From: Patescibacteria group bacterium
Lineage (GTDB): Bacteria > Patescibacteriota > Patescibacteriia > UBA9934
Length of the DNA: 64,000 bases
Assembly: GCA_041659765.1 (NCBI GenBank)
Contig: JBAZXR010000001.1
Span: forward strand, 595,338 to 659,337
Direction of reading: 5' to 3'
Shown here: piece by piece, positions 1-64,000 of the stretch
Layout: the number at the start of each line of letters is the position of its first letter
Position numbering within the stretch: position 1 is the first letter of the stretch
Notes under the pieces: generated by a model
What the model was told of the DNA's origin: nothing
The model's database searches: none
The model's input: the letters and a program-made list of their open reading frames with translations, nothing else
Program-made: the position numbers and the translations under genes

Positions 1-265
1 AGAAGGCGAAGAAACCATGACTGAAGTAGTTACTGCTTCCGGCGTAAAGGTGAACATTCAGCGCTACAAGGGTCTTGGTGAAATGAACCCCGATCAGCTC
101 TGGGAAACCACCATGGATCCAGGCACGCGCAAGATGAAACTGGTTACCATTGAAGACGCTGCCCTAGCTGACGAAACATTCGACATTCTCATGGGTGCTG
201 ATGTAGCCCCACGCAAGAAATTCATCCAAACACACGCTAAAGACGTAGCCAACCTCGACGTCTAA
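1..265 (+). CDS. gyrB: DNA gyrase/topoisomerase IV subunit B, C-terminal end (5' part lies outside the window)
   Basis: Translation ...[22 protein letters not shown]...[26 protein letters not shown] is the conserved C-terminus of type IIA topoisomerase B subunits. GyrB and ParE cannot be separated on this fragment. Confidence 0.85.
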
Positions 266-267
266 CA

Positions 268-350
268 CCAAAACAAAACACCAGCATTGCCTAGAAATTT
301 GAGTCGGATTACCTCCTAAAAATTTCTCGACAATACTGGTGTTTTGTTTT
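268..350. repeat. Family-D palindromic intergenic element (copy D1) between convergent gyrB and the membrane ORF
   Basis: Long hairpin AAAACAAAACACCAG...CTGGTGTTTTGTTTT enclosing GAGTCGGATTACCTCCTA. A near-identical inverted copy lies at 59964-60043. Confidence 0.7.
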
Positions 351-369
351 GGAAAGGCTCTGCCTTAGG

Positions 370-825
370 TTACGGAGCTACCGGAGTGGTGCCCGGGGTC
401 TCACCGGTTGGGGCGCCAATGTTGATTGGGGCGACTTCGATGATCTTCTTGTTGATTGGATCGTAAAGAATTGCCTTTTTGGCCGTGGCATAAAGAAGAA
501 CCTTGTAACCCCTCTCAGCGCTAGCGAAGAACGCCTGGCTCTTCAACTGCTCCGGATCAGTCACCGTGGCGATAGTTGGCTCTTCGCCCTGTGGAAGGAC
601 AATCAACCTACCGACTTCTCTGATCAAATCTACGACTTCCTGCTTAGCTACTAACTGAGGATCGGCGCTCAACTTCTTAACTTTTATGACTAGATAACCG
701 TTACCAGCCAGCGAAAGGAGCAGAAAAGCTAAAAGGACCGGGGCCAGCAATCTCTCGCTTATCCCTCCAGTAACCTTCGGTGAAGTTGATTTTTCCATAG
801 AAAAGTACCGGTGAAATTCCTCCAT
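370..825 (-). CDS. hypothetical membrane-anchored protein
   Basis: 151-aa ORF with GGAGGTG upstream of the ATG. An N-terminal hydrophobic helix (LLAPVLLAFLLLSLAG) is followed by a soluble domain. No recognisable family. Confidence 0.55.
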   Translation of the reverse strand: MEEFHRYFSMEKSTSPKVTGGISERLLAPVLLAFLLLSLAGNGYLVIKVKKLSADPQLVAKQEVVDLIREVGRLIVLPQGEEPTIATVTDPEQLKSQAFFASAERGYKVLLYATAKKAILYDPINKKIIEVAPINIGAPTGETPGTTPVAP

Positions 826-957
826 ACTTTAGCACACCTCCCTACTTTACGCGCTGGTCATGTGTACCAAGAAACTATAGTGCGCCTCTGGAACAGGCCC
901 AGCGAATTGGTTGCAATGAAAGGCATACCTTCTTCCCACAGGCCTTAGCCGAACAGC

Positions 958-986
958 TTGCCAAGCTGAAAACTCTTTGCTATAGT
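958..986 (+). promoter_or_regulatory. candidate sigma70-type promoter for secE-nusG
   Basis: TTGCCA, then 17 nt, then TATAGT, about 45 nt upstream of the secE start. Confidence 0.35.
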
Positions 987-1028
987 ATAGCCAAGAACTT
1001 CCCCGTCAGGGGATTTTTAAAATCTTAT

Positions 1029-1241
1029 ATGTTTAGTCTCACTAAGAATCCAGTGACCCGCTACTTCCTGGACGTCCGGGATGAAATCAAGAAAGTAACC
1101 TGGCCCACCCAGAAACAAGCCCTCATGTATTCCGGCTTCGTGATTGGCGGCTGCCTGGTGATTGGTACGTACTTCGGACTCATTGACCACCTCTTTACCA
1201 TTGGCCTCCAAGCTTTGGTTGGCCTGGTGGCCAGCAAATAA
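1029..1241 (+). CDS. secE: preprotein translocase subunit SecE
   Basis: 70 aa with a single C-terminal TM (SGFVIGGCLVIGTYFGLID) and the conserved ...EIKKVTWPT(Q)K... motif. It sits immediately upstream of nusG, as in the conserved secE-nusG-rplKA cluster. Confidence 0.9.
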   Translation: MFSLTKNPVTRYFLDVRDEIKKVTWPTQKQALMYSGFVIGGCLVIGTYFGLIDHLFTIGLQALVGLVASK

Positions 1242-1246
1242 TTTCT

Positions 1247-1792
1247 ATGGCCAAACAAACCGCTAATTACGGCCGGCGCTGGTACGCTATCCACACTTAC
1301 TCCGGCTATGAGGAGAACGTGACAGAAAGCTTGAAACAGCGTATCGACACGATGGACATGAGTGAGAAAATTTTTAATGTCATCGTTCCGAAAGAAAAGA
1401 AAATCAAAATCAAGAACGGGGCGCGAAAAGTCATTGAAGAGAAAATCTTCCCTGGCTACGTGCTTGTTGAAATGATCGTGACGGATGACTCTTGGTACGT
1501 TGTTCGCAATACGCCAAACGTCACCGGTTTCATTGGCACCGGCAACACCCCGACACCAATCGCCCAGGAGGAAGTAGACGCGCTTATGAAACGCGTCGGT
1601 GTCTCAGAACCTGAATTCAAGATTGACGTATCTAAGGGCGACACAGTTGCCATTACGGACGGCCCCTTCAAAGCCCAGCAAGGCAAGGTGGAAGAAGTGG
1701 ACGAAGCCCGTGGCAAGATCAAAGTCATGGTCTCTATGTTCGGCCGCGAGACTCCTCTCGAGCTCGATTTCCTCCAAGTCAAAAAGGTCTAG
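1247..1792 (+). CDS. nusG: transcription termination/antitermination factor NusG
   Basis: N-terminal NGN (WYAIHTYSGYEENV) and C-terminal KOW (KGDTVAITDGPFKAQQGKVEEVD...KIKVMVSMFGRETP). Confidence 0.95.
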   Translation: MAKQTANYGRRWYAIHTYSGYEENVTESLKQRIDTMDMSEKIFNVIVPKEKKIKIKNGARKVIEEKIFPGYVLVEMIVTDDSWYVVRNTPNVTGFIGTGNTPTPIAQEEVDALMKRVGVSEPEFKIDVSKGDTVAITDGPFKAQQGKVEEVDEARGKIKVMVSMFGRETPLELDFLQVKKV

Positions 1793-1799
1793 AACCAAA

Positions 1800-1822
1800 G
1801 CGAGCCACCCGGCTCGTTTTGT
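1800..1822 (+). terminator. hairpin plus T-tract after nusG
   Basis: GAGCC-ACCC-GGCTC followed by GTTTTGTATT. Confidence 0.45.
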
Positions 1823-1845
1823 ATTACCGAGTATAATGAGGACAT

Positions 1846-2253
1846 ATGCACAAAGGCTCATCATGGATTCTGCGTCTGTACTTTGCAGTAATCGCTGCGA
1901 TCACGCTCATCACACTTATGTTCGGGGCGATTGACCTCCTGGCCACGGGGCTCAAGACGTACGTCATCACGGCCGCGGACGCACCAGACTACATGGAAAC
2001 ATGTGACGGCTCTATCCTGGCTAGCCGCAACCCGGCACCTGTACCCACGCCAAAAGACTATCCGATAGTCACCACGGAACAGCTAACGAAAGAATGTGAA
2101 GCTCGCAATAAAGAAAACATCGCCAGCTACAACCGCATGAAGGCCAGCAACGCCGTCAGAAACCTGGCCCTCATCATCATTGCCGCCCCGCTCTTTGGAC
2201 TGCACTTCCGGTTCGTATATAAGGACTGGATTGAAGAACATAAAGGTAAGTAA
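1846..2253 (+). CDS. hypothetical membrane protein inserted between nusG and rplK
   Basis: 135 aa with hydrophobic helices at both ends (LYFAVIAAITLITLMFGAIDLL and LALIIIAAPLFGL). No family recognised. Confidence 0.5.
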   Translation: MHKGSSWILRLYFAVIAAITLITLMFGAIDLLATGLKTYVITAADAPDYMETCDGSILASRNPAPVPTPKDYPIVTTEQLTKECEARNKENIASYNRMKASNAVRNLALIIIAAPLFGLHFRFVYKDWIEEHKGK

Positions 2254-2260
2254 AAAAATC

Positions 2261-2287
2261 GAGCCACGCCCCTATGGGGCGTGGCTC
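2261..2287 (+). terminator. perfect 12-bp GC-rich hairpin (terminator/attenuator) upstream of rplK
   Basis: GAGCCACGCCCC-TAT-GGGGCGTGGCTC, preceded by an A-run and followed by a T-rich stretch. Confidence 0.5.
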
Positions 2288-2393
2288 TTGAGTATATTTG
2301 ACATTTTTCGCAAATAACCGCACTATTCCGCTCGTAATTCACGAGGTAGTCGCTCGGGTAAATTCCCGGGAATCTACTATAAAAACACTCGTT

Positions 2394-2819
2394 ATGGCCA
2401 AGAAGATCAAGGCTATTATCAAGGTTCAGGCAATTGGTGGTGCAGCTACTCCGGCCCCGCCGCTTGGTCCAGTGCTCGGTCAGCAGGGTATTAACATCCA
2501 GGCTTTCGTCCAGGAATTCAATGCGAAGACCCAGGACCGCCGTGGAGAAACTGTGCCAGCCCTCATCACTATTTATGATGATCGCTCGTTCTCCTTCATC
2601 CTGAAGACCGCTCCGGCTTCAGACATGATCAAGAAGATTCTGAACCTCAAGGCAGGTTCTGGAAAGCCATTGACCGAGAAAGTCGGCAAGCTAACTAAGG
2701 CTCAGCTCCGCGATATCGCTGAGCGCAAGATGCCAGACTTGAACACCAAGGATGTAGACGCGGCCATGAAGATCATCGCTGGGACTGCACGTCAGATGGG
2801 AGTGGATGTAGAGGCGTAA
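2394..2819 (+). CDS. rplK: 50S ribosomal protein L11
   Basis: MAKKIKAIIKVQAIGGAATPAPPLGPVLGQQGINIQAFVQEFNAKT... is the canonical L11 N-terminus. The start was chosen at the internal MAKK, not the longer ORF start at 2298. Confidence 0.95.
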   Translation: MAKKIKAIIKVQAIGGAATPAPPLGPVLGQQGINIQAFVQEFNAKTQDRRGETVPALITIYDDRSFSFILKTAPASDMIKKILNLKAGSGKPLTEKVGKLTKAQLRDIAERKMPDLNTKDVDAAMKIIAGTARQMGVDVEA

Positions 2820-2888
2820 GTGATAAAGTTATAAAGTTGTAAAGTAATAAAGTGGGAGCCCAAAAGGCATTAAAACCACACCAAACAT

Positions 2889-3572
2889 ATGCACGGTAAA
2901 CGATTCACAGAATTGAAAACGACGGTTGAAAAGAAACTCTACAACGTAAAGGACGCCGTTGATCTCGTCAAAAAGGACGCGACCGCCAAGTTCGATGAAA
3001 CTGTTGAGTTGCACTTCAACCTCGGGATTGATCCAAAGATGGGCGACCAGCTCATCCGCGGTACCATCACCCTCCCTCACGGGACGGGTAAGAGCAAGAA
3101 AGTTGTTGCATTCGTTGACGCTGGCAACGAAGCAGCTGCCAAGGCTGCTGGTGCCGACATCATTGGTAACGAAGAGTACCTCGAGAACCTGGTAAAGACC
3201 GGCAAGATCGACTTCGACGTCGCCGTTGCTGTGCCAAGCATGATGCCTAAGCTGGCCAAGGCCGCTAAGATCCTCGGACCTCGCGGACTCATGCCTAACC
3301 CAAAGACGGACACTGTTGGACCAAACATCACCAAGATGGTGGAAGAACAGAAGGCTGGTAAGCTGTCTTTCAAGAATGACAACACCGCTAACGTCCACAT
3401 GATTGTGGGCAAGGCGTCATTCCCGGCCGAGAAGCTGGTCAGCAACGTGAACGCGGCTATGGACGCCATCAGCCGCGCCAAGCCACAGAGTGCCAAAGGT
3501 ATCTACATGAAGTCTGTCACCATGACTTCTACAATGGGACCCGCTGTGCGTTTGGAAGTTATCGCCTTATAA
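2889..3572 (+). CDS. rplA: 50S ribosomal protein L1
   Basis: 227 aa with GKRFTELKTTVEKKLYNVKDAVDLVKK...GIDPKMGDQLIRGTITLPHGTGK, typical of L1. Confidence 0.95.
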   Translation: MHGKRFTELKTTVEKKLYNVKDAVDLVKKDATAKFDETVELHFNLGIDPKMGDQLIRGTITLPHGTGKSKKVVAFVDAGNEAAAKAAGADIIGNEEYLENLVKTGKIDFDVAVAVPSMMPKLAKAAKILGPRGLMPNPKTDTVGPNITKMVEEQKAGKLSFKNDNTANVHMIVGKASFPAEKLVSNVNAAMDAISRAKPQSAKGIYMKSVTMTSTMGPAVRLEVIAL

Positions 3573-3579
3573 GAGAGAG

Positions 3580-3610
3580 GCACCGAGATTCCCTCGGTGC
3601 TTTTCTTTTT
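3580..3610 (+). terminator. rho-independent terminator after rplA
   Basis: GCACCGAG-ATTCCC-CTCGGTGC followed by TTTTCTTTTT. Confidence 0.75.
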
Positions 3611-3624
3611 GCGCGCCTGTATAC

Positions 3625-4626
3625 TTGGGCCATATGGCTGAAGGGAGTCGAGGCGAACCGCGCGTCCAGGAAAAATCTTGGCTTGAGCGGCAACGTGAGA
3701 AAACGCGTCTGGCAGCAGTTGCCGGCGCGCTTGCGGTTGGCACGGTCGGCGACGAACCGATACCGGTTCACCATCGAAAGATTGAGGTGATCGTGGAAGA
3801 ACCTGAGCTGAACCCGGTGTTTGATCGTCCGGAATTTTTTGAGCGCGGCCGGGGGCGTCTCACAAAAGAAGAACAACCAGACAGAATCAAAGAGCTGCCA
3901 AATGGCGAGGTCGTGTTTAAGGATACGGGCCTCACATTTTACAAAGTAGAACCCGGCGACACGATTTCCGAAATTCGCGAGCGGCTTTCGCGGTATCCGG
4001 AATACTCGCATCTCAAGAGTCAGAAAGTGAAACTCGAATCATTTAACATTCCACCGCTTGAACTGAAGGCTGGCATGTGGCTCCCAATTCCCATGGAGAA
4101 CGCTGATCGGTTGCTCACGGACGAGGAATTTGAACGCTACGCCAAACTTGCCGTAAAGGACATGAGCGAGAACGAAGGACCGTATCACAAGTCTGTCGAA
4201 AAGATTCTCCGTAAAATTTCACCAGATGAACTTGTGGCATCTCTTGAGGCAGTAGCGAAACAAGAATCCGGAGGAAAACCCATTGGCCAGTTTGAATTTC
4301 ACCGGTACGAACCATCACACGACACGTTCTCCTATTCCCTCTTTCACGTCCTTATGGAAGGACCGGGACTTGAGGCTCGACGAAACCTCGATCTCACCGA
4401 GGGACAAACCTATCATCCGCAAAATGCCGTGGAGCTTATGGTGGGGTTCCTAGTAGAAAAGGGCGAGGAAATAGACGTGAACCCCGCGTCACTATTCCCG
4501 CTTGATAAAGGCAATCATGCGGAAAAATTTGCACGGTTCTATAACGGCGCGGGATGGAAACGCACAAATCCGGACTACACAAAAGATCTCCTGGGGTATT
4601 ACAAAGAAGCACTGGAGAATCTATGA
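3625..4626 (+). CDS. LysM domain-containing membrane-anchored protein
   Basis: LysM signature YKVEPGDTISEIRERL...LKAGMWLPIP. An N-terminal hydrophobic anchor (LAAVAGALAVGTVG) is present. TTG/ATG start ambiguous (3625 or 3634). Ends with a TGA stop. Confidence 0.7.
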   Translation: MGHMAEGSRGEPRVQEKSWLERQREKTRLAAVAGALAVGTVGDEPIPVHHRKIEVIVEEPELNPVFDRPEFFERGRGRLTKEEQPDRIKELPNGEVVFKDTGLTFYKVEPGDTISEIRERLSRYPEYSHLKSQKVKLESFNIPPLELKAGMWLPIPMENADRLLTDEEFERYAKLAVKDMSENEGPYHKSVEKILRKISPDELVASLEAVAKQESGGKPIGQFEFHRYEPSHDTFSYSLFHVLMEGPGLEARRNLDLTEGQTYHPQNAVELMVGFLVEKGEEIDVNPASLFPLDKGNHAEKFARFYNGAGWKRTNPDYTKDLLGYYKEALENL

Positions 4627-5190
4627 TCCGCAGTTTTCTTTCTGGTTCTCCGCTTTTTTGATGGCATTAACGGTTACTGCTTTGTTAAGCTTATCCTGGA
4701 CATCGCCGAGCTCGTACCCAATGATGAGCACCACGCTGTCATATGCAGCAATGGGATACTCGCGAATGTCGTTGATCTTCTTCCCGTTTACATAACCGTA
4801 GATTCCCTTCTCACTTAAATTCTCCGGCGCAAACTGCTGGTGGGTCTGCAAGTATTCAACCAGATTCTTCCAGGTCGTGCCCGCGCGGTGCACGTGAACT
4901 ACATCACCGACTCCATTATGGAGATCCAGAGTTTCGTCCTTTTCGTCATCCGTTTTGTTTGAACCAACATCGCATGGCGCCAATTCCATGTATTCCATGG
5001 CTGAAAAGTCCTGCAACACGTCGTCCACATAAATCTGGAAGCCGGCGTGATAATGGACAGATTCTACCTCTGGAGCAACGACTGCGGTTGGCCGAAAAAC
5101 AAAAGCCAAGACCCCGGCAAGCAAAAAAAATACCCCAAGTCCAAAAACTGGCCTCAGCCGACGATCAATCATAGAAAAGTTTTCATACAC
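4621..5190 (-). CDS. hypothetical protein with N-terminal TM helix
   Basis: 189-aa ORF whose stop overlaps the LysM gene stop (convergent). Hydrophobic segment FGLGVFFLLAGVLAFVF. No family recognised. Confidence 0.5.
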   Translation of the reverse strand: MYENFSMIDRRLRPVFGLGVFFLLAGVLAFVFRPTAVVAPEVESVHYHAGFQIYVDDVLQDFSAMEYMELAPCDVGSNKTDDEKDETLDLHNGVGDVVHVHRAGTTWKNLVEYLQTHQQFAPENLSEKGIYGYVNGKKINDIREYPIAAYDSVVLIIGYELGDVQDKLNKAVTVNAIKKAENQKENCGS

Positions 5191-5236
5191 ATCCTACTCT
5201 TTCCGCGCATATCTGCAATTGCTAAGGTGTGGACGT

Positions 5237-5788
5237 ATGCATATCCCCCAGCGCTATATCACGGACACCGCGGAGCTCAAGAAGATAGTGGAAAGCATGA
5301 AAACGCTGGGCATGAAGATTGTCCTGACTCAAGGCGTTTATGACCTAATCCATGAAGGTCATGCCCTTTATTTAGAGAAGGCCAAGGCACTGGGCGATGT
5401 TCTCATAGTCGCTGTCGACTCCGATGAACTGACAAAGATCCGAAAAGGTCCTAAGCGTCCGATTGTCCCCCAAAATGAGCGTGTGAACATGTTGTTGCAC
5501 TTGAGGCACGTCGATATCGTGACCATCAAAGAAGCTCATCAAGGGCTGGGCGACGTCATTCAAGCTGTGCGACCTGATGTCATGGTGTTTTCGGGATCGA
5601 CCAAGGATATTACGCCGGAACATGTAGCTGAGTACAAAGACTGTTGCGGTGAAATTGTCGTCCTCCCCCCACAGGCGACTACGACTACTACGGCTCGCGT
5701 TCGCAATTTAACGATCGAGGGCGCCGAAAAACTCGCCAAAGAAGTAAACGAACTCATCGCCAAGTTTCTACAACAGATCGGCGAGTAA
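5237..5788 (+). CDS. cytidylyltransferase-like nucleotidyltransferase (RfaE domain II / HldE-C-like)
   Basis: GVYDLIHEGHALYLEKAKALGDVLIVAVDSDE matches the (T/H)xGH nucleotidyltransferase motif of RfaE-II, TagD and RibL. AAGGTG RBS before the ATG at 5237. The longer TTG-start ORF begins at 5219. Confidence 0.7.
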   Translation: MHIPQRYITDTAELKKIVESMKTLGMKIVLTQGVYDLIHEGHALYLEKAKALGDVLIVAVDSDELTKIRKGPKRPIVPQNERVNMLLHLRHVDIVTIKEAHQGLGDVIQAVRPDVMVFSGSTKDITPEHVAEYKDCCGEIVVLPPQATTTTTARVRNLTIEGAEKLAKEVNELIAKFLQQIGE

Positions 5789-5859
5789 TCATCGGCCGCA
5801 AACCTGTTGCCCCAAAATTTGGAGTCGGCAACGAATAAGTACGCCTCCTAACAAATTTT

Positions 5860-6699
5860 GTGACAACAAGTTTTCGTCCTCCCTGTATGCTTATTGCATT
5901 CGTGCCGGTGCTGCATAAGGGCTATGTTGAGCTCTTCAGAAAGTATCCGGGGCAGCTCGGCCTTCTTGGAGCAGATGTTATCTCAGATTTCACCTCGCTC
6001 ATCAGGGACCTTCGAGTGATCGACCCGGCGGAGATGCGAAAGGCTGTTTTCTCTTTAGAATTGTTTGACGAGGTGTTTGTGATGAATAAGCTCGCTCTCG
6101 AAGCGCTCGACGGCCAGTCCCTCATCATGCCGGAAGACGACATTTCACACGCGATCCACGCCCAATATTTCCCGAACGCTGAAGTGATCTTTGAGCCGAT
6201 CTTTTTACGCTGGGACCGGCAGATCTCGACTGCTGAGCATATTGTCGACCCTCAGCGAGTGATCTCGCACGAAGAACTCCACAAACACCTCATCAACTTA
6301 GCGAGCATAGAATCTGCCAAAAGTGCTGACTGGTGGCGGCAGATTGGGGCGCTAATCGTGAAGGACGGCATTATCGTGGCCCAAGCGCACAACCATCATC
6401 TCCCCACAGACTTTCACCTGAGCGCGCATGGTGACCCCAGGAGCAACTTTGACGCCGGTACGAACCTAGACATCTACACGTCTATTCACGGCGAAGCAAG
6501 CGCTATTGCTCAAGCCGCACGAGACGGCATCGGTCTCAAGGGTTCCTCGCTGTACTCAACCGTCTTCCCCTGCCCCAACTGCGCCCGAATCATCTGCGAA
6601 GCGGGAATATCGAAGGTGTATTACGAGAAAGGCTACTCACGCGTAGATGCGGAACAAATTTTTAAGGCGTTTAACGTTGAGATAATTCTCGTCGCCTAA
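5860..6699 (+). CDS. dCMP/cytidine deaminase-family protein with ~140-aa N-terminal extension of unknown function
   Basis: C-terminal half has the zinc-deaminase motifs HGEASAIAQAA and LYSTVFPCPNCARIICEAGISKVYY (the H(A/G)E ... PCxxC pattern). The N-terminal 140 aa have no recognisable family. Confidence 0.7.
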   Translation: MTTSFRPPCMLIAFVPVLHKGYVELFRKYPGQLGLLGADVISDFTSLIRDLRVIDPAEMRKAVFSLELFDEVFVMNKLALEALDGQSLIMPEDDISHAIHAQYFPNAEVIFEPIFLRWDRQISTAEHIVDPQRVISHEELHKHLINLASIESAKSADWWRQIGALIVKDGIIVAQAHNHHLPTDFHLSAHGDPRSNFDAGTNLDIYTSIHGEASAIAQAARDGIGLKGSSLYSTVFPCPNCARIICEAGISKVYYEKGYSRVDAEQIFKAFNVEIILVA

Positions 6700-7136
6700 C
6701 CAATCCGACACAGGACGCCTTTCGACGAATCGTATTCAGGACTATCAGGATCGCCTTGGACGACTTGTGCGTGAAGATGGGTAACCGAAGCTCCTGTGTA
6801 TTTGGTGTCGCCAAAACGCATCATGAGGGCTCCCCCGGCCATATTCCTTGTTTTCGAGAGCTCGACGACGATGTCCTGAAGTTCGCTCCAGGCTTCCTTA
6901 GACAACTCCGAAACCGTCTCGATGTGCGTCTTGTGCACGAGTAGCAAATGCTGCTTCACCGGCTTATACGGATAGGCGTTGTCCGTCACTAACCAGTACG
7001 TCTTTTCGACGATCGGATTCGGGTGAATTCTGTGAATGTGTTCGGGACAAAAAGGACAGATTTTCTCTTTGGCGATGTCGTCGATAACTTTGGCGTAACC
7101 GCCGCGTTGGGAGTTGAAAGGGTTAACGTAGTTCAT
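6696..7136 (-). CDS. HIT-superfamily protein, GalT/Ap4A-phosphorylase-like branch (HxHxQ)
   Basis: CPFCPE zinc-knuckle-like motif near the N-terminus and THLHAQVV (H-x-H-x-Q) as in the galactose-1-phosphate uridylyltransferase half-barrel. Confidence 0.55.
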   Translation of the reverse strand: MNYVNPFNSQRGGYAKVIDDIAKEKICPFCPEHIHRIHPNPIVEKTYWLVTDNAYPYKPVKQHLLLVHKTHIETVSELSKEAWSELQDIVVELSKTRNMAGGALMMRFGDTKYTGASVTHLHAQVVQGDPDSPEYDSSKGVLCRIG

Positions 7137-7142
7137 AGTTTC

Positions 7143-7216
7143 TCCACTCTGAGTCTTGCGAAGAGTCCGACCCTCAGAGGAGAGAGTCGGATCCTTCGCT
7201 CTCGCTCAGGATGGGA
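7143..7216. repeat. Family-B palindromic intergenic element (copy B1)
   Basis: CTCTGAGTCTTGCGAAGAGTCCGACCCTCAGAGG...AGTCGGATCCTTCGCTCTCGCTCAGGATGGGA. About 95% identical to the copy at 48789-48864. Internally self-complementary. Confidence 0.8.
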
Positions 7217-8107
7217 TCAGACAGGCGTGGGGATCAACATCGCAGGATGCGCTTGATATTCAGTGACGACGAAGTGTTCGGGACGGAAGGCAAAGATGTC
7301 GGTGATAGACGGATCGATGGTCATGGTTGGGAACGGCTTTGGTTCGCGAGCGAGGAGTTCCTTCACCTTCTCGTACTGACTTTCGTAGATGTGTGCGTCG
7401 CTGATGGTGTAGACGAGTTCCTTGGGGGTATAGCCCGTTACCTGGCCGATCATCATGAGGAAAGCGGCGTACTGGATGAAGTTAAAAACGACGCCGACAG
7501 GGATATCGCCCGAGCGTTGAAAATGGTGCACGGAAATTTCCTTCGTTTCCGGATACACAAGAATGTGCAGGTAGCCGTGGCATGGGGCGACGACAACCTT
7601 GCGCGGAGGCAAACTCGAGTTCTGAATGCAGTACTGCGGAATCCAGGGAGAAATGATGTGCGTGCGTAGGTTTGGCTTGTCTTTAATCTGCTGGACGACT
7701 TCTTTAATTTGATTGAACGGTGCTCCTTCGGCGGTCGGAAACGCAGTCCATGCTGGTCCGTAAGAACCGGGACCAAGGTCGCCTTCGGGGAGCCCGAAAA
7801 TATCGCAGCGTTCTTTTGTGACCCACTTCTTCCACCAGGCGCAGCCCCATTCGGTCAGCTCCGCCTGCGTTCTGGCGCCGTGCAGAAAGGCGATGTGTTC
7901 GGCCAAGGCGCCGATCATGAACTTCCCCGATAGATCGCGCTCGGTAATCATGGGGAAACCATTTTCAAAGAGAAAACGCATCTGGTGGCCAAGCACCATT
8001 TTGGACTTCTCGCCTTGAATCGGTGAAACTTCGACGCCCTCGCGCATAATGCGTTCAAGCAAATCATGATACTGATGATCCGGCGTGCGTTCGGCGTAAG
8101 GTTTCAT
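7217..8107 (-). CDS. thyA: thymidylate synthase (ThyA family)
   Basis: GHQMRF, GDLGPGSYGPAW, APCH, FQRSGDIPVGVVFNFIQYAAFLMMIGQ (active-site Asn retained), DAHIYESQ, REPKPFP. Confidence 0.9.
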   Translation of the reverse strand: MKPYAERTPDHQYHDLLERIMREGVEVSPIQGEKSKMVLGHQMRFLFENGFPMITERDLSGKFMIGALAEHIAFLHGARTQAELTEWGCAWWKKWVTKERCDIFGLPEGDLGPGSYGPAWTAFPTAEGAPFNQIKEVVQQIKDKPNLRTHIISPWIPQYCIQNSSLPPRKVVVAPCHGYLHILVYPETKEISVHHFQRSGDIPVGVVFNFIQYAAFLMMIGQVTGYTPKELVYTISDAHIYESQYEKVKELLAREPKPFPTMTIDPSITDIFAFRPEHFVVTEYQAHPAMLIPTPV

Positions 8108-8208
8108 ACGGAGTGATGTTATAGGTAATCAGAAATTTAGGAAACCTATAAACGGGGATAATTAAAGAGCCCGACGCATCTGCGCCGGGCCCACGATGAT
8201 CCTCACTT

Positions 8209-8688
8209 CTAGCCGATCGGGAAGTTCACAGGTACCGCACGAGTGACCCCGGGATCTTCGTAGAACTTCTGGCGAGGACGGAAGAAGTGCATGTGACGAT
8301 GAACGATGGTGCGGCCGGAGATGGCCGGATCGCCGAACCGCCATCCGACTCCTCCGCCCTGCCAGCCCAGCTCTTTCGTTACGAAGTCGTACGCTTCGCC
8401 GAGGGCAAGCCAGTCGGACAGGCACATCTCCTCGCCGTGGTGAAGCGGGTAGAAGAGCAGGTGGTCGTCCACCTCCTGTCCCTCCGTGTCCCGACGCTTA
8501 GGACGGCACTCGCACAAAACCCAGTCGTGAGCCTCCCAAACGATCCGCTGATCGTTCGGGAAGCCCGGCGCACAGAAGATGCATTCGCCGGTGCGAGCTG
8601 ATTCGAGCAACTGTTCGTAATACGCGGGACTGCGCTTGGCGTAATCCACATTGGCAACCGGAGACTTCATCCAATCAGGAACCTTAGA
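8209..8688 (-). CDS. HIT family protein (classic HxHxHxx)
   Basis: Start chosen at MSKVPDW, which has a GGAGGT RBS. CIFCAPGFP plus histidine triad IVHRHMHFF. The longer 240-aa ORF would overlap folA and is discounted. Confidence 0.6.
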   Translation of the reverse strand, partial: SKVPDWMKSPVANVDYAKRSPAYYEQLLESARTGECIFCAPGFPNDQRIVWEAHDWVLCECRPKRRDTEGQEVDDHLLFYPLHHGEEMCLSDWLALGEAYDFVTKELGWQGGGVGWRFGDPAISGRTIVHRHMHFFRPRQKFYEDPGVTRAVPVNFPIG

Positions 8689-8740
8689 CATTTGACCTCC
8701 TTGATCTCGCGGCGAAAAGGTACCATACTCTTCCCAATCT

Positions 8741-9265
8741 ATGAAAACCATTCTCCTGGCTGCTGTTACCGCTAATGGCTTCATTGCCCGTTCAACCAAT
8801 GAACTCGCCAATTGGACCAGCAAAGAAGACAAGAAACTGTTCGTCGAAGAAACCAAAAAAGCAGGCGTCATGATCATGGGTCGGACAACTTTTGCGACCA
8901 TTGGAAAACCCTTGCCAGGCCGGCTGATCATAGTGCTAACCGAAAAACCCGAAGAAGTTGCCGTGGTTCCTGGAAGCGTGGAAACCGCGTCCGGTGATTT
9001 GAAAATGATCCTCGAAAACCTTGAAAAGCGTGGCTATTCGTCGGTGATCGTTGCTGGGGGCTCAAATGTCTACTCACAATTCTTAAATGCAGGCTTAGTT
9101 GACGAACTTTTACTCACAGTTGAGGCGGTCATGTTCACAGACGGCATCAGACTGACCCAAAATCTCACCCGCGAAATTACCCTTGAACTCTTGAGTGTCG
9201 AAAAACTTGGAGAGAAGAGCGTTCTTTTCCGCTACTCGACACATCTGTCCACATCTCCTCGTTGA
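8741..9265 (+). CDS. folA: dihydrofolate reductase
   Basis: ILLAAVTANGFIA...LFVEETKKAGVMIMGRTTFATIGKPLPGRLIIVLT and a GG motif at VIVAGGSNVY. Typical DHFR. Confidence 0.9.
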   Translation: MKTILLAAVTANGFIARSTNELANWTSKEDKKLFVEETKKAGVMIMGRTTFATIGKPLPGRLIIVLTEKPEEVAVVPGSVETASGDLKMILENLEKRGYSSVIVAGGSNVYSQFLNAGLVDELLLTVEAVMFTDGIRLTQNLTREITLELLSVEKLGEKSVLFRYSTHLSTSPR

Positions 9266-9346
9266 TTTGTTTCCCGGGTGATGGCACATTCGGCTCTGAA
9301 GCCGACGCACCCCATGCTTGTACGTCGGCTTTTACAATACGCACCT

Positions 9347-9769
9347 ATGCAAGTCATCATTCGCAGGCTTACTCCGGAAGTTCCAATGCCTGAATACAAA
9401 ACTTCAGGCGCCTGTGCGTTCGACATTGCGGTGATTGAAGAAGGAGTCTTGCAGCCGAATGAACGCCGACCATTCCGGACCGGACTAGTCGTCAAAGTAC
9501 CAGACGGACATATTCTTTTACTCGCCCCTCGCTCAAGTAATGCCAAAAAAGGCGTCAGACTAGCAAATGGCATAGGCTACATTGACCGCGATTACTGCGG
9601 ACCAACAGACGAGCTCTTCGCCTACCTCCATAATGTCGGGAACGAACCATACACGGTTCAAAAAGGCGAAAGAATCATGCAGGGCGTTATTGTTCCCTGC
9701 CCAGTCGTCACCTTCATCGAAGGCGAAACGGGAAACGCTGACCGAGGCGGATTTGGGACAACGGGATGA
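9347..9769 (+). CDS. dut: dUTP diphosphatase
   Basis: Dut motifs GACAFDIA, PRSSNAKKG, GIGYIDRDYCGP, ERIMQGVI, RGGFGTTG. The ORF track begins at 9278; the internal Met at 9347 is the more likely start. Ends with a TGA stop. Confidence 0.85.
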   Translation: MQVIIRRLTPEVPMPEYKTSGACAFDIAVIEEGVLQPNERRPFRTGLVVKVPDGHILLLAPRSSNAKKGVRLANGIGYIDRDYCGPTDELFAYLHNVGNEPYTVQKGERIMQGVIVPCPVVTFIEGETGNADRGGFGTTG

Positions 9770-9783
9770 TATAATCCCGCCAT

Positions 9784-10644
9784 ATGGCTTCTCTCATCTC
9801 TCTTGGGCAAGTGATCGATAAGACAATCGCCCACTATCGCAAACACTTTGTTGAACTCTTGAGCATTACGACTTGGATAGTCATCGCTTCAGTGCCCGCA
9901 GCGGCCGCTAAGATTTTGCAGCCATACACGGCTGGTACTGAACCTACGCCACTCCATATTTTCTATCTGGTCTTGAGCTACTCGGGCGCCATTCTGTTGG
10001 CAGTAGTCAGCACCTGGGTTTTACTAAGCATCATCATTGCGGTGGCCGAAGAAGCCTCCGGCACGACCCGTGACCAGAAAGCTCAAGGCAAAAAAGCCTG
10101 GAAATTATTTTTCTCTTACGTCTGGGTATCTATTCTGGTCTCCCTCGTCATGGCGTTAATTCTAGTTCCGCCATTCCTCGGGCTGGTCCTCATCATCATT
10201 GATGCTGCTCGCAATACGTCCACCGTTCTATCATCAATTGGCGGCGTACTGCTCTTCGTGGGAGCGCTCGTTTCTTTCATTCTCCTCGTTAAATACAGTA
10301 TTCAGTACGGCTTCGCCCCATACTCGCTGGTCTTAGAAAACGAGCATGGCGTTAAAGCACTTCAACACTCAGCTACGCTCGTCTCCGGACGCTGGTGGGG
10401 CACGTTCTTCCGTTTTGTGGTCCCCAAGCTCATCTATGCGCTGGTAGTTTTTGTCCTGAATTTCCTCCTCTTGGCGGTCCTCGCCATTCTCCTCATTGTT
10501 CTACTCGGTGAAGGCCAGCTCTACCAAGGGATTGGCAATGCGACCTGGCTTATATTAAGCTCAGTCGTAACGGCGCTCTCGCTACCGCTTATTGCCGTAA
10601 CGGACTTCTACATTTATGACAGCCTCAGAACTACCCGAAGTTAA
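9784..10644 (+). CDS. polytopic membrane protein, unknown function
   Basis: 286 aa with at least six predicted TM helices. Confidence 0.6.
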   Translation: MASLISLGQVIDKTIAHYRKHFVELLSITTWIVIASVPAAAAKILQPYTAGTEPTPLHIFYLVLSYSGAILLAVVSTWVLLSIIIAVAEEASGTTRDQKAQGKKAWKLFFSYVWVSILVSLVMALILVPPFLGLVLIIIDAARNTSTVLSSIGGVLLFVGALVSFILLVKYSIQYGFAPYSLVLENEHGVKALQHSATLVSGRWWGTFFRFVVPKLIYALVVFVLNFLLLAVLAILLIVLLGEGQLYQGIGNATWLILSSVVTALSLPLIAVTDFYIYDSLRTTRS

Positions 10645-11359
10645 GCCCTCTCTTCCTAGCGTCTCTTCTCTCATTTCGACTTCCTACAAGTTCCTAGCCA
10701 CTCCCCCGCACACCTCCGTGCTCTTTGGCTTTGCCGGCTGGCTCTTGATACCTATTCTACTGAACCTTGGCTCAACTTTTCTGAGCCCGCAGGTGGGCGA
10801 AGTGGTTAATCTAATTTCCAACATCCTGGTCTTTGGTCTCTCCCTCTGGGCAACCGCTGCCATGACCATCATGATCACCGGTTTAGTCCGTCCCGATCTG
10901 GCGCCAAAAGATGTAGCCACGAGCGTCAGTGAACTAGCGTGGCGACGTGCCCCATCACTCCTCTGGGTTGGGCTGTTAGTTGCTGTTCTGCAAGCCTTTG
11001 GTCTCCTCCTGCTCGTCATCCCTGGGATTATCTTCACTGTTTGGTTCGCCTTTGCTGAAACCGAAGTGATTCTTACCGGGGCTGGCGTCTTCTCAGCCAT
11101 GGAACAAAGTCGCGAGCGAGTACGAGGGCAATTCTTCCCAGTACTCTGGCGCATGGTGGCTTTCTCGCTACTACTGACCACACTAGTCATGATGATTATT
11201 TGGCCCGTGCTGGTCCTCTCCGGCAATACCGATCTAATGATTGTCCTCACCACTCCCCCGGCGTGGTTAGACACTCTCATGAGCCTCCTTTCCGTCCTCC
11301 TCATGCCCCTCATTTTGACCTACGAACTCCATCTTTACTTTAGCCTCCGAAAGCCGTAA
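10616..11359 (+). CDS. polytopic membrane protein, paralog-like of the preceding gene
   Basis: 247 aa with a similar TM architecture and a similar C-terminal Y..LR ending. Overlaps the upstream gene by 29 nt. Confidence 0.55.
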   Translation: MTASELPEVKPSLPSVSSLISTSYKFLATPPHTSVLFGFAGWLLIPILLNLGSTFLSPQVGEVVNLISNILVFGLSLWATAAMTIMITGLVRPDLAPKDVATSVSELAWRRAPSLLWVGLLVAVLQAFGLLLLVIPGIIFTVWFAFAETEVILTGAGVFSAMEQSRERVRGQFFPVLWRMVAFSLLLTTLVMMIIWPVLVLSGNTDLMIVLTTPPAWLDTLMSLLSVLLMPLILTYELHLYFSLRKP

Positions 11360-11372
11360 GGTACTCACCGAT

Positions 11373-12884
11373 ATGAAACTCGAACCAGTCATCGGATTAG
11401 AAACGCACGTCCAGCTGAACACCAAGACTAAGCTCTTTTGTTCTTGTTCGGCACACGTGAATGACGCTGAGCCAAATGCAAACGTCTGCCCGGTCTGCAC
11501 CGGACATCCAGGTACGCTCCCGGTGCCTAACCGTCAGGCCATTTCTTGGGCTGTCATGCTCGGTCTAGCACTTGAAGGACGCATTACGCCAAAGAGCAAG
11601 TTTGACCGCAAGAACTATTTCTACCCAGACCTGCCAAAGGCCTATCAAATTTCGCAGTTTGACCTCCCGATCATGAGCGAAGGAAAGCTCGATGTAGAAA
11701 TCCCCGGCGAAAACAGAGTCGCTCGTATTCGCATTGAACGCATGCACTTGGAGGAAGATGCCGCTAAAAATATTCACGGTGAAAACGGCAAGACGTATGT
11801 GGATTTCAACCGCGGGGGCACGCCTCTGTGCGAAATTGTTACTCGACCAGATTTCAGAACAGCTGCCGAAGCAAAAGCGTATGTCCAGGAAATTCGCTTG
11901 ATTGTCCGCACTCTTGGCATTAGCGAGGGCGATCTCGAAAAAGGTCACCTGCGTTGCGACGTGAACATTTCGATGCGCGAAGTCGACGACAATGGCAAAC
12001 CAGTTTCGCCGGACCTGTCGCCCAAGACTGAAATCAAGAACATCAACTCTTTTAGAGCTATCGAACGTGCCATTGCCTACGAGATCAAGCGCCAGACAGC
12101 CCTTTGGGAAGAAGGCAACGCGCCTAAAATTACAATTACTAGAGGCTGGAACGATGCCAAGCAGATGACAGAAGGTCAGCGCGAAAAAGAAGACTCAGCT
12201 GATTACAGATATTTCCCGGAACCGGACATCCCACCACTGGAGCTTGAGAGCATCGCAAAGGACGCCAAGCATTTCATGCCAGAACTCCCCGCCGCTAAAC
12301 GTCTCCGCCTAAAGCGCGAATACGGCCTTAAGGATGATGACATCAAGCAGATTGTGGATGATCCCGCGCTCGCCAATTTCACCGAGAACGCCATGAGCGA
12401 ACTTGGCGCGTGGCTCGAAGCGAGACCAGATACAACCCCGGAACAAGTCGAGGAAGAACGCCGCAAGCTGACTAAGCTGTTCTCCGGCTGGTTGCTGTCA
12501 AAGCTCATGGGTCTGCTCCAGGAACGCGGAAGTGACGTGCGGATCATGAAACTTACTCCAGAAAACTTCGCGGAATTCATCACGCTCCTAGCCGACGGAA
12601 GAATTACCGGCCCGAAGGGACTTGAAGTGCTCGGTAAGATGCTCGACGACGGTTCAGACCCATCTCATGTAATAGACGAACTCGGTGCAACGCGAATGGA
12701 CGATCTCTCGGCGCTACAGAAAATTGTCGAAACAGTTGTAGAAGAAAACCCCAAAGAAGTTACGCGCTACAAAGCCGGAGAAACAAAACTCCTGCAGTTC
12801 CTAGTCGGACAGGTCATGAAAATCTCAAAAGGAAACGCTGATCCTGAGAAGACAGCGAGCGTCATTAAGAACGTACTCGGATAG
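11373..12884 (+). CDS. gatB: Asp-tRNA(Asn)/Glu-tRNA(Gln) amidotransferase subunit B
   Basis: IGLETHVQLNTKTKLFCSC...PNANVCPVCTGHPGTLPV...KNYFYPDLPKAYQISQ. Confidence 0.92.
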   Translation: MKLEPVIGLETHVQLNTKTKLFCSCSAHVNDAEPNANVCPVCTGHPGTLPVPNRQAISWAVMLGLALEGRITPKSKFDRKNYFYPDLPKAYQISQFDLPIMSEGKLDVEIPGENRVARIRIERMHLEEDAAKNIHGENGKTYVDFNRGGTPLCEIVTRPDFRTAAEAKAYVQEIRLIVRTLGISEGDLEKGHLRCDVNISMREVDDNGKPVSPDLSPKTEIKNINSFRAIERAIAYEIKRQTALWEEGNAPKITITRGWNDAKQMTEGQREKEDSADYRYFPEPDIPPLELESIAKDAKHFMPELPAAKRLRLKREYGLKDDDIKQIVDDPALANFTENAMSELGAWLEARPDTTPEQVEEERRKLTKLFSGWLLSKLMGLLQERGSDVRIMKLTPENFAEFITLLADGRITGPKGLEVLGKMLDDGSDPSHVIDELGATRMDDLSALQKIVETVVEENPKEVTRYKAGETKLLQFLVGQVMKISKGNADPEKTASVIKNVLG

Positions 12885-13839
12885 CTTCAGCTACAGCCTC
12901 CTTTGCACTCGCGACCCAAGTGATTCGCGAGTCATGCTTGAACCACGTTTCCTGCCGTTTGGCGTAATGACGCGTATCAATCTTGATACGCGTTATTGCA
13001 TTAGAAAGAGTACTTTTTGCGTCCAAGAATTCGCAGATTTGGCGGTAGCCGATTCCCGTCATGCCCGGGGCCTCACTGCCGTACTTAGCGCGGAGGGCGC
13101 GGACTTCGTCCACCAGCCCTTTTGCGACCATAATGTCTACGCGGGTGTCGAGCCTGTCGTAGAGTGTCTCGCGAGGCACGCTCATACCGATCATGACGGG
13201 TTCATAAATCTTTTCGCCCCAAGAACGAGATTCGGCCAGCGGTTTTCCTGTGCCTCGAAGGATCTCGAGGGCGCGTTCGAGCCTTCTCCGATTCTTTTCG
13301 TCGATTGTGGTCGCTGCGTCAGGATCCAATTCGGCGATCTCATCAAACAGTTCAGTGTCACTCTTTGTAGCAACCTCCACGCGGAAGTTTGGATTCGGTG
13401 GAACCTCGGCAAAAGTTGGTCTGTCGACCACAGCGCGAATATACAAACCCGTACCGCCAACAAGAATTGGCATTTTCCCGCGCTTAACAATATCCGCAAT
13501 TTTCTTATCCGCATACGCCTGAAACTCGGAGACCGTGTAAACCTCGTCGGGGTCAGCGATGTCGAGACCCCAGTGAGGGATGCCGTCCACCATCAGAGGT
13601 CGTTCCTGGCCCAAGCCCGACCATCCACCCGGGTTAACCTCCTCCCTTCCGCCTCCTTGGTAAGGAGGAGGGGTCCAATCCCGGACACCCTCAGGTTTGG
13701 CCGTTCCGATGTCCATCCCCTTATAAATAGTTCGAGAATCGGCGCAAATCACTTCCCCATCCACCGCCCGGGCAACCGCAAGACCAGCGTCGGTTTTACC
13801 GGAAGCTGTGGGGCCAAGAATGACGATAAGTTTTTGCAT
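12865..13839 (-). CDS. miaA: tRNA dimethylallyltransferase
   Basis: IVILGPTASGKTDAGLAVA...ICADSRTIYKGMDIGTAKP...ILVGGTGLYIRAV. A ~40-aa Pro/Gly-rich insertion follows the DIGTAKP motif. The 3' end overlaps gatB convergently by 20 nt. Confidence 0.88.
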   Translation of the reverse strand: MQKLIVILGPTASGKTDAGLAVARAVDGEVICADSRTIYKGMDIGTAKPEGVRDWTPPPYQGGGREEVNPGGWSGLGQERPLMVDGIPHWGLDIADPDEVYTVSEFQAYADKKIADIVKRGKMPILVGGTGLYIRAVVDRPTFAEVPPNPNFRVEVATKSDTELFDEIAELDPDAATTIDEKNRRRLERALEILRGTGKPLAESRSWGEKIYEPVMIGMSVPRETLYDRLDTRVDIMVAKGLVDEVRALRAKYGSEAPGMTGIGYRQICEFLDAKSTLSNAITRIKIDTRHYAKRQETWFKHDSRITWVASAKEAVAEAIRVRS

Positions 13840-13893
13840 ACTGTGTATAGTTAACTATATAACAAATGTTCCATAAAGTACCATCAGGACAAT

Positions 13894-14214
13894 ATGAACA
13901 TGGAAAGAGGACCTAAATTTGTAATCGAGAGAAAGCCGACTGAGGAAGATAGAAAAAAATCCGAAGCCGCCTACGAGCAAGCGCACATGAATAGGACGGG
14001 GATAGAACTCCTACCGGATGACCCCATCAATCTCGCCCTCGAAGCGCAAGAAAAGGCAGCTGCCGAGAAAGTGGCGGTTCGCGAGGCCTATAAAAATCGC
14101 TCACCGGAAGTCGTCGCGGCAGCGAAAGCACGTGAAGTCACGCTCGAATCACAGGTGGCACGTTTCAAAGCCGAGGCACTTAAAGCCTACGACGAAGATC
14201 AAGAAGCTGCATAA
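13894..14214 (+). CDS. hypothetical small charged protein
   Basis: 106-aa ORF, Ala/Glu/Lys-rich, followed by a strong terminator. Confidence 0.45.
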   Translation: MNMERGPKFVIERKPTEEDRKKSEAAYEQAHMNRTGIELLPDDPINLALEAQEKAAAEKVAVREAYKNRSPEVVAAAKAREVTLESQVARFKAEALKAYDEDQEAA

Positions 14215-14220
14215 AAAAAG

Positions 14221-14258
14221 GCGCGAGCGTTCCCGTGGGAGCGCTCGCGTTTGTTGTG
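14221..14258. terminator. bidirectional rho-independent terminator
   Basis: GCGCGAGCG-TTCCCGTGGGA-GCGCTCGCG flanked by AAAAAAAG upstream and TTTGTTGTG downstream. Confidence 0.7.
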
Positions 14259-14268
14259 ACCCTAGAAC

Positions 14269-14943
14269 TTAGGACTTAGGAGACGCCTGACGGATCACGC
14301 GCCCGGCCGGCAGCTGATCCTCCACACACCGATAGACAGTGATGAGAAGGAGACTACAGTGAGACCAAGCCGTCGAATCCTTGTACTTTTCCGGGTTCGT
14401 GGTCTTCAGGCCGAGCGCCTGACGAATAGGCCGGTAGAATTCCTTCTTGTAGTACTCGGTCCGCGAAAATGCCTCGCGCTCAGCACATTCGAGGCTGTGC
14501 AGCATGTCGCTGTCACTGGTCTCGGCGAGCTCCTGCCGCACGGCCCGGATTACGTCTGCGCTGGGATCGTGGAGCTTGAAGGCCGAAGACTCGAGCAGAG
14601 CTTTGAGAGCCCCGATCAGATCAGCTGCCTCGCTACCCATGATTAGCTTGTTTCTCACCCGAATCTCGACCAACTCCTGGATCAAGGCCCCCAGGTTCGG
14701 CCAACGCTTCTCCCGCATGCTGGCAGTCAGCCAAGAGGCAATGACCTCCGGGCTGGCCGGCTCAAGCGGTTCTGATGGCGGCGGCGGAGGCGGAATGGCC
14801 AGCTGGACGCCTGGCTTGACTCGCTTGGCCGACTTAAAGTCGATCTTGATGACCTTCGACTCCCCCGTCGGGCTGACTGGTGTAGAGCTCCCGACGTACT
14901 TGCCTGTGAAATTCAACACATTGTCACGTTCAGAAATGGACAT
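14269..14943 (-). CDS. hypothetical protein (poly-Pro linker)
   Basis: Start at MSISERD with a GGGGGAAG RBS. Contains a PPPPPPSEP segment. No family recognised. Confidence 0.5.
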   Translation of the reverse strand: MSISERDNVLNFTGKYVGSSTPVSPTGESKVIKIDFKSAKRVKPGVQLAIPPPPPPSEPLEPASPEVIASWLTASMREKRWPNLGALIQELVEIRVRNKLIMGSEAADLIGALKALLESSAFKLHDPSADVIRAVRQELAETSDSDMLHSLECAEREAFSRTEYYKKEFYRPIRQALGLKTTNPEKYKDSTAWSHCSLLLITVYRCVEDQLPAGRVIRQASPKS

Positions 14944-15034
14944 GCTTCCCCCTGGCATGAGGCTAAAACTAGCAGAAAATAAGCGTTTTGTCAACTGATG
15001 TATACTTGTAGCAATCATTCCCCCTTATTTTGTT

Positions 15035-16801
15035 ATGGCCAACGCGGATTCAATCAACGAGATCCAAATAGATTCCTCACCCCTGGAAGAAGCAGAGGTG
15101 ACGTGGTCTGGCGAAGCTAAAATCACCCCCATGCCGTCTCCGGAGGGTGTACCCGAACGCGGACCGGAAAAGCCCGCCACCACCCCAGTTGAGCGCCTAG
15201 GAAATAATGGCGAAATTGAGGTCTGGAACGCTTATGCTTTAGATACGGATAAAGGTAAAGTGTATTTTATTAACCAAAGAAATAAGGAACGCTGGGCGAT
15301 GGTCCCGGAAGCAGAATGGCTGGTGGAGCAGGAATTACTTGAGGCGACTAAAAAATTCTCTGGAGGCAAAACTTGGAGTACGTTCACTTCCCTACTCACC
15401 GAATCAAAAGATGGGTCGGCTGAACAAACAAAACTGAAAGAATACCTAGACCAAAATAAGGGTCGAATCTTGGAGTTTGCCGCCTGGATGGCCAAAGAGT
15501 ACAAAATCTCCAAAGAACAGGCCATCGAGCACACTAAGGAAAAAGTAAAAGCCGAGGCCGACAAAGCAACCGACAAGCGCTATTTCGAACTCGACTACGC
15601 CGTCATCGCTAAAGCAATCAATGAAGAAACGAGCGCTTTTAAAGTCCGCGAATGGGCCACGGAAGACGCCATACTAACGGCTCGTGAAAAAAGCGCAGCC
15701 GTGGTCAACTGGATCTCTCGCCAAGTGCAAATTGGAGAGGCTAAACCTTCGGAAGAAGTGACTTTAAATTTGGATCTTAGACGAGCGATTCGTGGTGATC
15801 AAAAATTGGAACGTCTAATGCTTGACCATGAGCTGGAAAAACCAGCAAATAAGGCCGATCTTGAAACGCCACTGGCCGCACTTTATGCCAAAGTAGCTAC
15901 CGAGCTAGACGCTCTTTACGGTGAAATTAAAAATAGCCAGCCGTCGCTTGGAGAACTCCGCCAAGAGAGTGAAACGCTGATTAATGACTTCAAACTTTAC
16001 AGCTACGCAGCCGCGCGTGACTTAGCCAAAAGTGCTTCTGACTTAAGTCCCCAGCTAAAAGAGTTCTTTGGCTTATCAGCCGAAACCAAGACAAAACGAG
16101 CTTCTAAAACAAAGGCTAGCAAGCCGTTAGAACCCATTAGTGAAGCTTTCGGCGGGCGAATTAAAAATATCCAAAACATTCCAGGCGACACAGGTGCTGA
16201 TGAAGTTCCGTTTGGTTTTGCTAATCCGGAACAAGTCTCCGTCTCTAACAGAGAGGCTCCCCAGAATCTCCCAGTCGAACCAGAAAAGGCAGAGATTACG
16301 GCAGTAATGCCCAAACGGCCAAAGCAGGTCACGCGCCGGTACGTAGTCCCCGAAGCGCCCAGAACCATCAGCGAACAGCTCCAAAACCTTCCGGAGACGA
16401 TTGAAGCCGAGAAAACGGAGCTCATCACGCCGGAAGAGAGACAGGCATCTTTAGCTAAAACAAAAATCGAGAAACCACCCAGAATCAAATCAAAAGCCAG
16501 GATGATTCTGGATCAGTCGTTGATGGAGGAGGGAAAGGCTAGTGAGCCAGGCTGGCTCGAGACACAGAACGCTGACGTTATCCCGCTCCCAGAAAAAGAA
16601 CAACCTCTAGAACCAGGGACGGATGTTCCAAAGTCGCGCAAAGCAAAAGAACTCGAGGCAGACTTCGATAAAGCGCATGAACCGCGCATGAGTACTTTTG
16701 AAGAACAGTATCTGCCGAGTAAGAGCAGAAATCGTCCGAATATCTTTAAACGCATGTGGAATGCTTTATTCGAAGCAGAAGACGCGGCGTTCGAAGAATA
16801 A
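15035..16801 (+). CDS. hypothetical acidic low-complexity protein (588 aa)
   Basis: Long uninterrupted ORF, E/K/A-rich and predicted largely disordered/coiled-coil. First gene of a three-gene same-strand set. Confidence 0.55.
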   Translation: MANADSINEIQIDSSPLEEAEVTWSGEAKITPMPSPEGVPERGPEKPATTPVERLGNNGEIEVWNAYALDTDKGKVYFINQRNKERWAMVPEAEWLVEQELLEATKKFSGGKTWSTFTSLLTESKDGSAEQTKLKEYLDQNKGRILEFAAWMAKEYKISKEQAIEHTKEKVKAEADKATDKRYFELDYAVIAKAINEETSAFKVREWATEDAILTAREKSAAVVNWISRQVQIGEAKPSEEVTLNLDLRRAIRGDQKLERLMLDHELEKPANKADLETPLAALYAKVATELDALYGEIKNSQPSLGELRQESETLINDFKLYSYAAARDLAKSASDLSPQLKEFFGLSAETKTKRASKTKASKPLEPISEAFGGRIKNIQNIPGDTGADEVPFGFANPEQVSVSNREAPQNLPVEPEKAEITAVMPKRPKQVTRRYVVPEAPRTISEQLQNLPETIEAEKTELITPEERQASLAKTKIEKPPRIKSKARMILDQSLMEEGKASEPGWLETQNADVIPLPEKEQPLEPGTDVPKSRKAKELEADFDKAHEPRMSTFEEQYLPSKSRNRPNIFKRMWNALFEAEDAAFEE

Positions 16802-16810
16802 CCAAGACAT

Positions 16811-17941
16811 ATGCAAATGTACAAATTCCCCAACTCGGATGCCATTCCTGGAGCGCCAAAACGAATGTTCAGTCCCAAACGACCACCAGTAGGCGAAGAA
16901 CGCGCCGACCACACAAAAGCTCTGTTTGAAGCACAGGCTGAAAGACGAGCGAAGACGCCAGAAAATAACAGTCGCGTCGCAATTACCGGAGCAGATGGAA
17001 AAGAATACACCGGCACGGTGTTATTAGCTGATGCAGAAGCTGGGACTTATGAGGCTGTCTACAGAAATGACAAGGGCGAGTTGGTAGTGGTCGAACAAAA
17101 CGTCGAGCAGGCTGAAGCGCCAAAGGCCGAGGCGGTCGAAGCCAAGGAGGCAGCTCCGGAGGTTTCGGCTGAGCAGGTAGTCGAGGCAAAGATGGAAGAA
17201 CTGAAAGAAGAACAAGAAGGAATGGCCGCTAAACTCAAAAAAGGAGCCACAGGCTTCATGAAGAGTTTTAGTAAATATTTTGCTGCAAAAACTGGTGAAC
17301 CGTTGAATGAAGATGCTTGGTTAGCCGAGGGCGATAAAATGACGGAGGTTAATGAAGAAGCGCAGGACGCACTCGAGCAGACATCCTCAGCTAAGAACAT
17401 TAAAGCTGCAGCCATGGAGCTTGGTGTTGGCGTATTTGAACAAAGCGCTATTCCAAAGATGATGAAAGCTGTGGCCGAAACCGTCGCCGCAGATTTAGTC
17501 ACTGATGAACTTACCCCGGGACGAAAATATATGGAGCGCGCCGCCTCTTGGCTGTCCGAAAAATTATCGCCGGTTGATTTTGAGATGGATGAAATCAACA
17601 AAGCAGAAGGCAGTCTTGAGTTTAGCAAAATGGCCCTTGAACAGAGCGTCTCGGCAGAAAATACTAAACTAGACAATGCTGTCACGGATCGCCGGCTAGA
17701 GAAACTCAAGGCAAAACTAGCCAAAAGCATTGGCGCTAAAGCAAAACTCATGACTCAGCCAAAAAACATGAGTCTGAGCGGACGACGGGACCCTCTGCGC
17801 GAACTTTCAGCCTCGATCGAAGCACAGTCAGGTGAAATCAGCGCTGAACTCGCAGATAGAGCCACACTTCTTGAGGCACTTAAAACTATTAGCGGCGCGG
17901 AACAAACAAAAGACGAGCTCGACGAACTACTCGCTGCTTAA
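16811..17941 (+). CDS. hypothetical Ala/Glu/Lys-rich coiled-coil protein (376 aa)
   Basis: Begins 10 nt after the previous gene. Compositionally similar to it. Confidence 0.55.
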   Translation: MQMYKFPNSDAIPGAPKRMFSPKRPPVGEERADHTKALFEAQAERRAKTPENNSRVAITGADGKEYTGTVLLADAEAGTYEAVYRNDKGELVVVEQNVEQAEAPKAEAVEAKEAAPEVSAEQVVEAKMEELKEEQEGMAAKLKKGATGFMKSFSKYFAAKTGEPLNEDAWLAEGDKMTEVNEEAQDALEQTSSAKNIKAAAMELGVGVFEQSAIPKMMKAVAETVAADLVTDELTPGRKYMERAASWLSEKLSPVDFEMDEINKAEGSLEFSKMALEQSVSAENTKLDNAVTDRRLEKLKAKLAKSIGAKAKLMTQPKNMSLSGRRDPLRELSASIEAQSGEISAELADRATLLEALKTISGAEQTKDELDELLAA

Positions 17942-17949
17942 ACTATATT

Positions 17950-18315
17950 ATGGAGAACGCAAAGGAGAAGATTCAAGGGATTCTAGATCGAGCACCGTTG
18001 CCAGTTCAGATGCGTGCCTATTACAAGGCTCGACTGGAACGTGAAGGCGTTACGCCGATTTTGATCGAGAGCATCAAGAGCGCTATGCGCGCACTTGAGA
18101 ATGACGCTTTCGGTCGAACCGGCATCACGGTAGACGAAGACGATGACGTAGAAATTCAAAAAGCGGTCAACATGTATTCATCTGCAGTTGCAAAGGCTGC
18201 CGATGCTTACTTGAAGGCCGCTAATGAAGCCGTGGCTCAAACTGTGAAAATAACTGGTAAAGCTACTAAGAAGATTGAGAAGGCGGAGGTGGAGCTGCTT
18301 AAACAGGCAGCCTAG
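17950..18315 (+). CDS. hypothetical coiled-coil protein (121 aa)
   Basis: Begins 9 nt after the previous gene. Its 3' end overlaps the thrS 3' end convergently. Confidence 0.5.
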   Translation: MENAKEKIQGILDRAPLPVQMRAYYKARLEREGVTPILIESIKSAMRALENDAFGRTGITVDEDDDVEIQKAVNMYSSAVAKAADAYLKAANEAVAQTVKITGKATKKIEKAEVELLKQAA

Positions 18316-20044
18316 CCTCGTCAGCGATACGTGAGAGAAGATCCGCTTGCGTAATAGTGAGCGGATTTTCTGTTCCAAAGACTTTTACCTGCAGGTCTCC
18401 CCCGTTGGCTTCTTTTTCGCCAATAACTATAGTCCACGGGACTTTGGACATAGCTGCTTCGCGGATTTTTTTGCCGAGTTTTTCAGAAGAATCGTCGAGC
18501 GACACGCGGACACCGGCTTCGACAAGTTTCTGCTTCAACTCAGCGGCGAACGGCACAAATGAGTCAGCCACCGTGGCCAAACGAACCTGTTCAGGCGCGA
18601 GCCAGAATGGGAAGGCGCCGGCGTAGTGCTCAATCATGATGCCGATGAAGCGTTCAACGGAACCAAGGATGGCGCGGTGAATCATGACCGGGCGCTTTTT
18701 TGTATTGTCGGCGTCTGTGTACTCGAGCTCAAAGCGTTCGGGCAGGTTGAAATCGAGCTGGATAGTGGCCAACTGCCATTCACGGCCAATAGCATCTGTA
18801 GCGATGAAGTCGATCTTCGGACCGTAGAAGGCAGCTTCGCCAATTCCCCACTCAAAAGCCTCGCCTACTTCCGCGCGGAGGATGCCTTCAAGGGTGCTAA
18901 TCGCGTTCTGCCAGACTTCTTTGCCACCCAAGTACTTCTCAGGCTCTTTCTCGTCCCAGATCGATAGACGAGGGCGGATGGACATGCCAAAAGCCTTATA
19001 AAACTTCTTCACGATCTCATAAATGTTCTTCGCCTCCACTTCAACCTGATCCATGCGACAGAACACGTGGGCGTCGTCCTGAGTAATCGAGCGAACCCTC
19101 GACAATCCTTGGAGCTGGCCGGTGTTCTCGTCGCGATAAACCGTTGTGACCTCAGAGAAACGCAAAGGCAAGTCGCGATAGCTACGAGGACGAGAAGCGA
19201 AAATCTGCGTGTGGTGCGGACAGTTCATCGGCTTCAGCACGAAAGTTTCGTCCGTCTTCTTGCTCGACACGTGGAAGATGTCGTCGGCAAATTTATCCCA
19301 GTGGCCAGAAGTCTTATAAAGATCTGCCTTGGCCATATGTGGAATGTTCACTTTCTGATAGCCGTACGGCTTCATGAGCGCCCAAACAAAGTTTGTCAGC
19401 CCTTCGCGCAACAGAGTTCCCCGAGGAGTAAAGAGAGGGAGACCGGGACCAACGAGTGACGAGAAGGCGAAGAGATCAAGCTCTACGCCGAGCTTGCGGT
19501 GGTCACGCTTCTTAGCCTCTTCCTGCATCTTCTCGTAGGCTTCAAGCTCAACGGCAGTGCCAAAGGCCAAACCGTAAATACGCGTCAGCTGCGCGTTCTT
19601 CTCGTCTCCGCGCCAGTAGGCACCGGCGAGCTTAGTCAGCTTGAAAGAGTTAACGTCCACGCGCGACAAATCCTCGTCATGTCCGCCGCGACAGAGGTCA
19701 ACATACGTTCCCGAGGTGTAGAGCGACAATGTCTGGCCTTCAGTGGCGAACTCCCGGATAAGCTCAAGTTTAAACTGGTTGTCGGCGAACAATTTCTCGG
19801 CTTCTGCCTTTGTGATCTCGGAGCGGTCAAACGAGGTGAACATGGAGATCATCTTGCGCATCTGTTTCTGGATCTTTGGGAGATCATCCTCCGAAATAGG
19901 AGTTGAAAACTGGAAGTCGTAATAGAAACCGTCGTCGATCGCTGGTCCGATCGTGCGTTTGGCATCTGGATAGAGTTCGAGAACTGCCGCGGCTAGTAAG
20001 TGAGCAAGTGAGTGTCGGCGGTGTTCGAGTTCTTGTGGAGACAT
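18299..20044 (-). CDS. thrS: threonyl-tRNA synthetase (no N-terminal TGS domain)
   Basis: HRRHSLAHLLAAAV (editing-domain motif), class II motifs (FRDE...LSRVRSITQDDAHVFC) and a C-terminal anticodon-binding domain. At 581 aa it begins within the editing domain. Confidence 0.9.
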   Translation of the reverse strand: MSPQELEHRRHSLAHLLAAAVLELYPDAKRTIGPAIDDGFYYDFQFSTPISEDDLPKIQKQMRKMISMFTSFDRSEITKAEAEKLFADNQFKLELIREFATEGQTLSLYTSGTYVDLCRGGHDEDLSRVDVNSFKLTKLAGAYWRGDEKNAQLTRIYGLAFGTAVELEAYEKMQEEAKKRDHRKLGVELDLFAFSSLVGPGLPLFTPRGTLLREGLTNFVWALMKPYGYQKVNIPHMAKADLYKTSGHWDKFADDIFHVSSKKTDETFVLKPMNCPHHTQIFASRPRSYRDLPLRFSEVTTVYRDENTGQLQGLSRVRSITQDDAHVFCRMDQVEVEAKNIYEIVKKFYKAFGMSIRPRLSIWDEKEPEKYLGGKEVWQNAISTLEGILRAEVGEAFEWGIGEAAFYGPKIDFIATDAIGREWQLATIQLDFNLPERFELEYTDADNTKKRPVMIHRAILGSVERFIGIMIEHYAGAFPFWLAPEQVRLATVADSFVPFAAELKQKLVEAGVRVSLDDSSEKLGKKIREAAMSKVPWTIVIGEKEANGGDLQVKVFGTENPLTITQADLLSRIADEARLPV

Positions 20045-20260
20045 ATATAGAGATTAAAAAACGGCCCAAACCTTCAAATAAAGGCCTAAGCCGGGACCAG
20101 GATTTCTCCCGGTGGTTCCACCCGTATTCCCTTTACAGGGCACTTTTCTGAATTGTCTTTTCGCTCGCGGATTCGTGGTCCGGTCAGTGCGAATAGAGAC
20201 ATGATAAACCTCCTAGGAATGATGTCAAATGTGGACAAGGCGGTCATTTTATGATAACCT
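20045..20260 (-). promoter_or_regulatory. putative T-box leader (tRNA-sensing riboswitch) of thrS
   Basis: On the minus strand, about 65 nt upstream of the thrS ATG, lies GAAUACGGGUGGAACCACCGGGAG. This compares with the T-box consensus AAUUAGGGUGGNACCGCGG; the GGGUGGNACC core is exact. Its 3' half is included in a downstream hairpin, CCGGGA-GAAAUCCUGG-UCCCGG, followed by U-rich sequence, giving an antiterminator/terminator-like arrangement. The Stem I specifier was not resolved. Confidence 0.4.
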
Positions 20261-20359
20261 TTCTGGTCACGACGAGACGCATTCCGCAACTCGTTTCGAC
20301 ACCTCCTAGCAATAGCTCGGAGTTCACGGGTCTGCCGCCCATTCACCAAGAGGTGCAAA

Positions 20360-20791
20360 ATGGCAGCGTTCACCATCCCGTCAGTCCTGATCGAGACCAC
20401 CCGTCAGCTGAACCAGCTACTCGGAATCAACCTCGGAGTTCCCCTCAGTGGAATGTTACCGAAAGAATGCAGCGAAGACATCGGAGTGGCTATCGAGCTC
20501 TACTTCCCCAACTGCTCCGACGACTCATTCCGGCGGGTCAAAATCGAAGCCGGCATCCACACGGGAGTCTCTGACGATGTACGGAAGACTGGTCTCTCCC
20601 GTTGGGTTGCACTCGAGCACGTATCCTTCCGAGGCTGGCTGCTGCCCGGCCGCAAGCTCGGACGAGATCTTCTTCAGAGGCTCGAGCGCATTGAGGTCGA
20701 GGTCACGGGGAAGGATTCTCCCCAACTCGGTTGTTCGTTCGCGCTCAATCTCCACCAAATGGACCTACTGAAGTGGGTAGACGTCGCCTAG
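20360..20791 (+). CDS. hypothetical protein (143 aa)
   Basis: AAGAGGTG RBS 6 nt before the ATG. The ORF ends just before a bidirectional terminator. Confidence 0.4.
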   Translation: MAAFTIPSVLIETTRQLNQLLGINLGVPLSGMLPKECSEDIGVAIELYFPNCSDDSFRRVKIEAGIHTGVSDDVRKTGLSRWVALEHVSFRGWLLPGRKLGRDLLQRLERIEVEVTGKDSPQLGCSFALNLHQMDLLKWVDVA

Positions 20792-20805
20792 CCAACACCG
20801 CCAAC

Positions 20806-20849
20806 GAAAAACCGACCCCGCAGGGTCAGTCTCTCGGGGCGGTTTTTTT
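20806..20849. terminator. bidirectional rho-independent terminator
   Basis: GAAAAACCGACCCCG...CGGGGCGGTTTTTTT: an imperfect GC stem with an A-tract on one side and a T-tract on the other. It lies just downstream of the minus-strand gene ending at 20852. Confidence 0.6.
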
Positions 20850-20851
20850 AA

Positions 20852-22117
20852 TTACTTAGGATCTACTATTTCAATCTTAATATGATCCTTAAGCGTTGGC
20901 ACGCGCTTCAGCCAGAATGGGGTGAAGGAAACCGTGACCTCCCGTACGCCGTCGTTGGAGCGGAGAAGCGTGAGGACTTCATTTGGCGAACGGCCGACGA
21001 AGCGGTCCTTACTCAAAGCGGAAGATTCGAGCGAGAGACGAGCAGTGCCGTCCAAGTAAATCGAGATTCTGGCCTCGCCGGTTTTTGCGTCAGCTGCTTC
21101 AACCTTCACTTGCATACCGTCCACGTTAACCTTAGTCGCCTCGTAACCTTCTGAAATACGCTTCTGGAACAAGTTCTGCGCGTAGGTCTTAACGAGGTCA
21201 CCCTGATAGTAAACGCCGGTTACATCGAGTGACAGCGTCAAAGTAAACGATCCAGTCTGCGTACCAACAGGGACATCCGTTTTCTGATCAACCACGCTCG
21301 ACTTCAAAGAGATGCCATTGAGCGCTAGGTCAAGACCCTGTGCGAACTCTGCCTCGGCCTGCTTCAGCAAGTCGTCCGATAGAGCGGCGACAGCATCCGT
21401 AATATCCTTTTCAGTCAGTGAGCGAACATAGACTACGCCGCCGACCATGGGATTCGAGCTCGCACCCGTGATCAGCTTCTGGGCGTTAGCGTTCAAGCCA
21501 GGAACTGTAAACTTAGCTGGATCAATCTCCCCGCCCTTGCCGGGCAGATCAGCATGAACTATGGCCTCAACTTTACCATTAGCTGGCACATTAACGGCCT
21601 TATCGATCCTGAAAAGTACGCCCGTATCAGAGAGTAAACGCGTGGTAGCTACCAGTGCCTGCGCAGAAGTACCAGCGTTCGTGATAGTCACCGTGCCGCC
21701 AGCCTTAGCTTCAACGGCCTGGGAGCCTTCGCTTGGCAAAGTAAAGGTCTTTGAGCTAGTAAAAGTCTTCTCTTTCACGGCACCAGCGATCTGACCGTCC
21801 GCGGTTGGATTAGCCACTACATCAGCCACCGCATTCACAGTGATAAGTTTTGGATTGGCGACGATCTTGATCGTAGCGCGGGAGACCGACAAATAAAGTA
21901 CGGCCAAAAGCAAGGCAAAGGTCAGGGCCACGAAAACCACCGCAATTCTCTGATAGAGACGAAGTGACCGGGAGAGCGGTTTTTTTCCGGCACTGACAAA
22001 CTTGGCCCCACCATATCTGGTGGATGGTGGCGGTGGCGGAGCTGGCGGACGTTTCAAAGAAGAGGCAGACATAGATAGTGCAATTATAGCACTAGTATTT
22101 GACGTTTTCTTCCCCAA
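20852..22117 (-). CDS. hypothetical signal-anchored (type II membrane) protein co-transcribed with dnaE
   Basis: 421 aa with an N-terminal PPAPPPPP segment, then a TM helix (IAVVFVALTFALLLAVLYL), then a large extracytoplasmic domain. Overlaps the dnaE stop by 26 nt. Confidence 0.6.
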   Translation of the reverse strand: MGKKTSNTSAIIALSMSASSLKRPPAPPPPPSTRYGGAKFVSAGKKPLSRSLRLYQRIAVVFVALTFALLLAVLYLSVSRATIKIVANPKLITVNAVADVVANPTADGQIAGAVKEKTFTSSKTFTLPSEGSQAVEAKAGGTVTITNAGTSAQALVATTRLLSDTGVLFRIDKAVNVPANGKVEAIVHADLPGKGGEIDPAKFTVPGLNANAQKLITGASSNPMVGGVVYVRSLTEKDITDAVAALSDDLLKQAEAEFAQGLDLALNGISLKSSVVDQKTDVPVGTQTGSFTLTLSLDVTGVYYQGDLVKTYAQNLFQKRISEGYEATKVNVDGMQVKVEAADAKTGEARISIYLDGTARLSLESSALSKDRFVGRSPNEVLTLLRSNDGVREVTVSFTPFWLKRVPTLKDHIKIEIVDPK

Positions 22118-25100
22118 CTATTTCACCGACTTTGCGGGCGACCTCTCGAGTGGCAGCGACACAGTATTCTGTCGCGATTTTCTTGGGCTCGCCAGCGCTC
22201 ATGACCTCGAGATGTACACGAACCGTGCCAGGTGAAGCTCGGAAGATGTCGCGTAGCTTCATGATCATTTCATTGGATGGTCGATCCGGCACCTTGATGG
22301 TGAAGGTTGTAGGTTGCTGGGTGTTGGTCGTCGGGGAGAATTCAACCTTCTTTGGTGCGACACGCTCCGCATCAAATCCGCCCTGGCCAAGCATGCCGGC
22401 GATTTCGGGAATTTCAGCCTCGGTAAAGGAGATGACGCCGTCGACGAGGATCGAATGCTCTTCGATCTCTGAATCTTCGCGCTTGCGGACAGATACTTTG
22501 CCGGTGATGACCACGAAGGCGTCAGGATTCAGCTTTTCGCGAACAACAACGTAAGTCTTTGGGAAAACCACGCACTCCACTCCCCCACTTGGGTCTTCGA
22601 TTCGCACAAAGGCCATGGGTTCGTTCTTCGCTTTAGTGTAGATCTGCTTCACCGCAGCAATAACACCACAAACTTTCACCATGGTCTTGTCCGTAAGCTC
22701 GTTGATCTTTTTAGTCGGCACGACGAACCGCGAGAATTGGTCGAAGAATAGTCCAGCCGGGTGACTCGACACATACAAACCGAGCAATTCTTTTTCCCAG
22801 GCCAGCATGGCGCTCTTAGGAATCGGATCAGCTGGGCGAAGAATGAGTTTCTTCGAGTTCATCTCCGGCGTCAGCTCGAACAATGACGACTGGTTCCGTT
22901 CGCGCTCTTCGTTCACCTGCTTGTTGTACATGACGAGGCTGTCGAGGTTGGTCACGAGCGTGATTCGGTCGCCGAACTTATCGAACGCGCCGGTCTTAAG
23001 CAAAGCCTCGAGCGTTTTCTTGTTAAACGCACGTGAATTGACTCGAGCCAAGAAGTCCGGAAGATCAAGAAACGGTCCGCCCTTCTTACGCTCCTTCACA
23101 ATCAGTTCAGCAACCTCCGTGCCCACGTTCTTAATAGCCATGAGTCCCCAGCGAATGTTCGTAGTCCCCTTCACCACCGCAAAACCCGCGAATGATTCGT
23201 TCACGTCCGGCGGCAACACCTTCATGCCCATGCGGGTACACTCGTCCACCTCAATGGTGATGCGGTCGATATTCCCCGCGTCCGAGTTCATGAGCGCCGC
23301 CATGAAGCAGGCCGGGTAATACGCCTTCAGGTACGCGGTGCGATACGCAATCATGGCATAACAGGCCGCGTGCGATTTGTTAAACCCGTAAGCGGCAAAG
23401 TCCTCCAGCTTTTGGAAAATCTTCACAGCTACCTGCTCCTTAACGCCATTCTTCATGGCGCCTTCTACAAATTTCACTTTCATCTTGGCCATGAGTTCAG
23501 CAATCTTCTTGCCCATGGCTTTACGCAAACTGTCAGCTTCTCCCCCAGTGAAACCAGCGAGGTCCTTCGACACCTGCATAACCTGCTCCTGGTAAACAGG
23601 AATACCGTACGTTTCCTTAAACGCGTTTTCCATTAAAGGATGCTCGTAGATAACCTTTTCGAGTCCGTGCTTTCGACGAATGTAGCTTTCAATAAACTGC
23701 ATCGGTCCCGGGCGGTACAGGGACACCATAGCGATGATGTCCTCGAAGGCACTCGGCTGAAGTTCCTTGATGTAACGCTTCATGCCGTCGGATTCCAACT
23801 GAAAGACGCCAGTAGTTTCAGCGCGACCAAGAAGAGCAAAAACTTTCGGATCTTTTAAGTTGATGGTGTCAATATCAATCACGTCGCCGGTGACAGCTTT
23901 AATGATCGCCATCGCGTCCTCAATCACCGTTAAGTTCGACAACCCAAGGAAGTCCATCTTCACCAGGCCCGCTGCTTCAGACGAGTTCAACGAATACTGC
24001 GTGATGAGGGCCATGTCTTCGTGCTGACCAGCCTGCAGCGGCGCTCGCTCGACGAGCGGACGATCGCCGATCACAATTCCGCAGGCGTGCTGAGACGCAT
24101 GACGAGGGTTACCTTCAAGTTTCATGGCGAGATCAATCACCCGGCGGGCCATGGGATTGCCCTCATACATCATCTTCATGTCCGGCGCCTCGACAATGGC
24201 CACCTTGAGCGGTGTATGTTTGCCCTGCACGGGCGGCGGAACGACTTTCGCGATTTGATCTCCTTCCTGGAACGAAAGGCCAAGAACACGCGACGCATCG
24301 CGAATGGCAGCGCGCGGCATAAGTGTTCCGAAAGTAATAATGCCAGCCACGTGGTCAGCGCCATACTTGGCCGTCACATACTCAAGCACCTTGCCGCGAC
24401 CAGTATCAGCAAAGTCCGTATCAATATCTGGCAAACTAATACGATCAGGGTTCAAGAAACGCTCGAAGAGCAGGCCGTAGGCAAGTGGGTCGATGTCCGT
24501 AATCTTCAGCGCGTAAGCGATGATGGAACCAGCGGCCGAGCCACGACCAGGACCCACGAGCACGCCGTGATCTTTAGCCCACACAATGTAATCTTGCACG
24601 ATTAAGAAGTATGACGGGAAGCCCATCTTCACGATAGTCGAGTACTCAAACTCGAACCGCTCCATCACGGCCGGCGAGATCGGGTTGCCATAGCGAAACT
24701 CGAGGCCCTTCAGACACAGCTCGCGCAACTCTTCCGCGTCTGTTTTGCCTGGTGGCAAAGGATAATTTGGCAAAAAGTTCTTGCCGAGTTCCATCTGGAA
24801 GTTGATTCTGTCCGCAATCTTTCGAGTATTCTCGAACGCTTCTGGAGTGTCAGCGAACGCGTGCATGATCTCGGCCGGCTCGCCAAAAGAGAGATCAACC
24901 TCGTCCGTGCTGGTCCGTCTGTACTCCTCGAGCGTTCGGCCGCGCTGAATACAAAGCTGAGCTTCGTAACCTTCGCGATCTTCCGTGTCCAAATAGAAGG
25001 TATTTCGAGTGGCAACGAGTGGCGCGCCAGTCTCGATGGAGAGCTTTCGAAACGCCTCATTCACTTCAACCTGTCTTGGCATGTCCGGATGATGAATCAT

Positions 25101-25628
25101 CTCCAAGAAAAAGTTTTCTTTACCAAAAATATCCTGATACTCAGCAATCAATGTTTTAGCTTTTTCGAGATCTCCATTACTCGCCGCATTAGGAATCTCG
25201 CCGGCGACCGCGCCAGAGAGTGCGATAAGTCCCTTCGAGTGCGCTCGCAGATATTCTTTATCGACACGCGGCTTGTAGTAGAAACCTTCAAGGAACCCCG
25301 CCGTCACGATCTTACAAATATTTCTGTAGCCTTCTTCGTTCTCAATTAAAAGAACAAGCCGGTACGGTCGATCATCTAGCCGAGCCCGTCGATCAGTCAT
25401 GCGGTGTTGCGCGATATACATGTCGACCCCAAGGATCGGCTTCATCTCCGCATCCTTACACGCCTTGAAAAACTCGACCGCCCCGTAAAGGTTCGCATTA
25501 TCCGTCAGCGCCACGGCCGTCATGCCGAGTTCTTTAGCACGCTTAACCACCGCTTTTGGCTTTGGCAGCGCCTCAAGCAGTGAATAGTGCGAATGATTGT
25601 GGAGATAGACGAAGTCCTTCGATTCCAT
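22092..25628 (-). CDS. dnaE: DNA polymerase III alpha subunit
   Basis: PHP domain (VYLHNHSHYSLLEALPKPK...ALTDNANLYGAVEFF), polymerase core and a C-terminal OB fold. Start chosen at MESKDF (25628), not the upstream extension of the ORF track. Confidence 0.95.
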   Translation of the reverse strand: MESKDFVYLHNHSHYSLLEALPKPKAVVKRAKELGMTAVALTDNANLYGAVEFFKACKDAEMKPILGVDMYIAQHRMTDRRARLDDRPYRLVLLIENEEGYRNICKIVTAGFLEGFYYKPRVDKEYLRAHSKGLIALSGAVAGEIPNAASNGDLEKAKTLIAEYQDIFGKENFFLEMIHHPDMPRQVEVNEAFRKLSIETGAPLVATRNTFYLDTEDREGYEAQLCIQRGRTLEEYRRTSTDEVDLSFGEPAEIMHAFADTPEAFENTRKIADRINFQMELGKNFLPNYPLPPGKTDAEELRELCLKGLEFRYGNPISPAVMERFEFEYSTIVKMGFPSYFLIVQDYIVWAKDHGVLVGPGRGSAAGSIIAYALKITDIDPLAYGLLFERFLNPDRISLPDIDTDFADTGRGKVLEYVTAKYGADHVAGIITFGTLMPRAAIRDASRVLGLSFQEGDQIAKVVPPPVQGKHTPLKVAIVEAPDMKMMYEGNPMARRVIDLAMKLEGNPRHASQHACGIVIGDRPLVERAPLQAGQHEDMALITQYSLNSSEAAGLVKMDFLGLSNLTVIEDAMAIIKAVTGDVIDIDTINLKDPKVFALLGRAETTGVFQLESDGMKRYIKELQPSAFEDIIAMVSLYRPGPMQFIESYIRRKHGLEKVIYEHPLMENAFKETYGIPVYQEQVMQVSKDLAGFTGGEADSLRKAMGKKIAELMAKMKVKFVEGAMKNGVKEQVAVKIFQKLEDFAAYGFNKSHAACYAMIAYRTAYLKAYYPACFMAALMNSDAGNIDRITIEVDECTRMGMKVLPPDVNESFAGFAVVKGTTNIRWGLMAIKNVGTEVAELIVKERKKGGPFLDLPDFLARVNSRAFNKKTLEALLKTGAFDKFGDRITLVTNLDSLVMYNKQVNEERERNQSSLFELTPEMNSKKLILRPADPIPKSAMLAWEKELLGLYVSSHPAGLFFDQFSRFVVPTKKINELTDKTMVKVCGVIAAVKQIYTKAKNEPMAFVRIEDPSGGVECVVFPKTYVVVREKLNPDAFVVITGKVSVRKREDSEIEEHSILVDGVISFTEAEIPEIAGMLGQGGFDAERVAPKKVEFSPTTNTQQPTTFTIKVPDRPSNEMIMKLRDIFRASPGTVRVHLEVMSAGEPKKIATEYCVAATREVARKVGEIVGEENVKY

Positions 25629-25763
25629 GTGGCTGAATGGTAGAAGGTAGAGGGTAGAAGGGCAATGCGTAAATCCCCAATACATTCAATGCTTCCCCAG
25701 GTTATCCACAGGAGTTTGACCTGGCATAAGCAGAGTTCCACTACTATGCCGCCGGGAGGAATC

Positions 25764-26393
25764 ATGATTGGACTCAAAAACCTTGCTAATGATGGAAAAC
25801 GCCGCCCGGAAATCCTGGTGGATATGGACGATGTACTCGTAGATTGGCGAGGTGAAGCCCTCCGCCAAGCGACCGATCACCCAGAGTTGAGGAGACTCCT
25901 CGACGCGGAAGCCTGGACGCATCACGATCTGTTTACAAGCGTACGGGACGTCTGCGGAGCCCACCTGAATGCGGAACTCTACCGCGTTATTGAGCAACCG
26001 CACTTCCACCGCGATCTCCCGTGGATCCCCGGAGGGAAAGAGGCGCTGGCAGACATGGAAGAGCTGGGCTACGAGGTGCGGATTGTCACCTGGCCATGGG
26101 CCGGTCATCAAACTTGCGCCTCGGAAAAGCTGGAAAGCGTCCGGCGCCATCTGGGACGCGCCTGGGAGTCCCGTGTCATCATCACAAGCGAGAAAGCGGC
26201 CGTACTCGGCCAAGTGCTGATTGATGACAAGCCGCACGCTGGCACGCTGGACGGCTACCCGCCGCCTTGGGTCCATGTGCTCTTTGAAGATTCACCCGTG
26301 TGTGTGAAAAAGTTTGCTACGCACCCGCCGGAATATCGCCTCCCCAACTGGTCAAAGTGGCGAGAGGTCATTCAACCGCTGGTTTCGCGGTAA
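25764..26393 (+). CDS. 5'(3')-deoxyribonucleotidase-like HAD hydrolase (NT5C family)
   Basis: ILVDMDDVLVDW is the DxDx(T/V) HAD motif characteristic of NT5C-type deoxyribonucleotidases. Start chosen at MIGLKN (25764); the ORF track starts at 25665. Confidence 0.6.
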   Translation: MIGLKNLANDGKRRPEILVDMDDVLVDWRGEALRQATDHPELRRLLDAEAWTHHDLFTSVRDVCGAHLNAELYRVIEQPHFHRDLPWIPGGKEALADMEELGYEVRIVTWPWAGHQTCASEKLESVRRHLGRAWESRVIITSEKAAVLGQVLIDDKPHAGTLDGYPPPWVHVLFEDSPVCVKKFATHPPEYRLPNWSKWREVIQPLVSR

Positions 26394-26401
26394 GCCCCAT
26401 C

Positions 26402-26436
26402 GCCGTCCGTCACTACGGACGGCTTTTCTTTTTTTG
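26402..26436 (+). terminator. rho-independent terminator after the nucleotidase gene
   Basis: GCCGTCCGT-CACTA-CGGACGGC followed by TTTTCTTTTTTTG. Confidence 0.75.
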
Positions 26437-26469
26437 GGACATCAATTACAATACGGTTGTTCCAAAATT

Positions 26470-26597
26470 GAATACGTATCAAGAGTCCGTCGAGGGTCCT
26501 GGCCCAATGACACGGCAGCAGCCTACGCAAGTAAGGTGCTAACTCCAGCCCTAACGGGAAAGATAATTATTATCCGACGCCGTCATGGCGTTTTTTT
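26470..26597 (+). promoter_or_regulatory. SAM-I (S-box) riboswitch with terminator, upstream of metK
   Basis: UAUCAAGAG...CGAGGGUCCUGGCCCAAUGACACGGCAGC...GGUGCUAACUCCAGC...GGGAAAGAUAA carries the conserved SAM-I blocks. It is followed by the expression-platform hairpin ACGCC-GUCAU-GGCGU plus U7, which abuts the metK ATG. Confidence 0.85.
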
Positions 26598-27557
26598 ATG
26601 CTCACTCCCCTAATCTATACCGTCGAATCCGTCACAGTTGGTCATCCGGACAAAGTCTGCGATCAGATTTCCGATGCAATTCTCGACGCGTGTGTAAAGC
26701 AAGACCCAAATAGTCGTGTCGCGATTGAAACATTCGGCAGTCATGGACTCTTAGTTCTTGGCGGTGAGATTACGACGAAGGCGAAGGTCGATTATTCAGC
26801 GATCGCGCTCAAGGTCTACAGAGATATTGGTTACACGGATGATCTCAAAGTCCTCGTCCATATCACCGAGCAGTCCCCGGACATCGCCCAAGGCGTAGAC
26901 ACCGGCGGCGCAGGTGACCAAGGAATTATGTACGGCTTTGCCACGGACGAAACGCCAGAGTTCCTCCCCCGCGGCCTGGTGTACGTTCGACAATTAACCG
27001 ACAAACTGACGGAACTCAGAAAATCCGGCGAGGTTGCTTGGTTGAAACCCGACGGTAAGGCGCAGATTACGATGCAAAACGGCAAAGCGACGGTCGTTTT
27101 AATCAGCACACAGCATGACGAAGCCGTCTCTCAGGATGAGATCAGAAAAACCCTCATCGAAAAAGTCATCTACGCCGTCATCCCCGAAGAATATCGCGCA
27201 CTAGGAATGGAAATCCTCACAAACCCCACGGGCAAGTTTGTCATTGGCGGATTTGCTGCAGACACCGGACTCACTGGTCGAAAGTTGGCCGTCGACTCCT
27301 ATGGCGGAATCGTCGCCCACGGCGGTGGTGCTACAGCCGGCAAAGACATGACCAAGGTCGACAGATCAGCCGCCCGCAAAGCCCGCGAAGTCGCCCTCGA
27401 CATTGTTAAATCTGGAAAGGCGCACGAGTGTTTGATTTCCGTGGCCTACGCAATTGGCAAAGCCGAACCCGTCATGCTTTGGGCACAAAACGAAAACCAA
27501 GAAGACATCACCCCATTACTCGCCGGAATTAGTTTCTTGCCGAAGGATCTCCGCTAG
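26598..27557 (+). CDS. metK: S-adenosylmethionine synthetase (short form, 319 aa)
   Basis: ESVTVGHPDKVCDQISDAILDA, GAGDQGIMYGFATDETPEFLP and GGGATAGKD motifs. About 60 aa shorter at the C-terminus than typical bacterial MetK. Confidence 0.9.
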   Translation: MLTPLIYTVESVTVGHPDKVCDQISDAILDACVKQDPNSRVAIETFGSHGLLVLGGEITTKAKVDYSAIALKVYRDIGYTDDLKVLVHITEQSPDIAQGVDTGGAGDQGIMYGFATDETPEFLPRGLVYVRQLTDKLTELRKSGEVAWLKPDGKAQITMQNGKATVVLISTQHDEAVSQDEIRKTLIEKVIYAVIPEEYRALGMEILTNPTGKFVIGGFAADTGLTGRKLAVDSYGGIVAHGGGATAGKDMTKVDRSAARKAREVALDIVKSGKAHECLISVAYAIGKAEPVMLWAQNENQEDITPLLAGISFLPKDLR

Positions 27558-27805
27558 TCCTCTCTCGTGAATCTCCGCACCGACTCCCCTTTCAACTCAA
27601 CCATCTCTCCCCATTCTCGCAATGGTCGCGTAAAAAATGGCGCGTCGGGGTTTTCGTACAGAGGTTCGTACACCACCATCCACTCGGCGTCATTCGAGTG
27701 CTCGGCGAGCAAGATAATCCGATACAGGTCGCCTTTGTAATGGCGATACGTCTCCCCCGCCTTGGGGGCGTCGGGTGGGAGGGGTGGGACGGGGTCTCCT
27801 CTCAT
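27554..27805 (-). CDS. DUF1653 family protein
   Basis: YRHYKGDLYRIILLAEHSNDAEWMVVYEPLY....FTRPLREW is the DUF1653 signature. Its ATG overlaps the TGA of the upstream ORF (ATGA coupling). Confidence 0.75.
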   Translation of the reverse strand: MRGDPVPPLPPDAPKAGETYRHYKGDLYRIILLAEHSNDAEWMVVYEPLYENPDAPFFTRPLREWGEMVELKGESVRRFTRED

Positions 27806-29154
27806 AGTGCAGCGAGAAATTTCTTGTAGATCTCAACCATCGCCAGCGTGTCCAGTTCGCAATAGGCGAGCATGTCTTTGCGTAGCTGAGATTTTGTTTC
27901 GGGAGCCGCCCCGGGATCAGTCAGAACGGGCCAGCTAGCAGAGGCCGTGCCGCCTTCATGAATCGTCAGGGCGTCGTAGGAGAGCTCGGGACACATGACG
28001 GGGAGCACTTTTTTGAGTGATGCGCTGCCACCAAAACGGGAGTCGTCGTAATAGCCCTTACTCACGATAGTCTTCAAATCAAACATTCGCTCATTCAAAG
28101 ACGACATGAACGCGTCATACTTCGGCACCATGCGGGCGAGCTCGGCGTTGCGTGCAGCTTCAAAGGACATATGCCAAACGATCACACCCCCTGTGTCACC
28201 AACATGTCCCCGCAGGGATTCGACGAGAGTCGCGGCCGGGTCTGCGAACTCGTCCATCAAAAATTCGACGTGCTCGAGTCCCGCGTCCGGCGACGTGAGA
28301 ATATGAATCGAGTATTGAAACGGGCATTGCTGATACGGTCGATATCCGTCAAACGGCGGAATAGCGGGTCCGTAGGTTTCGTAGTCGAGGAAATAGAGGG
28401 GATACTCGAGCGCGTCCAGCTCTTCACGAATAGCCTCCTTGTTCACGGTCAGCCCAGGTTTCCCCGAAGACACAATGGGTTCTTCGACCTCGCCTTCGAT
28501 AGCCTGCAAGATACACGCCCGGAATTCGCATTTGGCCGGATCAGTACAATTTTTAATAATGTCGAGGTTCGGCTCAGTCCCCCATCCCAAAACCGCCAGC
28601 GCACGAGGGATTTCCTTCCTGCACAACGGCAACAATTCTTCGACCTCATGCGTCACGTCCGTCCGCGCGAACAATTTCTCTGGGTCGATTGCACCCTGCT
28701 TCACATACTGGTTGTCGATGTGGACGTGGACGGTTTTTCTAATCTTCAGCCCCGCATCTTCTAGACATACGCGCTGGAACGCCATATCCATCAAATGCTC
28801 CGGCTTCACCTGGGTAGTGCTTTTCACCTCTAGCAGATCTCAAGAATCATCGCTATTCTTTTTCAGGATATCCGCGCGACACGTGATCTCCCCGGCCATA
28901 AACGTTGGCTGGAGTAAAACCTTCGCACCGTCAGCGATAGCCTTCTCCGTATTCCCCGCCCCAGCCTTCCCAAAGCCCATCACGTTCACGCCCTTTGGGT
29001 ATAACTTCATCGCCCACGCATCCACCTCGTTGCCGGTTGTGAAAGCTCTCAATGTATCGGCGTCGAACGCCGGCGCAAGATCGGGGCGTTGCTTGAAGAG
29101 CCAAAGTTCGCACGAGCAACGAAGAAATTGGTTGAAGTTAGACTTCGAGATCAT
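27802..29154 (-). pseudogene. DUF2779-family (PD-(D/E)XK nuclease + RNase-H-like exonuclease) gene interrupted by a single in-frame TGA
   Basis: The N-part (28840-29154, MISKSNFNQFLRCSCELWLFKQ...RADILKKNSDDS*) and the C-part (27802-28827, DLLEVKSTTQ...LYFLDYETYGPAIPPFDG...) are in the same frame. A TGA at 28840-28842 falls between the D and the E-V-K of the nuclease motif. This is either a pseudogene or a sequencing error. Confidence 0.65.
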
Positions 29155-29164
29155 AGGCTATCGA

Positions 29165-29491
29165 TCAGTTACTCAACGATCGGAGATATTCTTTAACCGG
29201 CTCTGCTACTGTTTCTTCGCTTATGTTTCTCTCAATACAATAAGCCGTCTTGAACCAAACTGACAGATCCTTCGCTCCTCTACTCGAGTTACAACTTCCA
29301 CAGCAAATAGCGGCATAAAACTTCTCATTAAAAGGGCCGTCATTATGAAAGTGCTCAATAGTAGCTCTATCTTTGTAGTGATCCTTCGTGCCGATGCCAC
29401 CACCCATCACCTTGCGACAATAAACACACGCACTGTCTCTTGCGCGAATCTCCGCCTCGTCACTAGCTGAGATACCGTAGGTGTTGGACAT
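29165..29491 (-). CDS. HNH endonuclease-domain protein
   Basis: CVYCRK...DHYKDRATIEHFHNDG...NEKFYAAICCGSCNSSRG shows the C-x2-C ... H-x-H ... N ... C-x2-C HNH/zinc-finger pattern. It lies 11 nt upstream of DUF2779 on the same strand. Confidence 0.65.
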   Translation of the reverse strand: MSNTYGISASDEAEIRARDSACVYCRKVMGGGIGTKDHYKDRATIEHFHNDGPFNEKFYAAICCGSCNSSRGAKDLSVWFKTAYCIERNISEETVAEPVKEYLRSLSN

Positions 29492-29593
29492 AAATAATAG
29501 CGGGGGCTACGAAGCACCATCTTACAATCGAAAGCTCGAGGAGCAGCGGAGGAAGGAGGTGAAGTGAGATTTGGAGAGCATAGACATGACCAA

Positions 29594-30310
29594 CTATACA
29601 ACCTTTCCATTCAGATAATTCGTAGCGATGTCCCGAAAAACTGCCTCAGAGAGTTCGAAGTTGAATAAACGGAAAAGTTCATCTGTGACATTCCTCGCCA
29701 AAAGGAAGATCTCTTCATCATTATTCAATTTATCAATATTCGTAGTTAAAACCGTCTCACTCGTTTTCTCTCTAACGCATAAGTATTCCCAAAAAAGCAT
29801 TCGTGAAGAATTTGCCGACATCAGCCGTCTCCCTTGAAGTTGATGGTGACGAACGGTGATAGATACGGTGGTGTCGCCGGCGATCTTTGCTAAGCGAAAA
29901 AAATTACGGAGATACATCAATGTTTCCGTCACTCGAATGATACGCGTATCGAAAAATACCGCGTTCTCTTTACGCTCATCTTCAAAGATTGTTTTGTATA
30001 AATAGAAAGCCCCGATCGCGTTCCAAGCCCAAAAATCTAAACTTCCTCGGCTTTTGTCGAATACCCGAGCAACGTGACCATCACGATCAGGTTGCGGCTT
30101 AAACTCACTACGATCCAAAAATACAGCAATCGGCCAACCAAACGTCTTAATTGTAGAATCCTTTGCCCAAGTGAGGATATCTCTCTTTTGAAGGCTAAGC
30201 TCATTATCAAAAAATACCTCAACCTCCATAATCCCTCTTTTTTTATCCAACGGAATGGACCTAGCTTCAGTCTTCATTCTATCGAACCACTGTTTTTGAT
30301 TTGCGGTCAT
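29594..30310 (-). CDS. hypothetical protein (238 aa), candidate partner/antitoxin of the upstream RelA/SpoT-domain protein
   Basis: No recognisable domain and no HD motif. Its start overlaps the stop of the RelA/SpoT gene by 4 nt (ATGA). Confidence 0.5.
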   Translation of the reverse strand: MTANQKQWFDRMKTEARSIPLDKKRGIMEVEVFFDNELSLQKRDILTWAKDSTIKTFGWPIAVFLDRSEFKPQPDRDGHVARVFDKSRGSLDFWAWNAIGAFYLYKTIFEDERKENAVFFDTRIIRVTETLMYLRNFFRLAKIAGDTTVSITVRHHQLQGRRLMSANSSRMLFWEYLCVREKTSETVLTTNIDKLNNDEEIFLLARNVTDELFRLFNFELSEAVFRDIATNYLNGKVV

Positions 30311-31071
30311 AAACCATTCTTTTTATCATCCTGCTCTCTAGCCTGCTTTTGTACAAGTTGCCACACCTTTTCACACCCCCTATGAATCAAAGAAATTGCG
30401 TCGCTCAGGTCCTTGGAGTCACCTTTCTCGTCTCTGCCATATAGATATTTCCTATCTTGCACTGCCCAGGCATCACCCAAAACCGTTCTAAGTTGAATTT
30501 CACAATGCAAATCACGCGCGATTCGGTCGTATCTCATTGTCTTGGTTACAGTAAAATGGATTGCGTCATAAAACGGACTTGATCGTCTATCCAGTGTAGC
30601 AGTGTCAGTTTTATTGTTAGTCAATCCTAAAGGAGGTTGATTCCTCATTGGAGTCTTAGTGTCGAATACACCATGTTCATCTTTCGATGTTTTTACACAC
30701 TTACCCTCAAGGCGATATGCCTTCAATTCATTGTCTAATCGGTCAGCAAATTTCCAGAGATCGTCTGCACAATTCAACGTAACCCTTACCCCTGCTATGT
30801 CTTTAAAAGAAAATAGACTTTTATACTTTTTCTTCCCAGAGTTTTTATTCCCATCATTATAATTCTCTAAAATCTTACCGATGTCTTTTATATTCTTTCT
30901 AGCGCCGATTGTCTCCACATCGATTCCAGCCTCCTCACACTCCTCACAGATCTGGTTTACAAACCGTAGAATATTTCTTTGCAACTTTAAATACACAGGA
31001 GCCCAAACCACATATTCCTCTCTAATCTTATCCTCAGCCTTCATAAAACCCGCTTGGGTCAATCGCTCCAA
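30307..31071 (-). CDS. RelA/SpoT-domain nucleotidyltransferase (small alarmone synthetase-like; possible toxSAS)
   Basis: FKDIAGVRVTLNCADDL and HCEIQLRTVLGDAWAVQDRKYLYG match the (p)ppGpp-synthetase fold motifs (D-x-A-G-x-R ... EIQ(I/L)RT). 254 aa. Overlaps the 3' end of the hsdM-S gene by 13 nt. Confidence 0.7.
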   Translation of the reverse strand: MERLTQAGFMKAEDKIREEYVVWAPVYLKLQRNILRFVNQICEECEEAGIDVETIGARKNIKDIGKILENYNDGNKNSGKKKYKSLFSFKDIAGVRVTLNCADDLWKFADRLDNELKAYRLEGKCVKTSKDEHGVFDTKTPMRNQPPLGLTNNKTDTATLDRRSSPFYDAIHFTVTKTMRYDRIARDLHCEIQLRTVLGDAWAVQDRKYLYGRDEKGDSKDLSDAISLIHRGCEKVWQLVQKQAREQDDKKNGL

Positions 31072-33482
31072 AGCTTCGCGATCGTTTCTTTAGTTTTTTG
31101 CTCGTAAATCTCAATCAGTTTCTTGGCAGATTCCATGAGCACACGCTCAGCCTCGATTTTTTCCACTATTTGTTTTTGGATGACAAGAGGTGGAAGAGGG
31201 ATTATTACATTTCTAACGATCTCGGAATTAAGATTTCTAACTACCCCACCCGTAGCGGCGTTCTCGAATTGTTCCACCACAATATCTGAACTCAGAATGT
31301 AGTACAGAAAATCTTTTCCGATCTTCTTAGCGTCTTCGGTTAAGCGCAACCAACCGTCATGAATATATCCGTCAATTTTCATTATATATGGACGCCCAAA
31401 ACTCATTGAGTTTGAAAGTACAAAATCACCAACAACGACTTTACGAGATTTTTCTGCGCCCTCCTTTGTCACTCTCTCCGCCGTATGAGTAATATATTTA
31501 TCAGCATTTTTTGTATCCCCAATTTTTACCCAATTAAATCCATCTGAGCTCTCTGTTATAAACTTATCTATCGGGCGCGGCGATGCCCCTCTTTCGATTT
31601 TACAAACTTCGCTGATTTTTACCTTCTCCCACTCTAAACCGATGTCAATTTTTGGTTTCCAATTTTGAGCGATTTGTTTCGCGCCAGCTATGATACCTGC
31701 GTAGCCGCTCAACTCCGCCACGATTTGCTCTTGAAATTCGAGGGAAGGAAGAGGAATCTTGAATTTAGAATATTGAGATATCCAGTATCGCTTGTGCTCA
31801 CCGGGAGTAAACGGGATATTCTGCATTACGTAATAGACATAGCGTATGTTCGCCAACTCTTTTTTTGTGTGTAGTATCTTCATTGCGGAAGACTTCACCT
31901 TGAACGGAAAATCGACAAATTTAGTTGCGGTTGTAAAATCATCAAATATTATCACTGGCAACCCCTCACGAAAAATACCCGTCGTCTCGTTGGTGTGGCC
32001 CAATACAAACGTCTTCCCTGCAGTGAGAACGGGGGTCAGATATTCATCTTTATAATCAACGGATTCGACCAAATACTTAGTGGGCTGCTCGTAGTCCAGA
32101 ACCTCGCCCAATTCTACCATCGGCCATTTTACGTTCGAGTGATCCATAGCGACCCGATATCGATCCGCGGAGAGATTGTAATCATCATTCTTCGCTATGT
32201 CCGTTTTTTCTACATAAATAACGTGCGCATCTTGAGCTTTCTTTCCCTTGGTCCATTCTCTCAAGATATTGACGGATGCAGGTAGATCGTTCTTGCCGAT
32301 GGGTCTACGAGTAGCACCGAGGTCGAATCCATCGTTTTCTATCTTAATAAATACTATTTCATTGAGCGTTTTGGCCAAAGTCACGTCAAAGAAAAGGATG
32401 CTTGTTTTGACGCCGGCGTATGGATTAAATACACCACCGGGAAGACTCACGACAGCAAAAAGACCATCTTCTACCAGATTCTTTCTTAGTTGTTTATACG
32501 CGCTACCCGACTGAAAGATGACCCCTTCTGGCACAATCACGCCCGCCCGGCCGCCTGGTCGCAAGTGGCTCATGATGTAATCGACGAAAAGCACCTCCGC
32601 ACGGTTAGATTGAACTCCAAATTTAGTATGCGGCTTAATCCCGCCTTTTGGAGACATGAATGGTGGGTTAGCTAAGATCACATCGAACTTATCGTTCCAA
32701 CGCTCGTCGCTGGAAAGAGAGTCATACTGGAAAATCTTTGGATTCTTAAATTGGTGGAGGTATGTATTTACCTGGGCAATACGAACCATTCCAGGATCTA
32801 TATCGTAACCCTCAAAATTATTCATCAGCTTGCGCTTCTCGTCTGGAGTAAGCGGTTTCTCTTTCTTTTCTGGGTCATCCTTACCATCGTGTTGCTCTAA
32901 AATGTGCCTATACGAGCTCACCAAAAATCCACCCGTTCCACAGGCAGGATCGAGGACCTTATCATCTTTGGTTGGGTTAACTACATCTACAATGAAATCG
33001 ATAATGTGACGCGGCGTGCGAAACTGGCCGGCATCACCCTGGCTAGACATGATCGAAAGAAGGTATTCGTATGCGTTACCAAGTTCTTCGGAATGCGAAT
33101 AATCAAAATAGTTAATTTCATTCAAAAACAAACCGAGAACTTCAGGCGATCTGTATGGCAAAAAAGCGGACTTAAAGATTCCACGAAATAATTCTGGTAG
33201 CTGTTTCGCCTCAGAAAACTTCAGAAGCGCTTCAGAATAGAGATTCATGCGCTCCTGGTTGCCCATACGTTGATCCATGAGGCGCGTCCAAGCGTAACGC
33301 TCGAGCTCACCCACGAAGAAGGACGGATCTCCGCCAGCCTTAATAGCAGCCTGATCCATGTCATCCATGAACTTATAGATAAGTGCGTTGGTGATCTGGT
33401 CAATTTGAGATGTTGGATTTGGCACTACGCCTACCAAAACCTGGCGAGCAGCATCAATGTGGCGTTTTGTTTCGGTATTCAT
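31059..33482 (-). CDS. hsdM: type I restriction-modification fused methyltransferase-specificity protein (HsdM-HsdS fusion)
   Basis: N-terminal N6-adenine MTase (FRTPRHIIDFIVDVV...VLDPACGTGGFLV; ILANPPF) is followed by two target-recognition modules. Each module ends in an HsdS conserved spacer (IPLPSLEFQEQIVAELS and IIPLPPLVIQKQIVEKIEAE). 807 aa. Confidence 0.85.
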   Translation of the reverse strand: MNTETKRHIDAARQVLVGVVPNPTSQIDQITNALIYKFMDDMDQAAIKAGGDPSFFVGELERYAWTRLMDQRMGNQERMNLYSEALLKFSEAKQLPELFRGIFKSAFLPYRSPEVLGLFLNEINYFDYSHSEELGNAYEYLLSIMSSQGDAGQFRTPRHIIDFIVDVVNPTKDDKVLDPACGTGGFLVSSYRHILEQHDGKDDPEKKEKPLTPDEKRKLMNNFEGYDIDPGMVRIAQVNTYLHQFKNPKIFQYDSLSSDERWNDKFDVILANPPFMSPKGGIKPHTKFGVQSNRAEVLFVDYIMSHLRPGGRAGVIVPEGVIFQSGSAYKQLRKNLVEDGLFAVVSLPGGVFNPYAGVKTSILFFDVTLAKTLNEIVFIKIENDGFDLGATRRPIGKNDLPASVNILREWTKGKKAQDAHVIYVEKTDIAKNDDYNLSADRYRVAMDHSNVKWPMVELGEVLDYEQPTKYLVESVDYKDEYLTPVLTAGKTFVLGHTNETTGIFREGLPVIIFDDFTTATKFVDFPFKVKSSAMKILHTKKELANIRYVYYVMQNIPFTPGEHKRYWISQYSKFKIPLPSLEFQEQIVAELSGYAGIIAGAKQIAQNWKPKIDIGLEWEKVKISEVCKIERGASPRPIDKFITESSDGFNWVKIGDTKNADKYITHTAERVTKEGAEKSRKVVVGDFVLSNSMSFGRPYIMKIDGYIHDGWLRLTEDAKKIGKDFLYYILSSDIVVEQFENAATGGVVRNLNSEIVRNVIIPLPPLVIQKQIVEKIEAERVLMESAKKLIEIYEQKTKETIAKLWSD

Positions 33483-33484
33483 AC

Positions 33485-36052
33485 TTATCCTAAATTGGTT
33501 AGCTGATAAGCGTAGTCACGGACATATTGCGGAACTGTAGTTTTGAACCCGTTAAGTTTTTGATAGTCATCGAAATCAAATGAACCACGAACATTAAATT
33601 CGGCCGGCTTGTTCTGCTTTACAATGTCGCGAACCTCTTCGTCCACAATATACGCCTTAAAGAAGTTTTTGGTTGGTTGGTAGTGTTCCTGGTCTACTTC
33701 ATAAATATCCATGAACTTCTGCCACTCTGACTCCAGAACGTCATCCTTCATCTCGAATGTATCTTTTTCACCAAATGCTACCTGCAAAAACTCTCGAACG
33801 GTGATCCGGCGATCAACACCGAAAATTTTACGGATCTTATCAAGGTTAAGGAAGTATTTTGGCTTGTCGAAAATCTGCTTTTTCGCAAAATCCTCGGCGC
33901 CTTCGGTGTCGCCATTACTCCAGAGATTCTTAAGCGTTTCATTGCCTAGCACATCTTCCTCAACAGCACGCTTAAAACCTTCACGATCAATTCGCATGCC
34001 TTCCTCACCGACTGGAGTCTCCGAAATAGTGGCCAGCTCGTCAGAAGTGGCCAAATCCACGATCCCCTTAAATATCTTCTTGCCATTCTCATCTACAAAT
34101 TCTCCCTGCGCTAATTCCTTACCCGTTGCGGTCTTTTTCTCCTCTGCCTTCTTAACTACCGGAAGCTTGATCTTCTCGTCGTACTTGAATTCTTTTTCAA
34201 AATACTCGCACGTGGCAAAGAAATCGAAAAACTTAAACTTGTCTTTAGCTACCGCGATAACATCACTGTCTTTATAATCCTTATGTTCAAACAAATATGT
34301 TCTAGTTCCACGTCCCTTTATCTGAACAAAATCTGCCGGACTAAAAACCGGACGCATTAGACCAATGTTGAGAAGATCCTGACAGTCGTATCCCGTGGTC
34401 ATCATGCCGACAGTAACAACAACGCGTGTCTTGCCCGTATCATATCCCTCCGGCTCCTTTGCATGACCGCCGAGGCGGTTATTCGCAAAATTAATGGTCA
34501 TTTGTTGTGCATCTTGCACCTGAGAAGTAACCTGCATGGCAAAATCAGATTCTCCGTATTGTTTTGGCCACTTTTCAAACGCTAATCTATTGAGAATATT
34601 AGTGACTCGCGCTGCATGTTTCTGTGAGACACAAAAGACAATGGACTTGCCGAATAATTGAACGCCCAATTTTTCTGCCACTGGATCAAAGATGCCGTTA
34701 TCAACAAATGCCTTACACATGGCAATATTCGTTTCTTCGTTGAAAAACTTTCGCTCGTAGTGCTTTGCGCTATATGTCTCGTCGACCGTTTCTCCACTTT
34801 CAGCTGCAGTGTGAACGCTATACCCTTTTTCCGACAACAACTCAGTCGTGATTTCCGTTCTTGCGTCTACTATCACGGGATTAATCAAATACCCATCTTT
34901 TACACCAGACAACAAATCATATCTAAATGTAGGCTCGCCGGATTCGCAGCCGAAGGTCTTGTACGTGCTTAAAAGCACACGTCGCTCATATTCACGCTGA
35001 GTATCCGCGTCCTCAGCGTCTACGCCCTTTAAGTAGTCCTTCGGAGTCGCGGTTAAACCGAGCTTATAGCCAACAAAGTATTCGAATACTGCCCGACTAT
35101 TACCACCAATTGAACGGTGAGCTTCGTCAGAAATCACTAGCTCAAAATCTGTGGGTGAAAATTCTTTCTTATACCGATCACCTGCCATGAAAGATTGAAT
35201 GGTCGAAACCACTACACTCGCATTCTGCCAAGAATCACGGCTCTCTTTATAGATAACACTTCTAAAATCCTTTCCAAGATACTGAGAAAATGCCTTCTGC
35301 GCCTGGTCCTCAAGCTCGATTCTGTCCACTAAGAATAAAACACGACGAGCATTGCCAGATTTCAGGAAAAGCTTAATAACCGCCGCAGAAATAAGTGTCT
35401 TGCCGGTACCCGTCGCCATTTCAAACAAGAATCTTTGTTTTCCCTCCTTGGCTGACTCTTGCAACGCCTTGATTGCCTGTACTTGATACGGACGAAGCTG
35501 TTTAAGATTATTATTTCTCAAAAATTCGCTTCGCGTTTCCGCATCCTTAAATGCTGGATCCTTAAAAAATCCAGGCATCTGCGTATCTACTACATAGTTC
35601 CCATCAACTAACGTTTTTGCTAGTTCGTCAGGATTCGGGGTGTATTTCTCATATTGTGTAATGGAATCCTGAGTGGGAAAACGAGAAATAGTATCAGGAT
35701 TTCCTTGCTTTGTATCCCAAAAATAGTGAATATTCCCATTTGAAAGAATGATAAATCTCGCTCCAACATTCCGAGCATAATTCCTCGCCTGTTCTTTTGC
35801 TGACAAAGGATCAACAGACTCTTTTTTAGCCTCAACCACAACTAATGGCCTACCGTCTTTATCTAAAAGAAGAAAATCTATAAAACCATGAGCCTCATAC
35901 TCAAAATCATCGCCAAGATCAGCGTATTTCACGCCTGGCTCCAGCTGAATATTCGCCCTGCCCTTCTTCTTATCATCCTCAAACCGCCAGCCTGATTCTT
36001 CGAGGAGTTTGTTAATCTTTATTCTAGCCTTAGCCTCTTTTGCATTTGCCAT
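33485..36052 (-). CDS. hsdR: type I restriction enzyme R subunit (N-terminal PD-(D/E)XK nuclease + SF2 helicase)
   Basis: Nuclease motif GFIDFLLLDKDGRPLVVVEAKK. Helicase motifs ATGTGKT, VISDEAHRS and QIKGRGTR. The stop overlaps the hsdM-S start (ATGA). Confidence 0.85.
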   Translation of the reverse strand: MANAKEAKARIKINKLLEESGWRFEDDKKKGRANIQLEPGVKYADLGDDFEYEAHGFIDFLLLDKDGRPLVVVEAKKESVDPLSAKEQARNYARNVGARFIILSNGNIHYFWDTKQGNPDTISRFPTQDSITQYEKYTPNPDELAKTLVDGNYVVDTQMPGFFKDPAFKDAETRSEFLRNNNLKQLRPYQVQAIKALQESAKEGKQRFLFEMATGTGKTLISAAVIKLFLKSGNARRVLFLVDRIELEDQAQKAFSQYLGKDFRSVIYKESRDSWQNASVVVSTIQSFMAGDRYKKEFSPTDFELVISDEAHRSIGGNSRAVFEYFVGYKLGLTATPKDYLKGVDAEDADTQREYERRVLLSTYKTFGCESGEPTFRYDLLSGVKDGYLINPVIVDARTEITTELLSEKGYSVHTAAESGETVDETYSAKHYERKFFNEETNIAMCKAFVDNGIFDPVAEKLGVQLFGKSIVFCVSQKHAARVTNILNRLAFEKWPKQYGESDFAMQVTSQVQDAQQMTINFANNRLGGHAKEPEGYDTGKTRVVVTVGMMTTGYDCQDLLNIGLMRPVFSPADFVQIKGRGTRTYLFEHKDYKDSDVIAVAKDKFKFFDFFATCEYFEKEFKYDEKIKLPVVKKAEEKKTATGKELAQGEFVDENGKKIFKGIVDLATSDELATISETPVGEEGMRIDREGFKRAVEEDVLGNETLKNLWSNGDTEGAEDFAKKQIFDKPKYFLNLDKIRKIFGVDRRITVREFLQVAFGEKDTFEMKDDVLESEWQKFMDIYEVDQEHYQPTKNFFKAYIVDEEVRDIVKQNKPAEFNVRGSFDFDDYQKLNGFKTTVPQYVRDYAYQLTNLG

Positions 36053-36243
36053 AGTCCTGGAGATTCTATCACCGGTCTAAAAACCCCGCCACATCAAGTA
36101 AAGTCAGCTTGCCGACGAGTGCATGCCTTATGCGCAAAGTATCCCCTTCCCCCGAAGCCTATTATCAGCGAGTATAGGCATGGCGGATCGGGAGGTGGTC
36201 GAACCCGCGAAGTCAATTAATATTAACCCCAGTACACACACCT

Positions 36244-36453
36244 ATGACAGACATCAAAGGGAACCAGGACGGACCCGGCGGTCGAAACGAAACGTATAAA
36301 ATCGGTTCGCGCCGTGAAGTCCCCCGAGTGCAGGCAGTACGAGAGGTAAAGGCCGGAACACACGACGGAGCTCATGTGGTCAAAATCAATGGCCGGGAGT
36401 ACGTTCGTGACAATCCGGACAGCTCCAAGCGTGACAACGTCAACCAACGTTAA
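36244..36453 (+). CDS. small hypothetical protein (69 aa)
   Basis: Gly/Arg-rich N-terminus. A conserved-looking HVVKINGREYVRDNPDS core. Followed by a bidirectional terminator. Confidence 0.4.
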   Translation: MTDIKGNQDGPGGRNETYKIGSRREVPRVQAVREVKAGTHDGAHVVKINGREYVRDNPDSSKRDNVNQR

Positions 36454-36561
36454 GGTTAATGGAAAAGCTGCACGAGTAGATAGAGCCCGCTCGGAAGGAG
36501 TAAATGAGGCAGTTGTAATCTGAAAATGGCGCTCGAAAGGTAGCACCTTCCAAAGTCACAC

Positions 36562-36590
36562 AAAACCCCGTCGGCCAGGCGGGGTTTTGC
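36562..36590. terminator. bidirectional terminator
   Basis: AAAACCCCG-TCGGCCAGG-CGGGGTTTT. Confidence 0.6.
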
Positions 36591-36699
36591 TTACGCTCTC
36601 TCTTCATCTTCGCGGTTTTGAAGTCTTCGCCTCCCCTATAAAGGGACTGCTGCGGGTGCCCGCCGTAGTCAGTAAACCTATGGCTTTAAACATCTGCGC

Positions 36700-38256
36700 T
36701 TACTGCGTCTTCTCACCTGTGAGTAAAAAGTCTAACTCGTTGTCAAAGATTCTTTTAAATTCCGATCGTGGATCCGCATGATCAATAATCTGTTTTGCAA
36801 CTAGATGGGCGTATTTATCTTTAATTATTCCCTCAGGATAATTAATCCTGTGATCTACGCTGCATCCAGAAAGTTCAGCATCGAAATCATTCTTCATTTC
36901 ATTATCGTAGTAATCTTCAATCTGCTTCCTTGATAATACAACGAAACGTTTGGCCGCGATATCCACGTTCATCTTCTGCATCTTCTTGTATTCGGGAGTA
37001 TTTTGGTATTCAGGATCAGTGGGGCTATCAATGATAATGCTGTATTTATCGTAGTAAAATGGGTTGCACTTAAGGAGTGTCTGCTCGGTGTTGAACCTTC
37101 GAATGTGTTCTGCAAAAAGTGGTACATTATTTGCCCCTGCGGCTGAAATAAACCCCCAATTCTTCACGATCCCTTTCTTCTTTAATGCGTCAAGCAATTT
37201 TTGAAGACTAGCCTCCTCGAGAAGACAATAATTTTCAACGTAGCCAAAATCCGTCTCGTCAGCCCCCACCATCTTTGCAGCAATATAGTTAACGCTCTGA
37301 TCATCGAACCCGTCGTTGCCTTTCCCCGGATTACCGTGCTCGTCTACGGTTTGTCCGCCATCAATTAAATATACCTTTTGATCTCTTGGAAAACTTCCGG
37401 ATTTCGAAACAATAAATGGCGAATGTGTAGTTACGAAAAACATTGCGTTATTGACTGATGATAAATCGTTTAAGATTTTTGGAACCAATTTTTGATACTC
37501 AGGGTGAAGAGATGTTTCCGGTTCCTCGATGCAGATGATGTGAAAATAATTTGGGACCTCCGGTCTATCGTTCCTTTTGTAGGACTCCAAATCATTGATC
37601 AATTTCTGCAAATTGAAATAAATCGAAATAAGGCGGATTTGTCCAGACGACAATGCCTTGAGATTAATTCTAGAGCCATCTTCAAGAAGTAACTGAATTG
37701 ATTCAACGCCCGCTGCCGATCTCATTACGTTCGTCACGGGAGAGTTGGTGTATCGATGTCTATTAATGAAATCTCTTAGATCACGTTCTAAAATGAAACT
37801 CGGCAACTTATCAAGATTGATCGCGAGACCCTCCTTGTGGGGCAACGTTCGTCTTGTGTCACTGAAATCGAAATATCGGGCAATATCTCCTAGGGGGAGA
37901 GTTGTGGCCCCTCCTTCAGCCTTCTGCATAACAGCTTTCCCATTTTTAATGAGTGAGGGATCCAGATGCACGTTTACTGTATTGCCTATTCCTTCCGGCT
38001 CGTCATATGAATACGAGAAGTTGAAGTCTGGATGGAATACTTCGAGAGGATCGCCAAAGGCCTCGTCGATGTTGGCGTCACTACGATTGTAATATTGGGA
38101 ATTAAAAGCCATCATGATCAATTCGAGAACCGAGCTTTTTCCTGCGCCGTTTTTTCCAATTAAATAATTGACCTTCTTTAATTTTGTAATTTCAAATGAT
38201 GAAGCCTTGATATTTTTATACCCAGAGATACTTAATTTGCTCAACATAAACTCCAT
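36700..38256 (-). CDS. ABC-type AAA ATPase of the OLD/AAA_15-21 family with a possible C-terminal Toprim-like domain (putative anti-phage defence)
   Basis: Walker A LIGKNGAGKSSVLE, ABC signature-like ALSSGQIRLISIY, Walker B IICIEEPETSLHP, H-loop VTTHSP. The C-terminal ~200 aa carry Toprim-like acidic residues (CLLEEAS ... IIIDSPTDPE). Confidence 0.6.
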   Translation of the reverse strand: MEFMLSKLSISGYKNIKASSFEITKLKKVNYLIGKNGAGKSSVLELIMMAFNSQYYNRSDANIDEAFGDPLEVFHPDFNFSYSYDEPEGIGNTVNVHLDPSLIKNGKAVMQKAEGGATTLPLGDIARYFDFSDTRRTLPHKEGLAINLDKLPSFILERDLRDFINRHRYTNSPVTNVMRSAAGVESIQLLLEDGSRINLKALSSGQIRLISIYFNLQKLINDLESYKRNDRPEVPNYFHIICIEEPETSLHPEYQKLVPKILNDLSSVNNAMFFVTTHSPFIVSKSGSFPRDQKVYLIDGGQTVDEHGNPGKGNDGFDDQSVNYIAAKMVGADETDFGYVENYCLLEEASLQKLLDALKKKGIVKNWGFISAAGANNVPLFAEHIRRFNTEQTLLKCNPFYYDKYSIIIDSPTDPEYQNTPEYKKMQKMNVDIAAKRFVVLSRKQIEDYYDNEMKNDFDAELSGCSVDHRINYPEGIIKDKYAHLVAKQIIDHADPRSEFKRIFDNELDFLLTGEKTQ

Positions 38257-38302
38257 TTGATCTTACGCGTTATTAAAAACCGCCACGCAAAGTGACGGTT
38301 TT

Positions 38303-38405
38303 TGGAGGGCCCGGAAGGAATCGAACCTACTTCGGGGCATTGCAGTGCTGACATCGAGGATATCGTCACTGTCAGTGCCTCTTGTCCGCCACTGGACTCG
38401 GGCCC
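38303..38405 (-). tRNA. tRNA-like gene, 103 nt, with a ~29-nt insertion in the anticodon region; one parse gives tRNA-Val(GAC)
   Basis: Minus strand: 7-bp acceptor GGGCCCG/CGGGCCC, discriminator U, encoded CCA, and a canonical T-arm GTAGG-TTCGATT-CCTTC (GGTTCGATTCC). The D-arm is GTCC-AGTGGC-GGAC. Between them, CUGACA pairs with UGUCAG across a 16-nt loop. Removing GTGACGATATCCTCGATGTCAGCACTGCA leaves a 74-nt cloverleaf with anticodon loop CUGACAA. Confidence 0.55.
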
Positions 38406-38514
38406 ATATACCAAGGCTAACACGCATCAATCTTGAGGTCGAGCGACGGAAACGGGGATAACTTATGAAACGCATAAGGGGGCTCCGGGATGACTTCCTG
38501 CTACCATTCTCCCT

Positions 38515-39054
38515 ATGCCCCTCCCTCTCTTCACCTTAAAACGCCACCCCCGCTCCCGAGGCGTTCGTATTCGTATTCGTATTGGGGCTGATGGGCAGTG
38601 TACGGTCACGGCGCATAAACGAGTCCCCGTCTGGATGATCAACCAATTTGTAGAGCAAAAGTCCGCTTGGATCCAAGAACACGTCGCCAAAGCCAAAAGC
38701 AGGCCGCAGAGTTTGCTTCATGGGGGTACGAAGGCGGATTACACTCGCCTAAAAGTACGCGCGCTTGAGCTGGCGCATGCAAGGCTCGAATATTTCAATG
38801 CAGTCTACAAGCTCACCTACAAAAAAGTTTCTATTCGCAATCAAAAAACCCGCTGGGGCAGTTGTACAAGTAATGGGGCGTTGAGTTTTAATTATCGGAT
38901 CGTGCAACTGTCGGCGGAACAGGTTGATTACATCGTTGTTCATGAACTCTGCCACCTGGCGCAGATGAATCACTCGGTGAAGTTTTGGAGGTTGGTTGAG
39001 AAAACTATTCCAGACCACAAACGACTCCGAGCGACGATTAGGAACGCAAAGTAA
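38515..39054 (+). CDS. DUF45/YgjP-family zinc metallohydrolase (M48/SprT-like HExxH)
   Basis: VVHELCHLAQMNHS (HExxH) and a typical DUF45 N-terminus (RIRIRIGADGQCTVTAHKRVP...WI). Proteins of this family are often encoded beside type I R-M systems. Contains an internal (CGTATT)x3 microsatellite. Confidence 0.75.
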   Translation: MPLPLFTLKRHPRSRGVRIRIRIGADGQCTVTAHKRVPVWMINQFVEQKSAWIQEHVAKAKSRPQSLLHGGTKADYTRLKVRALELAHARLEYFNAVYKLTYKKVSIRNQKTRWGSCTSNGALSFNYRIVQLSAEQVDYIVVHELCHLAQMNHSVKFWRLVEKTIPDHKRLRATIRNAK

Positions 39055-39085
39055 AACCCCGCCATTACAGCGGGGATTTTTACTT
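39055..39085. terminator. bidirectional terminator
   Basis: AAAACCCCGC-CATTACAG-CGGGGATTTTTACTTTTT. Confidence 0.65.
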
Positions 39086-39358
39086 TTTCTTTTTTGCATT
39101 CACGAACTGCAGCGCGATGGCGAGGAGCGTTGGGATGGTAAAACCGATCAACAGCGGCCATGCGACAACCCATTCTTCGTGCGGATAACAGTATGCAGGA
39201 ACGTCGCCGGCGAATAACGCAACCTTACAGATCGCGCTGCCTTCTACAAGCATTTTTCTTACGAGCAGCCCCGAGGGCACTGCAATAAGCCACGCGCCCA
39301 AACAAAGGCCAAGAAGAAAACCTCGATGCTTTATTAGTAAATTCCCGAGGTTCTTCAT
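39080..39358 (-). CDS. small membrane protein (92 aa)
   Basis: Two predicted TM helices and a C-terminal KKKK. Confidence 0.4.
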   Translation of the reverse strand: MKNLGNLLIKHRGFLLGLCLGAWLIAVPSGLLVRKMLVEGSAICKVALFAGDVPAYCYPHEEWVVAWPLLIGFTIPTLLAIALQFVNAKKKK

Positions 39359-39360
39359 AG

Positions 39361-39678
39361 TTACATCACATCCTCATCCTCCCCCTTATACGTCTTTTTT
39401 TCTTTCACCGTGTAACCGTCTCTTGATTTGAGTGCTTCCATGATTCGGCGGACACCGTCAGCAATACCGGTGATGAGAGCGACGTTGCCGTCAAACTTCC
39501 GCTTCATGCCCATGATGGAGTTTTCGAGGTCGTCGAGTTTTACTTTTACTTCGTCAACAAGTCCGTGCAGGCGCTTGAGTAGTCCTGCAGCCTGGAAGAG
39601 AAGCCAGCAAAGAAAAGCAGTAAACCACAATGCACAAAACGCAAGCACTATGAATAGAATGTCTTGGGTTCCCAGCAT
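39361..39678 (-). CDS. small membrane/coiled-coil protein (DUF948-like architecture)
   Basis: N-terminal TM (ILFIVLAFCALWFTAFLCWLLF) followed by a coiled-coil. Confidence 0.45.
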   Translation of the reverse strand: MLGTQDILFIVLAFCALWFTAFLCWLLFQAAGLLKRLHGLVDEVKVKLDDLENSIMGMKRKFDGNVALITGIADGVRRIMEALKSRDGYTVKEKKTYKGEDEDVM

Positions 39679-39696
39679 ATTAACTAAATAATACCA

Positions 39697-40314
39697 CTAC
39701 TTAATCGGCGTTGTCCGCAAATCCGGGGTAACCTCCAAACACGCATCACGACATTGTAAAGGAATTTCCCTTTTTAACATAACATCGACCTGATCCCTAG
39801 TATAGATGTACTCATTGTTCGAGTCCTCGAGTCGGCTCTCGATACGTTGATCCAAAAGACGCTGAAACTCGATCGACTCCGGCGGAGGATTCAGTGGCGC
39901 GAATCGCAATAAGCATACTGATCCAATCCCCAACAAAATTAAAACACAAAACAAAATCATTCTTACGTCAGACAAACCTTCGATTTTCTTGATCAAAACA
40001 AGATCCATCACCAGAATAAACAACGTCATCGCACAAAAAATTAATACAATAAACAAACCCGCACTCCAGGCGTCCGCGATTCGACCAAAAATCTGAATAC
40101 TGACTGAAACAAAAGTAAAAAGTGCGACAAAAACTCCCAGTGCTTCAATCGACCTTATCTGCCTCTCATCCGCGCGCTTATCGTAGTCATCGATCTTGGC
40201 AACAAGGTCCGCTCGGAGAGTTTGAAAATCGTTCAAGGAAGGGACGTTGCCGGATCCAGCCTGGGATGCGACACCACGCTGAGGGTACGCGCTGCCTATT
40301 CCAAAGTTGGCCAT
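39697..40314 (-). CDS. hypothetical membrane protein (205 aa)
   Basis: Central pair of TM helices. No family recognised. Confidence 0.45.
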   Translation of the reverse strand: MANFGIGSAYPQRGVASQAGSGNVPSLNDFQTLRADLVAKIDDYDKRADERQIRSIEALGVFVALFTFVSVSIQIFGRIADAWSAGLFIVLIFCAMTLFILVMDLVLIKKIEGLSDVRMILFCVLILLGIGSVCLLRFAPLNPPPESIEFQRLLDQRIESRLEDSNNEYIYTRDQVDVMLKREIPLQCRDACLEVTPDLRTTPIK

Positions 40315-41024
40315 AATGTCTTTTCAATCTCTTTAAGCTTAAAACTTTCTTTGGATTGCTCTATAAACTTTCTTATTGAAAAATTAGAAAATTTGGACGA
40401 CAAATTCTCCGTCGGATTTGAGTTAAAATCGCGGGTGATCTGGATGCCCGCCACCTCAGAGGGTTCGCCCGAAAGTCTCGCACTCATCCTTTCCAAAGTA
40501 ACGAAATTATTTACATTAAAGTCGAACTCATCAAATTTAACGCTCCTGACATACCTCACAAAAACTTCAACAAACGCGGATTCTGATTCAATGCCGAATA
40601 GATCTCTAAATCCCGGAACAATTGCCTGCTCAATAACTTTATCCTGACTTTGTTCCGGAATAAAAAAACGAGAAACGAACCCAACCCGTTTGATCGGCAG
40701 AGATTCGGCTCCGCAAAAAGCAATCAATTTCTCGGACAATTCGGTGATTGTCTTCATCTTAGCCTCAAACGGCTGCCTCCCTTCCCCGGCCACAAATAAA
40801 TCAATTCGCCCTCGCGCAATATTGCAACCGTATATGCCATCTTTGGAACTCAGCTGAACCACCGGGATATCGCTAAGCTCAATAGGGATAGGAAGCGCTA
40901 TCAGATTCCCATCCATTATTCCACCCAGTGCTTCATTAAGACGCTGATAACGATCTTCCGGGCGATCTATTAAACGATCTAGAAATAATGCCAGCTGGGT
41001 GTTAATGAGAATCTCATCCTTCAT
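40296..41024 (-). CDS. hypothetical protein (242 aa)
   Basis: Overlaps the downstream gene by 19 nt. Lies 16 nt downstream of the pheT stop on the same strand. Confidence 0.5.
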   Translation of the reverse strand: MKDEILINTQLALFLDRLIDRPEDRYQRLNEALGGIMDGNLIALPIPIELSDIPVVQLSSKDGIYGCNIARGRIDLFVAGEGRQPFEAKMKTITELSEKLIAFCGAESLPIKRVGFVSRFFIPEQSQDKVIEQAIVPGFRDLFGIESESAFVEVFVRYVRSVKFDEFDFNVNNFVTLERMSARLSGEPSEVAGIQITRDFNSNPTENLSSKFSNFSIRKFIEQSKESFKLKEIEKTLWPTLE

Positions 41025-41039
41025 AAATCAACGAGTTAG

Positions 41040-43460
41040 CTACCCCCTCAACGCCGCACCGAATTTGCCTTCGAGAGCCGTCGTGATGCGCTTAATTTCA
41101 TTTTCTACCTCGTCGCTCGTCAGTGTTCGATCATTAGCCGAAAAGGTCAGAGAAAGGGTCAACGACTTCTTACCGGACTCGACTCCTGCGCCGCGGTAAA
41201 TGTCAGTCAGCGAGATGTCGGTGAGTAACGGGCCAGCGACAGCGGCGGCGATTTCGTCGTAGGCGGTGCGTTCGTTCAACATGAAAGACAAGTCTCGTCG
41301 AGAAGCTGGGAAGGCACTGAGGAGTTCGTAGCGGAGAGCTTTTTTGAGATGCGGCAGAAGGGCTTCGAGGTCTAGGTCGATAAGGAAGACCTGCTTCTCA
41401 AGTCCGAAAGCACGTTCGTAGGCAGGCGCAACTTCCCCCATCATGCCAACAAGGGTGCGGACGCCGTTAATCTCGGCATGAATGTCCGCAGCGCGGCTGG
41501 GGTGATAGCGTGGAGTGTCCTGTACGCGGGTGAGCGAGAAGGCGACGCCGGTTTCTTTGCCGAGGCGTTCGAGCGTGCCCTTGAGGCGCATAAAAGCGGC
41601 CTCGGAGTTGTCGTAGCCGTAGTCGGCGATAACTAAACGATACTGTTCGAGAGGTAGGTTGCTGGTTGCGGGTTGCAGGTTAGAGAGGAGATGCACGCGA
41701 GAGAGTTCGAAAATACGAGCCGAAGGAGAGGTAGCCTGGTTCTTTTCGATATCCCGAAGAATCGAGGGAACTAGCGTGGGGCGCAGGTAGCTCAAGTCTT
41801 CGGCAAGCGGGTTGAGCAGCTTAACTGCATCAAGCGGGGTGATGCCGTAGCGTTCCAAGTCCTTGCCGTCAATGAGCGAAACGCCGAAGAACTCGGTATA
41901 ACCAAGAGATGCAAGAACGCGCTTCAGTTTGCGTTCCCAAACGACTGCAACGTCATTAACTGCTGGAGGAGGCGTCACGGCAGGCAACGTGCTCGGCATG
42001 TTGTGGTAGCCGTAGATGCGCGCAACTTCTTCGGTGAGATCAACCTCGGACTCAATGTCGTGATCACGCCAGAATGGAACGGTGGCCGTGATGATGTGGC
42101 CTTTCTTCGTCAGCATGAAGCCGAGCTTCGTCAGAATCTTCTCGATCTGTTCGTCCGAAATATCAACGCCGATTCTTGAGCGAATCTTCTTCGTAGACGT
42201 CTTGTACACGCGAGGTTTATACGCCTTCTCTTTTTCGTGGCGCGTGTCTGACAGTCCTTCGACGGTACCGCCAGCGAGTTGTTGTACAAGCTCAAGTGCG
42301 CGCGCCATGGCAATTGGCAACGCCTCCGTGGACAAACCTTTTTCGAAGACTAACTGAGAGTCAGAGTAAAGGTTCAGGTCGCGTGCGGTTCTGCGAACAG
42401 AGACGGCATCAAAAGCGGCTGCCTCGAAAACAACCGTCGTCGTTTCGTTCGTGGTCGAGCTCGCTTCCCCGCCCATGACACCAGCCACGGCCATCGGTCC
42501 TTCTTGGTCAGCAATGATGAGGTTTGTCTTTGAAAGTTCGTATTCCTTGCCATCGAGGGCTTTGAGCTTCTCCCCCTTCTGCGCGTCACGAATCACAATC
42601 TGATTACCGCGGATTTTGCTTGCGTCAAAGGCGTGCATCGGCTGGCCGAGCTCATGCAAGACCAAGTTTGTGATGTCAACAATGTTATTAATCGGCCGAT
42701 GACCAGCGAGCAACAATTTCTTCTGAAGCCACCACGGTGATGGGCCGACTTTTACGTTTTTTACCACGGCTGCCATGTAGCGTGGACACTTTTTGGAGTT
42801 GATCGAGACCCTGAAACCCTGAACCTCCTCCGACTCCTCCTTGGAAAGGAGGAGAGGAGCGAAAGTGAACTGACCATCGGTCGAGGCTGAACCTTCGCGG
42901 GCGAGACCGACGATGCTCATGCAGTCGGGGCGATTTGTAGTTACCTCGATATCAAAAATGGTGTCATTGAGTTCAAGTGCTTCGACAATCGGCGTGCCGG
43001 CTTTTGCGTCGGTTACTTTCGAAAGATCCCAAATCTCATGTTCGCCAGCGGGAATCTTGTCGAAACCGACTTCGGCTGCCGCGCAAATCATGCCAATGCT
43101 CTTTACTCCACGGATTTCAACCTCGGCGAGCGTGACCAGTTCGCCCTCACCATGCCACTTAACCTTTGCGCCCGGGAGCGCTACGAACACGCGCTGGCCA
43201 ACTTCAAGATTCGATCCGCCACACACAACTTCGACAGTCTTCTCGCCAATATCCGTCACCGCAATGCGAAGTTTGTTCGCATTGGGGTGCGCTTTGATCT
43301 CCTTGATAACGCCGACCACCATGTGTTCAAATTTGCCCCAAAGAGCGTCGATTTTTTCGACGGACATGGACTTGAGCGAGAGTTCTTTAGCAAACTCATC
43401 CGCAGAAAGCGTGGTGTTCAAGTATTCGCGGATCCAATTGTAAGAGGCGAGGATGTTCAT
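41040..43460 (-). CDS. pheT: phenylalanyl-tRNA synthetase beta subunit
   Basis: 806 aa with an N-terminal tRNA-binding domain (MNILASYNWIREYL...), B3/4, B5 and a C-terminal FDX-ACB domain. Confidence 0.92.
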   Translation of the reverse strand: MNILASYNWIREYLNTTLSADEFAKELSLKSMSVEKIDALWGKFEHMVVGVIKEIKAHPNANKLRIAVTDIGEKTVEVVCGGSNLEVGQRVFVALPGAKVKWHGEGELVTLAEVEIRGVKSIGMICAAAEVGFDKIPAGEHEIWDLSKVTDAKAGTPIVEALELNDTIFDIEVTTNRPDCMSIVGLAREGSASTDGQFTFAPLLLSKEESEEVQGFRVSINSKKCPRYMAAVVKNVKVGPSPWWLQKKLLLAGHRPINNIVDITNLVLHELGQPMHAFDASKIRGNQIVIRDAQKGEKLKALDGKEYELSKTNLIIADQEGPMAVAGVMGGEASSTTNETTTVVFEAAAFDAVSVRRTARDLNLYSDSQLVFEKGLSTEALPIAMARALELVQQLAGGTVEGLSDTRHEKEKAYKPRVYKTSTKKIRSRIGVDISDEQIEKILTKLGFMLTKKGHIITATVPFWRDHDIESEVDLTEEVARIYGYHNMPSTLPAVTPPPAVNDVAVVWERKLKRVLASLGYTEFFGVSLIDGKDLERYGITPLDAVKLLNPLAEDLSYLRPTLVPSILRDIEKNQATSPSARIFELSRVHLLSNLQPATSNLPLEQYRLVIADYGYDNSEAAFMRLKGTLERLGKETGVAFSLTRVQDTPRYHPSRAADIHAEINGVRTLVGMMGEVAPAYERAFGLEKQVFLIDLDLEALLPHLKKALRYELLSAFPASRRDLSFMLNERTAYDEIAAAVAGPLLTDISLTDIYRGAGVESGKKSLTLSLTFSANDRTLTSDEVENEIKRITTALEGKFGAALRG

Positions 43461-43468
43461 AGTCGATA

Positions 43469-43560
43469 GCTGAAAAGTTGAAAAGGTTGAAAAAGCTGTA
43501 AAGTGGGAATCTGATTGAATTACTTTTTTAACTTTCTTTGGCTTTTTTAACTTTTTTAAC
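43469..43560. repeat. Family-E AT-rich inverted-repeat element (copy E1) between pheS and pheT
   Basis: AAAAGTTGAAAAGGTTGAAAAAGCTGTAAAG ... CTTTTTTAACTTTCTTTGGCTTTTTTAACTTTTTTAAC. The arms match the element at 60044-60138. Confidence 0.65.
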
Positions 43561-43561
43561 T

Positions 43562-44644
43562 CTAAAACTGTTCAAGAAACCTCAAATCATTCTTATACAT
43601 GATGCGGATGTCGTCGATGTTTAAACCGGAACGCATCATAGCGGTGCGCTCAACTCCCCAACCGAAGGCAAAACCTTGATACTCTTTGGGATCAAGTCCG
43701 CCGGCTTTCAAAACATTCGGATGCACCATGCCGGCGCCGCCGAGTTCAAGCCAACCAGCTTTACAAAGCTTACATTTCACACCAGCGACAAGTCCTGTGC
43801 CTTCGCACATACCGCAAGAAATGTCGAGTTCAAAGCTCGGCTCGGTAAAGCGGAAATGATATGGACGCAAACGGGTAACGCGCCCTTCGCCGAAGAATTG
43901 TTTTGCGAAGTAATCGCAAACGCCCTTGAGTTCCGTGACGGTCGCGGTTTTGTCGATAACTAAACCTTCGAACTGGTGGAACATCGAGAGATGACGAGGT
44001 GTGGATTGTCGACGATAGCATTTGCCGATGTTGATCATGCGAATTGGCAACTGGCCTTTCTCCATCTCGCGTACCTGTGCGTTACTTGTGTGTGGAGTTA
44101 ATACAATCTTGCCTTTTTCGCCTGTCGCGGTTGTTGGTTGTCGGCCGTCGGTCGTCGAGGCGACAAAAAATGTTTCCCAATCATCACGAGCCGGATGATC
44201 CTTTGGCATGTTGAGCGACTCGAACGCGTAATAATCCCAATCGATCTCGGGATGACGAGCGCGGACAAAGCCGATGCGCGAAAAAATATCGGAAATTTCC
44301 TCGATCGCCTGGCTCGTAATATGGAGATGGCCGACAGCGGGCTCGGTTCCTGGCAAAGAAATGTCCAGCCATTCTTTTTCTGCACGTGAAGCAGACTCCG
44401 TGGCGTCCAGTCTCGCCTTTGCGGCCTCGAAAGCTCCCTCTATGGCAGCTTTCACTTCATTGGCCTTCTGTCCGGCAGCTCTCTTTTCTTCGTTCGATAA
44501 GCTTGGCAAGTCAGACATGATGTCCGCCAGTCTTCCCTTTCGGCCAAGGAACGCAACTCTGGAAGCCTCAAGTTCTTCCGCGTTCGCGATTGTCGAAAAT
44601 GCTTTGAGGCACTCGGTTTCAAGTTCTTGTAGTCGGTTGATCAT
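43562..44644 (-). CDS. pheS: phenylalanyl-tRNA synthetase alpha subunit
   Basis: Class II core with FRFTEPSFELD and GAGMVHPNVL motifs. Confidence 0.92.
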   Translation of the reverse strand: MINRLQELETECLKAFSTIANAEELEASRVAFLGRKGRLADIMSDLPSLSNEEKRAAGQKANEVKAAIEGAFEAAKARLDATESASRAEKEWLDISLPGTEPAVGHLHITSQAIEEISDIFSRIGFVRARHPEIDWDYYAFESLNMPKDHPARDDWETFFVASTTDGRQPTTATGEKGKIVLTPHTSNAQVREMEKGQLPIRMINIGKCYRRQSTPRHLSMFHQFEGLVIDKTATVTELKGVCDYFAKQFFGEGRVTRLRPYHFRFTEPSFELDISCGMCEGTGLVAGVKCKLCKAGWLELGGAGMVHPNVLKAGGLDPKEYQGFAFGWGVERTAMMRSGLNIDDIRIMYKNDLRFLEQF

Positions 44645-44662
44645 AGAATTTTGTTCGGCTCA

Positions 44663-44738
44663 GTCATCCTGAGGAGCTCCGAGCGACGAAGGATCCGATT
44701 GGGCAACCATTCAGATTCTTCGCTCCGCTCAGAATGAC
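44663..44738. repeat. Family-A palindromic intergenic element (copy A1, inverted relative to A2)
   Basis: GTCATCCTGAGGAGCTCCGAGCGACGAAGGATCCGATTGGGCAACCATTCAGATTCTTCGCTCCGCTCAGAATGAC. Its reverse complement is about 92% identical to 47821-47893. Confidence 0.8.
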
Positions 44739-44752
44739 ACTACCGTTTGTCC

Positions 44753-45835
44753 TCAAAAGAGTTTCACGATGTCCTTATATGTAACAAACAATACCAGCAA
44801 GATCAACAGCGCAAAGCCAATGGTGTGGGCGGCTTGTTCGAACTGGAGGCTATTGGGTTTTCGACGAACGGCTTCGACAAAGACAAAGAGGGCGCGACCG
44901 CCGTCTAGGGCTGGAAACGGAATAGCATTTAAGACGGCCAAGTTAACAGACAAGAGCGCGGCAAATTGCACCAAATGCCAGAAGCCTAGGCGTGCCACCT
45001 GACCAGTCAAGGAGGCGATTCCGATCGGACCAGAGAGGTCAGCCGCCACGTTCCGATGTTGGAAGAGACCCGCGATAAGTCCAACAAATGCACCGACTAT
45101 GTCATACGTCATGCCCGCCGTGGTCACCAGTCCCTTAATAGGCGCGACGTAGAAAGGAAAACGCACCGTACCTGTCTCCACAATGGCTACACCAATAATC
45201 GGTCTGCCCGCCTCAGCGTTGAACTCAGGGATGATGTCCGCCTCTTTAGTTCCGCCATCATGTGTAAAAACAACATGTACCGGCGAGCCGTCCGCATGCG
45301 GTACGAGTGCGGCACGAGCCTCTTCGCCGTTAGCGTACGTTTTGCCATCAATAGCCGTGATCTGATCCCCCTCACTTAGTCCAGCTTTGTGCGCGGGGCT
45401 CTCAGAAAGAACCTGCATGACGTTCACGGCGCGGTTTGAAATAATGGCTGATTTATAATCCACGCCCTCAATGATTGAGGGCAGACCAAACATAAAACCC
45501 GCGGTGAATAACACCCAGGCCAACAGAAAGTTCATGATGACGCCCGCGAACAACACGTACAGACGCGCTGGAATACTCTTTTGGGCAAACGCGTCATGTT
45601 CGCCTCTCTTCTCCCCATTCTCACCCTTAATACGCACAAAACCGCCGAGGGGGATAAGGTTCACGCTCCACAGCATGCCGTTTCTGTCTTTCTTCCCAAA
45701 AAGCCTAGGCGGAAAACCAAAACCAAATTCTTCAACACTCATCCCCATCTGCCGCGCCGCAATATAGTGGCCAAGTTCATGCACGAGCACGAGCAAGGAG
45801 AGAACGAGAAGAAAAACAAAGATGGTGAGCAGCAT
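44753..45835 (-). CDS. rseP: site-2 protease RseP (M50 zinc metalloprotease with PDZ domain)
   Basis: HELGHY (HExxH), a PDZ segment and LNAIPFPALDGG (LDG motif). Confidence 0.9.
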   Translation of the reverse strand: MLLTIFVFLLVLSLLVLVHELGHYIAARQMGMSVEEFGFGFPPRLFGKKDRNGMLWSVNLIPLGGFVRIKGENGEKRGEHDAFAQKSIPARLYVLFAGVIMNFLLAWVLFTAGFMFGLPSIIEGVDYKSAIISNRAVNVMQVLSESPAHKAGLSEGDQITAIDGKTYANGEEARAALVPHADGSPVHVVFTHDGGTKEADIIPEFNAEAGRPIIGVAIVETGTVRFPFYVAPIKGLVTTAGMTYDIVGAFVGLIAGLFQHRNVAADLSGPIGIASLTGQVARLGFWHLVQFAALLSVNLAVLNAIPFPALDGGRALFVFVEAVRRKPNSLQFEQAAHTIGFALLILLVLFVTYKDIVKLF

Positions 45836-45853
45836 AATATCGGGGAGATTGTA

Positions 45854-47188
45854 CTACCCCTGGATGATTTTCGCGAGTTCGTCGCGTTTTGCCTCCATCA
45901 GCTCCTTAGAAGTCGCTTCGACGATGAGGCGGAGCAAGGGTTCGGTGTTTGAGGCGCGCAGAATAAACCACCAGTCGCGACCAAATTCGCAACGGATACC
46001 GTCCAGGCGGTTGACGGAGCTCGCCTGCGAGACGTATGCGTCTTCCACACGCTTTGTGGCCGCGACCTTATCATGGACTTCGAAGTTTACTTCCCAGCTG
46101 TTCGAGTATTTGCGAAGAGGGGCGGAGATTTTGCTAAGGGGTTTCTTGGCTTTGGCGATGAGCGACAACATTCGGCAGAAAGCAAAGTCAACAGCCTCCA
46201 GGCCGGCGAATTCGGCAAAAAAGAAGTGACTAGACACTTCCCCGCCGAGCTTTGCGCCTTCGGTTCTCATGCCTTCAACCACGCGCGTGCGGCCGATTTG
46301 TCTCTGTACGCCTTTGCCGCCGTGTTCATTGATAGCGTCGAGTGTAGCCCAGGTGTGATTTGGCTGATAAATGATTGTCGCTCCTGGATTTCTTTCAAGT
46401 TCGTCGGCCGCTAACAGCGCAAGGGTTTCATCCCCGCGGAGCGGGACACCCTTGTTGTCGAGGAACCCGATTCTATCTGCGTCACCGTCGAGCGCTGCCC
46501 CAAAGGCAAAGTCGCCTGAAGCAAGAAGCTTCTCAATCTCGGCCAATGTTTCGCGCTTGTTTGGGTTGGCTTCGTGATTTGGGAATCGGGCGTCGGGCTC
46601 GGCGTAAAGCTCCGTGAGTTCAAGTCCGAGACGCTTGGCGAGCGGCCGGAAGGCAACCGTTCCCATGCCATTGCCGTAGTCCACAGCGATCTTCATGCCC
46701 TTCACGTCCGGGAGATTTGCGTTCTTGATGCAGGCCTCCACGTACTCCTCGACCACGTTGTGATCAGTCACTTTTCCTAGATCGAGCAGTGCGCCATCGT
46801 CCTTTTTGATCTCGTCGAGAATAGCTGGCCCGGAAATCGGCAACCCCGAACCATCTCCAAATTTAATACCGTTGTACTCCGCGGGATTATGAGAAGCAGT
46901 CACCATGAGCCCGGCGTCGACATTCTTGAGACTTGATATGGCAAAATTGAAGACACTCGTAGTCGTTAGACCGATATTGAGTGCATCGGCACCCATGCTT
47001 CTGATGCCTCTGATCGCCTCCGCTTGCAGTGCCTCGCTCGTGCTGCGCATATCACGGCCGACGACGACTGTTTTTGCGCCAGTCTTACGCACAATTGCTC
47101 GACCGGCCAGGTACGCGACCTCTGGCGAGACCTCTTCAAGTAAACCGCGAATGTCATTAGCTTTGAAAATATGTTCCGGAAGTTGCAT
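45854..47188 (-). CDS. phosphoglucosamine/phosphomanno-mutase (alpha-D-phosphohexomutase family)
   Basis: FKANDIRG start, active-site TASHNPAEYNG, metal loop DGDADR. Confidence 0.85.
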   Translation of the reverse strand: MQLPEHIFKANDIRGLLEEVSPEVAYLAGRAIVRKTGAKTVVVGRDMRSTSEALQAEAIRGIRSMGADALNIGLTTTSVFNFAISSLKNVDAGLMVTASHNPAEYNGIKFGDGSGLPISGPAILDEIKKDDGALLDLGKVTDHNVVEEYVEACIKNANLPDVKGMKIAVDYGNGMGTVAFRPLAKRLGLELTELYAEPDARFPNHEANPNKRETLAEIEKLLASGDFAFGAALDGDADRIGFLDNKGVPLRGDETLALLAADELERNPGATIIYQPNHTWATLDAINEHGGKGVQRQIGRTRVVEGMRTEGAKLGGEVSSHFFFAEFAGLEAVDFAFCRMLSLIAKAKKPLSKISAPLRKYSNSWEVNFEVHDKVAATKRVEDAYVSQASSVNRLDGIRCEFGRDWWFILRASNTEPLLRLIVEATSKELMEAKRDELAKIIQG

Positions 47189-47245
47189 AGATGGCTGAAG
47201 AATACTACAGTAATGCTAATACTCTTTAACCGTTGAGGCAAAACT

Positions 47246-47797
47246 ATGATGTTTCTACCAATCATTGTCTTGATCCTAGTGGCTGTCGGTTTCTGGCTGA
47301 TCGGAGTGTACAACGGATTGGTCACACTCAAAACTCGCGTAGAAGAAGCTCTTGGCGATATTGAGGTTCAGCTCAAGCGCCGCTATGACCTCATTCCAAA
47401 CCTGGTAAACACGGTTAAAGGTTACGCGCAGCATGAAGATTCTGTTTTTACGAAAGTCACCGAGGCACGCAGTCACGCTATGCAAGCTTCCACGCCGGCT
47501 CAACACGCGGAGGCCGAGGGCATGCTAACGAACACGCTTAAATCGCTCTTCGCGGTTGCCGAAAGCTACCCAGACCTTAAGGCCAATGACAACTTCCGCC
47601 ATTTGCAATCAGAGCTAGTGGACACCGAAGACAAGATTCAAGCCTCCCGCCGTTTCTACAACGGCCAGGTTCGCGATTTCAACATTCGCCTAGCCGTCTT
47701 CCCAAACAACATGATCGGCAACTCTCTTGGTTTCAAAAAGTACGATTTCTACGATGCACCAGATGAGGCAAATGCAGTGCCTGAGGTGAAATTCTAA
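47246..47797 (+). CDS. lemA: LemA family protein
   Basis: N-terminal TM followed by VQLKRRYDLIPNLVNTVKGYAQHE, the LemA signature. Confidence 0.88.
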   Translation: MMFLPIIVLILVAVGFWLIGVYNGLVTLKTRVEEALGDIEVQLKRRYDLIPNLVNTVKGYAQHEDSVFTKVTEARSHAMQASTPAQHAEAEGMLTNTLKSLFAVAESYPDLKANDNFRHLQSELVDTEDKIQASRRFYNGQVRDFNIRLAVFPNNMIGNSLGFKKYDFYDAPDEANAVPEVKF

Positions 47798-47820
47798 GAC
47801 GACGAAGGAAAGCGAATACA

Positions 47821-47893
47821 GTCATTCTGAGCGTAGCGAAGAATCTGAATGGTCAACCAATCAGATCCTTCGTCGCGGAGCTCCTCAGGATGA
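47821..47893. repeat. Family-A palindromic intergenic element (copy A2)
   Basis: GTCATTCTGAGCGTAGCGAAGAATCTGAATGGTCAACCAATCAGATCCTTCGTCGCGGAGCTCCTCAGGATGAC. The left and right halves are mutually complementary. Confidence 0.8.
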
Positions 47894-48774
47894 CTGAACT
47901 TATGTACTCCCAAATCACCGCCAACAAACGCAAGACCTGGTTATTGATTGCAATTGCCTGCGCGGTGATTGTGGTTTTAAGTGTGGCCTTTGGCGCGGCA
48001 TATAACGTGGACGCGGGGTCGTCTGTTGTCATCGGTACAATCTTTGCGAGTATTTACTCGCTCTTCAGCTATTACTTCTCCGACAAAATTGCGCTCTCGG
48101 TAAACGGAGCAAAACAGATAGAGAAAAAAGATGCGCCGGAGATTTGGAACATTGTGGAGAACCTGTGTATTGCTGACGGCGTCCCGATGCCGAAGATCTA
48201 CATCATGGATGACGCCGCGCCAAATGCGTTTGCCACAGGTCGAGATCCTCAGCATGCATCAATTGCGTTTACAACGGGTCTCCTCTCAATTCTCGATAAA
48301 CAAGAACTGGAAGGCGTGACGAGCCACGAGCTGTCGCACATTAAGAATTATGATCTGCGCGTGATGACCATCGTTGTCGTCCTGGTGGGCGCGATCATGA
48401 TCATGAGTAACATCTTCCTCCATTCTCGATTCAGTGGCGGGGGAAGGAAAAATGACGCGCTCGTTGCTTTTGTGCTCGTCGGTATTGTGCTTTCAATCCT
48501 CTCCCCCATCTTCGCCCAGCTCATTCAGCTCGCCGTATCACGACAGCGGGAATACCTCGCCGACGCGTCTGGAGCGTTACTGACGCGGTTCCCCGAGGGA
48601 CTTGCAAGTGCGCTTGAGAAGATTTCCCGCGCCAACGTACCCATGCAGAATGCGAACAAAGCTACGGCCCACTTGTTCATCGCCAACCCGTTCGGGAACA
48701 AAGTGGCCGGCTGGTTTTCTACGCATCCTCCCGTCGAGGAGAGAATTAAACGATTGAGGGAAATGGGAGGTTAA
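47890..48774 (+). CDS. htpX: protease HtpX (M48)
   Basis: HELSHIKNYD (HExxH), four TM segments, classic lemA-htpX pairing. The start may instead be the ATG at 47902. Confidence 0.88.
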   Translation: MTELMYSQITANKRKTWLLIAIACAVIVVLSVAFGAAYNVDAGSSVVIGTIFASIYSLFSYYFSDKIALSVNGAKQIEKKDAPEIWNIVENLCIADGVPMPKIYIMDDAAPNAFATGRDPQHASIAFTTGLLSILDKQELEGVTSHELSHIKNYDLRVMTIVVVLVGAIMIMSNIFLHSRFSGGGRKNDALVAFVLVGIVLSILSPIFAQLIQLAVSRQREYLADASGALLTRFPEGLASALEKISRANVPMQNANKATAHLFIANPFGNKVAGWFSTHPPVEERIKRLREMGG

Positions 48775-48788
48775 GCCGTCTCCACTCT

Positions 48789-48864
48789 GAGCCTTGCGAA
48801 GAGTCCGACCCTCAGAGGGGAAAGTCGGATCCTTCGCTCTCGCTCAGGATGGGAACCATCGATA
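48789..48864. repeat. Family-B palindromic intergenic element (copy B2)
   Basis: CTCTGAGCCTTGCGAAGAGTCCGACCCTCAGAGGGGAAAGTCGGATCCTTCGCTCTCGCTCAGGATGGGA. About 95% identical to B1 at 7143-7216. Confidence 0.8.
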
Positions 48865-48870
48865 ATCCAT

Positions 48871-51177
48871 ATGTCCGACTTAGTTGATAAATTTTCTCCC
48901 CACTTAAACACCGCGCTCACCCGGGCGTTGACTTTGGTTCTCCAGGAAGGAAGCGAGTCGATTACGCCGGAACATTTGTTTTGGGCAATTGGAACGGAAG
49001 ATTCCTGTCTGGGCGCACAGCTCCTCAAAAAGTCAGGACTCGAGGCGGCTGCTTTTGAAGAACTCACCAAACCGGCCGGCCGTAGCTCAATGACTGACCC
49101 GAAAGCTCCAAAAACTAAACCCTTTCTTTCGGTCGACGCTAAGGCTGCCATGGAGAAGGCAATGCTCGCTGCCAACCTGCACGATCACCCGCTCGTGACA
49201 ACCGAGCATCTTTTATTTGGCATCCTCGCCCTCCGTCCGCTCGCGATCAGCGCCGTGTTCAAAAAAGCTGGTGTTGATGCCGAGAAAATACAGGAAGAAC
49301 TCACTCAAATTTTTAGGGAGACGCGCGCACCAGAACCACAGCCCGCCGAAGTTCGCCCGACCGGCGTGCGCGAAGTTAAGAAAGCGCCCGCTCAGCCGTG
49401 TATAAAGTGTGGACACGTTCACGATGAAGTAGCTGACGCCAACGAGCAATCCGCGCTCGAGTTTTTTAGTACTGAGTTAACGGGTGCCGATCACGTCAAA
49501 AAGATCGATGCCTTAATTGGTCGTAACATGGAGATCGATAGACTCGCGCGCATTCTTACGCGGAAAACAAAAAATAACCCGCTTCTCCTTGGTGCTCCGG
49601 GCGTAGGCAAAACGGCGATCGTCGAGGGTCTCGCCAAGAGAATTGTCGACGGTTCCGCTCCGGCCGGGCTCAAGGGAACAAAAATTTACATGCTCGATAT
49701 GTCCGCCATGCTGGCTGGCACTATGTATCGAGGTGATTTCGAGGAACGCTTGCACGATGTTATCGAGGATCTTAAGGAGGCAAAGAATGCTGTTTTATTT
49801 ATTGACGAAGTCCACACGCTCGTCGGCACTGGTTCTGGATCCGGCGCACTCGACGCGGCGAACATTATGAAGCCGTCCCTGGCCCGTGGCGAGATTCGCG
49901 TCATTGGGGCCACGACGCGCGAGGAGTACAAAAAACACATTGAAGATGACGGCGCGCTAGCGCGCCGTTTCGCCCCCGTTTCGGTTCGTGAACCATCTGC
50001 CGATGAGACCAAATCGATCTTGATCGGCCTGGCCCCCGCCTACGCCAAGCATCACGGTGTGACCTTTGCCAAAGAAGCCTTTGCGACAATTGTCGAAATT
50101 TCTGGCCGTTACTTCCCGCATAAAGCATTTCCAGACAAGGCTATCGACCTACTCGACGAAGTTGGCAGCGCCTGCCGGACAAAGAAACTCGACATCACCA
50201 CAGACGACGTGCGCCGTGTGGCCGCCACCGTAACCGGCGTTCCGCTCGAGAGGCTCGAAGCCAATGATAGTGACAAACTCAAAACGCTCAAATCTCGACT
50301 TGCCGACCGTGTCCTTGCTCAGACAGAAGCCGTCGAAGCCGTAGCATCAAGCATCATCCGCGCCAAACTCGGCTTTCACCGCGCCGAGAAACCGCTCGCC
50401 TCTTTTCTGTTCGTCGGTCCGTCCGGAGTTGGGAAGACAGAAATGGCCAAGGCCGTAGCAGCGGAAGTTTTTGAAGATGAGAAGGCTTTGATCCGGCTCG
50501 ACATGAGTGAATATGCGGAAAGTTTTAGCGCCAGCAAACTCATTGGTTCTCCCCCAGGCTACGTGGGTTACAAAGAGGTCGCTCGATTAACTGATGCGGT
50601 CAAAGCTCGCCCATACTCGGTCGTCTTGTTCGACGAACTTGAAAAAGCACACAAAGACGTTCATCACCTACTTCTCCAAATTCTCGACGAAGGAACCATT
50701 ACTGACGCGACTGGTACGGCCGTTAATTTCAGAAACACCGTCATCATCATGACTTCAAACGCCGGTCGAGAGTTGTTCGAGCGCGGTTCCCTTGGCTTCA
50801 CCGGTAAGGCGATTAAGGAGAAGATCGATATGCGCACGATTCTCGAAGACGAGTTTAAGGCCGAATTTTTGAACCGCATCGATCGCATTTGTTTGTTCGG
50901 TGCGTTAACACCCGCCGACATGGAAAAGATTGCCAAGCGCGAACTAAAAGAACTCGAACTTCGCCTCAAGAACCGTGGAATCTCGCTCAAAGCCGATGCT
51001 GCCGCTCTAACTCAACTCGCGAAGTCCGTGAACCCCAAACTCGGTGCCCGGGATGTCCGCCGCGTCATTGCCGAAGCCATCGAACGACCGCTGGCAGACA
51101 AGGTACTAAATAATCTTGGAAAGAAAGCAAAAAACTATCGAGTCCGCGCCGGTAAGAAAGGGGTAGAGATCGCATAA
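48871..51177 (+). CDS. clpC: Clp/Hsp100 ATPase with two AAA+ modules (ClpC/ClpA-like)
   Basis: Clp-N repeat, NBD1 ([15 protein letters not shown]...VLFIDEVHTLVG), NBD2 (FVGPSGVGKTEMAKA...VVLFDELEKAH...RNTVIIMTSNAG). A short CIKCGH insert lies between the N-domain and NBD1. Confidence 0.85.
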   Translation: MSDLVDKFSPHLNTALTRALTLVLQEGSESITPEHLFWAIGTEDSCLGAQLLKKSGLEAAAFEELTKPAGRSSMTDPKAPKTKPFLSVDAKAAMEKAMLAANLHDHPLVTTEHLLFGILALRPLAISAVFKKAGVDAEKIQEELTQIFRETRAPEPQPAEVRPTGVREVKKAPAQPCIKCGHVHDEVADANEQSALEFFSTELTGADHVKKIDALIGRNMEIDRLARILTRKTKNNPLLLGAPGVGKTAIVEGLAKRIVDGSAPAGLKGTKIYMLDMSAMLAGTMYRGDFEERLHDVIEDLKEAKNAVLFIDEVHTLVGTGSGSGALDAANIMKPSLARGEIRVIGATTREEYKKHIEDDGALARRFAPVSVREPSADETKSILIGLAPAYAKHHGVTFAKEAFATIVEISGRYFPHKAFPDKAIDLLDEVGSACRTKKLDITTDDVRRVAATVTGVPLERLEANDSDKLKTLKSRLADRVLAQTEAVEAVASSIIRAKLGFHRAEKPLASFLFVGPSGVGKTEMAKAVAAEVFEDEKALIRLDMSEYAESFSASKLIGSPPGYVGYKEVARLTDAVKARPYSVVLFDELEKAHKDVHHLLLQILDEGTITDATGTAVNFRNTVIIMTSNAGRELFERGSLGFTGKAIKEKIDMRTILEDEFKAEFLNRIDRICLFGALTPADMEKIAKRELKELELRLKNRGISLKADAAALTQLAKSVNPKLGARDVRRVIAEAIERPLADKVLNNLGKKAKNYRVRAGKKGVEIA

Positions 51178-51197
51178 TTTCTGGTATACTGGCGCAT

Positions 51198-52160
51198 ATG
51201 GCAGCTACTGCCACAGCGCAATTTTCTAATACGCAGACCCAGGCTGCGTCTACTTTGCGTCAAGATAGAACGGCGGCCAAACGAACCCAACCGGGAATGA
51301 TCGGCCGGATGAGTGAACATGCCACCAGAACCATGCGGGCGGCCGTGCTTGGAGCCTCCCTCATGGCTGACAGCGGTTTTTCACGCGGAGCTGAACTCGA
51401 AGATGTAGAAGGAGACAGAATAGAAGAAGCTGGCGGAAACGTAGAGAGCCATACTGCTGGACTCTCTGCTCAAGCAAGATTTGCTGAAGCAGAACAGCGC
51501 CAGCGAACCTTAAACGCGACTCGCCGCGATGTGCTTCCAGAACAACGTTCTGAGGACATGACGCCGGAAAATCAGGCAGCTTCAGCTGAGGCTCAAGAAG
51601 CCATCAGACAAGACAGCTTAATGCGCGATGTAGCTGAACTCGGGCCAACCCGGGCCATGCGTCAACAAGTGGCGGATGAAGCGGCTAAGATGGCAGCTAA
51701 ACTAGCTCAAGATAAGGCTCAAGAATTAATTGCGCGTCTAGCGGTGTTCGCAGCGGATGATGTAGGCGGAGGGCTAGTGGAAGTAACAGAAGGTGCGGCC
51801 CTGGAGACGGATCTCGGCATTGGAACGATAACGGACGTGTCTTACAAATACACTCGGTTTGGCCGCACCATTCTAATCCCCCAAGCCACCAACGTGGGCA
51901 CCACAGCCAGAGACGCTGTTCAGTACACAGCTAATAAAGCTCTTGATCTAGCACTTCCGCCCTACAAATTTATCTTTGGCGGGGCCAACATGGCTGATCT
52001 GGCCGATGACGCAGATCTGGCGTTTACCTTACTCGTAACCGTCCCAGTAATTCTGATCATCGGGCTAACGGCTTTTATTGTCTTCATGATTTTAGCCTAC
52101 GGGTATTATTATTTAGGTTCTCTACTTGATATAAACGCCATCTTATCGCTTTTAACATAG
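51198..52160 (+). CDS. hypothetical tail-anchored protein (C-terminal TM)
   Basis: 320 aa, Ala/Glu-rich, ending in the hydrophobic helix TLLVTVPVILIIGLTAFIVFMILAY. Confidence 0.5.
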   Translation: MAATATAQFSNTQTQAASTLRQDRTAAKRTQPGMIGRMSEHATRTMRAAVLGASLMADSGFSRGAELEDVEGDRIEEAGGNVESHTAGLSAQARFAEAEQRQRTLNATRRDVLPEQRSEDMTPENQAASAEAQEAIRQDSLMRDVAELGPTRAMRQQVADEAAKMAAKLAQDKAQELIARLAVFAADDVGGGLVEVTEGAALETDLGIGTITDVSYKYTRFGRTILIPQATNVGTTARDAVQYTANKALDLALPPYKFIFGGANMADLADDADLAFTLLVTVPVILIIGLTAFIVFMILAYGYYYLGSLLDINAILSLLT

Positions 52161-52161
52161 T

Positions 52162-53388
52162 ATGAACGAGCGTAACCAAATGATCGTCCGGCTAGTTATC
52201 CTAGGCGTAGTGACCCTCGCCCTGGGCGCCGGCATGTATTTCCTCTTTTTCCGCGCCAGACCGAGCGTAGTTCCGGTCACGCCGGGCACCGGAGTCACCA
52301 CGCCAGTAGGCGGCGGCCTGCCAGCTGCCGGCGGGGCTGCGCCGTTTGTTCCTGGCGCGGTTACCCAGCCAACTGGTCCCGGCGGTCTGCCTATTTCACC
52401 CGTGGCGAATGGCGGCCTGACCTCCACCACTACTTTGACGACGAGCGCCGTTAAATCGCCTACCATCACAGCTGCCGGCAAGGTGTCCTACTATGACCCG
52501 GGTGACGGCAAGTTTTATACGATCGATGAGAACGGCAATAACATCGCACTCTCTTCGGCCAAATTTCCAGAAGCCTCAAGCGTGGTCTTCGCCACCGGTG
52601 GCGCCACCGCAGCTATAGAATTTCCAGACGGCAGTAACGTAGTCTATAACTTTGACACCGGGGTCCAGTCTACTTTGCCCTCACACTGGGAAGATTTTTC
52701 CTTCTCTCAAGATGGCGGAACAATCGCCACTAAAAGCGTGGCCACTGATCCTTCCGCGCGGTCACTAGTTATATCATCGGCAGATGGCTCCTCGGCCACG
52801 CCGATTGCCGCGCTTGGCACGAACCAAGACAAAGTCAGCGTCGTGATGTCGCCCGACGGCAGTATTGTCGGCTTCTCAGCTACGGGCTCAGTAGCCACCA
52901 GCACGTTTGGTCAAAATAGCATTTATCTAATCGGCAAAGACGGCAAAGACGCTGGTGTGCTATTTGTTACCGGCTCCAACTTCACGCCAAAATGGTCACC
53001 GGACTCTGCTCATCTAATCTACTCGGTCGCGGATGCTGGTGAAGACTATAAAGCTTCGCTCTGGTACGCAGATAAAGACGGCGATCAGAAAACTGCTACC
53101 CGCAAACAAATTCCGCTCCAAACGCTGGCTACAAAATGCACCTTCGGCTCAAACACTCTGCTGTATTGCGCCGTGCCAACGGTCATGCCCCCGGGCGGTG
53201 GATCTTCAGCCTCCCTCATCACCTCTACGGACAACCTATACAAAGTCGACTTAAGCACATTAAAGGCTACGCTCGTAGCAAAACCGGCCGTTGACACTCA
53301 GATGTCTAACCTGTCCGTCTCCCCCGCCGGTGATCTACTGTTCTTTGCCGATAAATTTGGCCGATTAAATTCTATCCGGCTCAAATAA
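52162..53388 (+). CDS. membrane-anchored TolB-like beta-propeller (PD40-repeat) protein
   Basis: N-terminal TM, Gly/Pro/Thr linker, then repeated ...SPDGS.../...WSPDSAHLIY... propeller blades. Confidence 0.55.
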   Translation: MNERNQMIVRLVILGVVTLALGAGMYFLFFRARPSVVPVTPGTGVTTPVGGGLPAAGGAAPFVPGAVTQPTGPGGLPISPVANGGLTSTTTLTTSAVKSPTITAAGKVSYYDPGDGKFYTIDENGNNIALSSAKFPEASSVVFATGGATAAIEFPDGSNVVYNFDTGVQSTLPSHWEDFSFSQDGGTIATKSVATDPSARSLVISSADGSSATPIAALGTNQDKVSVVMSPDGSIVGFSATGSVATSTFGQNSIYLIGKDGKDAGVLFVTGSNFTPKWSPDSAHLIYSVADAGEDYKASLWYADKDGDQKTATRKQIPLQTLATKCTFGSNTLLYCAVPTVMPPGGGSSASLITSTDNLYKVDLSTLKATLVAKPAVDTQMSNLSVSPAGDLLFFADKFGRLNSIRLK

Positions 53389-53390
53389 CT

Positions 53391-54032
53391 ATGAAGTACT
53401 TCTGGCAATTCTTCGCCGTTATCATTGGACTCAGCGCCGTCATCTTTCTCTTTTTTGTACTGTCCGTAAAAACGAAGGATTCCATCACCTTTACCGGCCA
53501 AAGAATCGTCACCACGCCGGAAATAACTTCAGCTGATCCAAGCCGTGGTCCGGCAAACGCTCCGGTTACGCTTGTCATGTATGAAGATTTTCAGTGCTCA
53601 GCCTGTGCCGAACTCGAACCAGTGCTTAACACGCTCCTAGCAAACTACGGTACCGCTCTCCGCTTAGTCTGGAAGGATCTGCCAAATAACGGAGCGCATC
53701 CGGAAGCTATCCCAGCGGCCGTAGCTGCCCGCTGTGCTGGCAAGCAAAATAAATTCTGGGAATTCCATGATACGCTCATGGCTAACCAGCCCCTCTTGGG
53801 TGACGATCTCTACACCCGGATTGCCGGCGAACTAAAACTAAAAGCCAACGCCTTTAGCCAGTGCGTTAAAAACCAGGACACCCTACCACTAGTCGAGCGC
53901 GGTTATGACGAAGGCTTAGCCCTCCAGATCGCCTCTACGCCAACTATCTTCTTAAACGGCACACGGTACAGTGGGTCACTCTCCCTAAGCGAACTCACCC
54001 GCGCCATTGACGCCCTACTCCCAACCATGTGA
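53391..54032 (+). CDS. DsbA-family thiol:disulfide oxidoreductase, membrane-anchored
   Basis: N-terminal TM and a thioredoxin fold with CSAC (CxxC) in VTLVMYEDFQCSACAELEP. Confidence 0.8.
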   Translation: MKYFWQFFAVIIGLSAVIFLFFVLSVKTKDSITFTGQRIVTTPEITSADPSRGPANAPVTLVMYEDFQCSACAELEPVLNTLLANYGTALRLVWKDLPNNGAHPEAIPAAVAARCAGKQNKFWEFHDTLMANQPLLGDDLYTRIAGELKLKANAFSQCVKNQDTLPLVERGYDEGLALQIASTPTIFLNGTRYSGSLSLSELTRAIDALLPTM

Positions 54033-55387
54033 AGCACCTCTTCCTCGCCTTTCTCCTGGCTCTCACCCTCTCCCCCGCCCCAGCCCTGGCGGTCGGGCTA
54101 AATTGTGGTCAGCCAAACGCGCTCAATGCCACCTGTACGTGCATGTACCCAAATGGGTTTACCACCTTTGAGGCAAGCCAGGAAACAGTCTGTATCTCAA
54201 CCTGCAACGATACCTATCATGGCGACTCCTACCAATACGACTATTGCGATGAAACGGATCCTACTATTCAGCGCTCAAGCGGCAGGCTGAACCTGCATGA
54301 TGCTCCCGTAGCCTCAGATCTAGTAGCCCCTGATGCGCCGGTAACTCCAGGCATAGTGGAACAATTCGTGACTGCCCCAAGAGAAATAGTTATCCCTATT
54401 TTGAACGTGCCGATTCCTGGTCTTGATCTAGCGGGGTCAGTCACCAAATCTGATGGCACTGTCCGCTCTAACCTCATTGGTCTGTATGTCCAAGCCGCCT
54501 ACAGATTCCTACTAGTGGCCGGCACACTTATGGCCGTGACCATGCTCATGGTGGGCGGGCTGGAGTATGTGATGTCGGGTGGTAGCTCAAAGCGCGTAGA
54601 CAAGGCCAAGACCCGTATTAAAAACGCGGTCATTGGGCTAGTGCTTCTGTTTGCGGCATTTGATTTGGCGTTTCTGATTGATCCGGGAACTGTGCTCTTC
54701 AAATCGCTGGTGGTTGAATCTGTGCCTCAGATGGCCAGCGACGTGCGGTCCAGCTTCATGTTGGCCGAGTCTCAAGTTACAGGCGGTGCGTCGGCCAAGA
54801 GCACTGATTTAGAACGCTTCAAAGCCATGGGCACACCAACCAAAGACGAATTAGAAAAAGGCGTCCCATTCTTTATAACTTCTTATTACGCCCCAGCCTA
54901 CGGCGACAAGCAGGGCGATCTAAGTTTTGAATGCAACATTGCCATGCAGTGTTCCTGTCCAGATTCACCTATCAGTGGTCGAAAAAATGCTCCCCAGTCA
55001 GCTAAGACCTGCTACAGCAAAGGCTTGAATTACTACTGGGAACCATGTACTCCATTTGCTTCGACTGTTCCTTTCTGTAACAAAACAACAGCTTTCAAAG
55101 AAGGCCTCGTGACTACGCCGCCAGAAGGCCACCATACGGCGGCGGTCAGCAGGAACGTCCTGCCGCTCGGCACAGTCTTCAAAATATTCGGGGCGCCGGA
55201 CGCGGCTTCAAACAGTGCTATCTGGTACGCGGAAGACACCGGTGGAGAAATCAAAGGAAGACGTGTAGACTTGTTCATGGGTAGCGGCTCATCAGCGCTG
55301 GCTACGGCCAAAAGAAATATTGGCGAGGTGACGCTCCGCGTCTGCCCTGGCAACGATCCGGCCAAATGCCCAACAACATTGAACTAG
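54029..55387 (+). CDS. secreted/membrane protein with Cys-rich N-domain, two central TM helices and a C-terminal 3D (MltA/RlpA-like DPBB) domain
   Basis: Signal peptide MKHLFLAFLLALTLSPAPALA. The C-terminus FFITSYYAPAYG...AAVSRNVLPLGTVFKIF...GEIKGRRVDLFMGS fits the 3D-domain pattern. Confidence 0.55.
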   Translation: MKHLFLAFLLALTLSPAPALAVGLNCGQPNALNATCTCMYPNGFTTFEASQETVCISTCNDTYHGDSYQYDYCDETDPTIQRSSGRLNLHDAPVASDLVAPDAPVTPGIVEQFVTAPREIVIPILNVPIPGLDLAGSVTKSDGTVRSNLIGLYVQAAYRFLLVAGTLMAVTMLMVGGLEYVMSGGSSKRVDKAKTRIKNAVIGLVLLFAAFDLAFLIDPGTVLFKSLVVESVPQMASDVRSSFMLAESQVTGGASAKSTDLERFKAMGTPTKDELEKGVPFFITSYYAPAYGDKQGDLSFECNIAMQCSCPDSPISGRKNAPQSAKTCYSKGLNYYWEPCTPFASTVPFCNKTTAFKEGLVTTPPEGHHTAAVSRNVLPLGTVFKIFGAPDAASNSAIWYAEDTGGEIKGRRVDLFMGSGSSALATAKRNIGEVTLRVCPGNDPAKCPTTLN

Positions 55388-55390
55388 CAT

Positions 55391-56662
55391 ATGTTTGTCT
55401 GCTCGCACTGCGACGCCCAGGTCCTTAAGTGGTCTGGGCGATGTATAGAATGTGGAAAATGGGGAACGTTGACCGAGGAGGACGGCCACGCGCCGTCTTC
55501 TTTATCTCAACAAAAATTGTCCTCTAAACCGGCGCCCGTTTTAAAGTTGGGCGAAGCATCCGCCACGGTAACTACACCTATCCCCACAGGTCTTTCCGAG
55601 CTTGATCGAGTTCTGGGCGGAGGCATCGTGCCCGGATCAGTCACCTTACTTGCTGGCGAACCCGGAATCGGCAAGTCGACAATCGTTGCACAAATCGCCG
55701 GCTTCCAGAGCGCGTACTATGCGTCCGGCGAAGAGAGCGAAGGCCAAGTTCGCCTGCGGTTTGAACGCCTCGGCATTAACCCGTCGACTATTTTGTTTTC
55801 GAACGCTGTCGACGTTGGCGCGATCATTGCCGCGGCGAAAGAAGCTAAGCCGTCTATTGTCATTGTCGATTCTATTCAAACGATGATGGTGGCGGAGGCT
55901 GACGCATTTCCAGGGACGCCGACCGCGGTGCGTGCGGCCACGACCGAGCTGATTAGTTTTGCAAAATCCACCAACACGCCTGTTTTAATCATCGGCCAAG
56001 TAACTAAAGAAGGAACCGTGGCCGGTCCAAAGACACTCGAACATCTAGTCGACACCTTGCTCACCCTCGAAGGCGACCCGGAATCGACCTATCGCATCCT
56101 TCGAGCGAACAAACATCGTTTTGGCAGTACGGAAGAAATAGGCGTTTTTGAAATGACAGAAAAAGGATTAATCGCAGTCGAGAATCCCTCGGCACGGTTC
56201 CTCAAGGAGCGGGTACCGGGCCCAGGCTCCGTGGTCACCTGCATCATGGAGGGCAGTCGACCGTTCCTAGTAGAAATCCAGGCGCTCGTCGATAAGTCTT
56301 TCTTCCCAAACCCGGTTCGACGAACCAGCGGCTATGACGCGTCTAGGCTTCAGATGGTCCTCGCGATTGTTTCCAAACGTGCTGGCATCAAGGTGTATGA
56401 CCAGGACGTATTCGTAAATGTTGTCGGTGGAATCAAGATCGATGAACACGCCGCGGACCTTGCCGTGGCAGCCGCCATCATCTCCGCCATCAATGACAAA
56501 ACCTTCCCCGCTGACACCATCATTGTGGGCGAACTAGGCCTGGGAGGCGAAGTGCGCTCCGTCCCCTTCCTCGAACGTCGGCTCAAAGAAGCCGAACGCC
56601 TCGGCATGGCTGCCTCGCTGACACCGAAGAATACTAAACACATCCGAGAGCTTGCTCGATAG
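55391..56662 (+). CDS. radA: DNA repair protein RadA/Sms
   Basis: Zinc finger CSHCDAQVLKWSGRCIECGKWG, Walker A GEPGIGKST, KNRFG motif, Lon-like C-terminal domain. Confidence 0.92.
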   Translation: MFVCSHCDAQVLKWSGRCIECGKWGTLTEEDGHAPSSLSQQKLSSKPAPVLKLGEASATVTTPIPTGLSELDRVLGGGIVPGSVTLLAGEPGIGKSTIVAQIAGFQSAYYASGEESEGQVRLRFERLGINPSTILFSNAVDVGAIIAAAKEAKPSIVIVDSIQTMMVAEADAFPGTPTAVRAATTELISFAKSTNTPVLIIGQVTKEGTVAGPKTLEHLVDTLLTLEGDPESTYRILRANKHRFGSTEEIGVFEMTEKGLIAVENPSARFLKERVPGPGSVVTCIMEGSRPFLVEIQALVDKSFFPNPVRRTSGYDASRLQMVLAIVSKRAGIKVYDQDVFVNVVGGIKIDEHAADLAVAAAIISAINDKTFPADTIIVGELGLGGEVRSVPFLERRLKEAERLGMAASLTPKNTKHIRELAR

Positions 56663-56668
56663 TATTTT

Positions 56669-56712
56669 CAGTCCTTGCGAGACCGGCTGTAATCAGCCGT
56701 GTCGAAGCAATC
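56669..56712. repeat. Family-C hairpin repeat (copy C1)
   Basis: CAGTCCTTGCGAGACCGGCTGTAATCAGCCGTGTCGAAGCAATC. Confidence 0.7.
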
Positions 56713-56715
56713 TCA

Positions 56716-57015
56716 ATGACATCTATGGAAGAGCGAAACTACTACGTGTATTTCATGACGAATCCTAATAATTCCGTCATCTATACAGGAGTTACGAATG
56801 ATATCTCTCGTCGAGTGCAGGAGCATAAGGAGAAGTATGTCGAAGGATTCACGAAGAGATACAACTGCACCAAACTTGTTTACGTTGAGGTGTTTTCGAC
56901 TGCATACGATGCCATTTCTCGCGAAAAACAGATCAAGGGCGGATCGAGGAATAAAAAGATGCTTCTTATTGCGCAGGAGAACCCAACGTGGCGAGATATT
57001 TCTGAGGAGCTCTAA
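56716..57015 (+). CDS. GIY-YIG nuclease superfamily protein (UPF0213/YhbQ-like, 99 aa)
   Basis: YYVYFMTNPNNSVIYTGVTNDISRRVQEHK...LVYVEVF...REKQIKGGSRNKK. Flanked on both sides by family-C repeats. Confidence 0.8.
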   Translation: MTSMEERNYYVYFMTNPNNSVIYTGVTNDISRRVQEHKEKYVEGFTKRYNCTKLVYVEVFSTAYDAISREKQIKGGSRNKKMLLIAQENPTWRDISEEL

Positions 57016-57022
57016 CTCCTTC

Positions 57023-57126
57023 AGTCTTTGCGAGACCAGACGTAATCGTCTGTGTCGAAGCAATCCCAATGCTATCTTTTTCGAGGTTGCTTCGAGTTGC
57101 CGTCAAACGGCACTCTCGCAAAGACC
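57023..57126. repeat. Two adjacent family-C hairpin repeats in opposite orientation (C2 direct, C3 inverted)
   Basis: CAGTCTTTGCGAGACCAGACGTAATCGTCTGTGTCGAAGCAATC, then ~20 nt, then TTGCTTCGAGTTGCCGTCAAACGGCACTCTCGCAAAGAC. Confidence 0.7.
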
Positions 57127-57184
57127 CTGACCACCCTCGCCTTCGCTCGGGGACCTGAACAATGCGGTATACTTAGGCAAAGTT

Positions 57185-58189
57185 TTGCCTATGGATCCGA
57201 ATGTCTTGTGGGGCATAGCAATTATTTGCGGCATCGTAGGTGCCATTCTTTTGTATCAGGGGAAATCGGGAGGATCTGGCAGTGTGAAGAAGTCGAGCAA
57301 ACCAAGCGCGTTTTCGACCGATCTCATCGACCAAGCCAAAAAAGGCAAACTTGATCCTTTTTCTGATCGCGAAGGCGAGATTGAGCGAACAATTCATATT
57401 CTTTTGCGTCGAAGTAAGAATAATCCCCTTCTAATCGGCGAGCCTGGAGTTGGCAAGACGGCGATCGTGCATGGACTCGCAGACAGAATCGCGAAAGGCG
57501 ATGTTCCAGCTTCGCTCAAAGACAAATCGCTTATTGCGATCAACCTAGCTTCCCTCTTTGGGGAGACGAAGTTCCGCGGAGAACTCGAGAAACGGGTCAG
57601 CGACTTTTTGAAAGACCTCGAAGGCCAGTCTCGAGAAACTATTTTGTTTATTGATGAAGTGCACATGATTGTTCAAGGCAGTGGCAGTGAAGGTTCACTA
57701 AATGTTACCGATTTGTTCAAGCCCGCCCTCGCGCGTGGCGATCTGCACATCATTGGCGCGACGACATGGGATGAATACGCGAAATACATCAAGACCGACG
57801 CGGCCCTCGATAGACGGTTCCAACCAGTACTCGTCGACGAGCCAGAGCCGGAGCAGGCGGTGCGGATGCTCAAAACACTCAGACCCGAATACGAAGCCTT
57901 TCACAAAGTAACTATTCCAGACGACGTGCTCAAAGAGGCGGTTCGACTATCTGACAAGTACATAAGAGGACGTTTCCTTCCGGACAAGGCGATCGATTTA
58001 ATCGACGAAGCCTCAGCCAAAGTATCAATTGAGTTCGAGGACAAACAACACGGCAAACATCTCGGGATTGTCCACGGTGCAGCCAAACAAACCAAACACC
58101 CCACAGTCACAAAAGACGACGTCGAAGACGTAGTAAACCAGTGGCGGGAACACATGGACGCGCAAAAATTACGACAAACCAATAAATAA
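57185..58189 (+). CDS. membrane-anchored single-module AAA+ protein homologous to Clp/Hsp100 NBD1
   Basis: N-terminal TM ([17 protein letters not shown]) replaces the Clp-N domain. Then [50 protein letters not shown]...[11 protein letters not shown]...[12 protein letters not shown]...ALDRRFQPV, which is colinear with NBD1 of the clpC-like gene at 48871. Confidence 0.7.
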
Positions 58190-58190
58190 T

Positions 58191-59900
58191 ATGAAAACAA
58201 CTTCATCAACCGCAGTACAAACAACAACAGCTACCCTCGTCGGAATTGCCATCATGGCCACCGGATTACTCGCGGCCGCAGCCGGGTTTGTCGTCGCGGC
58301 AAGTAATACAGGGCCGGTTCTCAACATTAAGGCAACGCCTCTACCTGGCGCACACGGAACCGTACAGGGCGCTCAACGAGAACCCATGCTCGGCTTCACG
58401 CTCGAGGCGAAAAATAAGGCTATCCTCATCGAATCGCTCACCTTTAATGTCCTGGCGGACAGCGACGGGAACTTCAAGGAAATTCAAAACGATCTCTCCG
58501 CCAGTGATCTCCTCCTGTCGTGCATGCTGATCAACAAGCGAACCGGGGCTGCAGTAGCGAGCCCGGTTTCTGTAACCAACGGGAACATGATCACATTTGA
58601 AGATAAGTTTACCCTTACTGCAAACTCAATCACCCCTTTCACCATTCTCTGCGACCATGCAAATACACTCATCACTAATCCGTACATCATGGGCGTTGAG
58701 CTGACCGGATATCCAGGGTATGTCGTGGCGACGGTCGCGGCTACCGGAAACAATTTGCCGGACAACCGTATCAATGTAGGAACTATCACGGATGCTGGAG
58801 TGAACGTAGCACTCACCACCTCGGTAACGATTCGTTCACGCGGCATGCTCCAGGTTTCATTAAGCCCCATCGCCCCAAGCAGCGACCTCACCATCAAAAA
58901 TAGCTCCGTCAAAGCAGCAGCATTTAAATTCACCGCGGCAGGTGAAGCTTACACAATCCAAAAACTCACCATTCAAAATATAGGCGATGACGCAGCGGTG
59001 AAAACAATCAAAATCACCTATAAGAACGCCTCTGGAGCCACAATTACAAACACCTCGACCCTTTCGAACCATTTTGCACAGTTCTCTGGGATTGATATTG
59101 CAGTGCCGACTGGCGCAGCGAACGCTGCAACGGTTGAAGTAACTGTAGATACAGCCGATATCAGCGCTACGGGCTCCGGCTCGTCCGGACAGACCTTTAG
59201 TGAAGCAATCGCCTTCTTGCCGGGCGGACTCTTTAAGGCCGTAGGCAACACCTCAGGCTCCGTTATCACCGAAAGTGAAATGGGCTACGGTTATCAGGGC
59301 GGAACCTTTACCCTCCGTGAAACTCGCCCGACCATTACCCTCCATTCAGCAAGCCCAACCGGTCCAGCTGTACCAGGTCGCAACGAGGTCTTACGATTCA
59401 ACGTAGCTGCTGATCCAGCCGAAGATCTGAGCATGTCCCAAATAACCTTCAAAGTTAACGCAACGTCCGTTGACTCGCCGTGGGCATCATGCGGTTCTTC
59501 AACAGTTAGCGGACTAGGCGATGTCACCAAATGGGAACTTAAAGACCTCACAACCGGTGAAGTGCTAACCAATAACAATTCTTGGATAATCATGAATGCG
59601 GATGGCGGCCAGTGTGGTCCGACTGATCGTGTGCAATCCGTGATCGCCTACGCACTCGCAAACCTGGTACATGGCACCATCTTCGCAGGAACAACTCACA
59701 CGCTCTCACTTATTGTAGATTCAACCGGCGCAAGCCAAAGTCAGGACGATCAAATTCAAGTTGAAATAACAAGTGAGCCAACACATGAGTTTCCACTTCT
59801 TCATAGCATCCAGTGGCGCGAAGGAGTTAATGGACCAGATCTCATAAACGGTAGTTTTATTAAGAACCTCCCAATTCGTGGCTTTACGCTCCAGTTCTAA
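58191..59900 (+). CDS. large Thr/Ser/Ala-rich cell-surface protein (569 aa), N-terminal signal anchor
   Basis: Starts 2 nt after the stop of the AAA gene. N-terminal hydrophobic segment. Predicted beta-rich extracellular repeats. No family recognised. Confidence 0.55.
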   Translation: MKTTSSTAVQTTTATLVGIAIMATGLLAAAAGFVVAASNTGPVLNIKATPLPGAHGTVQGAQREPMLGFTLEAKNKAILIESLTFNVLADSDGNFKEIQNDLSASDLLLSCMLINKRTGAAVASPVSVTNGNMITFEDKFTLTANSITPFTILCDHANTLITNPYIMGVELTGYPGYVVATVAATGNNLPDNRINVGTITDAGVNVALTTSVTIRSRGMLQVSLSPIAPSSDLTIKNSSVKAAAFKFTAAGEAYTIQKLTIQNIGDDAAVKTIKITYKNASGATITNTSTLSNHFAQFSGIDIAVPTGAANAATVEVTVDTADISATGSGSSGQTFSEAIAFLPGGLFKAVGNTSGSVITESEMGYGYQGGTFTLRETRPTITLHSASPTGPAVPGRNEVLRFNVAADPAEDLSMSQITFKVNATSVDSPWASCGSSTVSGLGDVTKWELKDLTTGEVLTNNNSWIIMNADGGQCGPTDRVQSVIAYALANLVHGTIFAGTTHTLSLIVDSTGASQSQDDQIQVEITSEPTHEFPLLHSIQWREGVNGPDLINGSFIKNLPIRGFTLQF

Positions 59901-59910
59901 AACCAAAAGC

Positions 59911-59949
59911 TTGCTTCGAGCTGCCGTCGAACGGCACTCTCGCAAAGAC
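59911..59949. repeat. Family-C hairpin repeat (copy C4, inverted)
   Basis: TTGCTTCGAGCTGCCGTCGAACGGCACTCTCGCAAAGAC. Confidence 0.7.
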
Positions 59950-59963
59950 TGAGCAGACAAGGA

Positions 59964-60043
59964 AAAACAAAAACCAGTGTTGGCGAGAAAATGTTAGGAG
60001 GTAATCCGACTCCATTTTCGAGACAATACTGGTCTTTTGTTTT
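59964..60043. repeat. Family-D palindromic element (copy D2, inverted relative to D1)
   Basis: AAAACAAAAACCAG...TAGGAGGTAATCCGACTC...CTGGTCTTTTGTTTT. Confidence 0.75.
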
Positions 60044-60138
60044 AGTTGAAAAAGTTAAAAAAGCCGAAGAAGGTTAAAAAGTAAATGCACCATCGGGATG
60101 GTACTTTACAGCTTTTTCAACTTTTTTAACTTTGTTAA
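60044..60138. repeat. Family-E AT-rich inverted-repeat element (copy E2)
   Basis: AGTTGAAAAAGTTAAAAAAGCCGAAGAAGGTTAAAAAGTAAA-[TGCACCATCGGGATGGTAC]-TTTACAGCTTTTTCAACTTTTTTAACTTTGTTAAC. Confidence 0.7.
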
Positions 60139-62214
60139 CTACTCAAAATGCACCTCGTCCACGTACTCGTAGAGACGCTCGCGGAGTTTGGGATAGTTCG
60201 TCAGGTCTGGGCTTTCGTCGAGTAGCTCTTTAGAGAAGTCCTTAGCAAAGCTCATGAGGTCAATGTCGTTCATGGTGCCGAGCTTGAACTGGTCGAAGCC
60301 TGACTGGTTTGTGCCGAAGACGCTACCGGGGCCACGGAGTTGGAGATCGCGCTCAGCTAGATCGAATCCATCCTGGCTGCCTTCAATAGCCTTCATGCGC
60401 TCACGAGCCACGTCGCCGAGCATCCCTGACGGATGCAGATAACAATAGCTCTGATGTTCGCCACGACCAACGCGTCCGCGGAGCTGGTGGAGCTGAGCCA
60501 GACCGAAACGCTCGGCACCTTCCACGTACATGACCGTGGCGTTCGGCACGTCCACACCAACCTCGACCACAGTCGTCGAGATAAGCATGTTGGATCTCCC
60601 CTCGGCGAACTCACGCATAACAGCATCCTTCTCTGCCGTCTTCATTCGACCGTGCAACATGGAGACCTTGTAGCCACGGAAAGCCTCAAGCATGAATTCC
60701 TTGTACACCTCATGAACCGAGTTCACACCGAGCGCGTCGGATTCCTCGATCAAAGGACAGACCACAAAAATCTGCCGACCTTCATTCATCTGCTCGCGCA
60801 TCATTTGATAAATGGGCTCCTCACGGCCGAGCTCGACAACTTCCGTCAAAATCGGCTTACGGCCAGCCGGGTACTCGTTCAAAATAGAACGGTCGAGATC
60901 GCCGTAAAGCACGAGAGCAAGAGAGCGAGGGATCGGCGTAGCAGTCATCGAAAGAAGATGCGGGATGCCATCCTGGTCACCCTGTTTGTCCTTGAGCGCT
61001 TGGCGCTGTTTCACACCAAAGCGGTGTTGTTCATCGACGACGATAAGTCCGAGGCGATCGAAAAGTACGTCCTGCGTTAGCAAGGCGTGCGTGCCGACCA
61101 CAAATTGCGCTCCCCCGTTTTTAAGCGCTGAAAGTAGCTGTGCTTTTGTCACCTCTTTACCGCCCACGCGACGCTTTGTCCTCGTATAAAGCGCGATCGT
61201 TAGTCTGCTACCAAATAGCTTCTGCAAAGTCTGGGCGTGTTGTTCAGCCAGGATTTCCGTGGGCGCCAGCATAGCCGTCTGCCAACCGTCTTTCTGCGCG
61301 TTACAAGCAACCAGCGCGGCCACCACCGTCTTACCACTGCCTACGTCACCTTCCAGGAGACGGTTCATCGGTTCCGGGCGGTTCATGTCCTTAATAATCG
61401 CCCAGACCGCTTTCTTCTGCGCGCCGGTGAGCTCAAAAGGCAACCCAGCGACGAGTTCCTTCATGTACGCCTCGTTGAACGGAACCTTTGGCGCCTTGCG
61501 CATTTTCAATTCTCGACGGCTCTTGGCATGGAGTAATTGGTGCAAGAAAAACTCGTCGAATTTTAATCGGCGCAGCGCTTTGTCTTTTTCTTCAGTCGTC
61601 GACGGAAAATGGAGCTCAGTAATGGCTCCGTGGAGTCCCATGAGCTCAACCTCGGACACGATCTTGTCAGGCATCCATTCCTCAACCTCTTTCACCGCAC
61701 CAAGAGAGGCCTCAGCCACCTTTCTACGAACCTTTTGTGTCAACGCACCGGTCAATTTATAAATCGGAACAATCCGGCCGGTTTCTTTGCCGATTTTTCC
61801 ACTGCCAACCACCTCATACGCTGGGTTTACGAGCGAGAGCCCGTAGCGATCATCCACCTTACCGGCCATGGAAATAATTTGACCCGGCTTCAAAACCTTA
61901 GTTAAAAAACCTTGATGAAACCACACGCCTTTAATCGCGCCAGTGCCGTCCTCGATAATCGCTTCCGTCACCATCATCTTTCGAGACTTCTGACTCTGGC
62001 GGTTCTCGATATTCATGATCGTGCCCTGAACCGTCACCTTCTGGCCAGGCTTCACGTCGGCAATAACGACCGCGTGCGAGAGGTCATCGTAACGAAACGG
62101 AAAATCAAAGAGCGCTTCGTGTAGTGTGTTGATGCCAAGCCGGGCAAAGTCTTTCGCCTTTGCGGCTCCGATCGTCGCTATAGAAGCGATGGTGTCCTTC
62201 AAATGGATCGCCAT
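60139..62214 (-). CDS. recG: ATP-dependent DNA helicase RecG
   Basis: Wedge domain, GDVGSGKT, DEQHRFGV, TATPIPRS and a TRG motif. 691 aa. Confidence 0.92.
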   Translation of the reverse strand: MAIHLKDTIASIATIGAAKAKDFARLGINTLHEALFDFPFRYDDLSHAVVIADVKPGQKVTVQGTIMNIENRQSQKSRKMMVTEAIIEDGTGAIKGVWFHQGFLTKVLKPGQIISMAGKVDDRYGLSLVNPAYEVVGSGKIGKETGRIVPIYKLTGALTQKVRRKVAEASLGAVKEVEEWMPDKIVSEVELMGLHGAITELHFPSTTEEKDKALRRLKFDEFFLHQLLHAKSRRELKMRKAPKVPFNEAYMKELVAGLPFELTGAQKKAVWAIIKDMNRPEPMNRLLEGDVGSGKTVVAALVACNAQKDGWQTAMLAPTEILAEQHAQTLQKLFGSRLTIALYTRTKRRVGGKEVTKAQLLSALKNGGAQFVVGTHALLTQDVLFDRLGLIVVDEQHRFGVKQRQALKDKQGDQDGIPHLLSMTATPIPRSLALVLYGDLDRSILNEYPAGRKPILTEVVELGREEPIYQMMREQMNEGRQIFVVCPLIEESDALGVNSVHEVYKEFMLEAFRGYKVSMLHGRMKTAEKDAVMREFAEGRSNMLISTTVVEVGVDVPNATVMYVEGAERFGLAQLHQLRGRVGRGEHQSYCYLHPSGMLGDVARERMKAIEGSQDGFDLAERDLQLRGPGSVFGTNQSGFDQFKLGTMNDIDLMSFAKDFSKELLDESPDLTNYPKLRERLYEYVDEVHFE

Positions 62215-62291
62215 AAGTTCCGCGGATTATACCAGGTCGTTGCCAAAATGCAAGTTTACGGTTCCCTCCAAATACGCTAAGGTAGCTTGAT

Positions 62292-62996
62292 ATGAAATGG
62301 GCTCTCGGAATAATCACTATTATCCTCACTATTTTCATCGCAAGCACAATTGTGCCGATGTTTTTCACGCCAGAAAACGCGATACGCCAGCGAATAACCC
62401 GCACGACGAGCGCAGCGATATCAACGAAGGATGTCTCCAAGTGCTCCGCTCTTCCTAAGACCCTAGAACACCAACGAGACCCTAATGATGAAAAAGGTGG
62501 CGGACCGTACATGACGTACCCGGCCGACGAATGCCTGAGTTCTTTCTACAGAGCCATATCGGATCCCTCGGCTTGTGAACGCTTCTACCAGCCCACGTCG
62601 GCGAATGTTTGTTTTGAATATATGGCAAAAACTCTCTCCGATGCATCATTCTGCTATCGCACCACTAACCCGCGGAAAAATTCATCCAATGCCTGTCGCG
62701 CCGCCGCGACAGGTGACATTAACGAATGCGACGTCTACAAAACAAGCCCCTACGTCTTCGCTGGCTGCGTCGAATCCGTCGTCCTACGGACGCACGATAA
62801 AAATCAGTGCCTCCTGCTACTGCCAAATACCGATGAACACGGAGTTCAGTCGAGGTTCAATGATTGCCTCCGTATCGTAGGCGAGACGAAACCGGAAGAA
62901 CGCCCTGAGCTTTGCGCCCTTATGCAATATCCGGAGTGGACTCTTCCAGAAAAGAAAGCCCAATGTATTGCCGAAAACTGGCCAAATGCCGAATAA
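62292..62996 (+). CDS. hypothetical Cys-rich membrane-anchored protein
   Basis: N-terminal TM (ALGIITIILTIFIASTIVPMFF). About 14 Cys in the extracytoplasmic part. Confidence 0.5.
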   Translation: MKWALGIITIILTIFIASTIVPMFFTPENAIRQRITRTTSAAISTKDVSKCSALPKTLEHQRDPNDEKGGGPYMTYPADECLSSFYRAISDPSACERFYQPTSANVCFEYMAKTLSDASFCYRTTNPRKNSSNACRAAATGDINECDVYKTSPYVFAGCVESVVLRTHDKNQCLLLLPNTDEHGVQSRFNDCLRIVGETKPEERPELCALMQYPEWTLPEKKAQCIAENWPNAE

Positions 62997-62997
62997 T

Positions 62998-64000
62998 ATG
63001 ACGAAAGAAACTAAACTTTGGAATGCGTCCGTCCTTCTTTGGATGATCGCGCCCGTTCTCACCTTCTTAGGAATACTCGCCGTTGAAAGATTGCTGTTTA
63101 CCAACACAGACGATGGATCCATCATGCTTTTTGCCGCGGTGGGATCCGCAGCGCTTTGCATAGCCGCAGAATTGTTTCTCGTGAGATCAGCCTTGCTCCG
63201 ACAAGAAAAATACGGCTTCGTGCTCTTTTTTGCCGCATTATTGCAGTTTCTCATTCCGCTCTCACTGGTGATCGCGCTATCTCATGCCAAATACGACGGT
63301 GACGCGTTGGTCACCCTCGCTTTCATCGCCGGCTTCAATTTCTTCATTACTGTCCTAGAAATCCTCGCTCTTGCAGTCTTCTCTGCCATTGTAAAAATTC
63401 TCCAGCATACGCGCCACTCATCACGCGCCGAGAAAGTACTGCTCGCAGGAGCTATCCTCAGTATTCATGTCGCCGTTCTCTTTCCTGTTCTCATTTTGTT
63501 GATTACAAAGCCTCCACACCATAAAACCGCTACTCCGAGCTATTTATATGACGCGTCTTCAGTTGATTTTCGACGGGACGAGAAGGTAAAAACGACCCTC
63601 GGTCAACTCCCAAGACCATTGAAAATCTTCCGCAAAGCAGACGAATTCTTCGCCATGAGTCCTACAGGCCAGACAGTCTCATTACCTTTCATGGAGAATG
63701 TAGATGCCGATGCGGGCAAATTCATCTTCTTTGATGTCTACACGGATCGCGTCTACTACGAGCAGCATGGGGATGTCATGATGCTCGACATCAATTCTAA
63801 AAAAATCAAAAAGCTACCGGACGCGTTCACTCGTGCGCTCAAAGAGGAATCTTGTTTCTCAACCATGGTCGCCAACTGTAACCCGCGCCATATTCTCGGG
63901 GCACATAATAACGAACTCGCCCTGGGGTTTCAGGGGGATGTCGCAGTAATCAACATTGAAACCGGCGAAAGAACTAATACTAGCTACGAGGGCGGCGACT
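62998..64000 (+). CDS. hypothetical polytopic membrane protein (3' end beyond window)
   Basis: ATG at 62998 opens a frame that stays open to the end of the window (more than 330 codons). Several TM helices in the first 180 aa. It is not in the supplied ORF track because no stop lies within the window. Confidence 0.5.
   Translation, partial: MTKETKLWNASVLLWMIAPVLTFLGILAVERLLFTNTDDGSIMLFAAVGSAALCIAAELFLVRSALLRQEKYGFVLFFAALLQFLIPLSLVIALSHAKYDGDALVTLAFIAGFNFFITVLEILALAVFSAIVKILQHTRHSSRAEKVLLAGAILSIHVAVLFPVLILLITKPPHHKTATPSYLYDASSVDFRRDEKVKTTLGQLPRPLKIFRKADEFFAMSPTGQTVSLPFMENVDADAGKFIFFDVYTDRVYYEQHGDVMMLDINSKKIKKLPDAFTRALKEESCFSTMVANCNPRHILGAHNNELALGFQGDVAVINIETGERTNTSYEGGD

What the first reader, a model, noticed from the sequence alone, without database searches (positions are those of the whole stretch)
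5237..9769. Thymidylate-synthesis neighbourhood containing two split HIT/GalT-like half-barrel paralogs and an extended dCMP-deaminase
Within 4.5 kb lie a cytidylyltransferase-like NTase, a dCMP/cytidine deaminase with an unexplained ~140-aa N-terminal domain, thyA, folA and dut. That covers every step to dTMP. thyA is flanked by two ~150-aa HIT-superfamily proteins of different branches: one H-x-H-x-Q (GalT/Ap4A-phosphorylase-like, with CPFCPE) and one classic H-x-H-x-H (with CIFCAPGFP). Together they resemble the two halves of a GalT-type nucleotidyltransferase split into separate genes. Their placement suggests a nucleotide-transfer/salvage or dNMP-modification role linked to the pyrimidine deoxynucleotide pool. 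This neighbourhood looks uncharacterised.
Basis: partly seen in the sequence, partly recalled or inferred. Interest (0 to 1): 0.6.

Follow-up and report, generated by a model that had tools for sequence, protein, structure and literature searches.

The report
Conserved Patescibacteria thymidylate cluster with HIT
The flagged genes are a real dTMP-synthesis cluster whose core (thymidylate synthase with a small HIT enzyme, facing a nucleotidyltransferase with an unusually long dCMP deaminase) keeps the same order in every candidate-phyla (Patescibacteria) genome examined, but the "split GalT" idea does not hold and the roles of the HIT and nucleotidyltransferase partners remain untested.

Summary
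Bases 5237-9769 encode an HldC/TagD-like nucleotidyltransferase (NTase), a roughly 275-aa dCMP deaminase with a real N-terminal domain, HIT1, thyA, HIT2, folA and dut.

New results:
1. Synteny. thyA sits immediately upstream of HIT1 in 78/78 GTDB species loci, and in 53/54 (by inspection 54/54) independent metagenome loci. The long deaminase converges on HIT1 in 74/77 loci, and the NTase precedes it in 72/73. The outer flanks vary.
2. Deaminase N-domain. It is not an annotation artefact: 359 cluster representatives match it. AlphaFold gives pLDDT 92-94, and the best solved matches are HldC, FMN adenylyltransferase and TagD. So it has a degenerate HIGH-type nucleotidyltransferase fold, with HxGY where HxGH sits. 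One metagenomic protein fuses NTase, N-domain and deaminase.
3. HIT2. It is a divergent HIT1 paralog (hhalign 97.6%) found in few lineages. About one locus in five carries some extra HIT gene.
4. HIT1 motif. The Q of HxHxQ is not conserved (H about 43, N about 23, Q about 15 of 82 orthologs). Profile matches go to small Hint-type HIT proteins, not GalT or Ap4A phosphorylase.

The "split GalT" and "two branches" readings are therefore unsupported.

Best mechanism, inferred only: the NTase makes and HIT1 breaks an NMP-X bond, supplying dCMP or dUMP to the deaminase and ThyA. No description of this cluster was found in the literature searched.

The parts
5237..5788 (+). HldC/TagD-like cytidylyltransferase-family nucleotidyltransferase (NTase), 183 aa. 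HEGH motif at 5351-5362 and TTTTTAR at 5678-5698. The mechanical ORF starts at TTG 5219.
   Evidence: Pfam CTP_transf_like 58 bits. rfaE_dom_II 105 bits, below its cut-off of 181.5. Best PDB match is HldC 5x9q/5xf2 at E = 3e-17, then ECT and TagD. It lies immediately upstream of the long deaminase in 72/73 loci and is fused to it in P0124.
5860..6264 (+). N-terminal domain of the deaminase (DeaN, aa 1-135 of the ORF; probable ATG start at 5887). It has a degenerate HIGH-type nucleotidyltransferase-like Rossmann fold. Motifs: HKGY 5914-5925, RDLR 6004-6015, MPEDD 6127-6141, LRWD 6205-6216.
   Evidence: No Pfam or PDB sequence hit. 359 representative clusters match at E <= 1e-3, nearly all 270-300 aa with the domain at the N-terminus. 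AF2 pLDDT 92.3. Foldseek top hits are HldC 5xf2 (E = 6e-3, prob 1.0, TM 0.53), FMNAT, pantothenate synthetase and TagD. Invariant or nearly invariant residues: P16, H19, G21, Y22, R49, D50, R52, P91, L116, R117, W118.
6265..6699 (+). dCMP-deaminase-type zinc deaminase core. HGE at 6487-6495 and PCPNC at 6568-6582.
   Evidence: Pfam dCMP_cyt_deam_1 58.6 bits. PDB sequence hits are S-TIM5 dCMP deaminase (E = 2.6e-14) and the T4 enzyme. The full-length AF2 model (pLDDT 93.7, pTM 0.81) matches T4, S-TIM5, S. mutans, human and PBCV-1 dCMP deaminases best.
6696..7136 (-). HIT1, a 146-aa HIT-superfamily protein. CPFCPE at 7041-7058 and HLHAQ at 6765-6779. Its stop codon overlaps that of the convergent deaminase.
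   Evidence: Pfam HIT and DcpS_C; 24/24 family members hit HIT. The profile hits Hint-type PDB chains. thyA is immediately upstream on the same strand in 78/78 loci and about 54/54 loci. Invariant: CPFC, H71, R107, H120, H122.
7217..8107 (-). thyA, a classical thymidylate synthase of 296 aa. Catalytic PCH at 7577-7585.
   Evidence: Pfam 217 bits. TIGR03284 176 bits, above its cut-off of 108. Best PDB hits are bacterial TS at E = 2e-45. In-frame DHFR-ThyA fusions in relatives argue for DHF-producing TS chemistry.
8167..8192 (-). G+C-rich hairpin (11 pairs) between HIT2 and thyA. It is terminator- or attenuator-like with a weak T tail.
   Evidence: Consensus scan only, and the number of sites found is not above chance for the region.
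8209..8691 (-). HIT2, a 160-aa divergent paralog of HIT1. CIFCAPGFP at 8557-8583 and HRHMH at 8287-8301. It is restricted to a few lineages.
   Evidence: No Pfam hit. hhalign against the HIT1 family gives 97.6%, E = 3e-12. Only 3 close homologs found. Same position in L004 and L084. RBS AAGGAGG upstream. dN/dS 0.09.
8741..9265 (+). folA (dihydrofolate reductase), 174 aa, divergent from HIT2 across a 49-bp spacer.
   Evidence: Pfam DHFR_1 64 bits and RibD_C 62 bits. DHFR is found in 65/80 related loci and is fused to ThyA in some.
9278..9769 (+). dut (dUTPase). The ORF starts at GTG 9278; the probable start is ATG 9347 (140 aa, as called in L084).
   Evidence: Pfam dUTPase 55.5 bits; TIGR00576 92 bits. 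L084 gene call of 140 aa.

Best explanation
SHOWN. This is the local copy of a dTMP-synthesis gene cluster conserved across Patescibacteria. Its fixed core is two convergent, tightly packed units:
- thyA followed by HIT1;
- an HldC/TagD-like nucleotidyltransferase (NTase) followed by a two-domain deaminase, which is a degenerate NTase-like N-domain (DeaN) plus a dCMP-deaminase core.

folA, dut and, in relatives, glyA, folD and occasionally dcd are variable satellites. HIT2 is a lineage-restricted, divergent paralog of HIT1 inserted upstream of thyA. It is not an obligate partner.

INFERRED MECHANISM.
1. Both thyA and the deaminase take deoxynucleoside monophosphates. Both accessory enzymes belong to families that work on the alpha-phosphate of an NMP-X bond: cytidylyltransferase-type NTases make NMP-X from NTP and release PPi, and HIT enzymes break or transfer NMP-X through a nucleotidyl-histidine intermediate.
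2. I propose that the NTase and HIT1 together move pyrimidine deoxynucleotide from the triphosphate level, or from a nucleotide conjugate, to dCMP or dUMP. The net step would be dCTP to dCMP plus PPi, which is the job DCTPP1 does upstream of dCMP deaminase in human cells.
3. The deaminase then makes dUMP and ThyA makes dTMP. DHFR recycles the folate. Dut adds dUMP from dUTP.
4. DeaN, which keeps H-x-G-Y and an invariant Arg where NTases bind NTP, most likely binds a (d)NTP non-catalytically. It would pair with the NTase as a pseudo-dimer, as the two tandem cytidylyltransferase domains of ECT do, to couple or regulate the deaminase.

CONFIDENCE BY STEP.
- Identity of the parts and conservation of the cluster: about 0.9.
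- A real functional link of HIT1 and the NTase to dTMP synthesis: about 0.7.
- The specific 'make and break NMP-X to supply dCMP/dUMP' mechanism: about 0.3.
For: Parts.

Synteny across species representatives with 41-84% HIT1 identity:
- thyA immediately upstream of HIT1 in 78/78 loci;
- the deaminase convergent within 1 kb in 74/77;
- the NTase immediately upstream of the deaminase in 72/73;
- many 4-bp start/stop overlaps.
This was repeated on 80 metagenome loci, giving 53/54 (the exception is an ORF-calling artefact) and 47/51.

The flanks vary while the core stays fixed. The gene upstream of thyA is SHMT, DHFR in either orientation, Dut, another HIT or something else. The cluster also appears in a very divergent example, L086.

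Fusion evidence: P0124 joins NTase, DeaN and the deaminase core in 469 aa.

DeaN fold: AF2 pLDDT 92-94. The top Foldseek hit is HldC 5xf2, the same PDB entry that is the adjacent NTase's best sequence match. Its invariant residues lie at the canonical NTP-binding positions.

The deaminase core is closest to dCMP deaminases. ThyA is canonical and is repeatedly fused to DHFR.

Extra HIT genes of several subfamilies have been recruited to the same locus in about 1 in 5 species.

Precedent for a dCTP-to-dCMP step feeding thymidylate synthesis: the DCTPP1 paper, PMC7162842.
Against: - No biochemical data exist, and nothing in the sequences identifies the substrate of HIT1 or the NTase.
- A two-enzyme route to dCMP is more complicated than a single pyrophosphatase or the reversal of Cmk and Ndk.
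- The NTase's best family match is heptose-1-phosphate adenylyltransferase, not a deoxynucleotide enzyme.
- Homology between DeaN and the NTase is not significant at sequence level: hhalign E = 0.09, score 16.8 against 11.5 for a reversed control. The structural match is moderate (TM about 0.5).
- Loci were collected through HIT1, so the fraction of Patescibacteria thyA genes that lack HIT1 is unknown.
- Whole-genome content (dcd, cmk, ndk, RNR class) could not be checked.
Confidence: 0.4

Rival explanations
1. Regulatory or scaffold reading. The NTase and DeaN do not turn over a pathway intermediate. They bind dCTP or dTTP and allosterically control a deaminase core that, like the small S-TIM5 enzyme, lacks its own allosteric site. 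Alternatively they scaffold a dNTP-synthesis complex. HIT1 would be a Hint-like housekeeping hydrolase that is merely co-expressed with thyA.
For: The deaminase core is most like the S-TIM5 dCMP deaminase. DeaN keeps NTP-binding-type residues but has HxGY in place of HxGH and lacks the C-terminal ISTT-type motif. The full-length model has pTM 0.81, which suggests a fixed inter-domain arrangement. HIT1's nearest solved relatives are Hint-type proteins.
Against: The stand-alone NTase retains every catalytic motif of active cytidylyltransferases (HEGH, RKGPxRP, the T-rich loop) under strong conservation. A generic Hint would not be expected next to thyA in 78/78 species.
Confidence: 0.2
2. Triphosphate-level deaminase. 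DeaN anchors the triphosphate of dCTP, so the fused enzyme deaminates dCTP to dUTP. Dut then gives dUMP for ThyA. This would replace the trimeric Dcd that is missing from most of these loci.
For: The strongest NCBIfam hit of the core (74 bits, aa 208-270) is to the anti-phage dCTP deaminase, which also carries an N-terminal NTP-binding domain. The bifunctional dCMP/dCTP deaminase of PBCV-1 is among the top structural matches. dcd is seen in only 1 of 80 loci, and dut in 29 of 80.
Against: The best overall matches are monophosphate deaminases. This reading gives no role to the catalytically intact NTase or to HIT1. dut is not consistently linked to the cluster.
Confidence: 0.12
3. Co-location without a functional link. 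In streamlined genomes that recombine little, HIT1 and the NTase are unrelated housekeeping genes frozen next to thyA and the deaminase, near the nusG-L11-L1 ribosomal cluster.
For: The cluster often sits beside secE-nusG-rplK-rplA in the window and in relatives. Patescibacteria genomes are compact.
Against: The genes flanking the four-gene core are shuffled among species while the core is not. There are 4-bp overlaps. The NTase is physically fused to the deaminase in P0124. Additional HIT genes have been recruited repeatedly to the same spot.
Confidence: 0.1
4. HIT1 (HxHxQ) and HIT2 (HxHxH) are the two halves of a GalT-type nucleotidyltransferase split into two genes, and they work as a heterodimer.
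For: They are paralogs, and both keep the CxxC and His motifs. All HIT dimers resemble the two half-barrels of GalT (general knowledge). In this lineage both genes flank thyA.
Against: HIT2 orthologs are known only from a handful of close relatives, and about 80% of species have HIT1 alone. The Q is replaced by H or N in most HIT1 orthologs. No GalT or Ap4A-phosphorylase similarity was detected. A hairpin separates HIT2 from thyA-HIT1.
Confidence: 0.04
5. dNMP modification pathway. The ThyA-like enzyme and its partners make a modified pyrimidine deoxynucleotide, as in phage hypermodification systems.
For: ThyA homologs, deaminases and nucleotidyltransferases do occur together in phage base-modification clusters (general knowledge).
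Against: ThyA scores as a canonical TS with the dUMP-type Asn and the catalytic Cys. It is coupled or fused to DHFR, which is needed only if DHF is produced. No relatives were found in 2.9 million viral contigs. No kinase, glycosyltransferase or aminotransferase partners appear in the cluster.
Confidence: 0.03

Closest known systems
Human DCTPP1 -> DCTD -> TYMS route, in which dCTP pyrophosphatase supplies dCMP for thymidylate synthesis (PMC7162842)
   Same: The pathway logic proposed here is the same: dCTP-level pyrimidine is brought to dCMP, deaminated to dUMP and methylated to dTMP, with DHFR and dUTPase alongside.
   Different: DCTPP1 is a single all-alpha MazG-type pyrophosphatase. Here the candidate suppliers are a HIGH-type nucleotidyltransferase and a HIT protein, and their activity is untested.
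HldC / RfaE domain II, TagD (GCT), and ECT with its tandem cytidylyltransferase domains
   Same: The NTase has the HxGH, RKGxxRP and T-rich motifs, and its best PDB match is HldC 5x9q/5xf2. DeaN has the same fold, with HxGY at the same position. The NTase-DeaN tandem in the fusion protein P0124 resembles ECT's two tandem domains.
   Different: The NTase scores below the rfaE_dom_II equivalog cut-off (105 against 181.5). No heptose or glycerol-phosphate pathway genes are nearby. It is always paired with a deaminase. DeaN is unrecognisable by sequence profiles.
Small Hint-branch HIT proteins (5uvm, HP0404 4zgl, 6d6j, HinT) and aprataxin
   Same: These are the best profile matches to HIT1. HIT1 has the single ~150-aa HIT domain, an N-terminal CxxC and the H-x-H-x-[HNQ] motif.
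   Different: HIT1 has a family-specific ~25-aa N-terminal extension and a conserved C-terminal tail (DPDxPxYD...RVG). It is only marginal against Pfam HIT (21.8 against 21.5). It is strictly linked to thyA.
GalT / Ap4A phosphorylase / GDP-L-galactose phosphorylase (the HxHxQ transferase branch of the HIT superfamily)
   Same: The window's own HIT1 happens to read HLHAQ. JGI labels several homologs 'ATP adenylyltransferase'.
   Different: The Q is not conserved. There is no tandem half-barrel architecture and no significant profile match.
Anti-phage dCTP deaminase (NF041025) and PBCV-1 bifunctional dCMP/dCTP deaminase
   Same: Both are CDA-fold deaminases related to the core here. The anti-phage enzyme also carries an N-terminal nucleotide-binding domain.
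   Different: The N-domain here has a HIGH-nucleotidyltransferase fold, not a kinase-like one. The context is housekeeping dTMP synthesis, not a defence island. The match covers only aa 208-270 and is far below the cut-off (74 against 400 bits).
T4 cd-td-frd genes and the dNTP-synthetase complex; protozoan and plant DHFR-TS fusions
   Same: dCMP deaminase, TS and DHFR are clustered. DHFR-TS fusions occur in several relatives.
   Different: Neither system has HIT or NTase partners. Here the cluster is cellular and absent from viral contigs.

Membership tests
HIT superfamily (PF01230 / clan HIT-like) | Histidine-triad motif H-x-H-x-H/Q-x-x with conserved first and second His | tested here: met
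   HIT1 has HLHAQ, with H120 and H122 invariant in 24 homologs and in 82 orthologs. HIT2 has HRHMH, invariant in 4 sequences.
HIT superfamily (PF01230 / clan HIT-like) | Significant match to HIT sequence profiles | tested here: met
   HIT1 scores 21.8 bits against a cut-off of 21.5. 24/24 family members hit HIT, best 1e-9. The profile matches HIT chains in the PDB at E = 8e-6. HIT2 has no Pfam hit itself, but hhalign to the HIT1 family gives 97.6%, E = 3e-12.
HIT superfamily (PF01230 / clan HIT-like) | Alpha+beta half-barrel fold forming a dimer | not tested
No multimer tool was available.
GalT / Ap4A-phosphorylase branch of HIT | Conserved H-x-H-x-Q (Gln in place of the third His) | tested here: not met
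   The third position among 82 HIT1 orthologs is H about 43, N about 23, Q about 15 and S 1.
GalT / Ap4A-phosphorylase branch of HIT | Sequence-profile match to GalT or Ap4A phosphorylase models or structures | tested here: not met
   No GalT or Apa chains at E <= 1 in the PDB profile search. Ap4A_phos_N in 5/24 members at E >= 0.01. galT_1 in 1/24 at E = 0.07.
GalT / Ap4A-phosphorylase branch of HIT | Two HIT-like half-barrels acting together (tandem in one chain, or here two co-conserved genes) | tested here: not met
   HIT1 is a single 146-aa domain. A second HIT gene is present in only about 16-19 of 80 species loci, and these belong to several unrelated subfamilies.
dCMP deaminase (ComEB/DCTD type, PF00383) | H(A/G)E and PCxxC zinc and catalytic motifs | tested here: met
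   HGE at aa 210-212 and PCPNC at aa 237-241. H210, E212, C238 and C241 are invariant in 104 sequences.
dCMP deaminase (ComEB/DCTD type, PF00383) | Closest sequence and structure relatives are dCMP deaminases | tested here: met
   S-TIM5 at E = 2.6e-14 and the T4 enzyme. Foldseek top 15 hits are all dCMP deaminases.
dCMP deaminase (ComEB/DCTD type, PF00383) | Reaches the curated equivalog score (TIGR02571 ComEB) | tested here: not met
   56 bits against a cut-off of 219. It is a divergent subfamily with an extra domain.
dCMP deaminase (ComEB/DCTD type, PF00383) | Substrate is dCMP rather than dCTP or a conjugate | not testable with these tools
   This needs an enzyme assay.
HIGH-motif nucleotidyltransferase, cytidylyltransferase-like (PF01467): the stand-alone NTase | HxGH motif and a profile match above the Pfam cut-off | tested here: met
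   HEGH at aa 39-42. 58.3 bits against a cut-off of 21. HldC at E = 3e-17.
HldC / RfaE domain II (heptose-1-P adenylyltransferase equivalog) | Equivalog score and a heptose pathway context | tested here: not met
   105 bits against a cut-off of 181.5. No GmhA, HldA or GmhB-like conserved neighbours among 80 loci.
HIGH-motif nucleotidyltransferase fold: DeaN | Five-stranded Rossmann-like fold with nucleotidyltransferases as the best structural matches | tested here: met
   The AF2 model has pLDDT 92.3. Foldseek gives HldC at E = 6e-3, prob 1.0, TM 0.53, followed by FMNAT, PanC and TagD. The match is moderate, not strong.
HIGH-motif nucleotidyltransferase fold: DeaN | Intact HxGH and a sequence-profile match | tested here: not met
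   The motif is H-x-G-Y, with Y22 invariant or nearly so. There is no Pfam or PDB profile hit. hhalign against the NTase family gives E = 0.09.
Thymidylate synthase ThyA | Equivalog score, catalytic Cys, dUMP-type Asn, and DHF-producing chemistry | tested here: met
   TIGR03284 176 bits, above its cut-off of 108. PCH at aa 175-177. QRSGD...FNF is aligned to bacterial TS. DHFR is adjacent or fused in relatives. The chemistry itself is inferred.

The most novel reading that the evidence does not exclude
Patescibacteria use a previously undescribed route to dUMP and dTMP. A cytidylyltransferase-type enzyme, docked on the NTase-like N-domain of the deaminase, activates dCTP as a dCMP-X conjugate. 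The conjugate, or the dCMP released from it, is deaminated. The thyA-coupled HIT enzyme then cleaves the NMP-X bond to hand dUMP to thymidylate synthase. This would be a channelled four-enzyme carrier cycle that replaces Dcd or DCTPP1.
Probability: 0.15. Interest if true: 0.8.

Novelty: new variant of a known kind. Interest (0 to 1): 0.55.

Why it matters
Patescibacteria (CPR) make up a large share of bacterial diversity. They cannot make nucleotides de novo, and dTMP synthesis is one of the few nucleotide conversions they keep.

Two uncharacterised enzymes, a HIT protein and an HldC-like nucleotidyltransferase, are locked to thyA and to an unusual two-domain dCMP deaminase in every locus examined. 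A deaminase domain invisible to Pfam turns out to be a nucleotidyltransferase relic. Together these define a concrete and testable gap in a pathway thought to be fully understood.

The work gives a functional context to a HIT family and an NTase-like domain family that public records list as 'hypothetical protein' or simply 'deaminase'. It also provides a compact set of four small proteins for in-vitro reconstitution.

If the accessory enzymes do supply dCMP or dUMP, that would be a new way of feeding thymidylate synthase. If they turn out to be regulators, the cluster would be a new mode of controlling the deaminase.

Tried and rejected
1. A word-index homolog search with the N-domain alone found nothing. 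The exhaustive HMMER search then found 359 clusters.
It accepted proteins returned by the representative search.
4. An N-domain profile search of the PDB and Pfam gave only noise.
5. hhalign of DeaN against the NTase family aligns the motifs co-linearly but is not significant. The score is 16.8 against 11.5 for a reversed control. Homology is therefore claimed only at fold and motif level.
6. I looked for HIT1 fusions that might reveal a partner. None were found in 160 loci. A 315-aa 'DHFR_1' protein next to ThyA on the P0124 contig could be a HIT-DHFR fusion, but no DNA is held for it.
7. Scans of viral contigs with the HIT1 and DeaN profiles found no relatives. A phage origin or modification role was rejected.
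8. PHROGs gave only generic dCMP deaminase and HldE-like hits.
9. Six literature searches found no description of the cluster.
10. A riboflavin (RibD/RibL-like) reading of the deaminase, DHFR-like protein and NTase was considered and rejected. The core matches dCMP deaminases far better than RibD (E = 1e-14 against 5e-4), and DHFR is fused to ThyA in relatives.
11. An NDP-heptose enzyme reading of the NTase was considered. No heptose pathway genes are nearby.

Full report
**What is there**

ORF listing and profile scans confirm seven genes in 5237-9769.
- An HldC/TagD-like cytidylyltransferase-family NTase, 5237-5788 (+). It scores 58 bits on CTP_transf_like and 105 bits on rfaE_dom_II, below that equivalog's cut-off of 181.5.
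- A deaminase ORF, 5860-6699 (+), with a probable ATG start at 5887. Its dCMP_cyt_deam_1 match covers only aa 142-256.
- HIT1, 6696-7136 (-).
- thyA, 7217-8107 (-).
- HIT2, 8209-8691 (-).
- folA, 8741-9265 (+).
- dut, 9278/9347-9769 (+).

The 240-aa mechanical ORF for HIT2 over-extends into folA. The 160-aa start at 8691 has an AAGGAGG 6 nt upstream. It also matches homolog N-termini and a public gene call.

All genes are under purifying selection against the closest relative (dN/dS 0.05-0.16).

The window comes from a Patescibacteria MAG. HIT1 and HIT2 carry locus tags WC813_03280 and WC813_03290, and NCBI names both 'hypothetical protein'.

**The HIT proteins**

HIT1 and HIT2 are paralogs. 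BLASTP gives 28% identity over 68 aa with E = 4e-7. hhalign of the two families gives 97.6%, E = 3e-12, over 127 columns. HIT2 itself falls outside Pfam's reach.

HIT1 belongs to a family of about 146-152-aa proteins from Patescibacteria (71 hits).

Among 82 orthologs the third position is H (about 43), N (about 23), Q (about 15) or S (1). H120, H122 and CPFC are essentially invariant.

A profile of the family hits small Hint-type HIT proteins and aprataxin in the PDB. It hits no GalT or Ap4A phosphorylase at E <= 1. Pfam and NCBIfam scans of 24 members give HIT in 24/24 and DcpS_C in 23/24. Ap4A_phos_N and galT appear only at sub-threshold levels.

HIT2 has only three close homologs in the 5.8-billion-sequence collection. 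It occupies the same position, upstream of thyA and divergent from folA-dut, in L004 and L084. L031 and L036 carry more distant members.

Other species carry different extra HIT genes near thyA:
- roughly 200-aa EHFHFNYH forms;
- HAHAHIH forms;
- generic Hint-like forms between HIT1 and the deaminase.

In total about 16-19 of 80 loci carry an extra HIT gene. HIT1 therefore works without HIT2 in most species. This, together with the variable Q, removes the basis for a 'split GalT' model.

**Conservation of the neighbourhood**

A scan of one genome per GTDB species with the HIT1 alignment returned 80 loci from Uhrbacteria, Paceibacterota, Taylor-, Vogel-, Sung-, Lipton-, Nealson-, Adler- and Colwellbacteria and others. 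HIT1 identity ranges from 41 to 84%. I called ORFs and searched them with the window's proteins.

| Arrangement | Loci |
|---|---|
| thyA immediately upstream of HIT1, same strand | 78/78 with room, often with a 4-bp overlap |
| Long deaminase convergent on HIT1 within 1 kb | 74/77, often with overlapping stop codons as in the window |
| NTase immediately upstream of the deaminase | 72/73 |

An independent set of 80 metagenome loci gave 53/54 for thyA and 47/51 for the deaminase. The single thyA exception is an ORF-calling artefact.

The outer neighbours are not fixed. Upstream of thyA lies SHMT, DHFR in either orientation, Dut, another HIT or an unrelated gene. Beyond the NTase lies DHFR or an unrelated gene. 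This argues for selection on the four-gene core rather than frozen gene order.

The arrangement also holds in distant examples. No relatives of HIT1 or of the deaminase N-domain occur in 2.9 million viral contigs.

**The deaminase N-domain (DeaN)**

DeaN is not an annotation artefact. It is present in every ortholog. An exhaustive HMMER search found 359 representative clusters, almost all 270-300 aa with the domain at the N-terminus.

It has no Pfam or PDB sequence match, even as a 68-sequence profile.

AlphaFold models are confident. The full-length model has pLDDT 93.7 and pTM 0.81, and the domain alone has pLDDT 92.3. They show a five-stranded alpha/beta Rossmann-like domain.

Foldseek against the PDB puts HldC (5xf2) first, with E = 6e-3, prob 1.0 and TM 0.53. 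The FMN-adenylyltransferase module of FAD synthetase, pantothenate synthetase, TagD and universal stress proteins follow. All have the HIGH-motif nucleotidyltransferase (HUP) fold. HldC 5x9q/5xf2 is also the best PDB sequence match of the adjacent stand-alone NTase.

The nearly invariant residues are P16, H19, G21, Y22, R49, D50, R52, P91, L116, R117 and W118. They fall where NTases have HxGH, the R/K-rich loop and the post-beta5 Arg. A permissive hhalign aligns these motifs co-linearly but without statistical significance (E = 0.09).

DeaN is therefore a degenerate NTase-like domain at fold and motif level. It probably binds a nucleotide and is probably non-catalytic. Both of those statements are inferences.

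One metagenomic protein, P0124 (469 aa), fuses the NTase, DeaN and the deaminase core in that order. Its gene converges on a thyA-containing unit. This fusion, together with the 72/73 adjacency, ties the NTase functionally to the deaminase.

The C-terminal core is a dCMP-deaminase-type enzyme. It has the HGE and PCxxC motifs. Its best sequence and structure matches are the S-TIM5, T4, S. mutans, human and PBCV-1 enzymes.

**ThyA and the folate genes**

ThyA is canonical. TIGR03284 scores above its cut-off. The catalytic Cys and the QRSGD...N motifs align to bacterial TS.

In-frame DHFR-ThyA fusions occur in at least 11 related loci. L020 has DHFR at aa 45-200 and TS at aa 224-503. Such fusions make sense only for DHF-producing methylation. 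A hydroxymethylase or base-modification role is therefore unlikely.

**Mechanism**

Shown: the identity of the parts, the invariant core, the fusion and the fold of DeaN.

Inferred:
1. ThyA and the deaminase both consume deoxynucleoside monophosphates.
2. The two accessory families both act on an NMP-X alpha-phosphate bond. Cytidylyltransferase-type NTases form it from NTP with release of PPi. HIT enzymes cleave or transfer it through a nucleotidyl-His intermediate. This is established family chemistry. From my own knowledge, CdsA with the HIT-like Cdh is a known make-and-break pair for CDP-diacylglycerol.
3. The most economical reading is that the NTase and HIT1 bring pyrimidine deoxynucleotide from the triphosphate or conjugate level to dCMP or dUMP. 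The deaminase and ThyA then convert it to dTMP, with DHFR and Dut in support.
4. A dedicated dCTP-to-dCMP step feeding dCMP deaminase and TS has a precedent in human DCTPP1 (PMC7162842).
5. DeaN would dock the NTase as a pseudo-dimer or sense dCTP or dTTP.

I give the specific mechanism about 0.3. I give a real functional link of HIT1 and the NTase to dTMP synthesis about 0.7.

The rivals are listed separately with their tests:
- an allosteric or scaffold role only;
- deamination at the dCTP level, followed by Dut;
- mere co-location;
- the split-GalT heterodimer;
- dNMP modification.

**Limits**

- Loci were gathered through HIT1, so the share of Patescibacteria thyA genes without HIT1 is unknown.
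- Whole-genome gene content could not be queried.
- No multimer prediction was available.
- Only Foldseek against the PDB was usable for fold comparison.
- No substrate can be read from sequence.

**Verdict**

The neighbourhood is conserved, uncharacterised and linked to the pyrimidine deoxynucleotide pool. Its specifics are wrong: there are not two HIT branches, and there is no split GalT.

The real finding is a conserved four-gene core in Patescibacteria. It carries a thyA-locked HIT family and a dCMP deaminase with a relic nucleotidyltransferase domain, partnered with and sometimes fused to an active-looking NTase. I rate this as a new variant of a known kind of system, of moderate-to-good interest.

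Noticed in passing
window 26473-26569 (+), with 26598-27557 (+): A SAM (S-box) riboswitch (56 bits, above the gathering score) lies directly upstream of a 319-aa S-adenosylmethionine synthetase gene (metK).
   Followed up: partly
window ~29600-38300 (-): A low-G+C island (41-45% against about 52% elsewhere). It carries a RelA/SpoT-like 254-aa protein (30307-31071), a fused HsdM-HsdS type I methylase/specificity protein (31059-33482), HsdR (33485-36052) and an AAA_15/AAA_21 ATPase (36700-38256). It is probably a horizontally acquired restriction/defence island.
   Followed up: partly
window 6696-6699; also about half of L004-L083: The deaminase and HIT1 genes converge with overlapping stop codons, and no terminator-like site lies between them. 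In relatives the gap is mostly between -21 and +10 bp. The two units must therefore transcribe into each other, so antisense or collision effects are possible.
   Followed up: no
window 8167-8192 (-): An 11-bp, G+C-rich hairpin between HIT2 and thyA, with a weak T tail. HIT2 may be a separate or attenuated transcription unit from thyA-HIT1.
   Followed up: no
L020:6469-7995, L025, L026, L028, L031, L036, L041; L110, L115, L121, L124: In-frame bifunctional DHFR-thymidylate synthase fusions (456-508 aa) occur in several Patescibacteria. This architecture is better known from protozoa and plants.
   Followed up: partly
P0124 (469 aa; metagenome contigs of ERZ1426824/ERZ1426813, no DNA held): A triple fusion of NTase, NTase-like N-domain and dCMP deaminase. 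On the same contig ThyA is followed by a 315-aa protein annotated only with DHFR_1. That is long enough to be a HIT-DHFR fusion, but it could not be checked.
   Followed up: partly
L076:3228-3668, L049:8552-9031, L057:8602-9081, L066:6176-6610: A third kind of HIT gene (an ordinary Hint-like protein, Pfam HIT up to 41 bits) is inserted downstream of HIT1 in several species. It lies immediately downstream in L076, L049 and L057, between HIT1 and the deaminase where one is present, and about 2.7 kb downstream in L066. HIT genes appear to be recruited repeatedly to this locus.
   Followed up: partly
L086:2522-4231 (-): In a distant relative, CTP synthase (pyrG) sits divergently next to the NTase-deaminase pair. 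There the order on the other side is (thyA)-folA-HIT1.
   Followed up: no
window 9784-10644 and 10616-11359 (+): Two overlapping multi-pass membrane protein genes lie directly downstream of dut. They are conserved next to the cluster in 10-12 related loci and have no informative Pfam match (a weak GPDPase_memb hit only).
   Followed up: no
window 1-64000: ARAGORN found no tRNA or tmRNA gene in 64 kb.
   Followed up: no

What the first reader, a model, noticed from the sequence alone, without database searches (positions are those of the whole stretch)
27802..39054. AT-richer defence island inserted beside an atypical tRNA-like gene
Between metK/DUF1653 and the pheST block, the minus strand carries a contiguous array: DUF2779 nuclease (interrupted), an HNH protein, an unknown 238-aa protein, a RelA/SpoT-domain protein, a fused HsdM-HsdS, and HsdR. 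Then follow a 69-aa ORF, an OLD-like ABC ATPase, a tRNA-like gene and a DUF45/YgjP metallohydrolase. DUF45/YgjP is a family repeatedly found next to type I R-M systems. Most genes overlap by 4-26 nt (ATGA couplings), which suggests one or two operons. By eye, 29.6-38.2 kb is noticeably more A+T-rich than the flanking housekeeping genes. tRNA genes are classic island insertion sites, but no integrase is present.
Basis: partly seen in the sequence, partly recalled or inferred. Interest (0 to 1): 0.75.

Follow-up and report, generated by a model that had tools for sequence, protein, structure and literature searches.

The report
Defence-gene hotspot in a Patescibacteria genome
This stretch of an ultra-small (CPR/Patescibacteria) bacterium's genome is a swap-in/swap-out slot for anti-virus genes; besides an ordinary restriction system it holds an undescribed two-gene alarm-molecule module and an odd, interrupted tRNA-Cys-like gene that was not the island's insertion site.

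Summary
The genes and the A+T-rich dip are real. 1-kb windows in 29-41 kb have GC 0.41-0.48 against a flank mean of 0.519 (z -1.9 to -5.0). The dip is a mosaic and runs to 41.0 kb, not 39.05 kb.

Synteny shows a variable hotspot. The more distant relatives have pheT-105aa-dnaE directly. Two closer relatives keep pheT-105aa-YgjP but carry different low-GC defence cargo there.

The window's cargo is a type I R-M system with fused HsdM-HsdS, a solitary PtuA/AriA-like ABC ATPase, and a RelA/SpoT-type small alarmone synthetase (SAS) coupled to the 238-aa protein.

That 238-aa protein ("X") belongs to a widespread family with no hit in the four model libraries searched (420 clusters). In other proteins X is the C-terminal domain, fused to the same SAS (16 clusters), TIR/SEFIR (at least 24 of 82), Schlafen, GGDEF or kinase domains. 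I infer a regulator of suicide effectors, CapRel-like in logic.

The "tRNA-like gene" (38303-38405, minus strand) is tRNA-Cys(GCA)-derived and carries a 31-nt insert that masks the anticodon. It is absent from the three relatives that retain YgjP. No integrase and no repeat of its 3' end were found in the regions examined, so integration at a tRNA is not supported.

The parts
22092..25685 (-). dnaE (DNA polymerase III alpha), the left core anchor of the variable region
   Evidence: 73% identical to the ORF that directly follows pheT in the Ca. Uhrbacteria locus L001. tblastn synteny agrees.
25665..26393 (+). NT5C-like 5'-nucleotidase with host-like GC. It lies inside the segment that is absent from L001.
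   Evidence: Pfam NT5C, E 5.1e-15.
26473..27557 (+). SAM (S-box) riboswitch at 26473-26569, followed by metK at 26598-27557
   Evidence: Rfam RF00162, 56.3 bits, above the gathering score. GC is 0.53.
27554..27805 (-). DUF1653 protein. Its start overlaps the DUF2779 stop codon by 4 nt.
   Evidence: Pfam DUF1653, E 7.2e-20. GC is 0.58.
27802..29154 (-). DUF2779 (PD-(D/E)xK-type) gene interrupted by a single in-frame TGA at 28840-28842. GC is host-like.
   Evidence: Pfam DUF2779, E 4.1e-36. The sequence reads ...DDS*DLLEVK. The same split appears in the 100% identical Logan contig L101.
29165..29491 (-). Small HNH/EndoVII-like protein (108 aa). It is the first low-GC gene on the left side.
   Evidence: Pfam Endonuclease_7, E 4.5e-4. 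Weak PtuB and PHROG HNH hits. GC is 0.456.
29594..30310 (-). 'X' protein (238 aa), the conserved partner of the SAS. It belongs to a domain family that none of the four libraries searched models. I propose it is a regulator/sensor (antitoxin-like).
30307..31071 (-). RelA/SpoT-type small alarmone synthetase (SAS). The annotated start is probably the ATG at 31044. Its stop overlaps the X start codon by 4 nt.
   Evidence: Pfam RelA_SpoT. Catalytic motifs are conserved in alignment A2. The A2 profile hits RelP/RelQ at 4e-11 and CapRel at 3e-4. The fold of a fused homologue is closest to RelP/RelQ, TM 0.72-0.77.
31059..33482 (-). Fused HsdM-HsdS: an N6-adenine methyltransferase followed by two target-recognition domains
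   Evidence: Pfam N6_Mtase 2.2e-53 and Methylase_S in 2 stretches. PADLOC MTase_I 6e-100 and Specificity_I 2.8e-54. The NPPF and GTGGF motifs can be read.
33485..36052 (-). HsdR: a PD-(D/E)xK nuclease joined to an SF2 helicase motor, resembling the EcoAI family (type IB)
   Evidence: Pfam HSDR_N and ResIII 6e-42. PADLOC REase_I 4.6e-56. NCBIfam EcoAI/FtnUII 1.1e-66, below the curated cutoff.
36053..36699 (.). Host-like-GC spacer (0.527). It holds the DUF3892 ORF (36244-36453, +) and a hairpin/terminator at 36562-36592. The hsdR promoter region is presumably here.
36700..38256 (-). Solitary ABC-type ATPase (AAA_15/AAA_21) resembling PtuA, AriA and GajA, with an uncharacterised C-terminal domain. 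No partner gene is present.
   Evidence: Pfam and PADLOC hits. The PDB sequence search hits PtuA and AriA weakly. The family is rare, 13 hits. Homologue L081 has a downstream deoxyribosyltransferase-like partner that is absent here.
38270..38299 (-). Hairpin followed by a U-run (intrinsic-terminator-like), immediately 3' of the tRNA-like gene
   Evidence: Read directly from the sequence. The terminator scan did not list it.
38303..38405 (-). tRNA-Cys(GCA)-derived gene, 103 nt. It has a 7-bp acceptor stem, U73 and an encoded CCA. A 31-nt insert (38346-38376) lies between positions 31 and 32.
   Evidence: Standard tools do not detect it. It is absent from the relatives.
38515..39054 (+). YgjP/DUF45 metallohydrolase (HExxH motif). 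It is a conserved anchor next to type I R-M cargo in relatives.
   Evidence: Pfam YgjP-like, 2.1e-41. 961 homologues were found, the closest sharing 80-89% identity. It sits beside different R-M systems in L102 and L105.
39361..39678 (-). 105-aa small membrane protein, a core gene that follows pheT in all relatives examined
   Evidence: tblastn hits at 50% (L001) and 83-84% (L102, L105).
39697..41024 (-). Two low-GC ORFs of unknown function (205 aa and 242 aa) between the 105-aa gene and pheT.
   Evidence: No family hits. GC is 0.46 and 0.42. They are absent from L001, L102 and L105.
41040..43460 (-). pheT, the right core anchor
   Evidence: 83% amino-acid identity to L102 and L105.

Best explanation
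The region is a defence-gene hotspot in a Patescibacteria (Uhrbacteria-related) chromosome, lying between pheT/105-aa/YgjP and dnaE. It has been filled piecemeal with lower-GC foreign cassettes.

The current cargo:
1. A type I restriction-modification system whose methylase and specificity subunits are fused (HsdR plus HsdM-S).
2. Directly downstream on the same strand, with short intergenic gaps, a two-gene module: a RelA/SpoT-type small alarmone synthetase (SAS) and a 238-aa partner, 'X'.
3. A solitary PtuA/AriA-like ABC ATPase that has lost its effector partner or never had one.
4. Small unknown ORFs.

Proposed mechanism for SAS-X (inferred):
- X holds the SAS inactive.
- An infection-linked cue sensed by X releases or activates the SAS.
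- The SAS then consumes ATP to make (p)ppGpp/(p)ppApp-type nucleotides and arrests the infected cell.
- This is the split-gene form of a fused SAS-X protein, and it is analogous in logic to CapRel and to partner-gated toxSAS systems.

The tRNA-like gene is a tRNA-Cys-derived element carried within the variable region. Its 31-nt insert base-pairs with the anticodon loop and masks it, so the primary transcript cannot decode. It is not the island's attachment site.
For: Shown:
- Composition. Island 1-kb windows have z = -2.9 to -5.0 against 48 flank windows (mean 0.519, sd 0.022). Low gene-level GC and GC3 are confined to HNH through hsdR, the ATPase, and the 205/242-aa ORFs.
- Synteny, distant relatives. 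L001 and L002 have pheT-105aa-dnaE-421aa-thrS with nothing in between.
- Synteny, close relatives. L102 (PheT 83%) has pheT-105aa-Zeta-Fic-YgjP-[HsdM, RhuM, Shedu SduA, EcoR124-type HsdR]. L105 has pheT-105aa-DUF3800-YgjP-[RhuM, SLFN-ATPase, HsdM, HsdS]. Their cargo is also low in GC, 0.29-0.45 against a core of about 0.50.
- R-M calls are strong.
- SAS-X is a conserved pair. Every SAS homologue whose context was fetched (L095-L100) is followed by an X homologue, in otherwise unrelated neighbourhoods.
- In L100 the next gene after X is an HsdM, a second adjacency to R-M genes.
- 16 clusters of about 470-aa proteins fuse the same SAS subfamily to X (E 1e-45 to 1e-73 against the SAS profile).
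- X is also the C-terminus of TIR/SEFIR (at least 24 of 82), Schlafen-AlbA2, GGDEF, kinase, ParA-like and deoxyribosyltransferase proteins. Of these, 21 hit the PADLOC bSEFIR model through their N-terminal domain.
- SAS catalytic motifs are intact. Its fold is closest to RelP/RelQ.

Precedent: partner-gated alarmone-making toxSAS defence (PANGU preprint 10.64898/2026.04.06.716658) and the fused toxSAS CapRel (PMC9712102).
Against: - No experiment supports the model. Toxicity of the SAS, neutralisation by X and any trigger are all inferred.
- The AF2 model of a fused SAS-X protein gives no reliable inter-domain geometry (pTM 0.58).
- X has several invariant polar residues (E110, R123, E129, plus D92, R126 and R161). 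These could indicate an enzyme or a ligand-binding effector rather than a sensor.
- The SAS resembles housekeeping RelP/RelQ more than known toxSAS proteins, so a physiological stringent-response role is not excluded.
- PADLOC support for the SAS itself is weak (PDC-S33, 2.5e-5).
- The host-like-GC genes inside the variable segment (metK, NT5C, DUF2779, YgjP) show that part of it is rearranged native DNA, not an island.
- The relatives are only 50-83% identical in PheT, so the order of events is uncertain.
Confidence: 0.72

Rival explanations
1. One reading: a single integrative genomic island that inserted site-specifically next to (into the 3' end of) a tRNA gene and later lost its integrase.
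For: A tRNA-derived gene is present at 38303-38405. The region has foreign composition. tRNA genes are common integration sites (general knowledge).
Against: - The tRNA-like gene is internal. Low-GC DNA lies on both sides of it, with host-like DNA in between.
- Its 3' end is not repeated anywhere in the window, even allowing 3 mismatches. No flanking direct repeats were found.
- None of the ORFs scanned in 25.7-41 kb matched an integrase or recombinase family.
- The gene is absent beside YgjP in L102, L104 and L105, yet those loci still carry islands.
- The dip is a mosaic of at least three blocks.
Confidence: 0.05
2. SAS-X is not a defence or toxin module. It is the organism's housekeeping alarmone (stringent-response) synthetase with a regulatory partner, and sits next to the R-M genes by chance.
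For: - The SAS is closest in sequence and fold to RelP/RelQ.
- In L098 it sits among nucleotide-metabolism genes (NUDIX, kinases).
- Patescibacteria have reduced regulatory repertoires (general knowledge).
Against: - The family is rare and patchy, with 9 SAS hits among 5.8 billion sequences.
- It has low GC inside an island.
- It occurs in unrelated contexts, twice beside type I R-M genes.
- X is shared with TIR/SEFIR, Schlafen and deoxyribosyltransferase effector architectures that match PADLOC defence models.
Confidence: 0.13
3. The tRNA-like gene is a functional part of a defence system. For example, it could be a decoy or sensor RNA, or a replacement tRNA-Cys working with the adjacent ATPase or with a tRNA-targeting SAS.
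For: - It lies 47 nt upstream of the ATPase gene (its 3' end at 38303, the ATPase start at 38256) on the same strand.
- It has an encoded CCA end and its own terminator-like hairpin.
- Its fold is unusually stable (z -3.9).
- Some toxSAS proteins pyrophosphorylate tRNA CCA ends, and PtuAB/PARIS effectors target tRNAs (literature knowledge; PMC9712102 for CapRel).
Against: - ATPase homologues with upstream sequence available (L081, L082) and the SAS-X loci (L095-L100) have no tRNA-like element.
- A hairpin terminator separates it from the ATPase gene.
- The SAS resembles alarmone synthetases, not tRNA pyrophosphokinases.
- No homologue of the RNA was found in the metagenome, viral or phage searches.
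Confidence: 0.07

Closest known systems
Type I restriction-modification systems (EcoAI/type IB-like HsdR)
   Same: HsdR has an N-terminal PD-(D/E)xK nuclease and an SF2 motor. The methylase has N6-adenine motifs. Two target-recognition domains are present. All genes lie on one strand with short gaps, and a YgjP/DUF45 gene is nearby.
   Different: HsdM and HsdS are one 807-aa polypeptide. HsdR is short (855 aa) and scores below the NCBIfam equivalog cutoffs. An SAS-X module follows on the same strand.
CapRel (fused toxSAS toxin-antitoxin/sensor; PMC9712102) and toxSAS TA modules
   Same: It has a RelA/SpoT synthetase-fold effector paired with, or in 16 homologue clusters fused to, a C-terminal partner domain. 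It sits in a defence island. The module is mobile and patchily distributed.
   Different: The partner domain X (about 230 aa, alpha/beta) is unrelated to CapRel's pseudo-ZFD. The SAS is closer to RelP/RelQ than to CapRel or FaRel2, so alarmone synthesis is more likely than tRNA pyrophosphorylation. In the window the two parts are separate genes.
PANGU type I (NAP sensor plus GRel toxSAS that makes pppGpp; preprint 10.64898/2026.04.06.716658)
   Same: A two-gene system in which a partner protein controls an alarmone-synthesising SAS-type effector. The SAS fold resembles RelQ, which is tetrameric.
   Different: The partner here gives no Pfam hit of any kind, so it is not a recognisable nucleoid-associated protein. 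No NAP gene was seen in any SAS-X context.
bSEFIR and TIR single-gene defence proteins (Millman et al. 2022; preprint 10.1101/2022.05.11.491447)
   Same: 21 of 82 X-containing fusion proteins have an N-terminal SEFIR domain that matches the PADLOC bSEFIR model (best E 1.5e-73). Their layout is effector followed by a C-terminal domain.
   Different: The window protein has no SEFIR or TIR domain. The matches to the bSEFIR model rest on the SEFIR domain alone (model positions 36-216 of 412), so the canonical bSEFIR C-terminus is probably a different domain.
Septu (PtuA-PtuB), PARIS (AriA-AriB), Gabija (GajA) and OLD ATPases
   Same: The ATPase has an ABC-type AAA_15/AAA_21 head with intact Walker A, signature and Walker B motifs. 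The best PADLOC and PDB hits are AriA, PtuA and GajA.
   Different: There is no adjacent HNH (PtuB), DUF4435/TOPRIM (AriB) or helicase (GajB), and no TOPRIM model hit. The only HNH gene is 7 kb away. The closest homologue, L081, pairs instead with a deoxyribosyltransferase-like gene.
Intron-containing tRNA genes (group I introns in Patescibacteria tRNAs, PMC13011429; archaeal BHB introns)
   Same: It is a tRNA gene that standard annotation tools miss because of an intervening sequence in the anticodon arm. The insert pairs with the anticodon loop, as pre-tRNA introns do.
   Different: The insert is only 31 nt, too short for a group I intron. It sits at position 31/32, and both junctions lie inside helices with no bulge-helix-bulge motif. 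No Rfam intron model hits it.

Membership tests
Type I R-M system | HsdR with a nuclease domain and an SF2 translocase | tested here: met
   HSDR_N/HSDR_N_2, ResIII 6e-42, PADLOC REase_I 4.6e-56
Type I R-M system | N6-adenine methyltransferase HsdM plus an HsdS with two TRDs | tested here: met
   N6_Mtase 2.2e-53; Methylase_S in two stretches; Specificity_I hits at residues 452-600 and 617-790
Type I R-M system | Three separate subunits (R, M, S) | tested here: not met
   M and S are one 807-aa ORF, so this is a fused variant.
toxSAS toxin-antitoxin / CapRel-like | RelA/SpoT synthetase fold with intact catalytic motifs | tested here: met
   The D-x-x-G-x-R, Y-x-x-x-H and E-I-Q-x-R-T motifs are invariant in A2. 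RelP/RelQ hits at 4e-11.
toxSAS toxin-antitoxin / CapRel-like | A conserved adjacent or fused cognate partner | tested here: met
   X follows the SAS in all 4 independent contexts. 16 clusters are fused.
toxSAS toxin-antitoxin / CapRel-like | Toxicity of the SAS and its neutralisation by the partner | not testable with these tools
   Requires expression experiments.
toxSAS toxin-antitoxin / CapRel-like | Membership of a described toxSAS subfamily (FaRel, FaRel2, PhRel, PhRel2, CapRel, GRel) | tested here: inconclusive
   CapRel scores only 3e-4 by sequence and 3e-5 by fold, and FaRel2 2.6e-3. RelP/RelQ score better. No subfamily HMMs were available.
PANGU type I | A nucleoid-associated-protein (YejK-like) partner gene | tested here: not met
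   X has no Pfam hit, and no NAP gene appears in the contexts.
OLD-family nuclease | ABC ATPase fused to a TOPRIM nuclease domain | tested here: inconclusive
   The ATPase head is present. No TOPRIM or DUF4435 model hits. The C-terminal domain has conserved acidic residues (E348, E447) only.
Septu / PARIS / Gabija | An adjacent partner gene (PtuB HNH, AriB TOPRIM or GajB helicase) | tested here: not met
   The neighbours are a tRNA-like gene and a convergent DUF3892 ORF.
Canonical bacterial tRNA | Detected as a cloverleaf by ARAGORN (default) or by the Rfam tRNA model | tested here: not met
   0 tRNAs. No tRNA hit at E<=10.
tRNA-Cys (after removal of the insert) | Cloverleaf, GCA anticodon and U73 discriminator | tested here: met
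   Deleting the 31 nt gives a default-threshold ARAGORN call of tRNA-Cys(GCA); U73 and CCA are encoded. Caveat: deleting 29 nt instead gives Ala or Val calls, and ARAGORN's intron mode is noisy, with 149 hits at ps80 and 4 at ps90 across the window.
Group I or BHB tRNA intron | A ribozyme core of about 200 nt or more, or a bulge-helix-bulge at both splice sites | tested here: not met
   The insert is 31 nt and both junctions lie within helices. No Rfam hit.
tRNA-targeting integrative island | An integrase, plus a direct repeat of the tRNA 3' end at the far boundary | tested here: not met
   The 3'-end motif occurs once even with 3 mismatches allowed. No flanking repeats. No integrase or recombinase family among the ORFs scanned.
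bSEFIR defence protein | An N-terminal SEFIR domain | tested here: not met
   The window X protein has no PADLOC or Pfam hit. Only fused relatives carry SEFIR.

The most novel reading that the evidence does not exclude
The 103-nt gene at 38303-38405 is this bacterium's working tRNA-Cys. Its 31-nt, non-group-I, non-BHB intervening sequence at position 31/32 would then be removed by a tRNA processing or splicing route not known in bacteria. Alternatively, it is a purpose-built anticodon-masked tRNA mimic used in defence.

A second reading is separate and more probable (about 0.5, interest about 0.7). X would be a previously undescribed sensor/regulator domain that gates interchangeable suicide effectors (SAS, TIR/SEFIR, Schlafen, GGDEF, kinase) across bacteria.
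Probability: 0.12. Interest if true: 0.85.

Novelty: new variant of a known kind. Interest (0 to 1): 0.58.

Why it matters
- It documents a conserved defence hotspot (pheT-105aa-YgjP) in Patescibacteria. These organisms have tiny genomes, and their immune repertoires are thought to be sparse and dominated by R-M systems.
- It links an orphan 238-aa ORF to a large protein family with no model in the four libraries searched (at least 420 clusters at 50% identity). That family is wired to classical immune effector domains (TIR, SEFIR, Schlafen, RelA/SpoT).
- This gives a concrete, testable candidate for a new sensor/regulator module, and for a new split-or-fused toxSAS-type system that probably makes alarmones.
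- It flags a tRNA-Cys-like gene with a short anticodon-masking insert. If that gene is functional, it would challenge the view that bacterial tRNA introns are only self-splicing ribozymes.

Tried and rejected
- tRNA att-site model: no repeat of the tRNA 3' end and no flanking direct repeats. Rejected.
- Search for homologues of the tRNA-like RNA:
  - The metagenome scan with a D-arm/T-loop pattern returned only an unrelated tRNA-Ser.
  - The viral scan with the 3' 21-mer returned unrelated Trp, Met, Lys and Arg tRNAs.
  - blastn against phages found nothing.
- Group I or BHB intron: rejected on insert length and structure. The Patescibacteria tRNA-intron paper covers only group I introns in tRNA-Asn and tRNA-Asp.
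- ARAGORN intron mode at low thresholds is noisy: 149 calls in the window at ps80, and 10 spurious calls in L105 at ps85. I did not rely on it.
- tRNA-like gene plus ATPase as a conserved pair: rejected.
- tRNA-like gene plus SAS-X as a conserved pair: rejected.
- Septu (ATPase plus HNH): the two genes are 7 kb apart and the HNH hits are marginal. Rejected.
- AF2 of a fused SAS-X protein, run to see the domain interface: pTM 0.58, uninformative.
- Exact-protein look-ups of PheT and the ATPase: not on record.
- Logan contig L101 is 100% identical to the window, so it is not an independent check of the in-frame TGA.

Full report
**Source organism.** The window comes from a Patescibacteria (CPR) metagenome-assembled genome. 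The ATPase, SAS and X proteins are 100% identical to NCBI entries from 'Patescibacteria group bacterium' (locus tags WC813_03400 and WC813_03405; MFA5947047.1) on an 897,219-bp contig. The nearest species-level PheT match among the reference genomes is a Ca. Uhrbacteria MAG at 50% identity.

**Checking the observation: genes.**
- DUF2779 is one reading frame broken by a single TGA (…DDS*DLLEVK…).
- The 'HNH' call rests on marginal scores.
- The RelA/SpoT assignment is weak for the single sequence (27.1 bits). It becomes solid with a family profile: RelP/RelQ at E 4e-11, with all synthetase motifs invariant.
- HsdM and HsdS are fused into an 807-aa protein with two TRDs.
- HsdR resembles the EcoAI family.
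- The ATPase is an AAA_15/AAA_21 ABC ATPase whose best matches are AriA, PtuA and GajA. No TOPRIM model hits it, so 'OLD-like' remains unproven.

**Checking the observation: composition.** Forty-eight flanking 1-kb windows average GC 0.519 (sd 0.022). Windows from 29 to 41 kb fall to 0.41-0.48, giving z values from -1.9 to -5.0. Tetranucleotide distance rises in parallel. The dip is a mosaic.

| Segment | GC | Character |
|---|---|---|
| 29165-36052 | 0.432 | low |
| 36053-36699 (DUF3892 spacer) | 0.527 | host-like |
| 36700-38256 | 0.407 | low |
| 38257-39678 (tRNA-like, YgjP, 92-aa, 105-aa) | 0.501 | host-like |
| 39679-41039 | 0.435 | low |

The DUF2779, DUF1653 and metK genes are host-like.

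**Synteny.** In Ca. Uhrbacteria L001, and in L002, the order is pheS-pheT-[105-aa membrane ORF]-dnaE-421aa-thrS. DnaE is 73% identical to the window's copy, and nothing corresponding to window 25.7-41.0 kb lies in between.

Searching with YgjP found much closer relatives.
- L102 has PheT 83%, the 105-aa protein 83% and YgjP 81% identical. Its order is pheT-105aa-Zeta toxin-Fic-YgjP, then on the other strand HsdM, RhuM, a 447-aa ORF, Shedu (SduA) and an EcoR124-type 1018-aa HsdR.
- L105 reads pheT-105aa-DUF3800-YgjP, then RhuM, an SLFN-AlbA2/ATPase, HsdM and HsdS.
- In both relatives the cargo has lower GC than the core, 0.29-0.45 against about 0.50.

Three genomes thus share the anchors but carry three different type I R-M systems and different accessory defence genes. 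This is a defence hotspot with cassette turnover.

**The tRNA-like gene: what it is.** The sequence at 38303-38405 (minus strand) has a perfect 7-bp acceptor stem, a D arm, the window's only GGTTCGATTCC T-loop motif, a U73 discriminator and an encoded CCA. A hairpin followed by a U-run comes directly after it. It folds far better than shuffled controls (-44.8 kcal/mol, z -3.9).

Standard tools miss it. The reason is a 31-nt insert (38346-38376) between positions 31 and 32. Deleting those 31 nt gives a default-threshold ARAGORN call of tRNA-Cys(GCA), with the anticodon loop CUGCAAU. U73 together with GCA matches the known identity elements for cysteinyl-tRNA synthetase (established knowledge). 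The alternative 29-nt deletions give Ala or Val calls, but these conflict with G3:C70 and U73.

**The tRNA-like gene: what it can and cannot do.**
- In the unprocessed RNA, the 5' half of the insert pairs with the anticodon loop. The extended-arm fold scores -43.0 kcal/mol, against -32.1 for a canonical anticodon stem with a separate insert hairpin. The primary transcript therefore cannot decode.
- The insert is far too short for a group I intron, and neither junction lies in a bulge, so it is not a BHB intron.
- The element is absent next to YgjP in L102, L104 and L105.
- It is absent upstream of ATPase homologues and from the SAS-X loci.
- No relative was recovered from the metagenome, IMG/VR or phage collections.

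I conclude that it is a lineage-specific, tRNA-Cys-derived element inside the variable region. Whether it is a processed tRNA, a tRNA mimic or a decaying gene cannot be settled here. It is not an attachment site, because there is no repeated 3' end, no flanking repeat and no integrase among the ORFs scanned.

**The SAS-X module: a conserved pair.** This is the main new result. Only nine SAS homologues were found among 5.8 billion sequences. In every context fetched (L095-97, L098-99, L100), the SAS gene is followed immediately by a 240-249-aa homologue of the window's 238-aa ORF. The surrounding genes differ: RtcB/LigT in one case, NUDIX and kinases in another, and an HsdM in L100. In the window the two genes overlap by 4 nt.

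**The SAS-X module: the X family.** A full HMMER scan of 1.84 billion cluster representatives with X found 420 clusters (272 at E<=1e-10). In most of the longer hits, X is the C-terminal domain of about 230 aa.

A Pfam scan of 82 such proteins gave these N-terminal domains:

| N-terminal domain | Members (of 82) |
|---|---|
| TIR_2 | 24 |
| SEFIR | 17 |
| RelA_SpoT | 15 |
| TIR | 11 |
| Schlafen AlbA_2 | 3 |
| ParA-like | 3 |
| Nuc_deoxyrib_tr | 2 |
| GGDEF | 1 |
| Ser/Thr kinase | 1 |
| HipA_N | 1 |

The TIR_2, SEFIR and TIR rows are overlapping sets.

The PADLOC scan gave bSEFIR 21 (best 1.5e-73), PDC-S66 12 and PDC-S33 11. The bSEFIR matches come from the SEFIR domain alone.

A profile of the window-type SAS matches the N-terminal halves of 16 fused proteins of about 470 aa (15 over the full SAS length, P0034 in part), at E 1e-45 to 1e-73. 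The window therefore carries the split form of a fused SAS-X protein.

**The SAS-X module: structure of X.** X has no model in Pfam, NCBIfam, PADLOC or PHROGs. AlphaFold predicts it with pLDDT 95.5 and pTM 0.92. It has no close solved relative.
- Foldseek gave nothing at E<=1e-3. The top weak hits are TBP and the TBP-like domains of RnlA.

X was not found in plasmid, phage or IMG/VR collections.

**Mechanism (inferred).** A domain that recurs at the C-terminus of many alternative toxic or signalling enzymes is, by analogy with CapRel and many Abi/STAND-type systems, a regulatory or sensing module rather than an effector. A cluster of invariant polar residues (E110, R123 and E129, with D92, R126 and R161 nearly invariant) suggests a conserved ligand or surface rather than a fast-evolving binder of phage proteins.

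The SAS fold is closest to the alarmone-making RelP/RelQ (TM 0.72-0.77, E about 2e-9). It is much further from the tRNA pyrophosphokinases CapRel (3e-5) and FaRel2 (2.6e-3). I therefore favour ATP-consuming (p)ppNpp synthesis as the output. The partner-activated GRel toxSAS of the PANGU preprint works this way, but here the partner is not a nucleoid protein. The AF2 model of a fused homologue did not resolve the domain interface (pTM 0.58). The gating step therefore remains a hypothesis.

**Other cargo.** The ATPase family is rare, with 13 hits. Its closest homologue, L081, is followed by a nucleoside-deoxyribosyltransferase-like gene. That gene has no counterpart in the window, where the ATPase is followed by a host-like spacer and a convergent DUF3892 ORF. 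The ATPase is therefore probably an orphaned or incomplete system. The 205-aa and 242-aa ORFs next to pheT are low in GC and have no detectable family.

**Verdict.** 'Defence island' is supported, and strengthened by three-way synteny. 'Inserted beside a tRNA' is not supported. The R-M system and the island itself are ordinary. The SAS-X module and the X domain family are a new variant of partner-gated or fused toxSAS/TIR-type immunity and are worth testing. The interrupted tRNA-Cys-like gene remains an unexplained oddity.

Noticed in passing
window 26473-27557: An S-box SAM riboswitch (56.3 bits) lies directly upstream of an unusually short MetK (319 aa). Both lie within the segment that is absent between pheT and dnaE in the Uhrbacteria relative, yet their GC is host-like.
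   Followed up: partly
window 28840-28842: A single in-frame TGA splits DUF2779 just before its D-L-L-E-V-K (PD-(D/E)xK-like) motif. It could mark a pseudogene, be read through, or be an assembly error. The only other assembly found (L101) is 100% identical, so it is not an independent check.
   Followed up: partly
window 36562-36592 and 39049-39079: Two GC-rich hairpin/terminator elements form a 31-nt, 74%-complementary inverted repeat. They bracket the ATPase, the tRNA-like gene and YgjP. The likeness could come from shared terminator function or could mark cassette borders.
   Followed up: no
window 15001-18000: A second region with lowered GC (0.47-0.49) and strong positive AT skew (0.23-0.33). 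It contains large ORFs (588 aa, 376 aa, 249 aa) with no Pfam hits.
   Followed up: partly
window 25665-26393 (+) versus 25686-26276 (-): Overlapping ORFs on opposite strands. The plus-strand ORF is an NT5C-like 5'-nucleotidase (E 5e-15). The 196-aa minus-strand ORF is probably spurious.
   Followed up: yes
L095:236-4292, L097:124-4713: In one lineage the SAS-X pair sits directly after LigT (2H phosphoesterase) and the RNA ligase RtcB, and is flanked by 165-aa and 198-aa (apparently membrane-spanning) ORFs with no Pfam hit. This may be a link between RNA repair and SAS-X.
   Followed up: no
L081:146-2113: The closest non-identical homologue of the window's ATPase (50% identity) is followed 4 nt later by a nucleoside 2-deoxyribosyltransferase-like gene. 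This may be an undescribed ATPase-plus-effector pair, of which the window retains only the ATPase.
   Followed up: partly
L102:343-13051 and L105:1-11226: Relatives carry Shedu (SduA, GC 0.29), Fic, Zeta toxin, RhuM, SLFN-AlbA2/HATPase and DUF3800 genes, plus two other type I R-M variants, at the same pheT-YgjP hotspot.
   Followed up: partly
L083:1908-8542: A more distant homologue of the ATPase (28% identity) lies beside McrBC and a DUF5655 gene, and a protein with a faint WYL-domain hit follows it. This is another defence-island context for the ATPase family.
   Followed up: no
window 38303-38405 versus L086-L094: The exact 21-nt T-arm/acceptor 3' strand of the tRNA-like gene also occurs in viral-contig tRNA-Trp, tRNA-Met, tRNA-Lys and tRNA-Arg genes. 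This shows that the motif alone does not indicate homology.
   Followed up: yes

Follow-up and report, generated by a model that had tools for sequence, protein, structure and literature searches.

A single-domain RelA/SpoT synthetase and the protein encoded directly downstream of it, a stand-alone copy of a large domain family here called X, probably form one functional unit. With moderate confidence, we consider this pair to be a two-part immune protein, split over a bicistronic locus, in which X would be the switch of the effector. The pair was found in a Patescibacteria group bacterium, in a stretch of 64,000 nucleotides (positions 595,338 to 659,337 of contig JBAZXR010000001.1, referred to as the window), where it closes a type I restriction-modification (R-M) operon within a low-GC defence island. 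The evidence for this explanation is the intact catalytic core of the synthetase, the recurrence of the pair as neighbouring genes or as a fusion in nearly all relatives, and the wide range of effector domains to which X is attached in other bacteria.

Organization of the locus

The following features were annotated, with positions given in window coordinates:

29165-29491: HNH-like ORF downstream of the pair; PADLOC PtuB, E about 1e-3
29594..30310, minus strand: X partner gene, 238 aa, stand-alone copy of domain X
30307..30310, minus strand: ATGA stop/start overlap of the synthetase and X genes, 4 nt, read from the sequence
30307..31044, minus strand: synthetase gene (RelA/SpoT, SAS-like nucleotide pyrophosphokinase), 245 aa; ORF and Pfam RelA_SpoT
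31059..33482, minus strand: fused hsdM-S, 807 aa; Pfam N6_Mtase 2.2e-53 and Methylase_S 6.2e-21, PADLOC MTase_I and Specificity_I
33485..36052, minus strand: hsdR, 855 aa; Pfam ResIII 6e-42 and HSDR_N, PADLOC REase_I 4.6e-56
36700-38256: AAA_15/21 ATPase

Read along the minus strand, hsdR is the first gene of the array and is followed by the fused hsdM-S, the synthetase gene and the 238-aa gene. The HsdR, HsdM and HsdS functions of the type I R-M system are complete, with M and S combined in a single 807-aa ORF. The junction of the synthetase and X genes reads ...AAT GGT TTA TGA and is overlapped by ATG ACC. The original prediction, which was made from the sequence alone, had described these ORFs, their ATGA coupling and their position within an R-M/defence array, and all three were recovered here, with HsdM-S and HsdR encoded directly upstream. 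It had also described a 13-nt overlap between the synthetase gene and hsdM-S, which probably does not hold. This overlap only arises with a longer synthetase frame (30307-31071, minus strand) that uses a TTG start at 31071 and encodes 254 aa. Since the NCBI record of the protein has a length of 245 aa and all homologues start at the position of Met10 in the 254-aa numbering, the ATG at 31044 was selected as the start codon, and the overlap is probably an artefact of start choice. The stop codon of hsdM-S lies 14 nt ahead of this ATG, and both genes are probably part of one operon. Scans for promoters and terminators between 28.7 and 38.6 kb returned counts equal to those of shuffled controls, and no tRNA genes were found in the window.

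The AAA ATPase and the HNH-like ORF were considered as PtuA and PtuB of a Septu system. This assignment was rejected because the two genes are not neighbours: 7 kb separate them, and the R-M genes as well as the pair are located in this interval. The HNH-like ORF was also rejected as a part of the synthetase-X module since each relative has other genes following the pair.

The synthetase

RelA_SpoT (PF04607) is the sole Pfam family in the 254 aa of the longer frame. Its score of 27.1 bits is borderline with respect to the cut-off of 27, and relatives of the synthetase reach 43 to 51 bits with the same model. No HD, TGS or ACT domains were found with Pfam, in agreement with the original description of a protein with synthetase motifs and without hydrolase or regulatory domains. 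The motifs DIAGVRV, EIQLRTVLGDAWA, FYDAIH and EIQLRT are present; the catalytic motifs of the RSH superfamily that were tested are D-x-x-G-x-R, the G-loop Tyr with its ...H, and E-x-Q-x-R-T. Eleven residues with catalytic or structural roles do not vary among 40 members of the synthetase family, namely R58, K62, D91, R96, D104, Y168, H172, E191, Q193, T196 and W237, numbered according to the 254-aa form. Because of this invariance and the recurrence of the pair on other contigs, the two genes are not regarded as chance ORFs.

Among PDB entries, the synthetase family profile matched RelP/RelQ best (RelP 6fgk, E 5.8e-12), and the top Foldseek matches were likewise RelP/RelQ with an E-value of 2e-7. 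The protein is a single-domain RelA/SpoT synthetase with a RelP/RelQ fold and a member of the RSH superfamily. Based on the intact catalytic residues and this fold, it looks active.

As RelP and RelQ are the nearest solved relatives by both sequence and fold, a housekeeping role could be considered, in which a small (p)ppGpp synthetase and its regulatory subunit would serve the stringent response in a Patescibacteria host with a reduced genome (897 kb). Such a role is very improbable. With the NCBIfam YjbM equivalog model for RelQ (NF053588), the synthetase scored 17.6 bits, far under the cut-off of 320, and a word-indexed search of 5.8 billion sequences recovered only nine relatives. The distribution across unrelated phyla is patchy. 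The location in a low-GC island within an R-M operon and a partner domain that is common to TIR, SEFIR and SIR2 proteins also argue against it. Judged by these sequence comparisons, the synthetase is not a housekeeping RelP/RelQ, and the proposal of a toxSAS-type pair was not contradicted on this point. No relative of the synthetase or of X was found on viral contigs.

The synthetase is also not a close relative of CapRel since the match of its family profile to CapRelSJ46 (7ztb) is weak (E 2.7e-4) and below those to RelP/RelQ; of the toxSAS subfamilies FaRel, FaRel2, PhRel, PhRel2 and CapRel, this comparison covered CapRel alone. Distant RelA/SpoT proteins of about 370 aa from metagenomes were considered as CapRel proteins and rejected, the one tested (L110) matching 7ztb with an E-value of 0.0095.

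Domain X

The X partner has no match in Pfam, NCBIfam or PADLOC, consistent with the earlier observation that the 238-aa protein contains no recognisable domain. Searching the PDB by sequence gave 0 matches at E <= 10, and Foldseek gave none at E <= 1e-3, with TBP-like domains and the N-terminal domains of RnlA matched only weakly. X was not found described in the literature searched, the coverage of which was incomplete, so that an earlier description is possible. X is predicted, at a pLDDT of 92, to fold into a single alpha/beta domain of about 235 aa, without a DNA-binding domain or the disordered region typical of labile antitoxins.

Clustered at 50 % identity, the family comprises at least 1,547 representatives; clustering at 90 % identity gives about 1,590 clusters for the SEFIR-X branch alone. 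In multi-domain proteins, X is nearly always C-terminal. The partner domains among 99 multi-domain members include TIR_2 (24), SEFIR (15), RelA_SpoT (15) and TIR (10), and further Schlafen AlbA_2, Pkinase, HipA, GGDEF, SIR2 and ThsB-TIR; deoxyribosyltransferase-like domains were also found N-terminal to X. The attached effector domains match the PADLOC models bSEFIR, PDC-S66, PD-T4-6 and Thoeris ThsB. The bSEFIR model is matched by 21 of the 99 proteins with E-values down to 1.5e-73, and in ten of the bSEFIR-matching proteins that were examined, the SEFIR domain scores 202 to 247 bits. It was considered whether this model covers X itself, which was rejected, as the match is essentially confined to the SEFIR part (profile positions 35-203 of 412). 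The validated bSEFIR of Bacillus sp. NIO-1130 was not among the 120 matches listed in a profile search for a link between it and X.

The fusion to many unrelated enzymes is the pattern that an interchangeable regulatory or sensor module of single-chain immune proteins would show, and not that of a labile type II antitoxin. Taken together, X is most likely a large, undescribed domain family that serves as a regulatory or sensor module of anti-phage defence.

At an overall identity of about 30 %, E110 and E129 are identical in 271 of 271 X domains compared, and R123, D92, R161, D111 and R126 are conserved in 94-99 %. Such charged conserved residues would be less expected at an interface adapted to many effectors than in a site for catalysis or ligand binding, and X could for this reason be an enzyme or effector in its own right. 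In that case, X would be, for example, a hydrolase, a nuclease or a small-molecule receptor, and the N-terminal TIR, GGDEF, RelA/SpoT and kinase domains would make a nucleotide signal that acts on X. The mix of acidic and basic residues is typical of metal- and phosphate-binding sites, and GGDEF, TIR and RelA/SpoT domains can make signalling nucleotides. However, several partners of X (HipA, Ser/Thr kinase, Schlafen and SIR2) do not generate signals, the fold searches recovered neither a nuclease nor a hydrolase, and the two-gene form of X has no further output domain. We therefore consider an enzymatic or receptor role of this kind to be quite unlikely.

Pairing and fusion of the synthetase with X

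Among about 40 relatives of the synthetase, nearly all are either followed by a gene of the X family or fused to X in proteins of about 470 aa. For this reason, the pair in the window is regarded as the split form of a fusion. A gene for about 240 aa lies directly downstream in all seven distinct split loci whose contig extends that far, and the junctions, where read, vary between an overlap of 1 nt and a gap of 9 nt. The partner is thus kept wherever the contig reaches, and the association of the two ORFs put forward in the original prediction withstood this comparison. Against the X profile, in a set of only ten sequences, three split partners have E-values of about 1e-99 and the others match weakly (E 4e-9 to 6e-7). 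Five split partners give only such weak matches, with E-values of 2.5e-5 to 5.4e-5 in the search of the metagenome ORFs.

In the fused form, the match to the synthetase profile (E 1e-52 to 4e-76) takes up the entire N-terminus of X proteins that are about 470 aa long. About 28 synthetase-X fusions were collected, consisting of 14 cluster representatives, 5 from GTDB genomes and 9 metagenome loci. It is these fusions that, as a Rosetta-stone link, suggest direct binding between X and the synthetase. The two-gene or fused architecture with a partner, as known for toxSAS systems, was found at every locus that was long enough.

The layout of the locus would also suit a classical type II toxin-antitoxin system, in which a constitutively toxic synthetase is neutralised through binding by a dedicated antitoxin X and freed upon loss of X. 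The genes form a tight bicistron with an ATGA overlap, their pairing is conserved, and validated toxSAS systems share this layout (PMC7229694). Nevertheless, such a system is unlikely here. X is large and confidently folded, it lacks the DNA-binding and disordered regions mentioned above, and it accompanies many unrelated enzymes. It is also covalently fused to the enzyme in most relatives, so that release by selective degradation is impossible in these proteins. Thus, the single-domain synthetase and the conserved, undescribed partner of the predicted toxSAS pair were retained, but not the view of X as simply its cognate antitoxin, since X belongs to a C-terminal domain family shared by several effectors.

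Genomic context

Relatives of the pair were found inside type I R-M operons or next to a single hsdS (L019, L025, L085 and L088), adjoining a type IIG methyltransferase (L049 and L073) and adjoining a PLD-SNF2 gene (L086). Proteins carrying X recur beside R-M genes in several phyla. Most fused X proteins are located in unremarkable neighbourhoods, for example L007.

Proposed mechanism and implications

What follows on the toxic action of the pair in the window, its trigger and substrate, the way in which X regulates the enzyme and the role in defence is inferred. In the favoured explanation of a two-part immune protein, the synthetase would be the effector, a catalytically competent pyrophosphokinase, and X the regulatory switch of whichever effector carries it. 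Modelled on CapRel, X would bind the synthetase in the uninfected cell and hold it off. An infection-linked cue, perceived at the conserved polar pocket of X or at the interface between X and the effector, would then release the synthetase. Once freed, the enzyme would use ATP to pyrophosphorylate either tRNA at its 3' end or a purine nucleotide, and the resulting halt of translation or metabolism would stop phage production by abortive infection. Its terminal position in the type I R-M operon suggests that the pair may be a second line of defence behind restriction.

X could act in either direction, since the partner of a SAS in PANGU is an activator and not an inhibitor. The GRel synthetase of PANGU type I, Pag1B, is an inactive tetramer that produces pppGpp only upon binding of the YejK-like sensor Pag1A, and each of the two genes is non-toxic by itself (bioRxiv 10.64898/2026.04.06.716658). 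By analogy, the synthetase alone would be inactive and harmless, and X would sense infection and then bind and activate it. This type of licensing has a smaller but appreciable chance of being correct. The invariant charged residues of X suggest a defined ligand, and TIR and SEFIR effectors are commonly switched on by sensor-driven assembly. On the other hand, X is not similar to YejK/NdpA, with neither a Pfam nor a fold match, and autoinhibition that is relieved by a trigger would account more readily for a permanent fusion in cis.

If this explanation is true, the range of toxSAS-type effectors would include Patescibacteria and further uncultured phyla, and their regulatory partner would resemble none of the antitoxins described so far. 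X would then be the common C-terminal half of many proteins labelled only as "TIR domain-containing protein" and would provide a handle on the switching of a whole class of single-chain abortive-infection proteins. The recurrent location in or beside R-M operons would furthermore link restriction to suicide effectors in a way that can be tested. Experiments are feasible with relatives from culturable hosts, namely Bradyrhizobium sp. C9, which has a SEFIR-X protein, Bdellovibrio bacteriovorus Bd5, which has a pair of a deoxyribosyltransferase-like protein and X, and Cystobacter fuscus.

Comparison with known systems

Several abortive-infection genes, including PrrC-EcoprrI, sit within type I R-M operons, and PrrC is an anticodon nuclease. 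The present locus resembles PrrC-EcoprrI in that a putative suicide-type effector is encoded within a type I R-M operon or as its last part, suggesting a back-up for cases in which restriction fails. The enzyme of PrrC-EcoprrI is, however, unrelated to a RelA/SpoT synthetase. The bSEFIR proteins (bioRxiv 10.1101/2022.05.11.491447) and the single-chain abortive-infection proteins with TIR or SIR2 domains share the arrangement of an N-terminal effector and an unannotated C-terminal half. Compared to bSEFIR, the locus in the window has a RelA/SpoT domain in place of SEFIR, and its two parts are split.

With the bicistronic toxSAS systems FaRel2/ATfaRel2, PhRel2/ATphRel2 and FaRel/ATfaRel (PMC7229694, PMC11782079), the pair shares an overlapping SAS-like gene with intact motifs and an unrelated partner gene. 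In contrast to their antitoxins, X is not an SAH hydrolase, a pseudo-zinc-finger, a Tis1-like or a Panacea protein. The original prediction had already set the partner apart from the SAH type, and SAH, Panacea and pseudo-zinc-finger were all without a match. Panacea (PanA, DUF4065; PMC8832971) is comparable in that one partner domain occurs with dozens of unrelated toxic domains, including toxSAS. It differs in having no sequence relationship with X (Pfam SocA_Panacea gave no match), and X is usually located C-terminally in cis, with mainly TIR, SEFIR and NADase-type effectors. PANGU (bioRxiv 10.64898/2026.04.06.716658) likewise combines a SAS-type enzyme and a non-enzymatic sensor in one operon, the sensor being from a modular family that occurs with other effectors as well, and some of its operons are linked to R-M systems. 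However, X has no NdpA/YejK match in Pfam and is mostly fused C-terminally to its effector.

CapRelSJ46 (PMC9712102; 7ZTB) also consists of an N-terminal toxSAS-type synthetase and a C-terminal regulatory domain, is encoded in a defence island and belongs to a family that occurs both as a single polypeptide and as two adjacent genes. The differences concern the regulatory part, which is a pseudo-zinc-finger of about 100 aa in CapRelSJ46 and an alpha/beta domain of about 235 aa without similarity to it in X, as well as the synthetase, the profile of which is nearer to RelP/RelQ. X is furthermore common to many non-RSH effectors. X looks more like an interchangeable regulatory or sensor module in the manner of CapRel than like a classical antitoxin.

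Gene arrangement and genomic context

The RelA/SpoT-domain synthetase gene and the 238-aa gene downstream of it lie in a tight same-strand array on the minus strand, which comprises hsdR, hsdM-S, the two ORFs and, after a gap of 102 nt, an HNH-like ORF. The restriction-modification (R-M) setting of the original prediction was borne out by Pfam and PADLOC, which assign the system to type I. Identical proteins are recorded for a Patescibacteria MAG, where they lie on a contig of 897 kb. The motifs quoted for the synthetase are present in the ORF, and the proposed ATGA stop/start overlap joining the two genes can be read in the sequence. The 13-nt overlap with hsdM-S is less likely, as it requires the TTG at 31071 as start codon. 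Since the NCBI record of the protein has 245 aa and all homologues start at the position of Met10 (residue numbers follow the 254-aa, TTG-start form), the start is probably the ATG at 31044, 14 nt past the hsdM-S stop codon. In a scan of the region, promoter-like and terminator-like sites did not exceed the frequency seen in shuffled sequence and are therefore uninformative either way on a single operon.

Genes in and around the low-GC region of the window
27802-29154 (-): DUF2779 protein, 341 aa, and a separate 104-aa ORF 12 nt upstream, at the island edge
29165-29491 (-): HNH/endonuclease-VII-like ORF, 108 aa; weak PtuB matches (E ~1e-3)
29594-30310 (-): 238-aa partner ORF
30307-31071 (-): RelA/SpoT-domain ORF
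31059-33482 (-): fused hsdM-S, 807 aa; N6_Mtase at residues 132-445, then two specificity-domain stretches (Pfam, PADLOC)
33485-36052 (-): hsdR, type I R-M (Pfam, PADLOC)
36700-38256 (-): AAA_15/AAA_21 ATPase (Pfam), 518 aa, upstream of hsdR; PADLOC AriA, PtuA and GajA-like matches (E down to 9e-26)
38515-39054 (+): YgjP-like metallopeptidase gene beside the R-M array
39080-41024 (-): four consecutive ORFs of 92, 105, 205 and 242 aa, no Pfam match, filling the rest of the island up to pheT
41040-43460: pheT

The low GC content of 41-48% at ~29-41 kb, compared to 51-55% on both flanks, and the position between pheT and the DUF2779/DUF1653 genes make this region look like an acquired island. The four ORFs next to pheT may also have a role in defence or belong to a mobile element, and the 104-aa ORF may be the N-terminal part of the DUF2779 protein, detached by a frameshift or split. 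The combination of HsdM and HsdS in one ORF is an unusual single-chain form for a type I system. The 518-aa ATPase and the 108-aa HNH-like ORF together resemble Septu components, yet 7 kb separate them, a stretch that contains the R-M genes and the pair.

Conservation and classification of the synthetase

A word-indexed search recovered only nine synthetase relatives. Seven distinct split loci with a contig reaching the downstream gene were collected, five via protein look-ups and two via a metagenome scan (L096, L100). The suspected pairing is kept in 7/7 of them: a gene of ~240 aa directly follows the synthetase, and at the junctions that were read the spacing ranges from a 1-nt overlap to a 9-nt gap. 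This gene is close to the window partner in L001/L002 and L008 (profile E ~1e-99). It is a distant member of the same domain, hereafter X, in L003-6, L009/10 and L011 (E 4e-9 to 6e-7, within just 10 sequences) and in L096 and L100 (E 2.5e-5 to 5.4e-5, among metagenome ORFs). Equivalent motifs are recognisable in the distant partners, with RGWDYPH for FGWPI and EYWRF..GQF.HYFAMRED for DYW....G.FYL.K.IFED. As the flanking genes vary (RtcB/LigT, NUDIX/AAA_33, DUF2130), the conserved element is the synthetase-partner pair and not the R-M context.

In one lineage (L003-L006, L094-L095; genes at about 236-1396 and 124-660 of L003/L005), the pair lies just downstream of genes for an RtcB RNA ligase and for a 2',3'-phosphoesterase, LigT. 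Both enzymes repair RNA ends, a link that would be suggestive should the synthetase target tRNA 3' ends. A SocA/Panacea antitoxin-domain gene ~6 kb from the pair on the L001 contig (554-1033, minus strand) indicates that this neighbourhood is also rich in toxin-antitoxin or defence genes.

RelA_SpoT is the sole domain found by Pfam in the synthetase, in agreement with the predicted lack of hydrolase and regulatory domains, although the window protein scores only 27.1 against a threshold of 27, compared to 43-51 bits for its relatives. The family profile matches RelP and RelQ structures (E 5.8e-12 to 1e-7) and, weakly, CapRelSJ46 (E 2.7e-4). The AlphaFold2 model is of moderate overall confidence (pLDDT 71) with a confident core, while the insertion ahead of the G-loop, residues 139-166, is poorly modelled; Foldseek groups the model with RelP/RelQ (E 2e-7). 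A housekeeping RelP/RelQ identity is not indicated by the NCBIfam RelQ equivalog, with a score of 17.6 against a cut-off of 320. The protein is thus a single-domain SAS-class member of the RSH synthetase superfamily, but neither RelP/RelQ nor a close CapRel relative. R58, K62, D91, R96, D104, Y168, H172, E191, Q193, T196 and W237, which include the Mg-binding Asp, the G-loop Tyr and the Glu of EIQxRT, are invariant in 40 distinct split or fused members. Judged from these residues, the synthetase is under selection for catalysis.

The partner domain X

The partner profile was searched against 1.84 billion cluster representatives and matched 1,547 proteins at E <= 1e-3, 318 of them at E <= 1e-30. 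X is nearly always C-terminal, following N-terminal regions of up to ~500 aa. No model in Pfam, NCBIfam or PADLOC covers X; PADLOC matches on X proteins (bSEFIR, PDC-S66, PDC-S33, PD-T4-6, ThsB) are limited to the effector halves.

N-terminal Pfam domains in 99 multi-domain X members
TIR_2: 24
SEFIR: 15
RelA_SpoT: 15
TIR: 10
ParA-like AAA_31: 4
Schlafen AlbA_2: 3
Pkinase: 2
HipA, GGDEF, SIR2_2, ThsB_TIR: 1 each

X proteins of 390 aa have weak matches to a deoxyribosyltransferase/TIR-like N-terminal domain. The commonest close fusion partner is a ~150-aa N-terminal domain with the motif NERPNCYLE(V/I)GYAMG (proteins P0012-P0044; loci L025, L085, L088). It has only sub-threshold matches, to nucleoside 2-deoxyribosyltransferase (NDT) and CAP12/Pycsar TIR, and may be a distinct TIR/NDT-like family, possibly an NADase.

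The RelA_SpoT N-termini of the ~470-aa X fusions are full-length homologues of the window enzyme (E 1e-52 to 4e-76). Such fusions also occur in five GTDB genomes (a gammaproteobacterium, two Saccharibacteria, Flavipsychrobacter and Moraniibacteria) and in nine metagenome loci. By this homology, the window pair is a RelA/SpoT-X protein in split form. Its X domain is also slightly nearer to RelA-linked X domains (median 140 bits) than to others (120-125). Two to three close synthetase relatives (L106/L107, L109) have a different C-terminal region instead of X. Many metagenome RelA/SpoT proteins of 290-513 aa (L106/L107 at 1591-3132, L109, L110-L128) carry C-terminal extensions matching neither X nor CapRel, which suggests that synthetases with other regulatory domains have radiated more widely. 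The L110 protein, the one compared with CapRelSJ46 (7ztb), was rejected as a CapRel (E 0.0095 only).

The AlphaFold2 model of X is confident (pLDDT 92.3, pTM 0.91) and depicts a two-layer alpha/beta fold whose central helix is long. Searches for a solved relative were negative: Foldseek gave no match at E <= 1e-3, its weak matches being TBP-like domains and the RnlA N-domain, and the X profile had no match among PDB sequences at E <= 10.

Residue conservation in 271 distinct X domains
E110, E129: 100%
W94, R123, G58, P60, G235: 99%
D92: 97%
R161: 96%
E29: 95%
D111, R126: 94%

The sole clear deviation of the window X from the consensus is Gln157, which is Gly in 97% of the 271 members (HGGL to HHQL). 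Invariant charged residues of this kind are a pointer to a catalytic site, a defined ligand or a conformational switch that is conserved, and not to a surface diversifying versus phage proteins. Given this conserved charged pocket, X may have a small molecule or nucleic acid as ligand, or may itself be an enzyme.

X was found in Acidobacteriota, Proteobacteria, Chloroflexota, Omnitrophota, Patescibacteria and Myxococcota, as well as in Bdellovibrio, Bradyrhizobium, Cystobacter and one Methanosarcinales archaeon, but not in viral contigs. An X gene or split effector-X pair lies directly in or beside a restriction system in 7/80 GTDB loci.

X genes in or beside restriction systems
L019, Woesebacteria: hsdM..hsdS-[AlbA_2-X]-hsdR
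L025, Omnitrophica: hsdR-hsdS-hsdM-[NDT-like-X]
L085, Aminicenantales: hsdS-[NDT-like-X]-hsdR-YgjP
L088, Bdellovibrio bacteriovorus Bd5: hsdR-hsdS-hsdM-[NDT/TIR-like 177 aa]-[X 227 aa], split like the window pair
L049, Moraniibacteria: [RelA-X]-Eco57I/TaqI_C methyltransferase
L073, deltaproteobacterial MAG: type IIG enzyme-[NDT-like]-[X]
L086, deltaproteobacterial MAG: PLD-SNF2 helicase-[NDT-like]-[X]

This same-strand adjacency in ~9% of loci from unrelated phyla is, by informal estimate, far above that of a random gene. Many of the remaining X proteins have ordinary surroundings and stand on their own (e.g. L007). The gene after hsdR in L085 (5777-6505; by eye from the sequence), a locus where hsdR adjoins the X protein, is apparently of the same YgjP-like kind as in the window.

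Proposed mechanism and comparison with known systems

The constant C-terminal module, the swappable suicide-type N-terminal enzymes, the occasional split into two overlapping genes and the residence in defence islands and R-M operons are together characteristic of immune proteins, single-chain or bicistronic, that act by abortive infection. The coupled genes, their co-conservation and fusion, the conserved catalytic residues, the varied architectures and the context are observed; from these we infer a toxic synthetase, its substrate, the trigger, the direction of control and a defence phenotype. In the best-supported mechanism, X would control the synthetase through direct contact and release it upon an infection-linked cue. 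The freed enzyme would then pyrophosphorylate tRNA 3' ends or purine nucleotides, like known toxSAS enzymes (PMC7229694, PMC11782079).

A strong rival is that X would be an activator of the synthetase and not an antitoxin. It is retained because the SAS partner in PANGU can be an activator instead of an antitoxin (bioRxiv 10.64898/2026.04.06.716658), although the window partner is not YejK-like. As anticipated, the partner falls outside every toxSAS antitoxin class described so far. No description of X was found in the literature covered, which is incomplete; one may exist, for example in comparative-genomics surveys. The main value of the window pair is that it brings to light this large unannotated regulatory domain family. 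The pair is rated as a toxSAS-type system of abortive infection that combines an effector with a sensor; the closest worked example with a RelA/SpoT effector is CapRel (PMC9712102).
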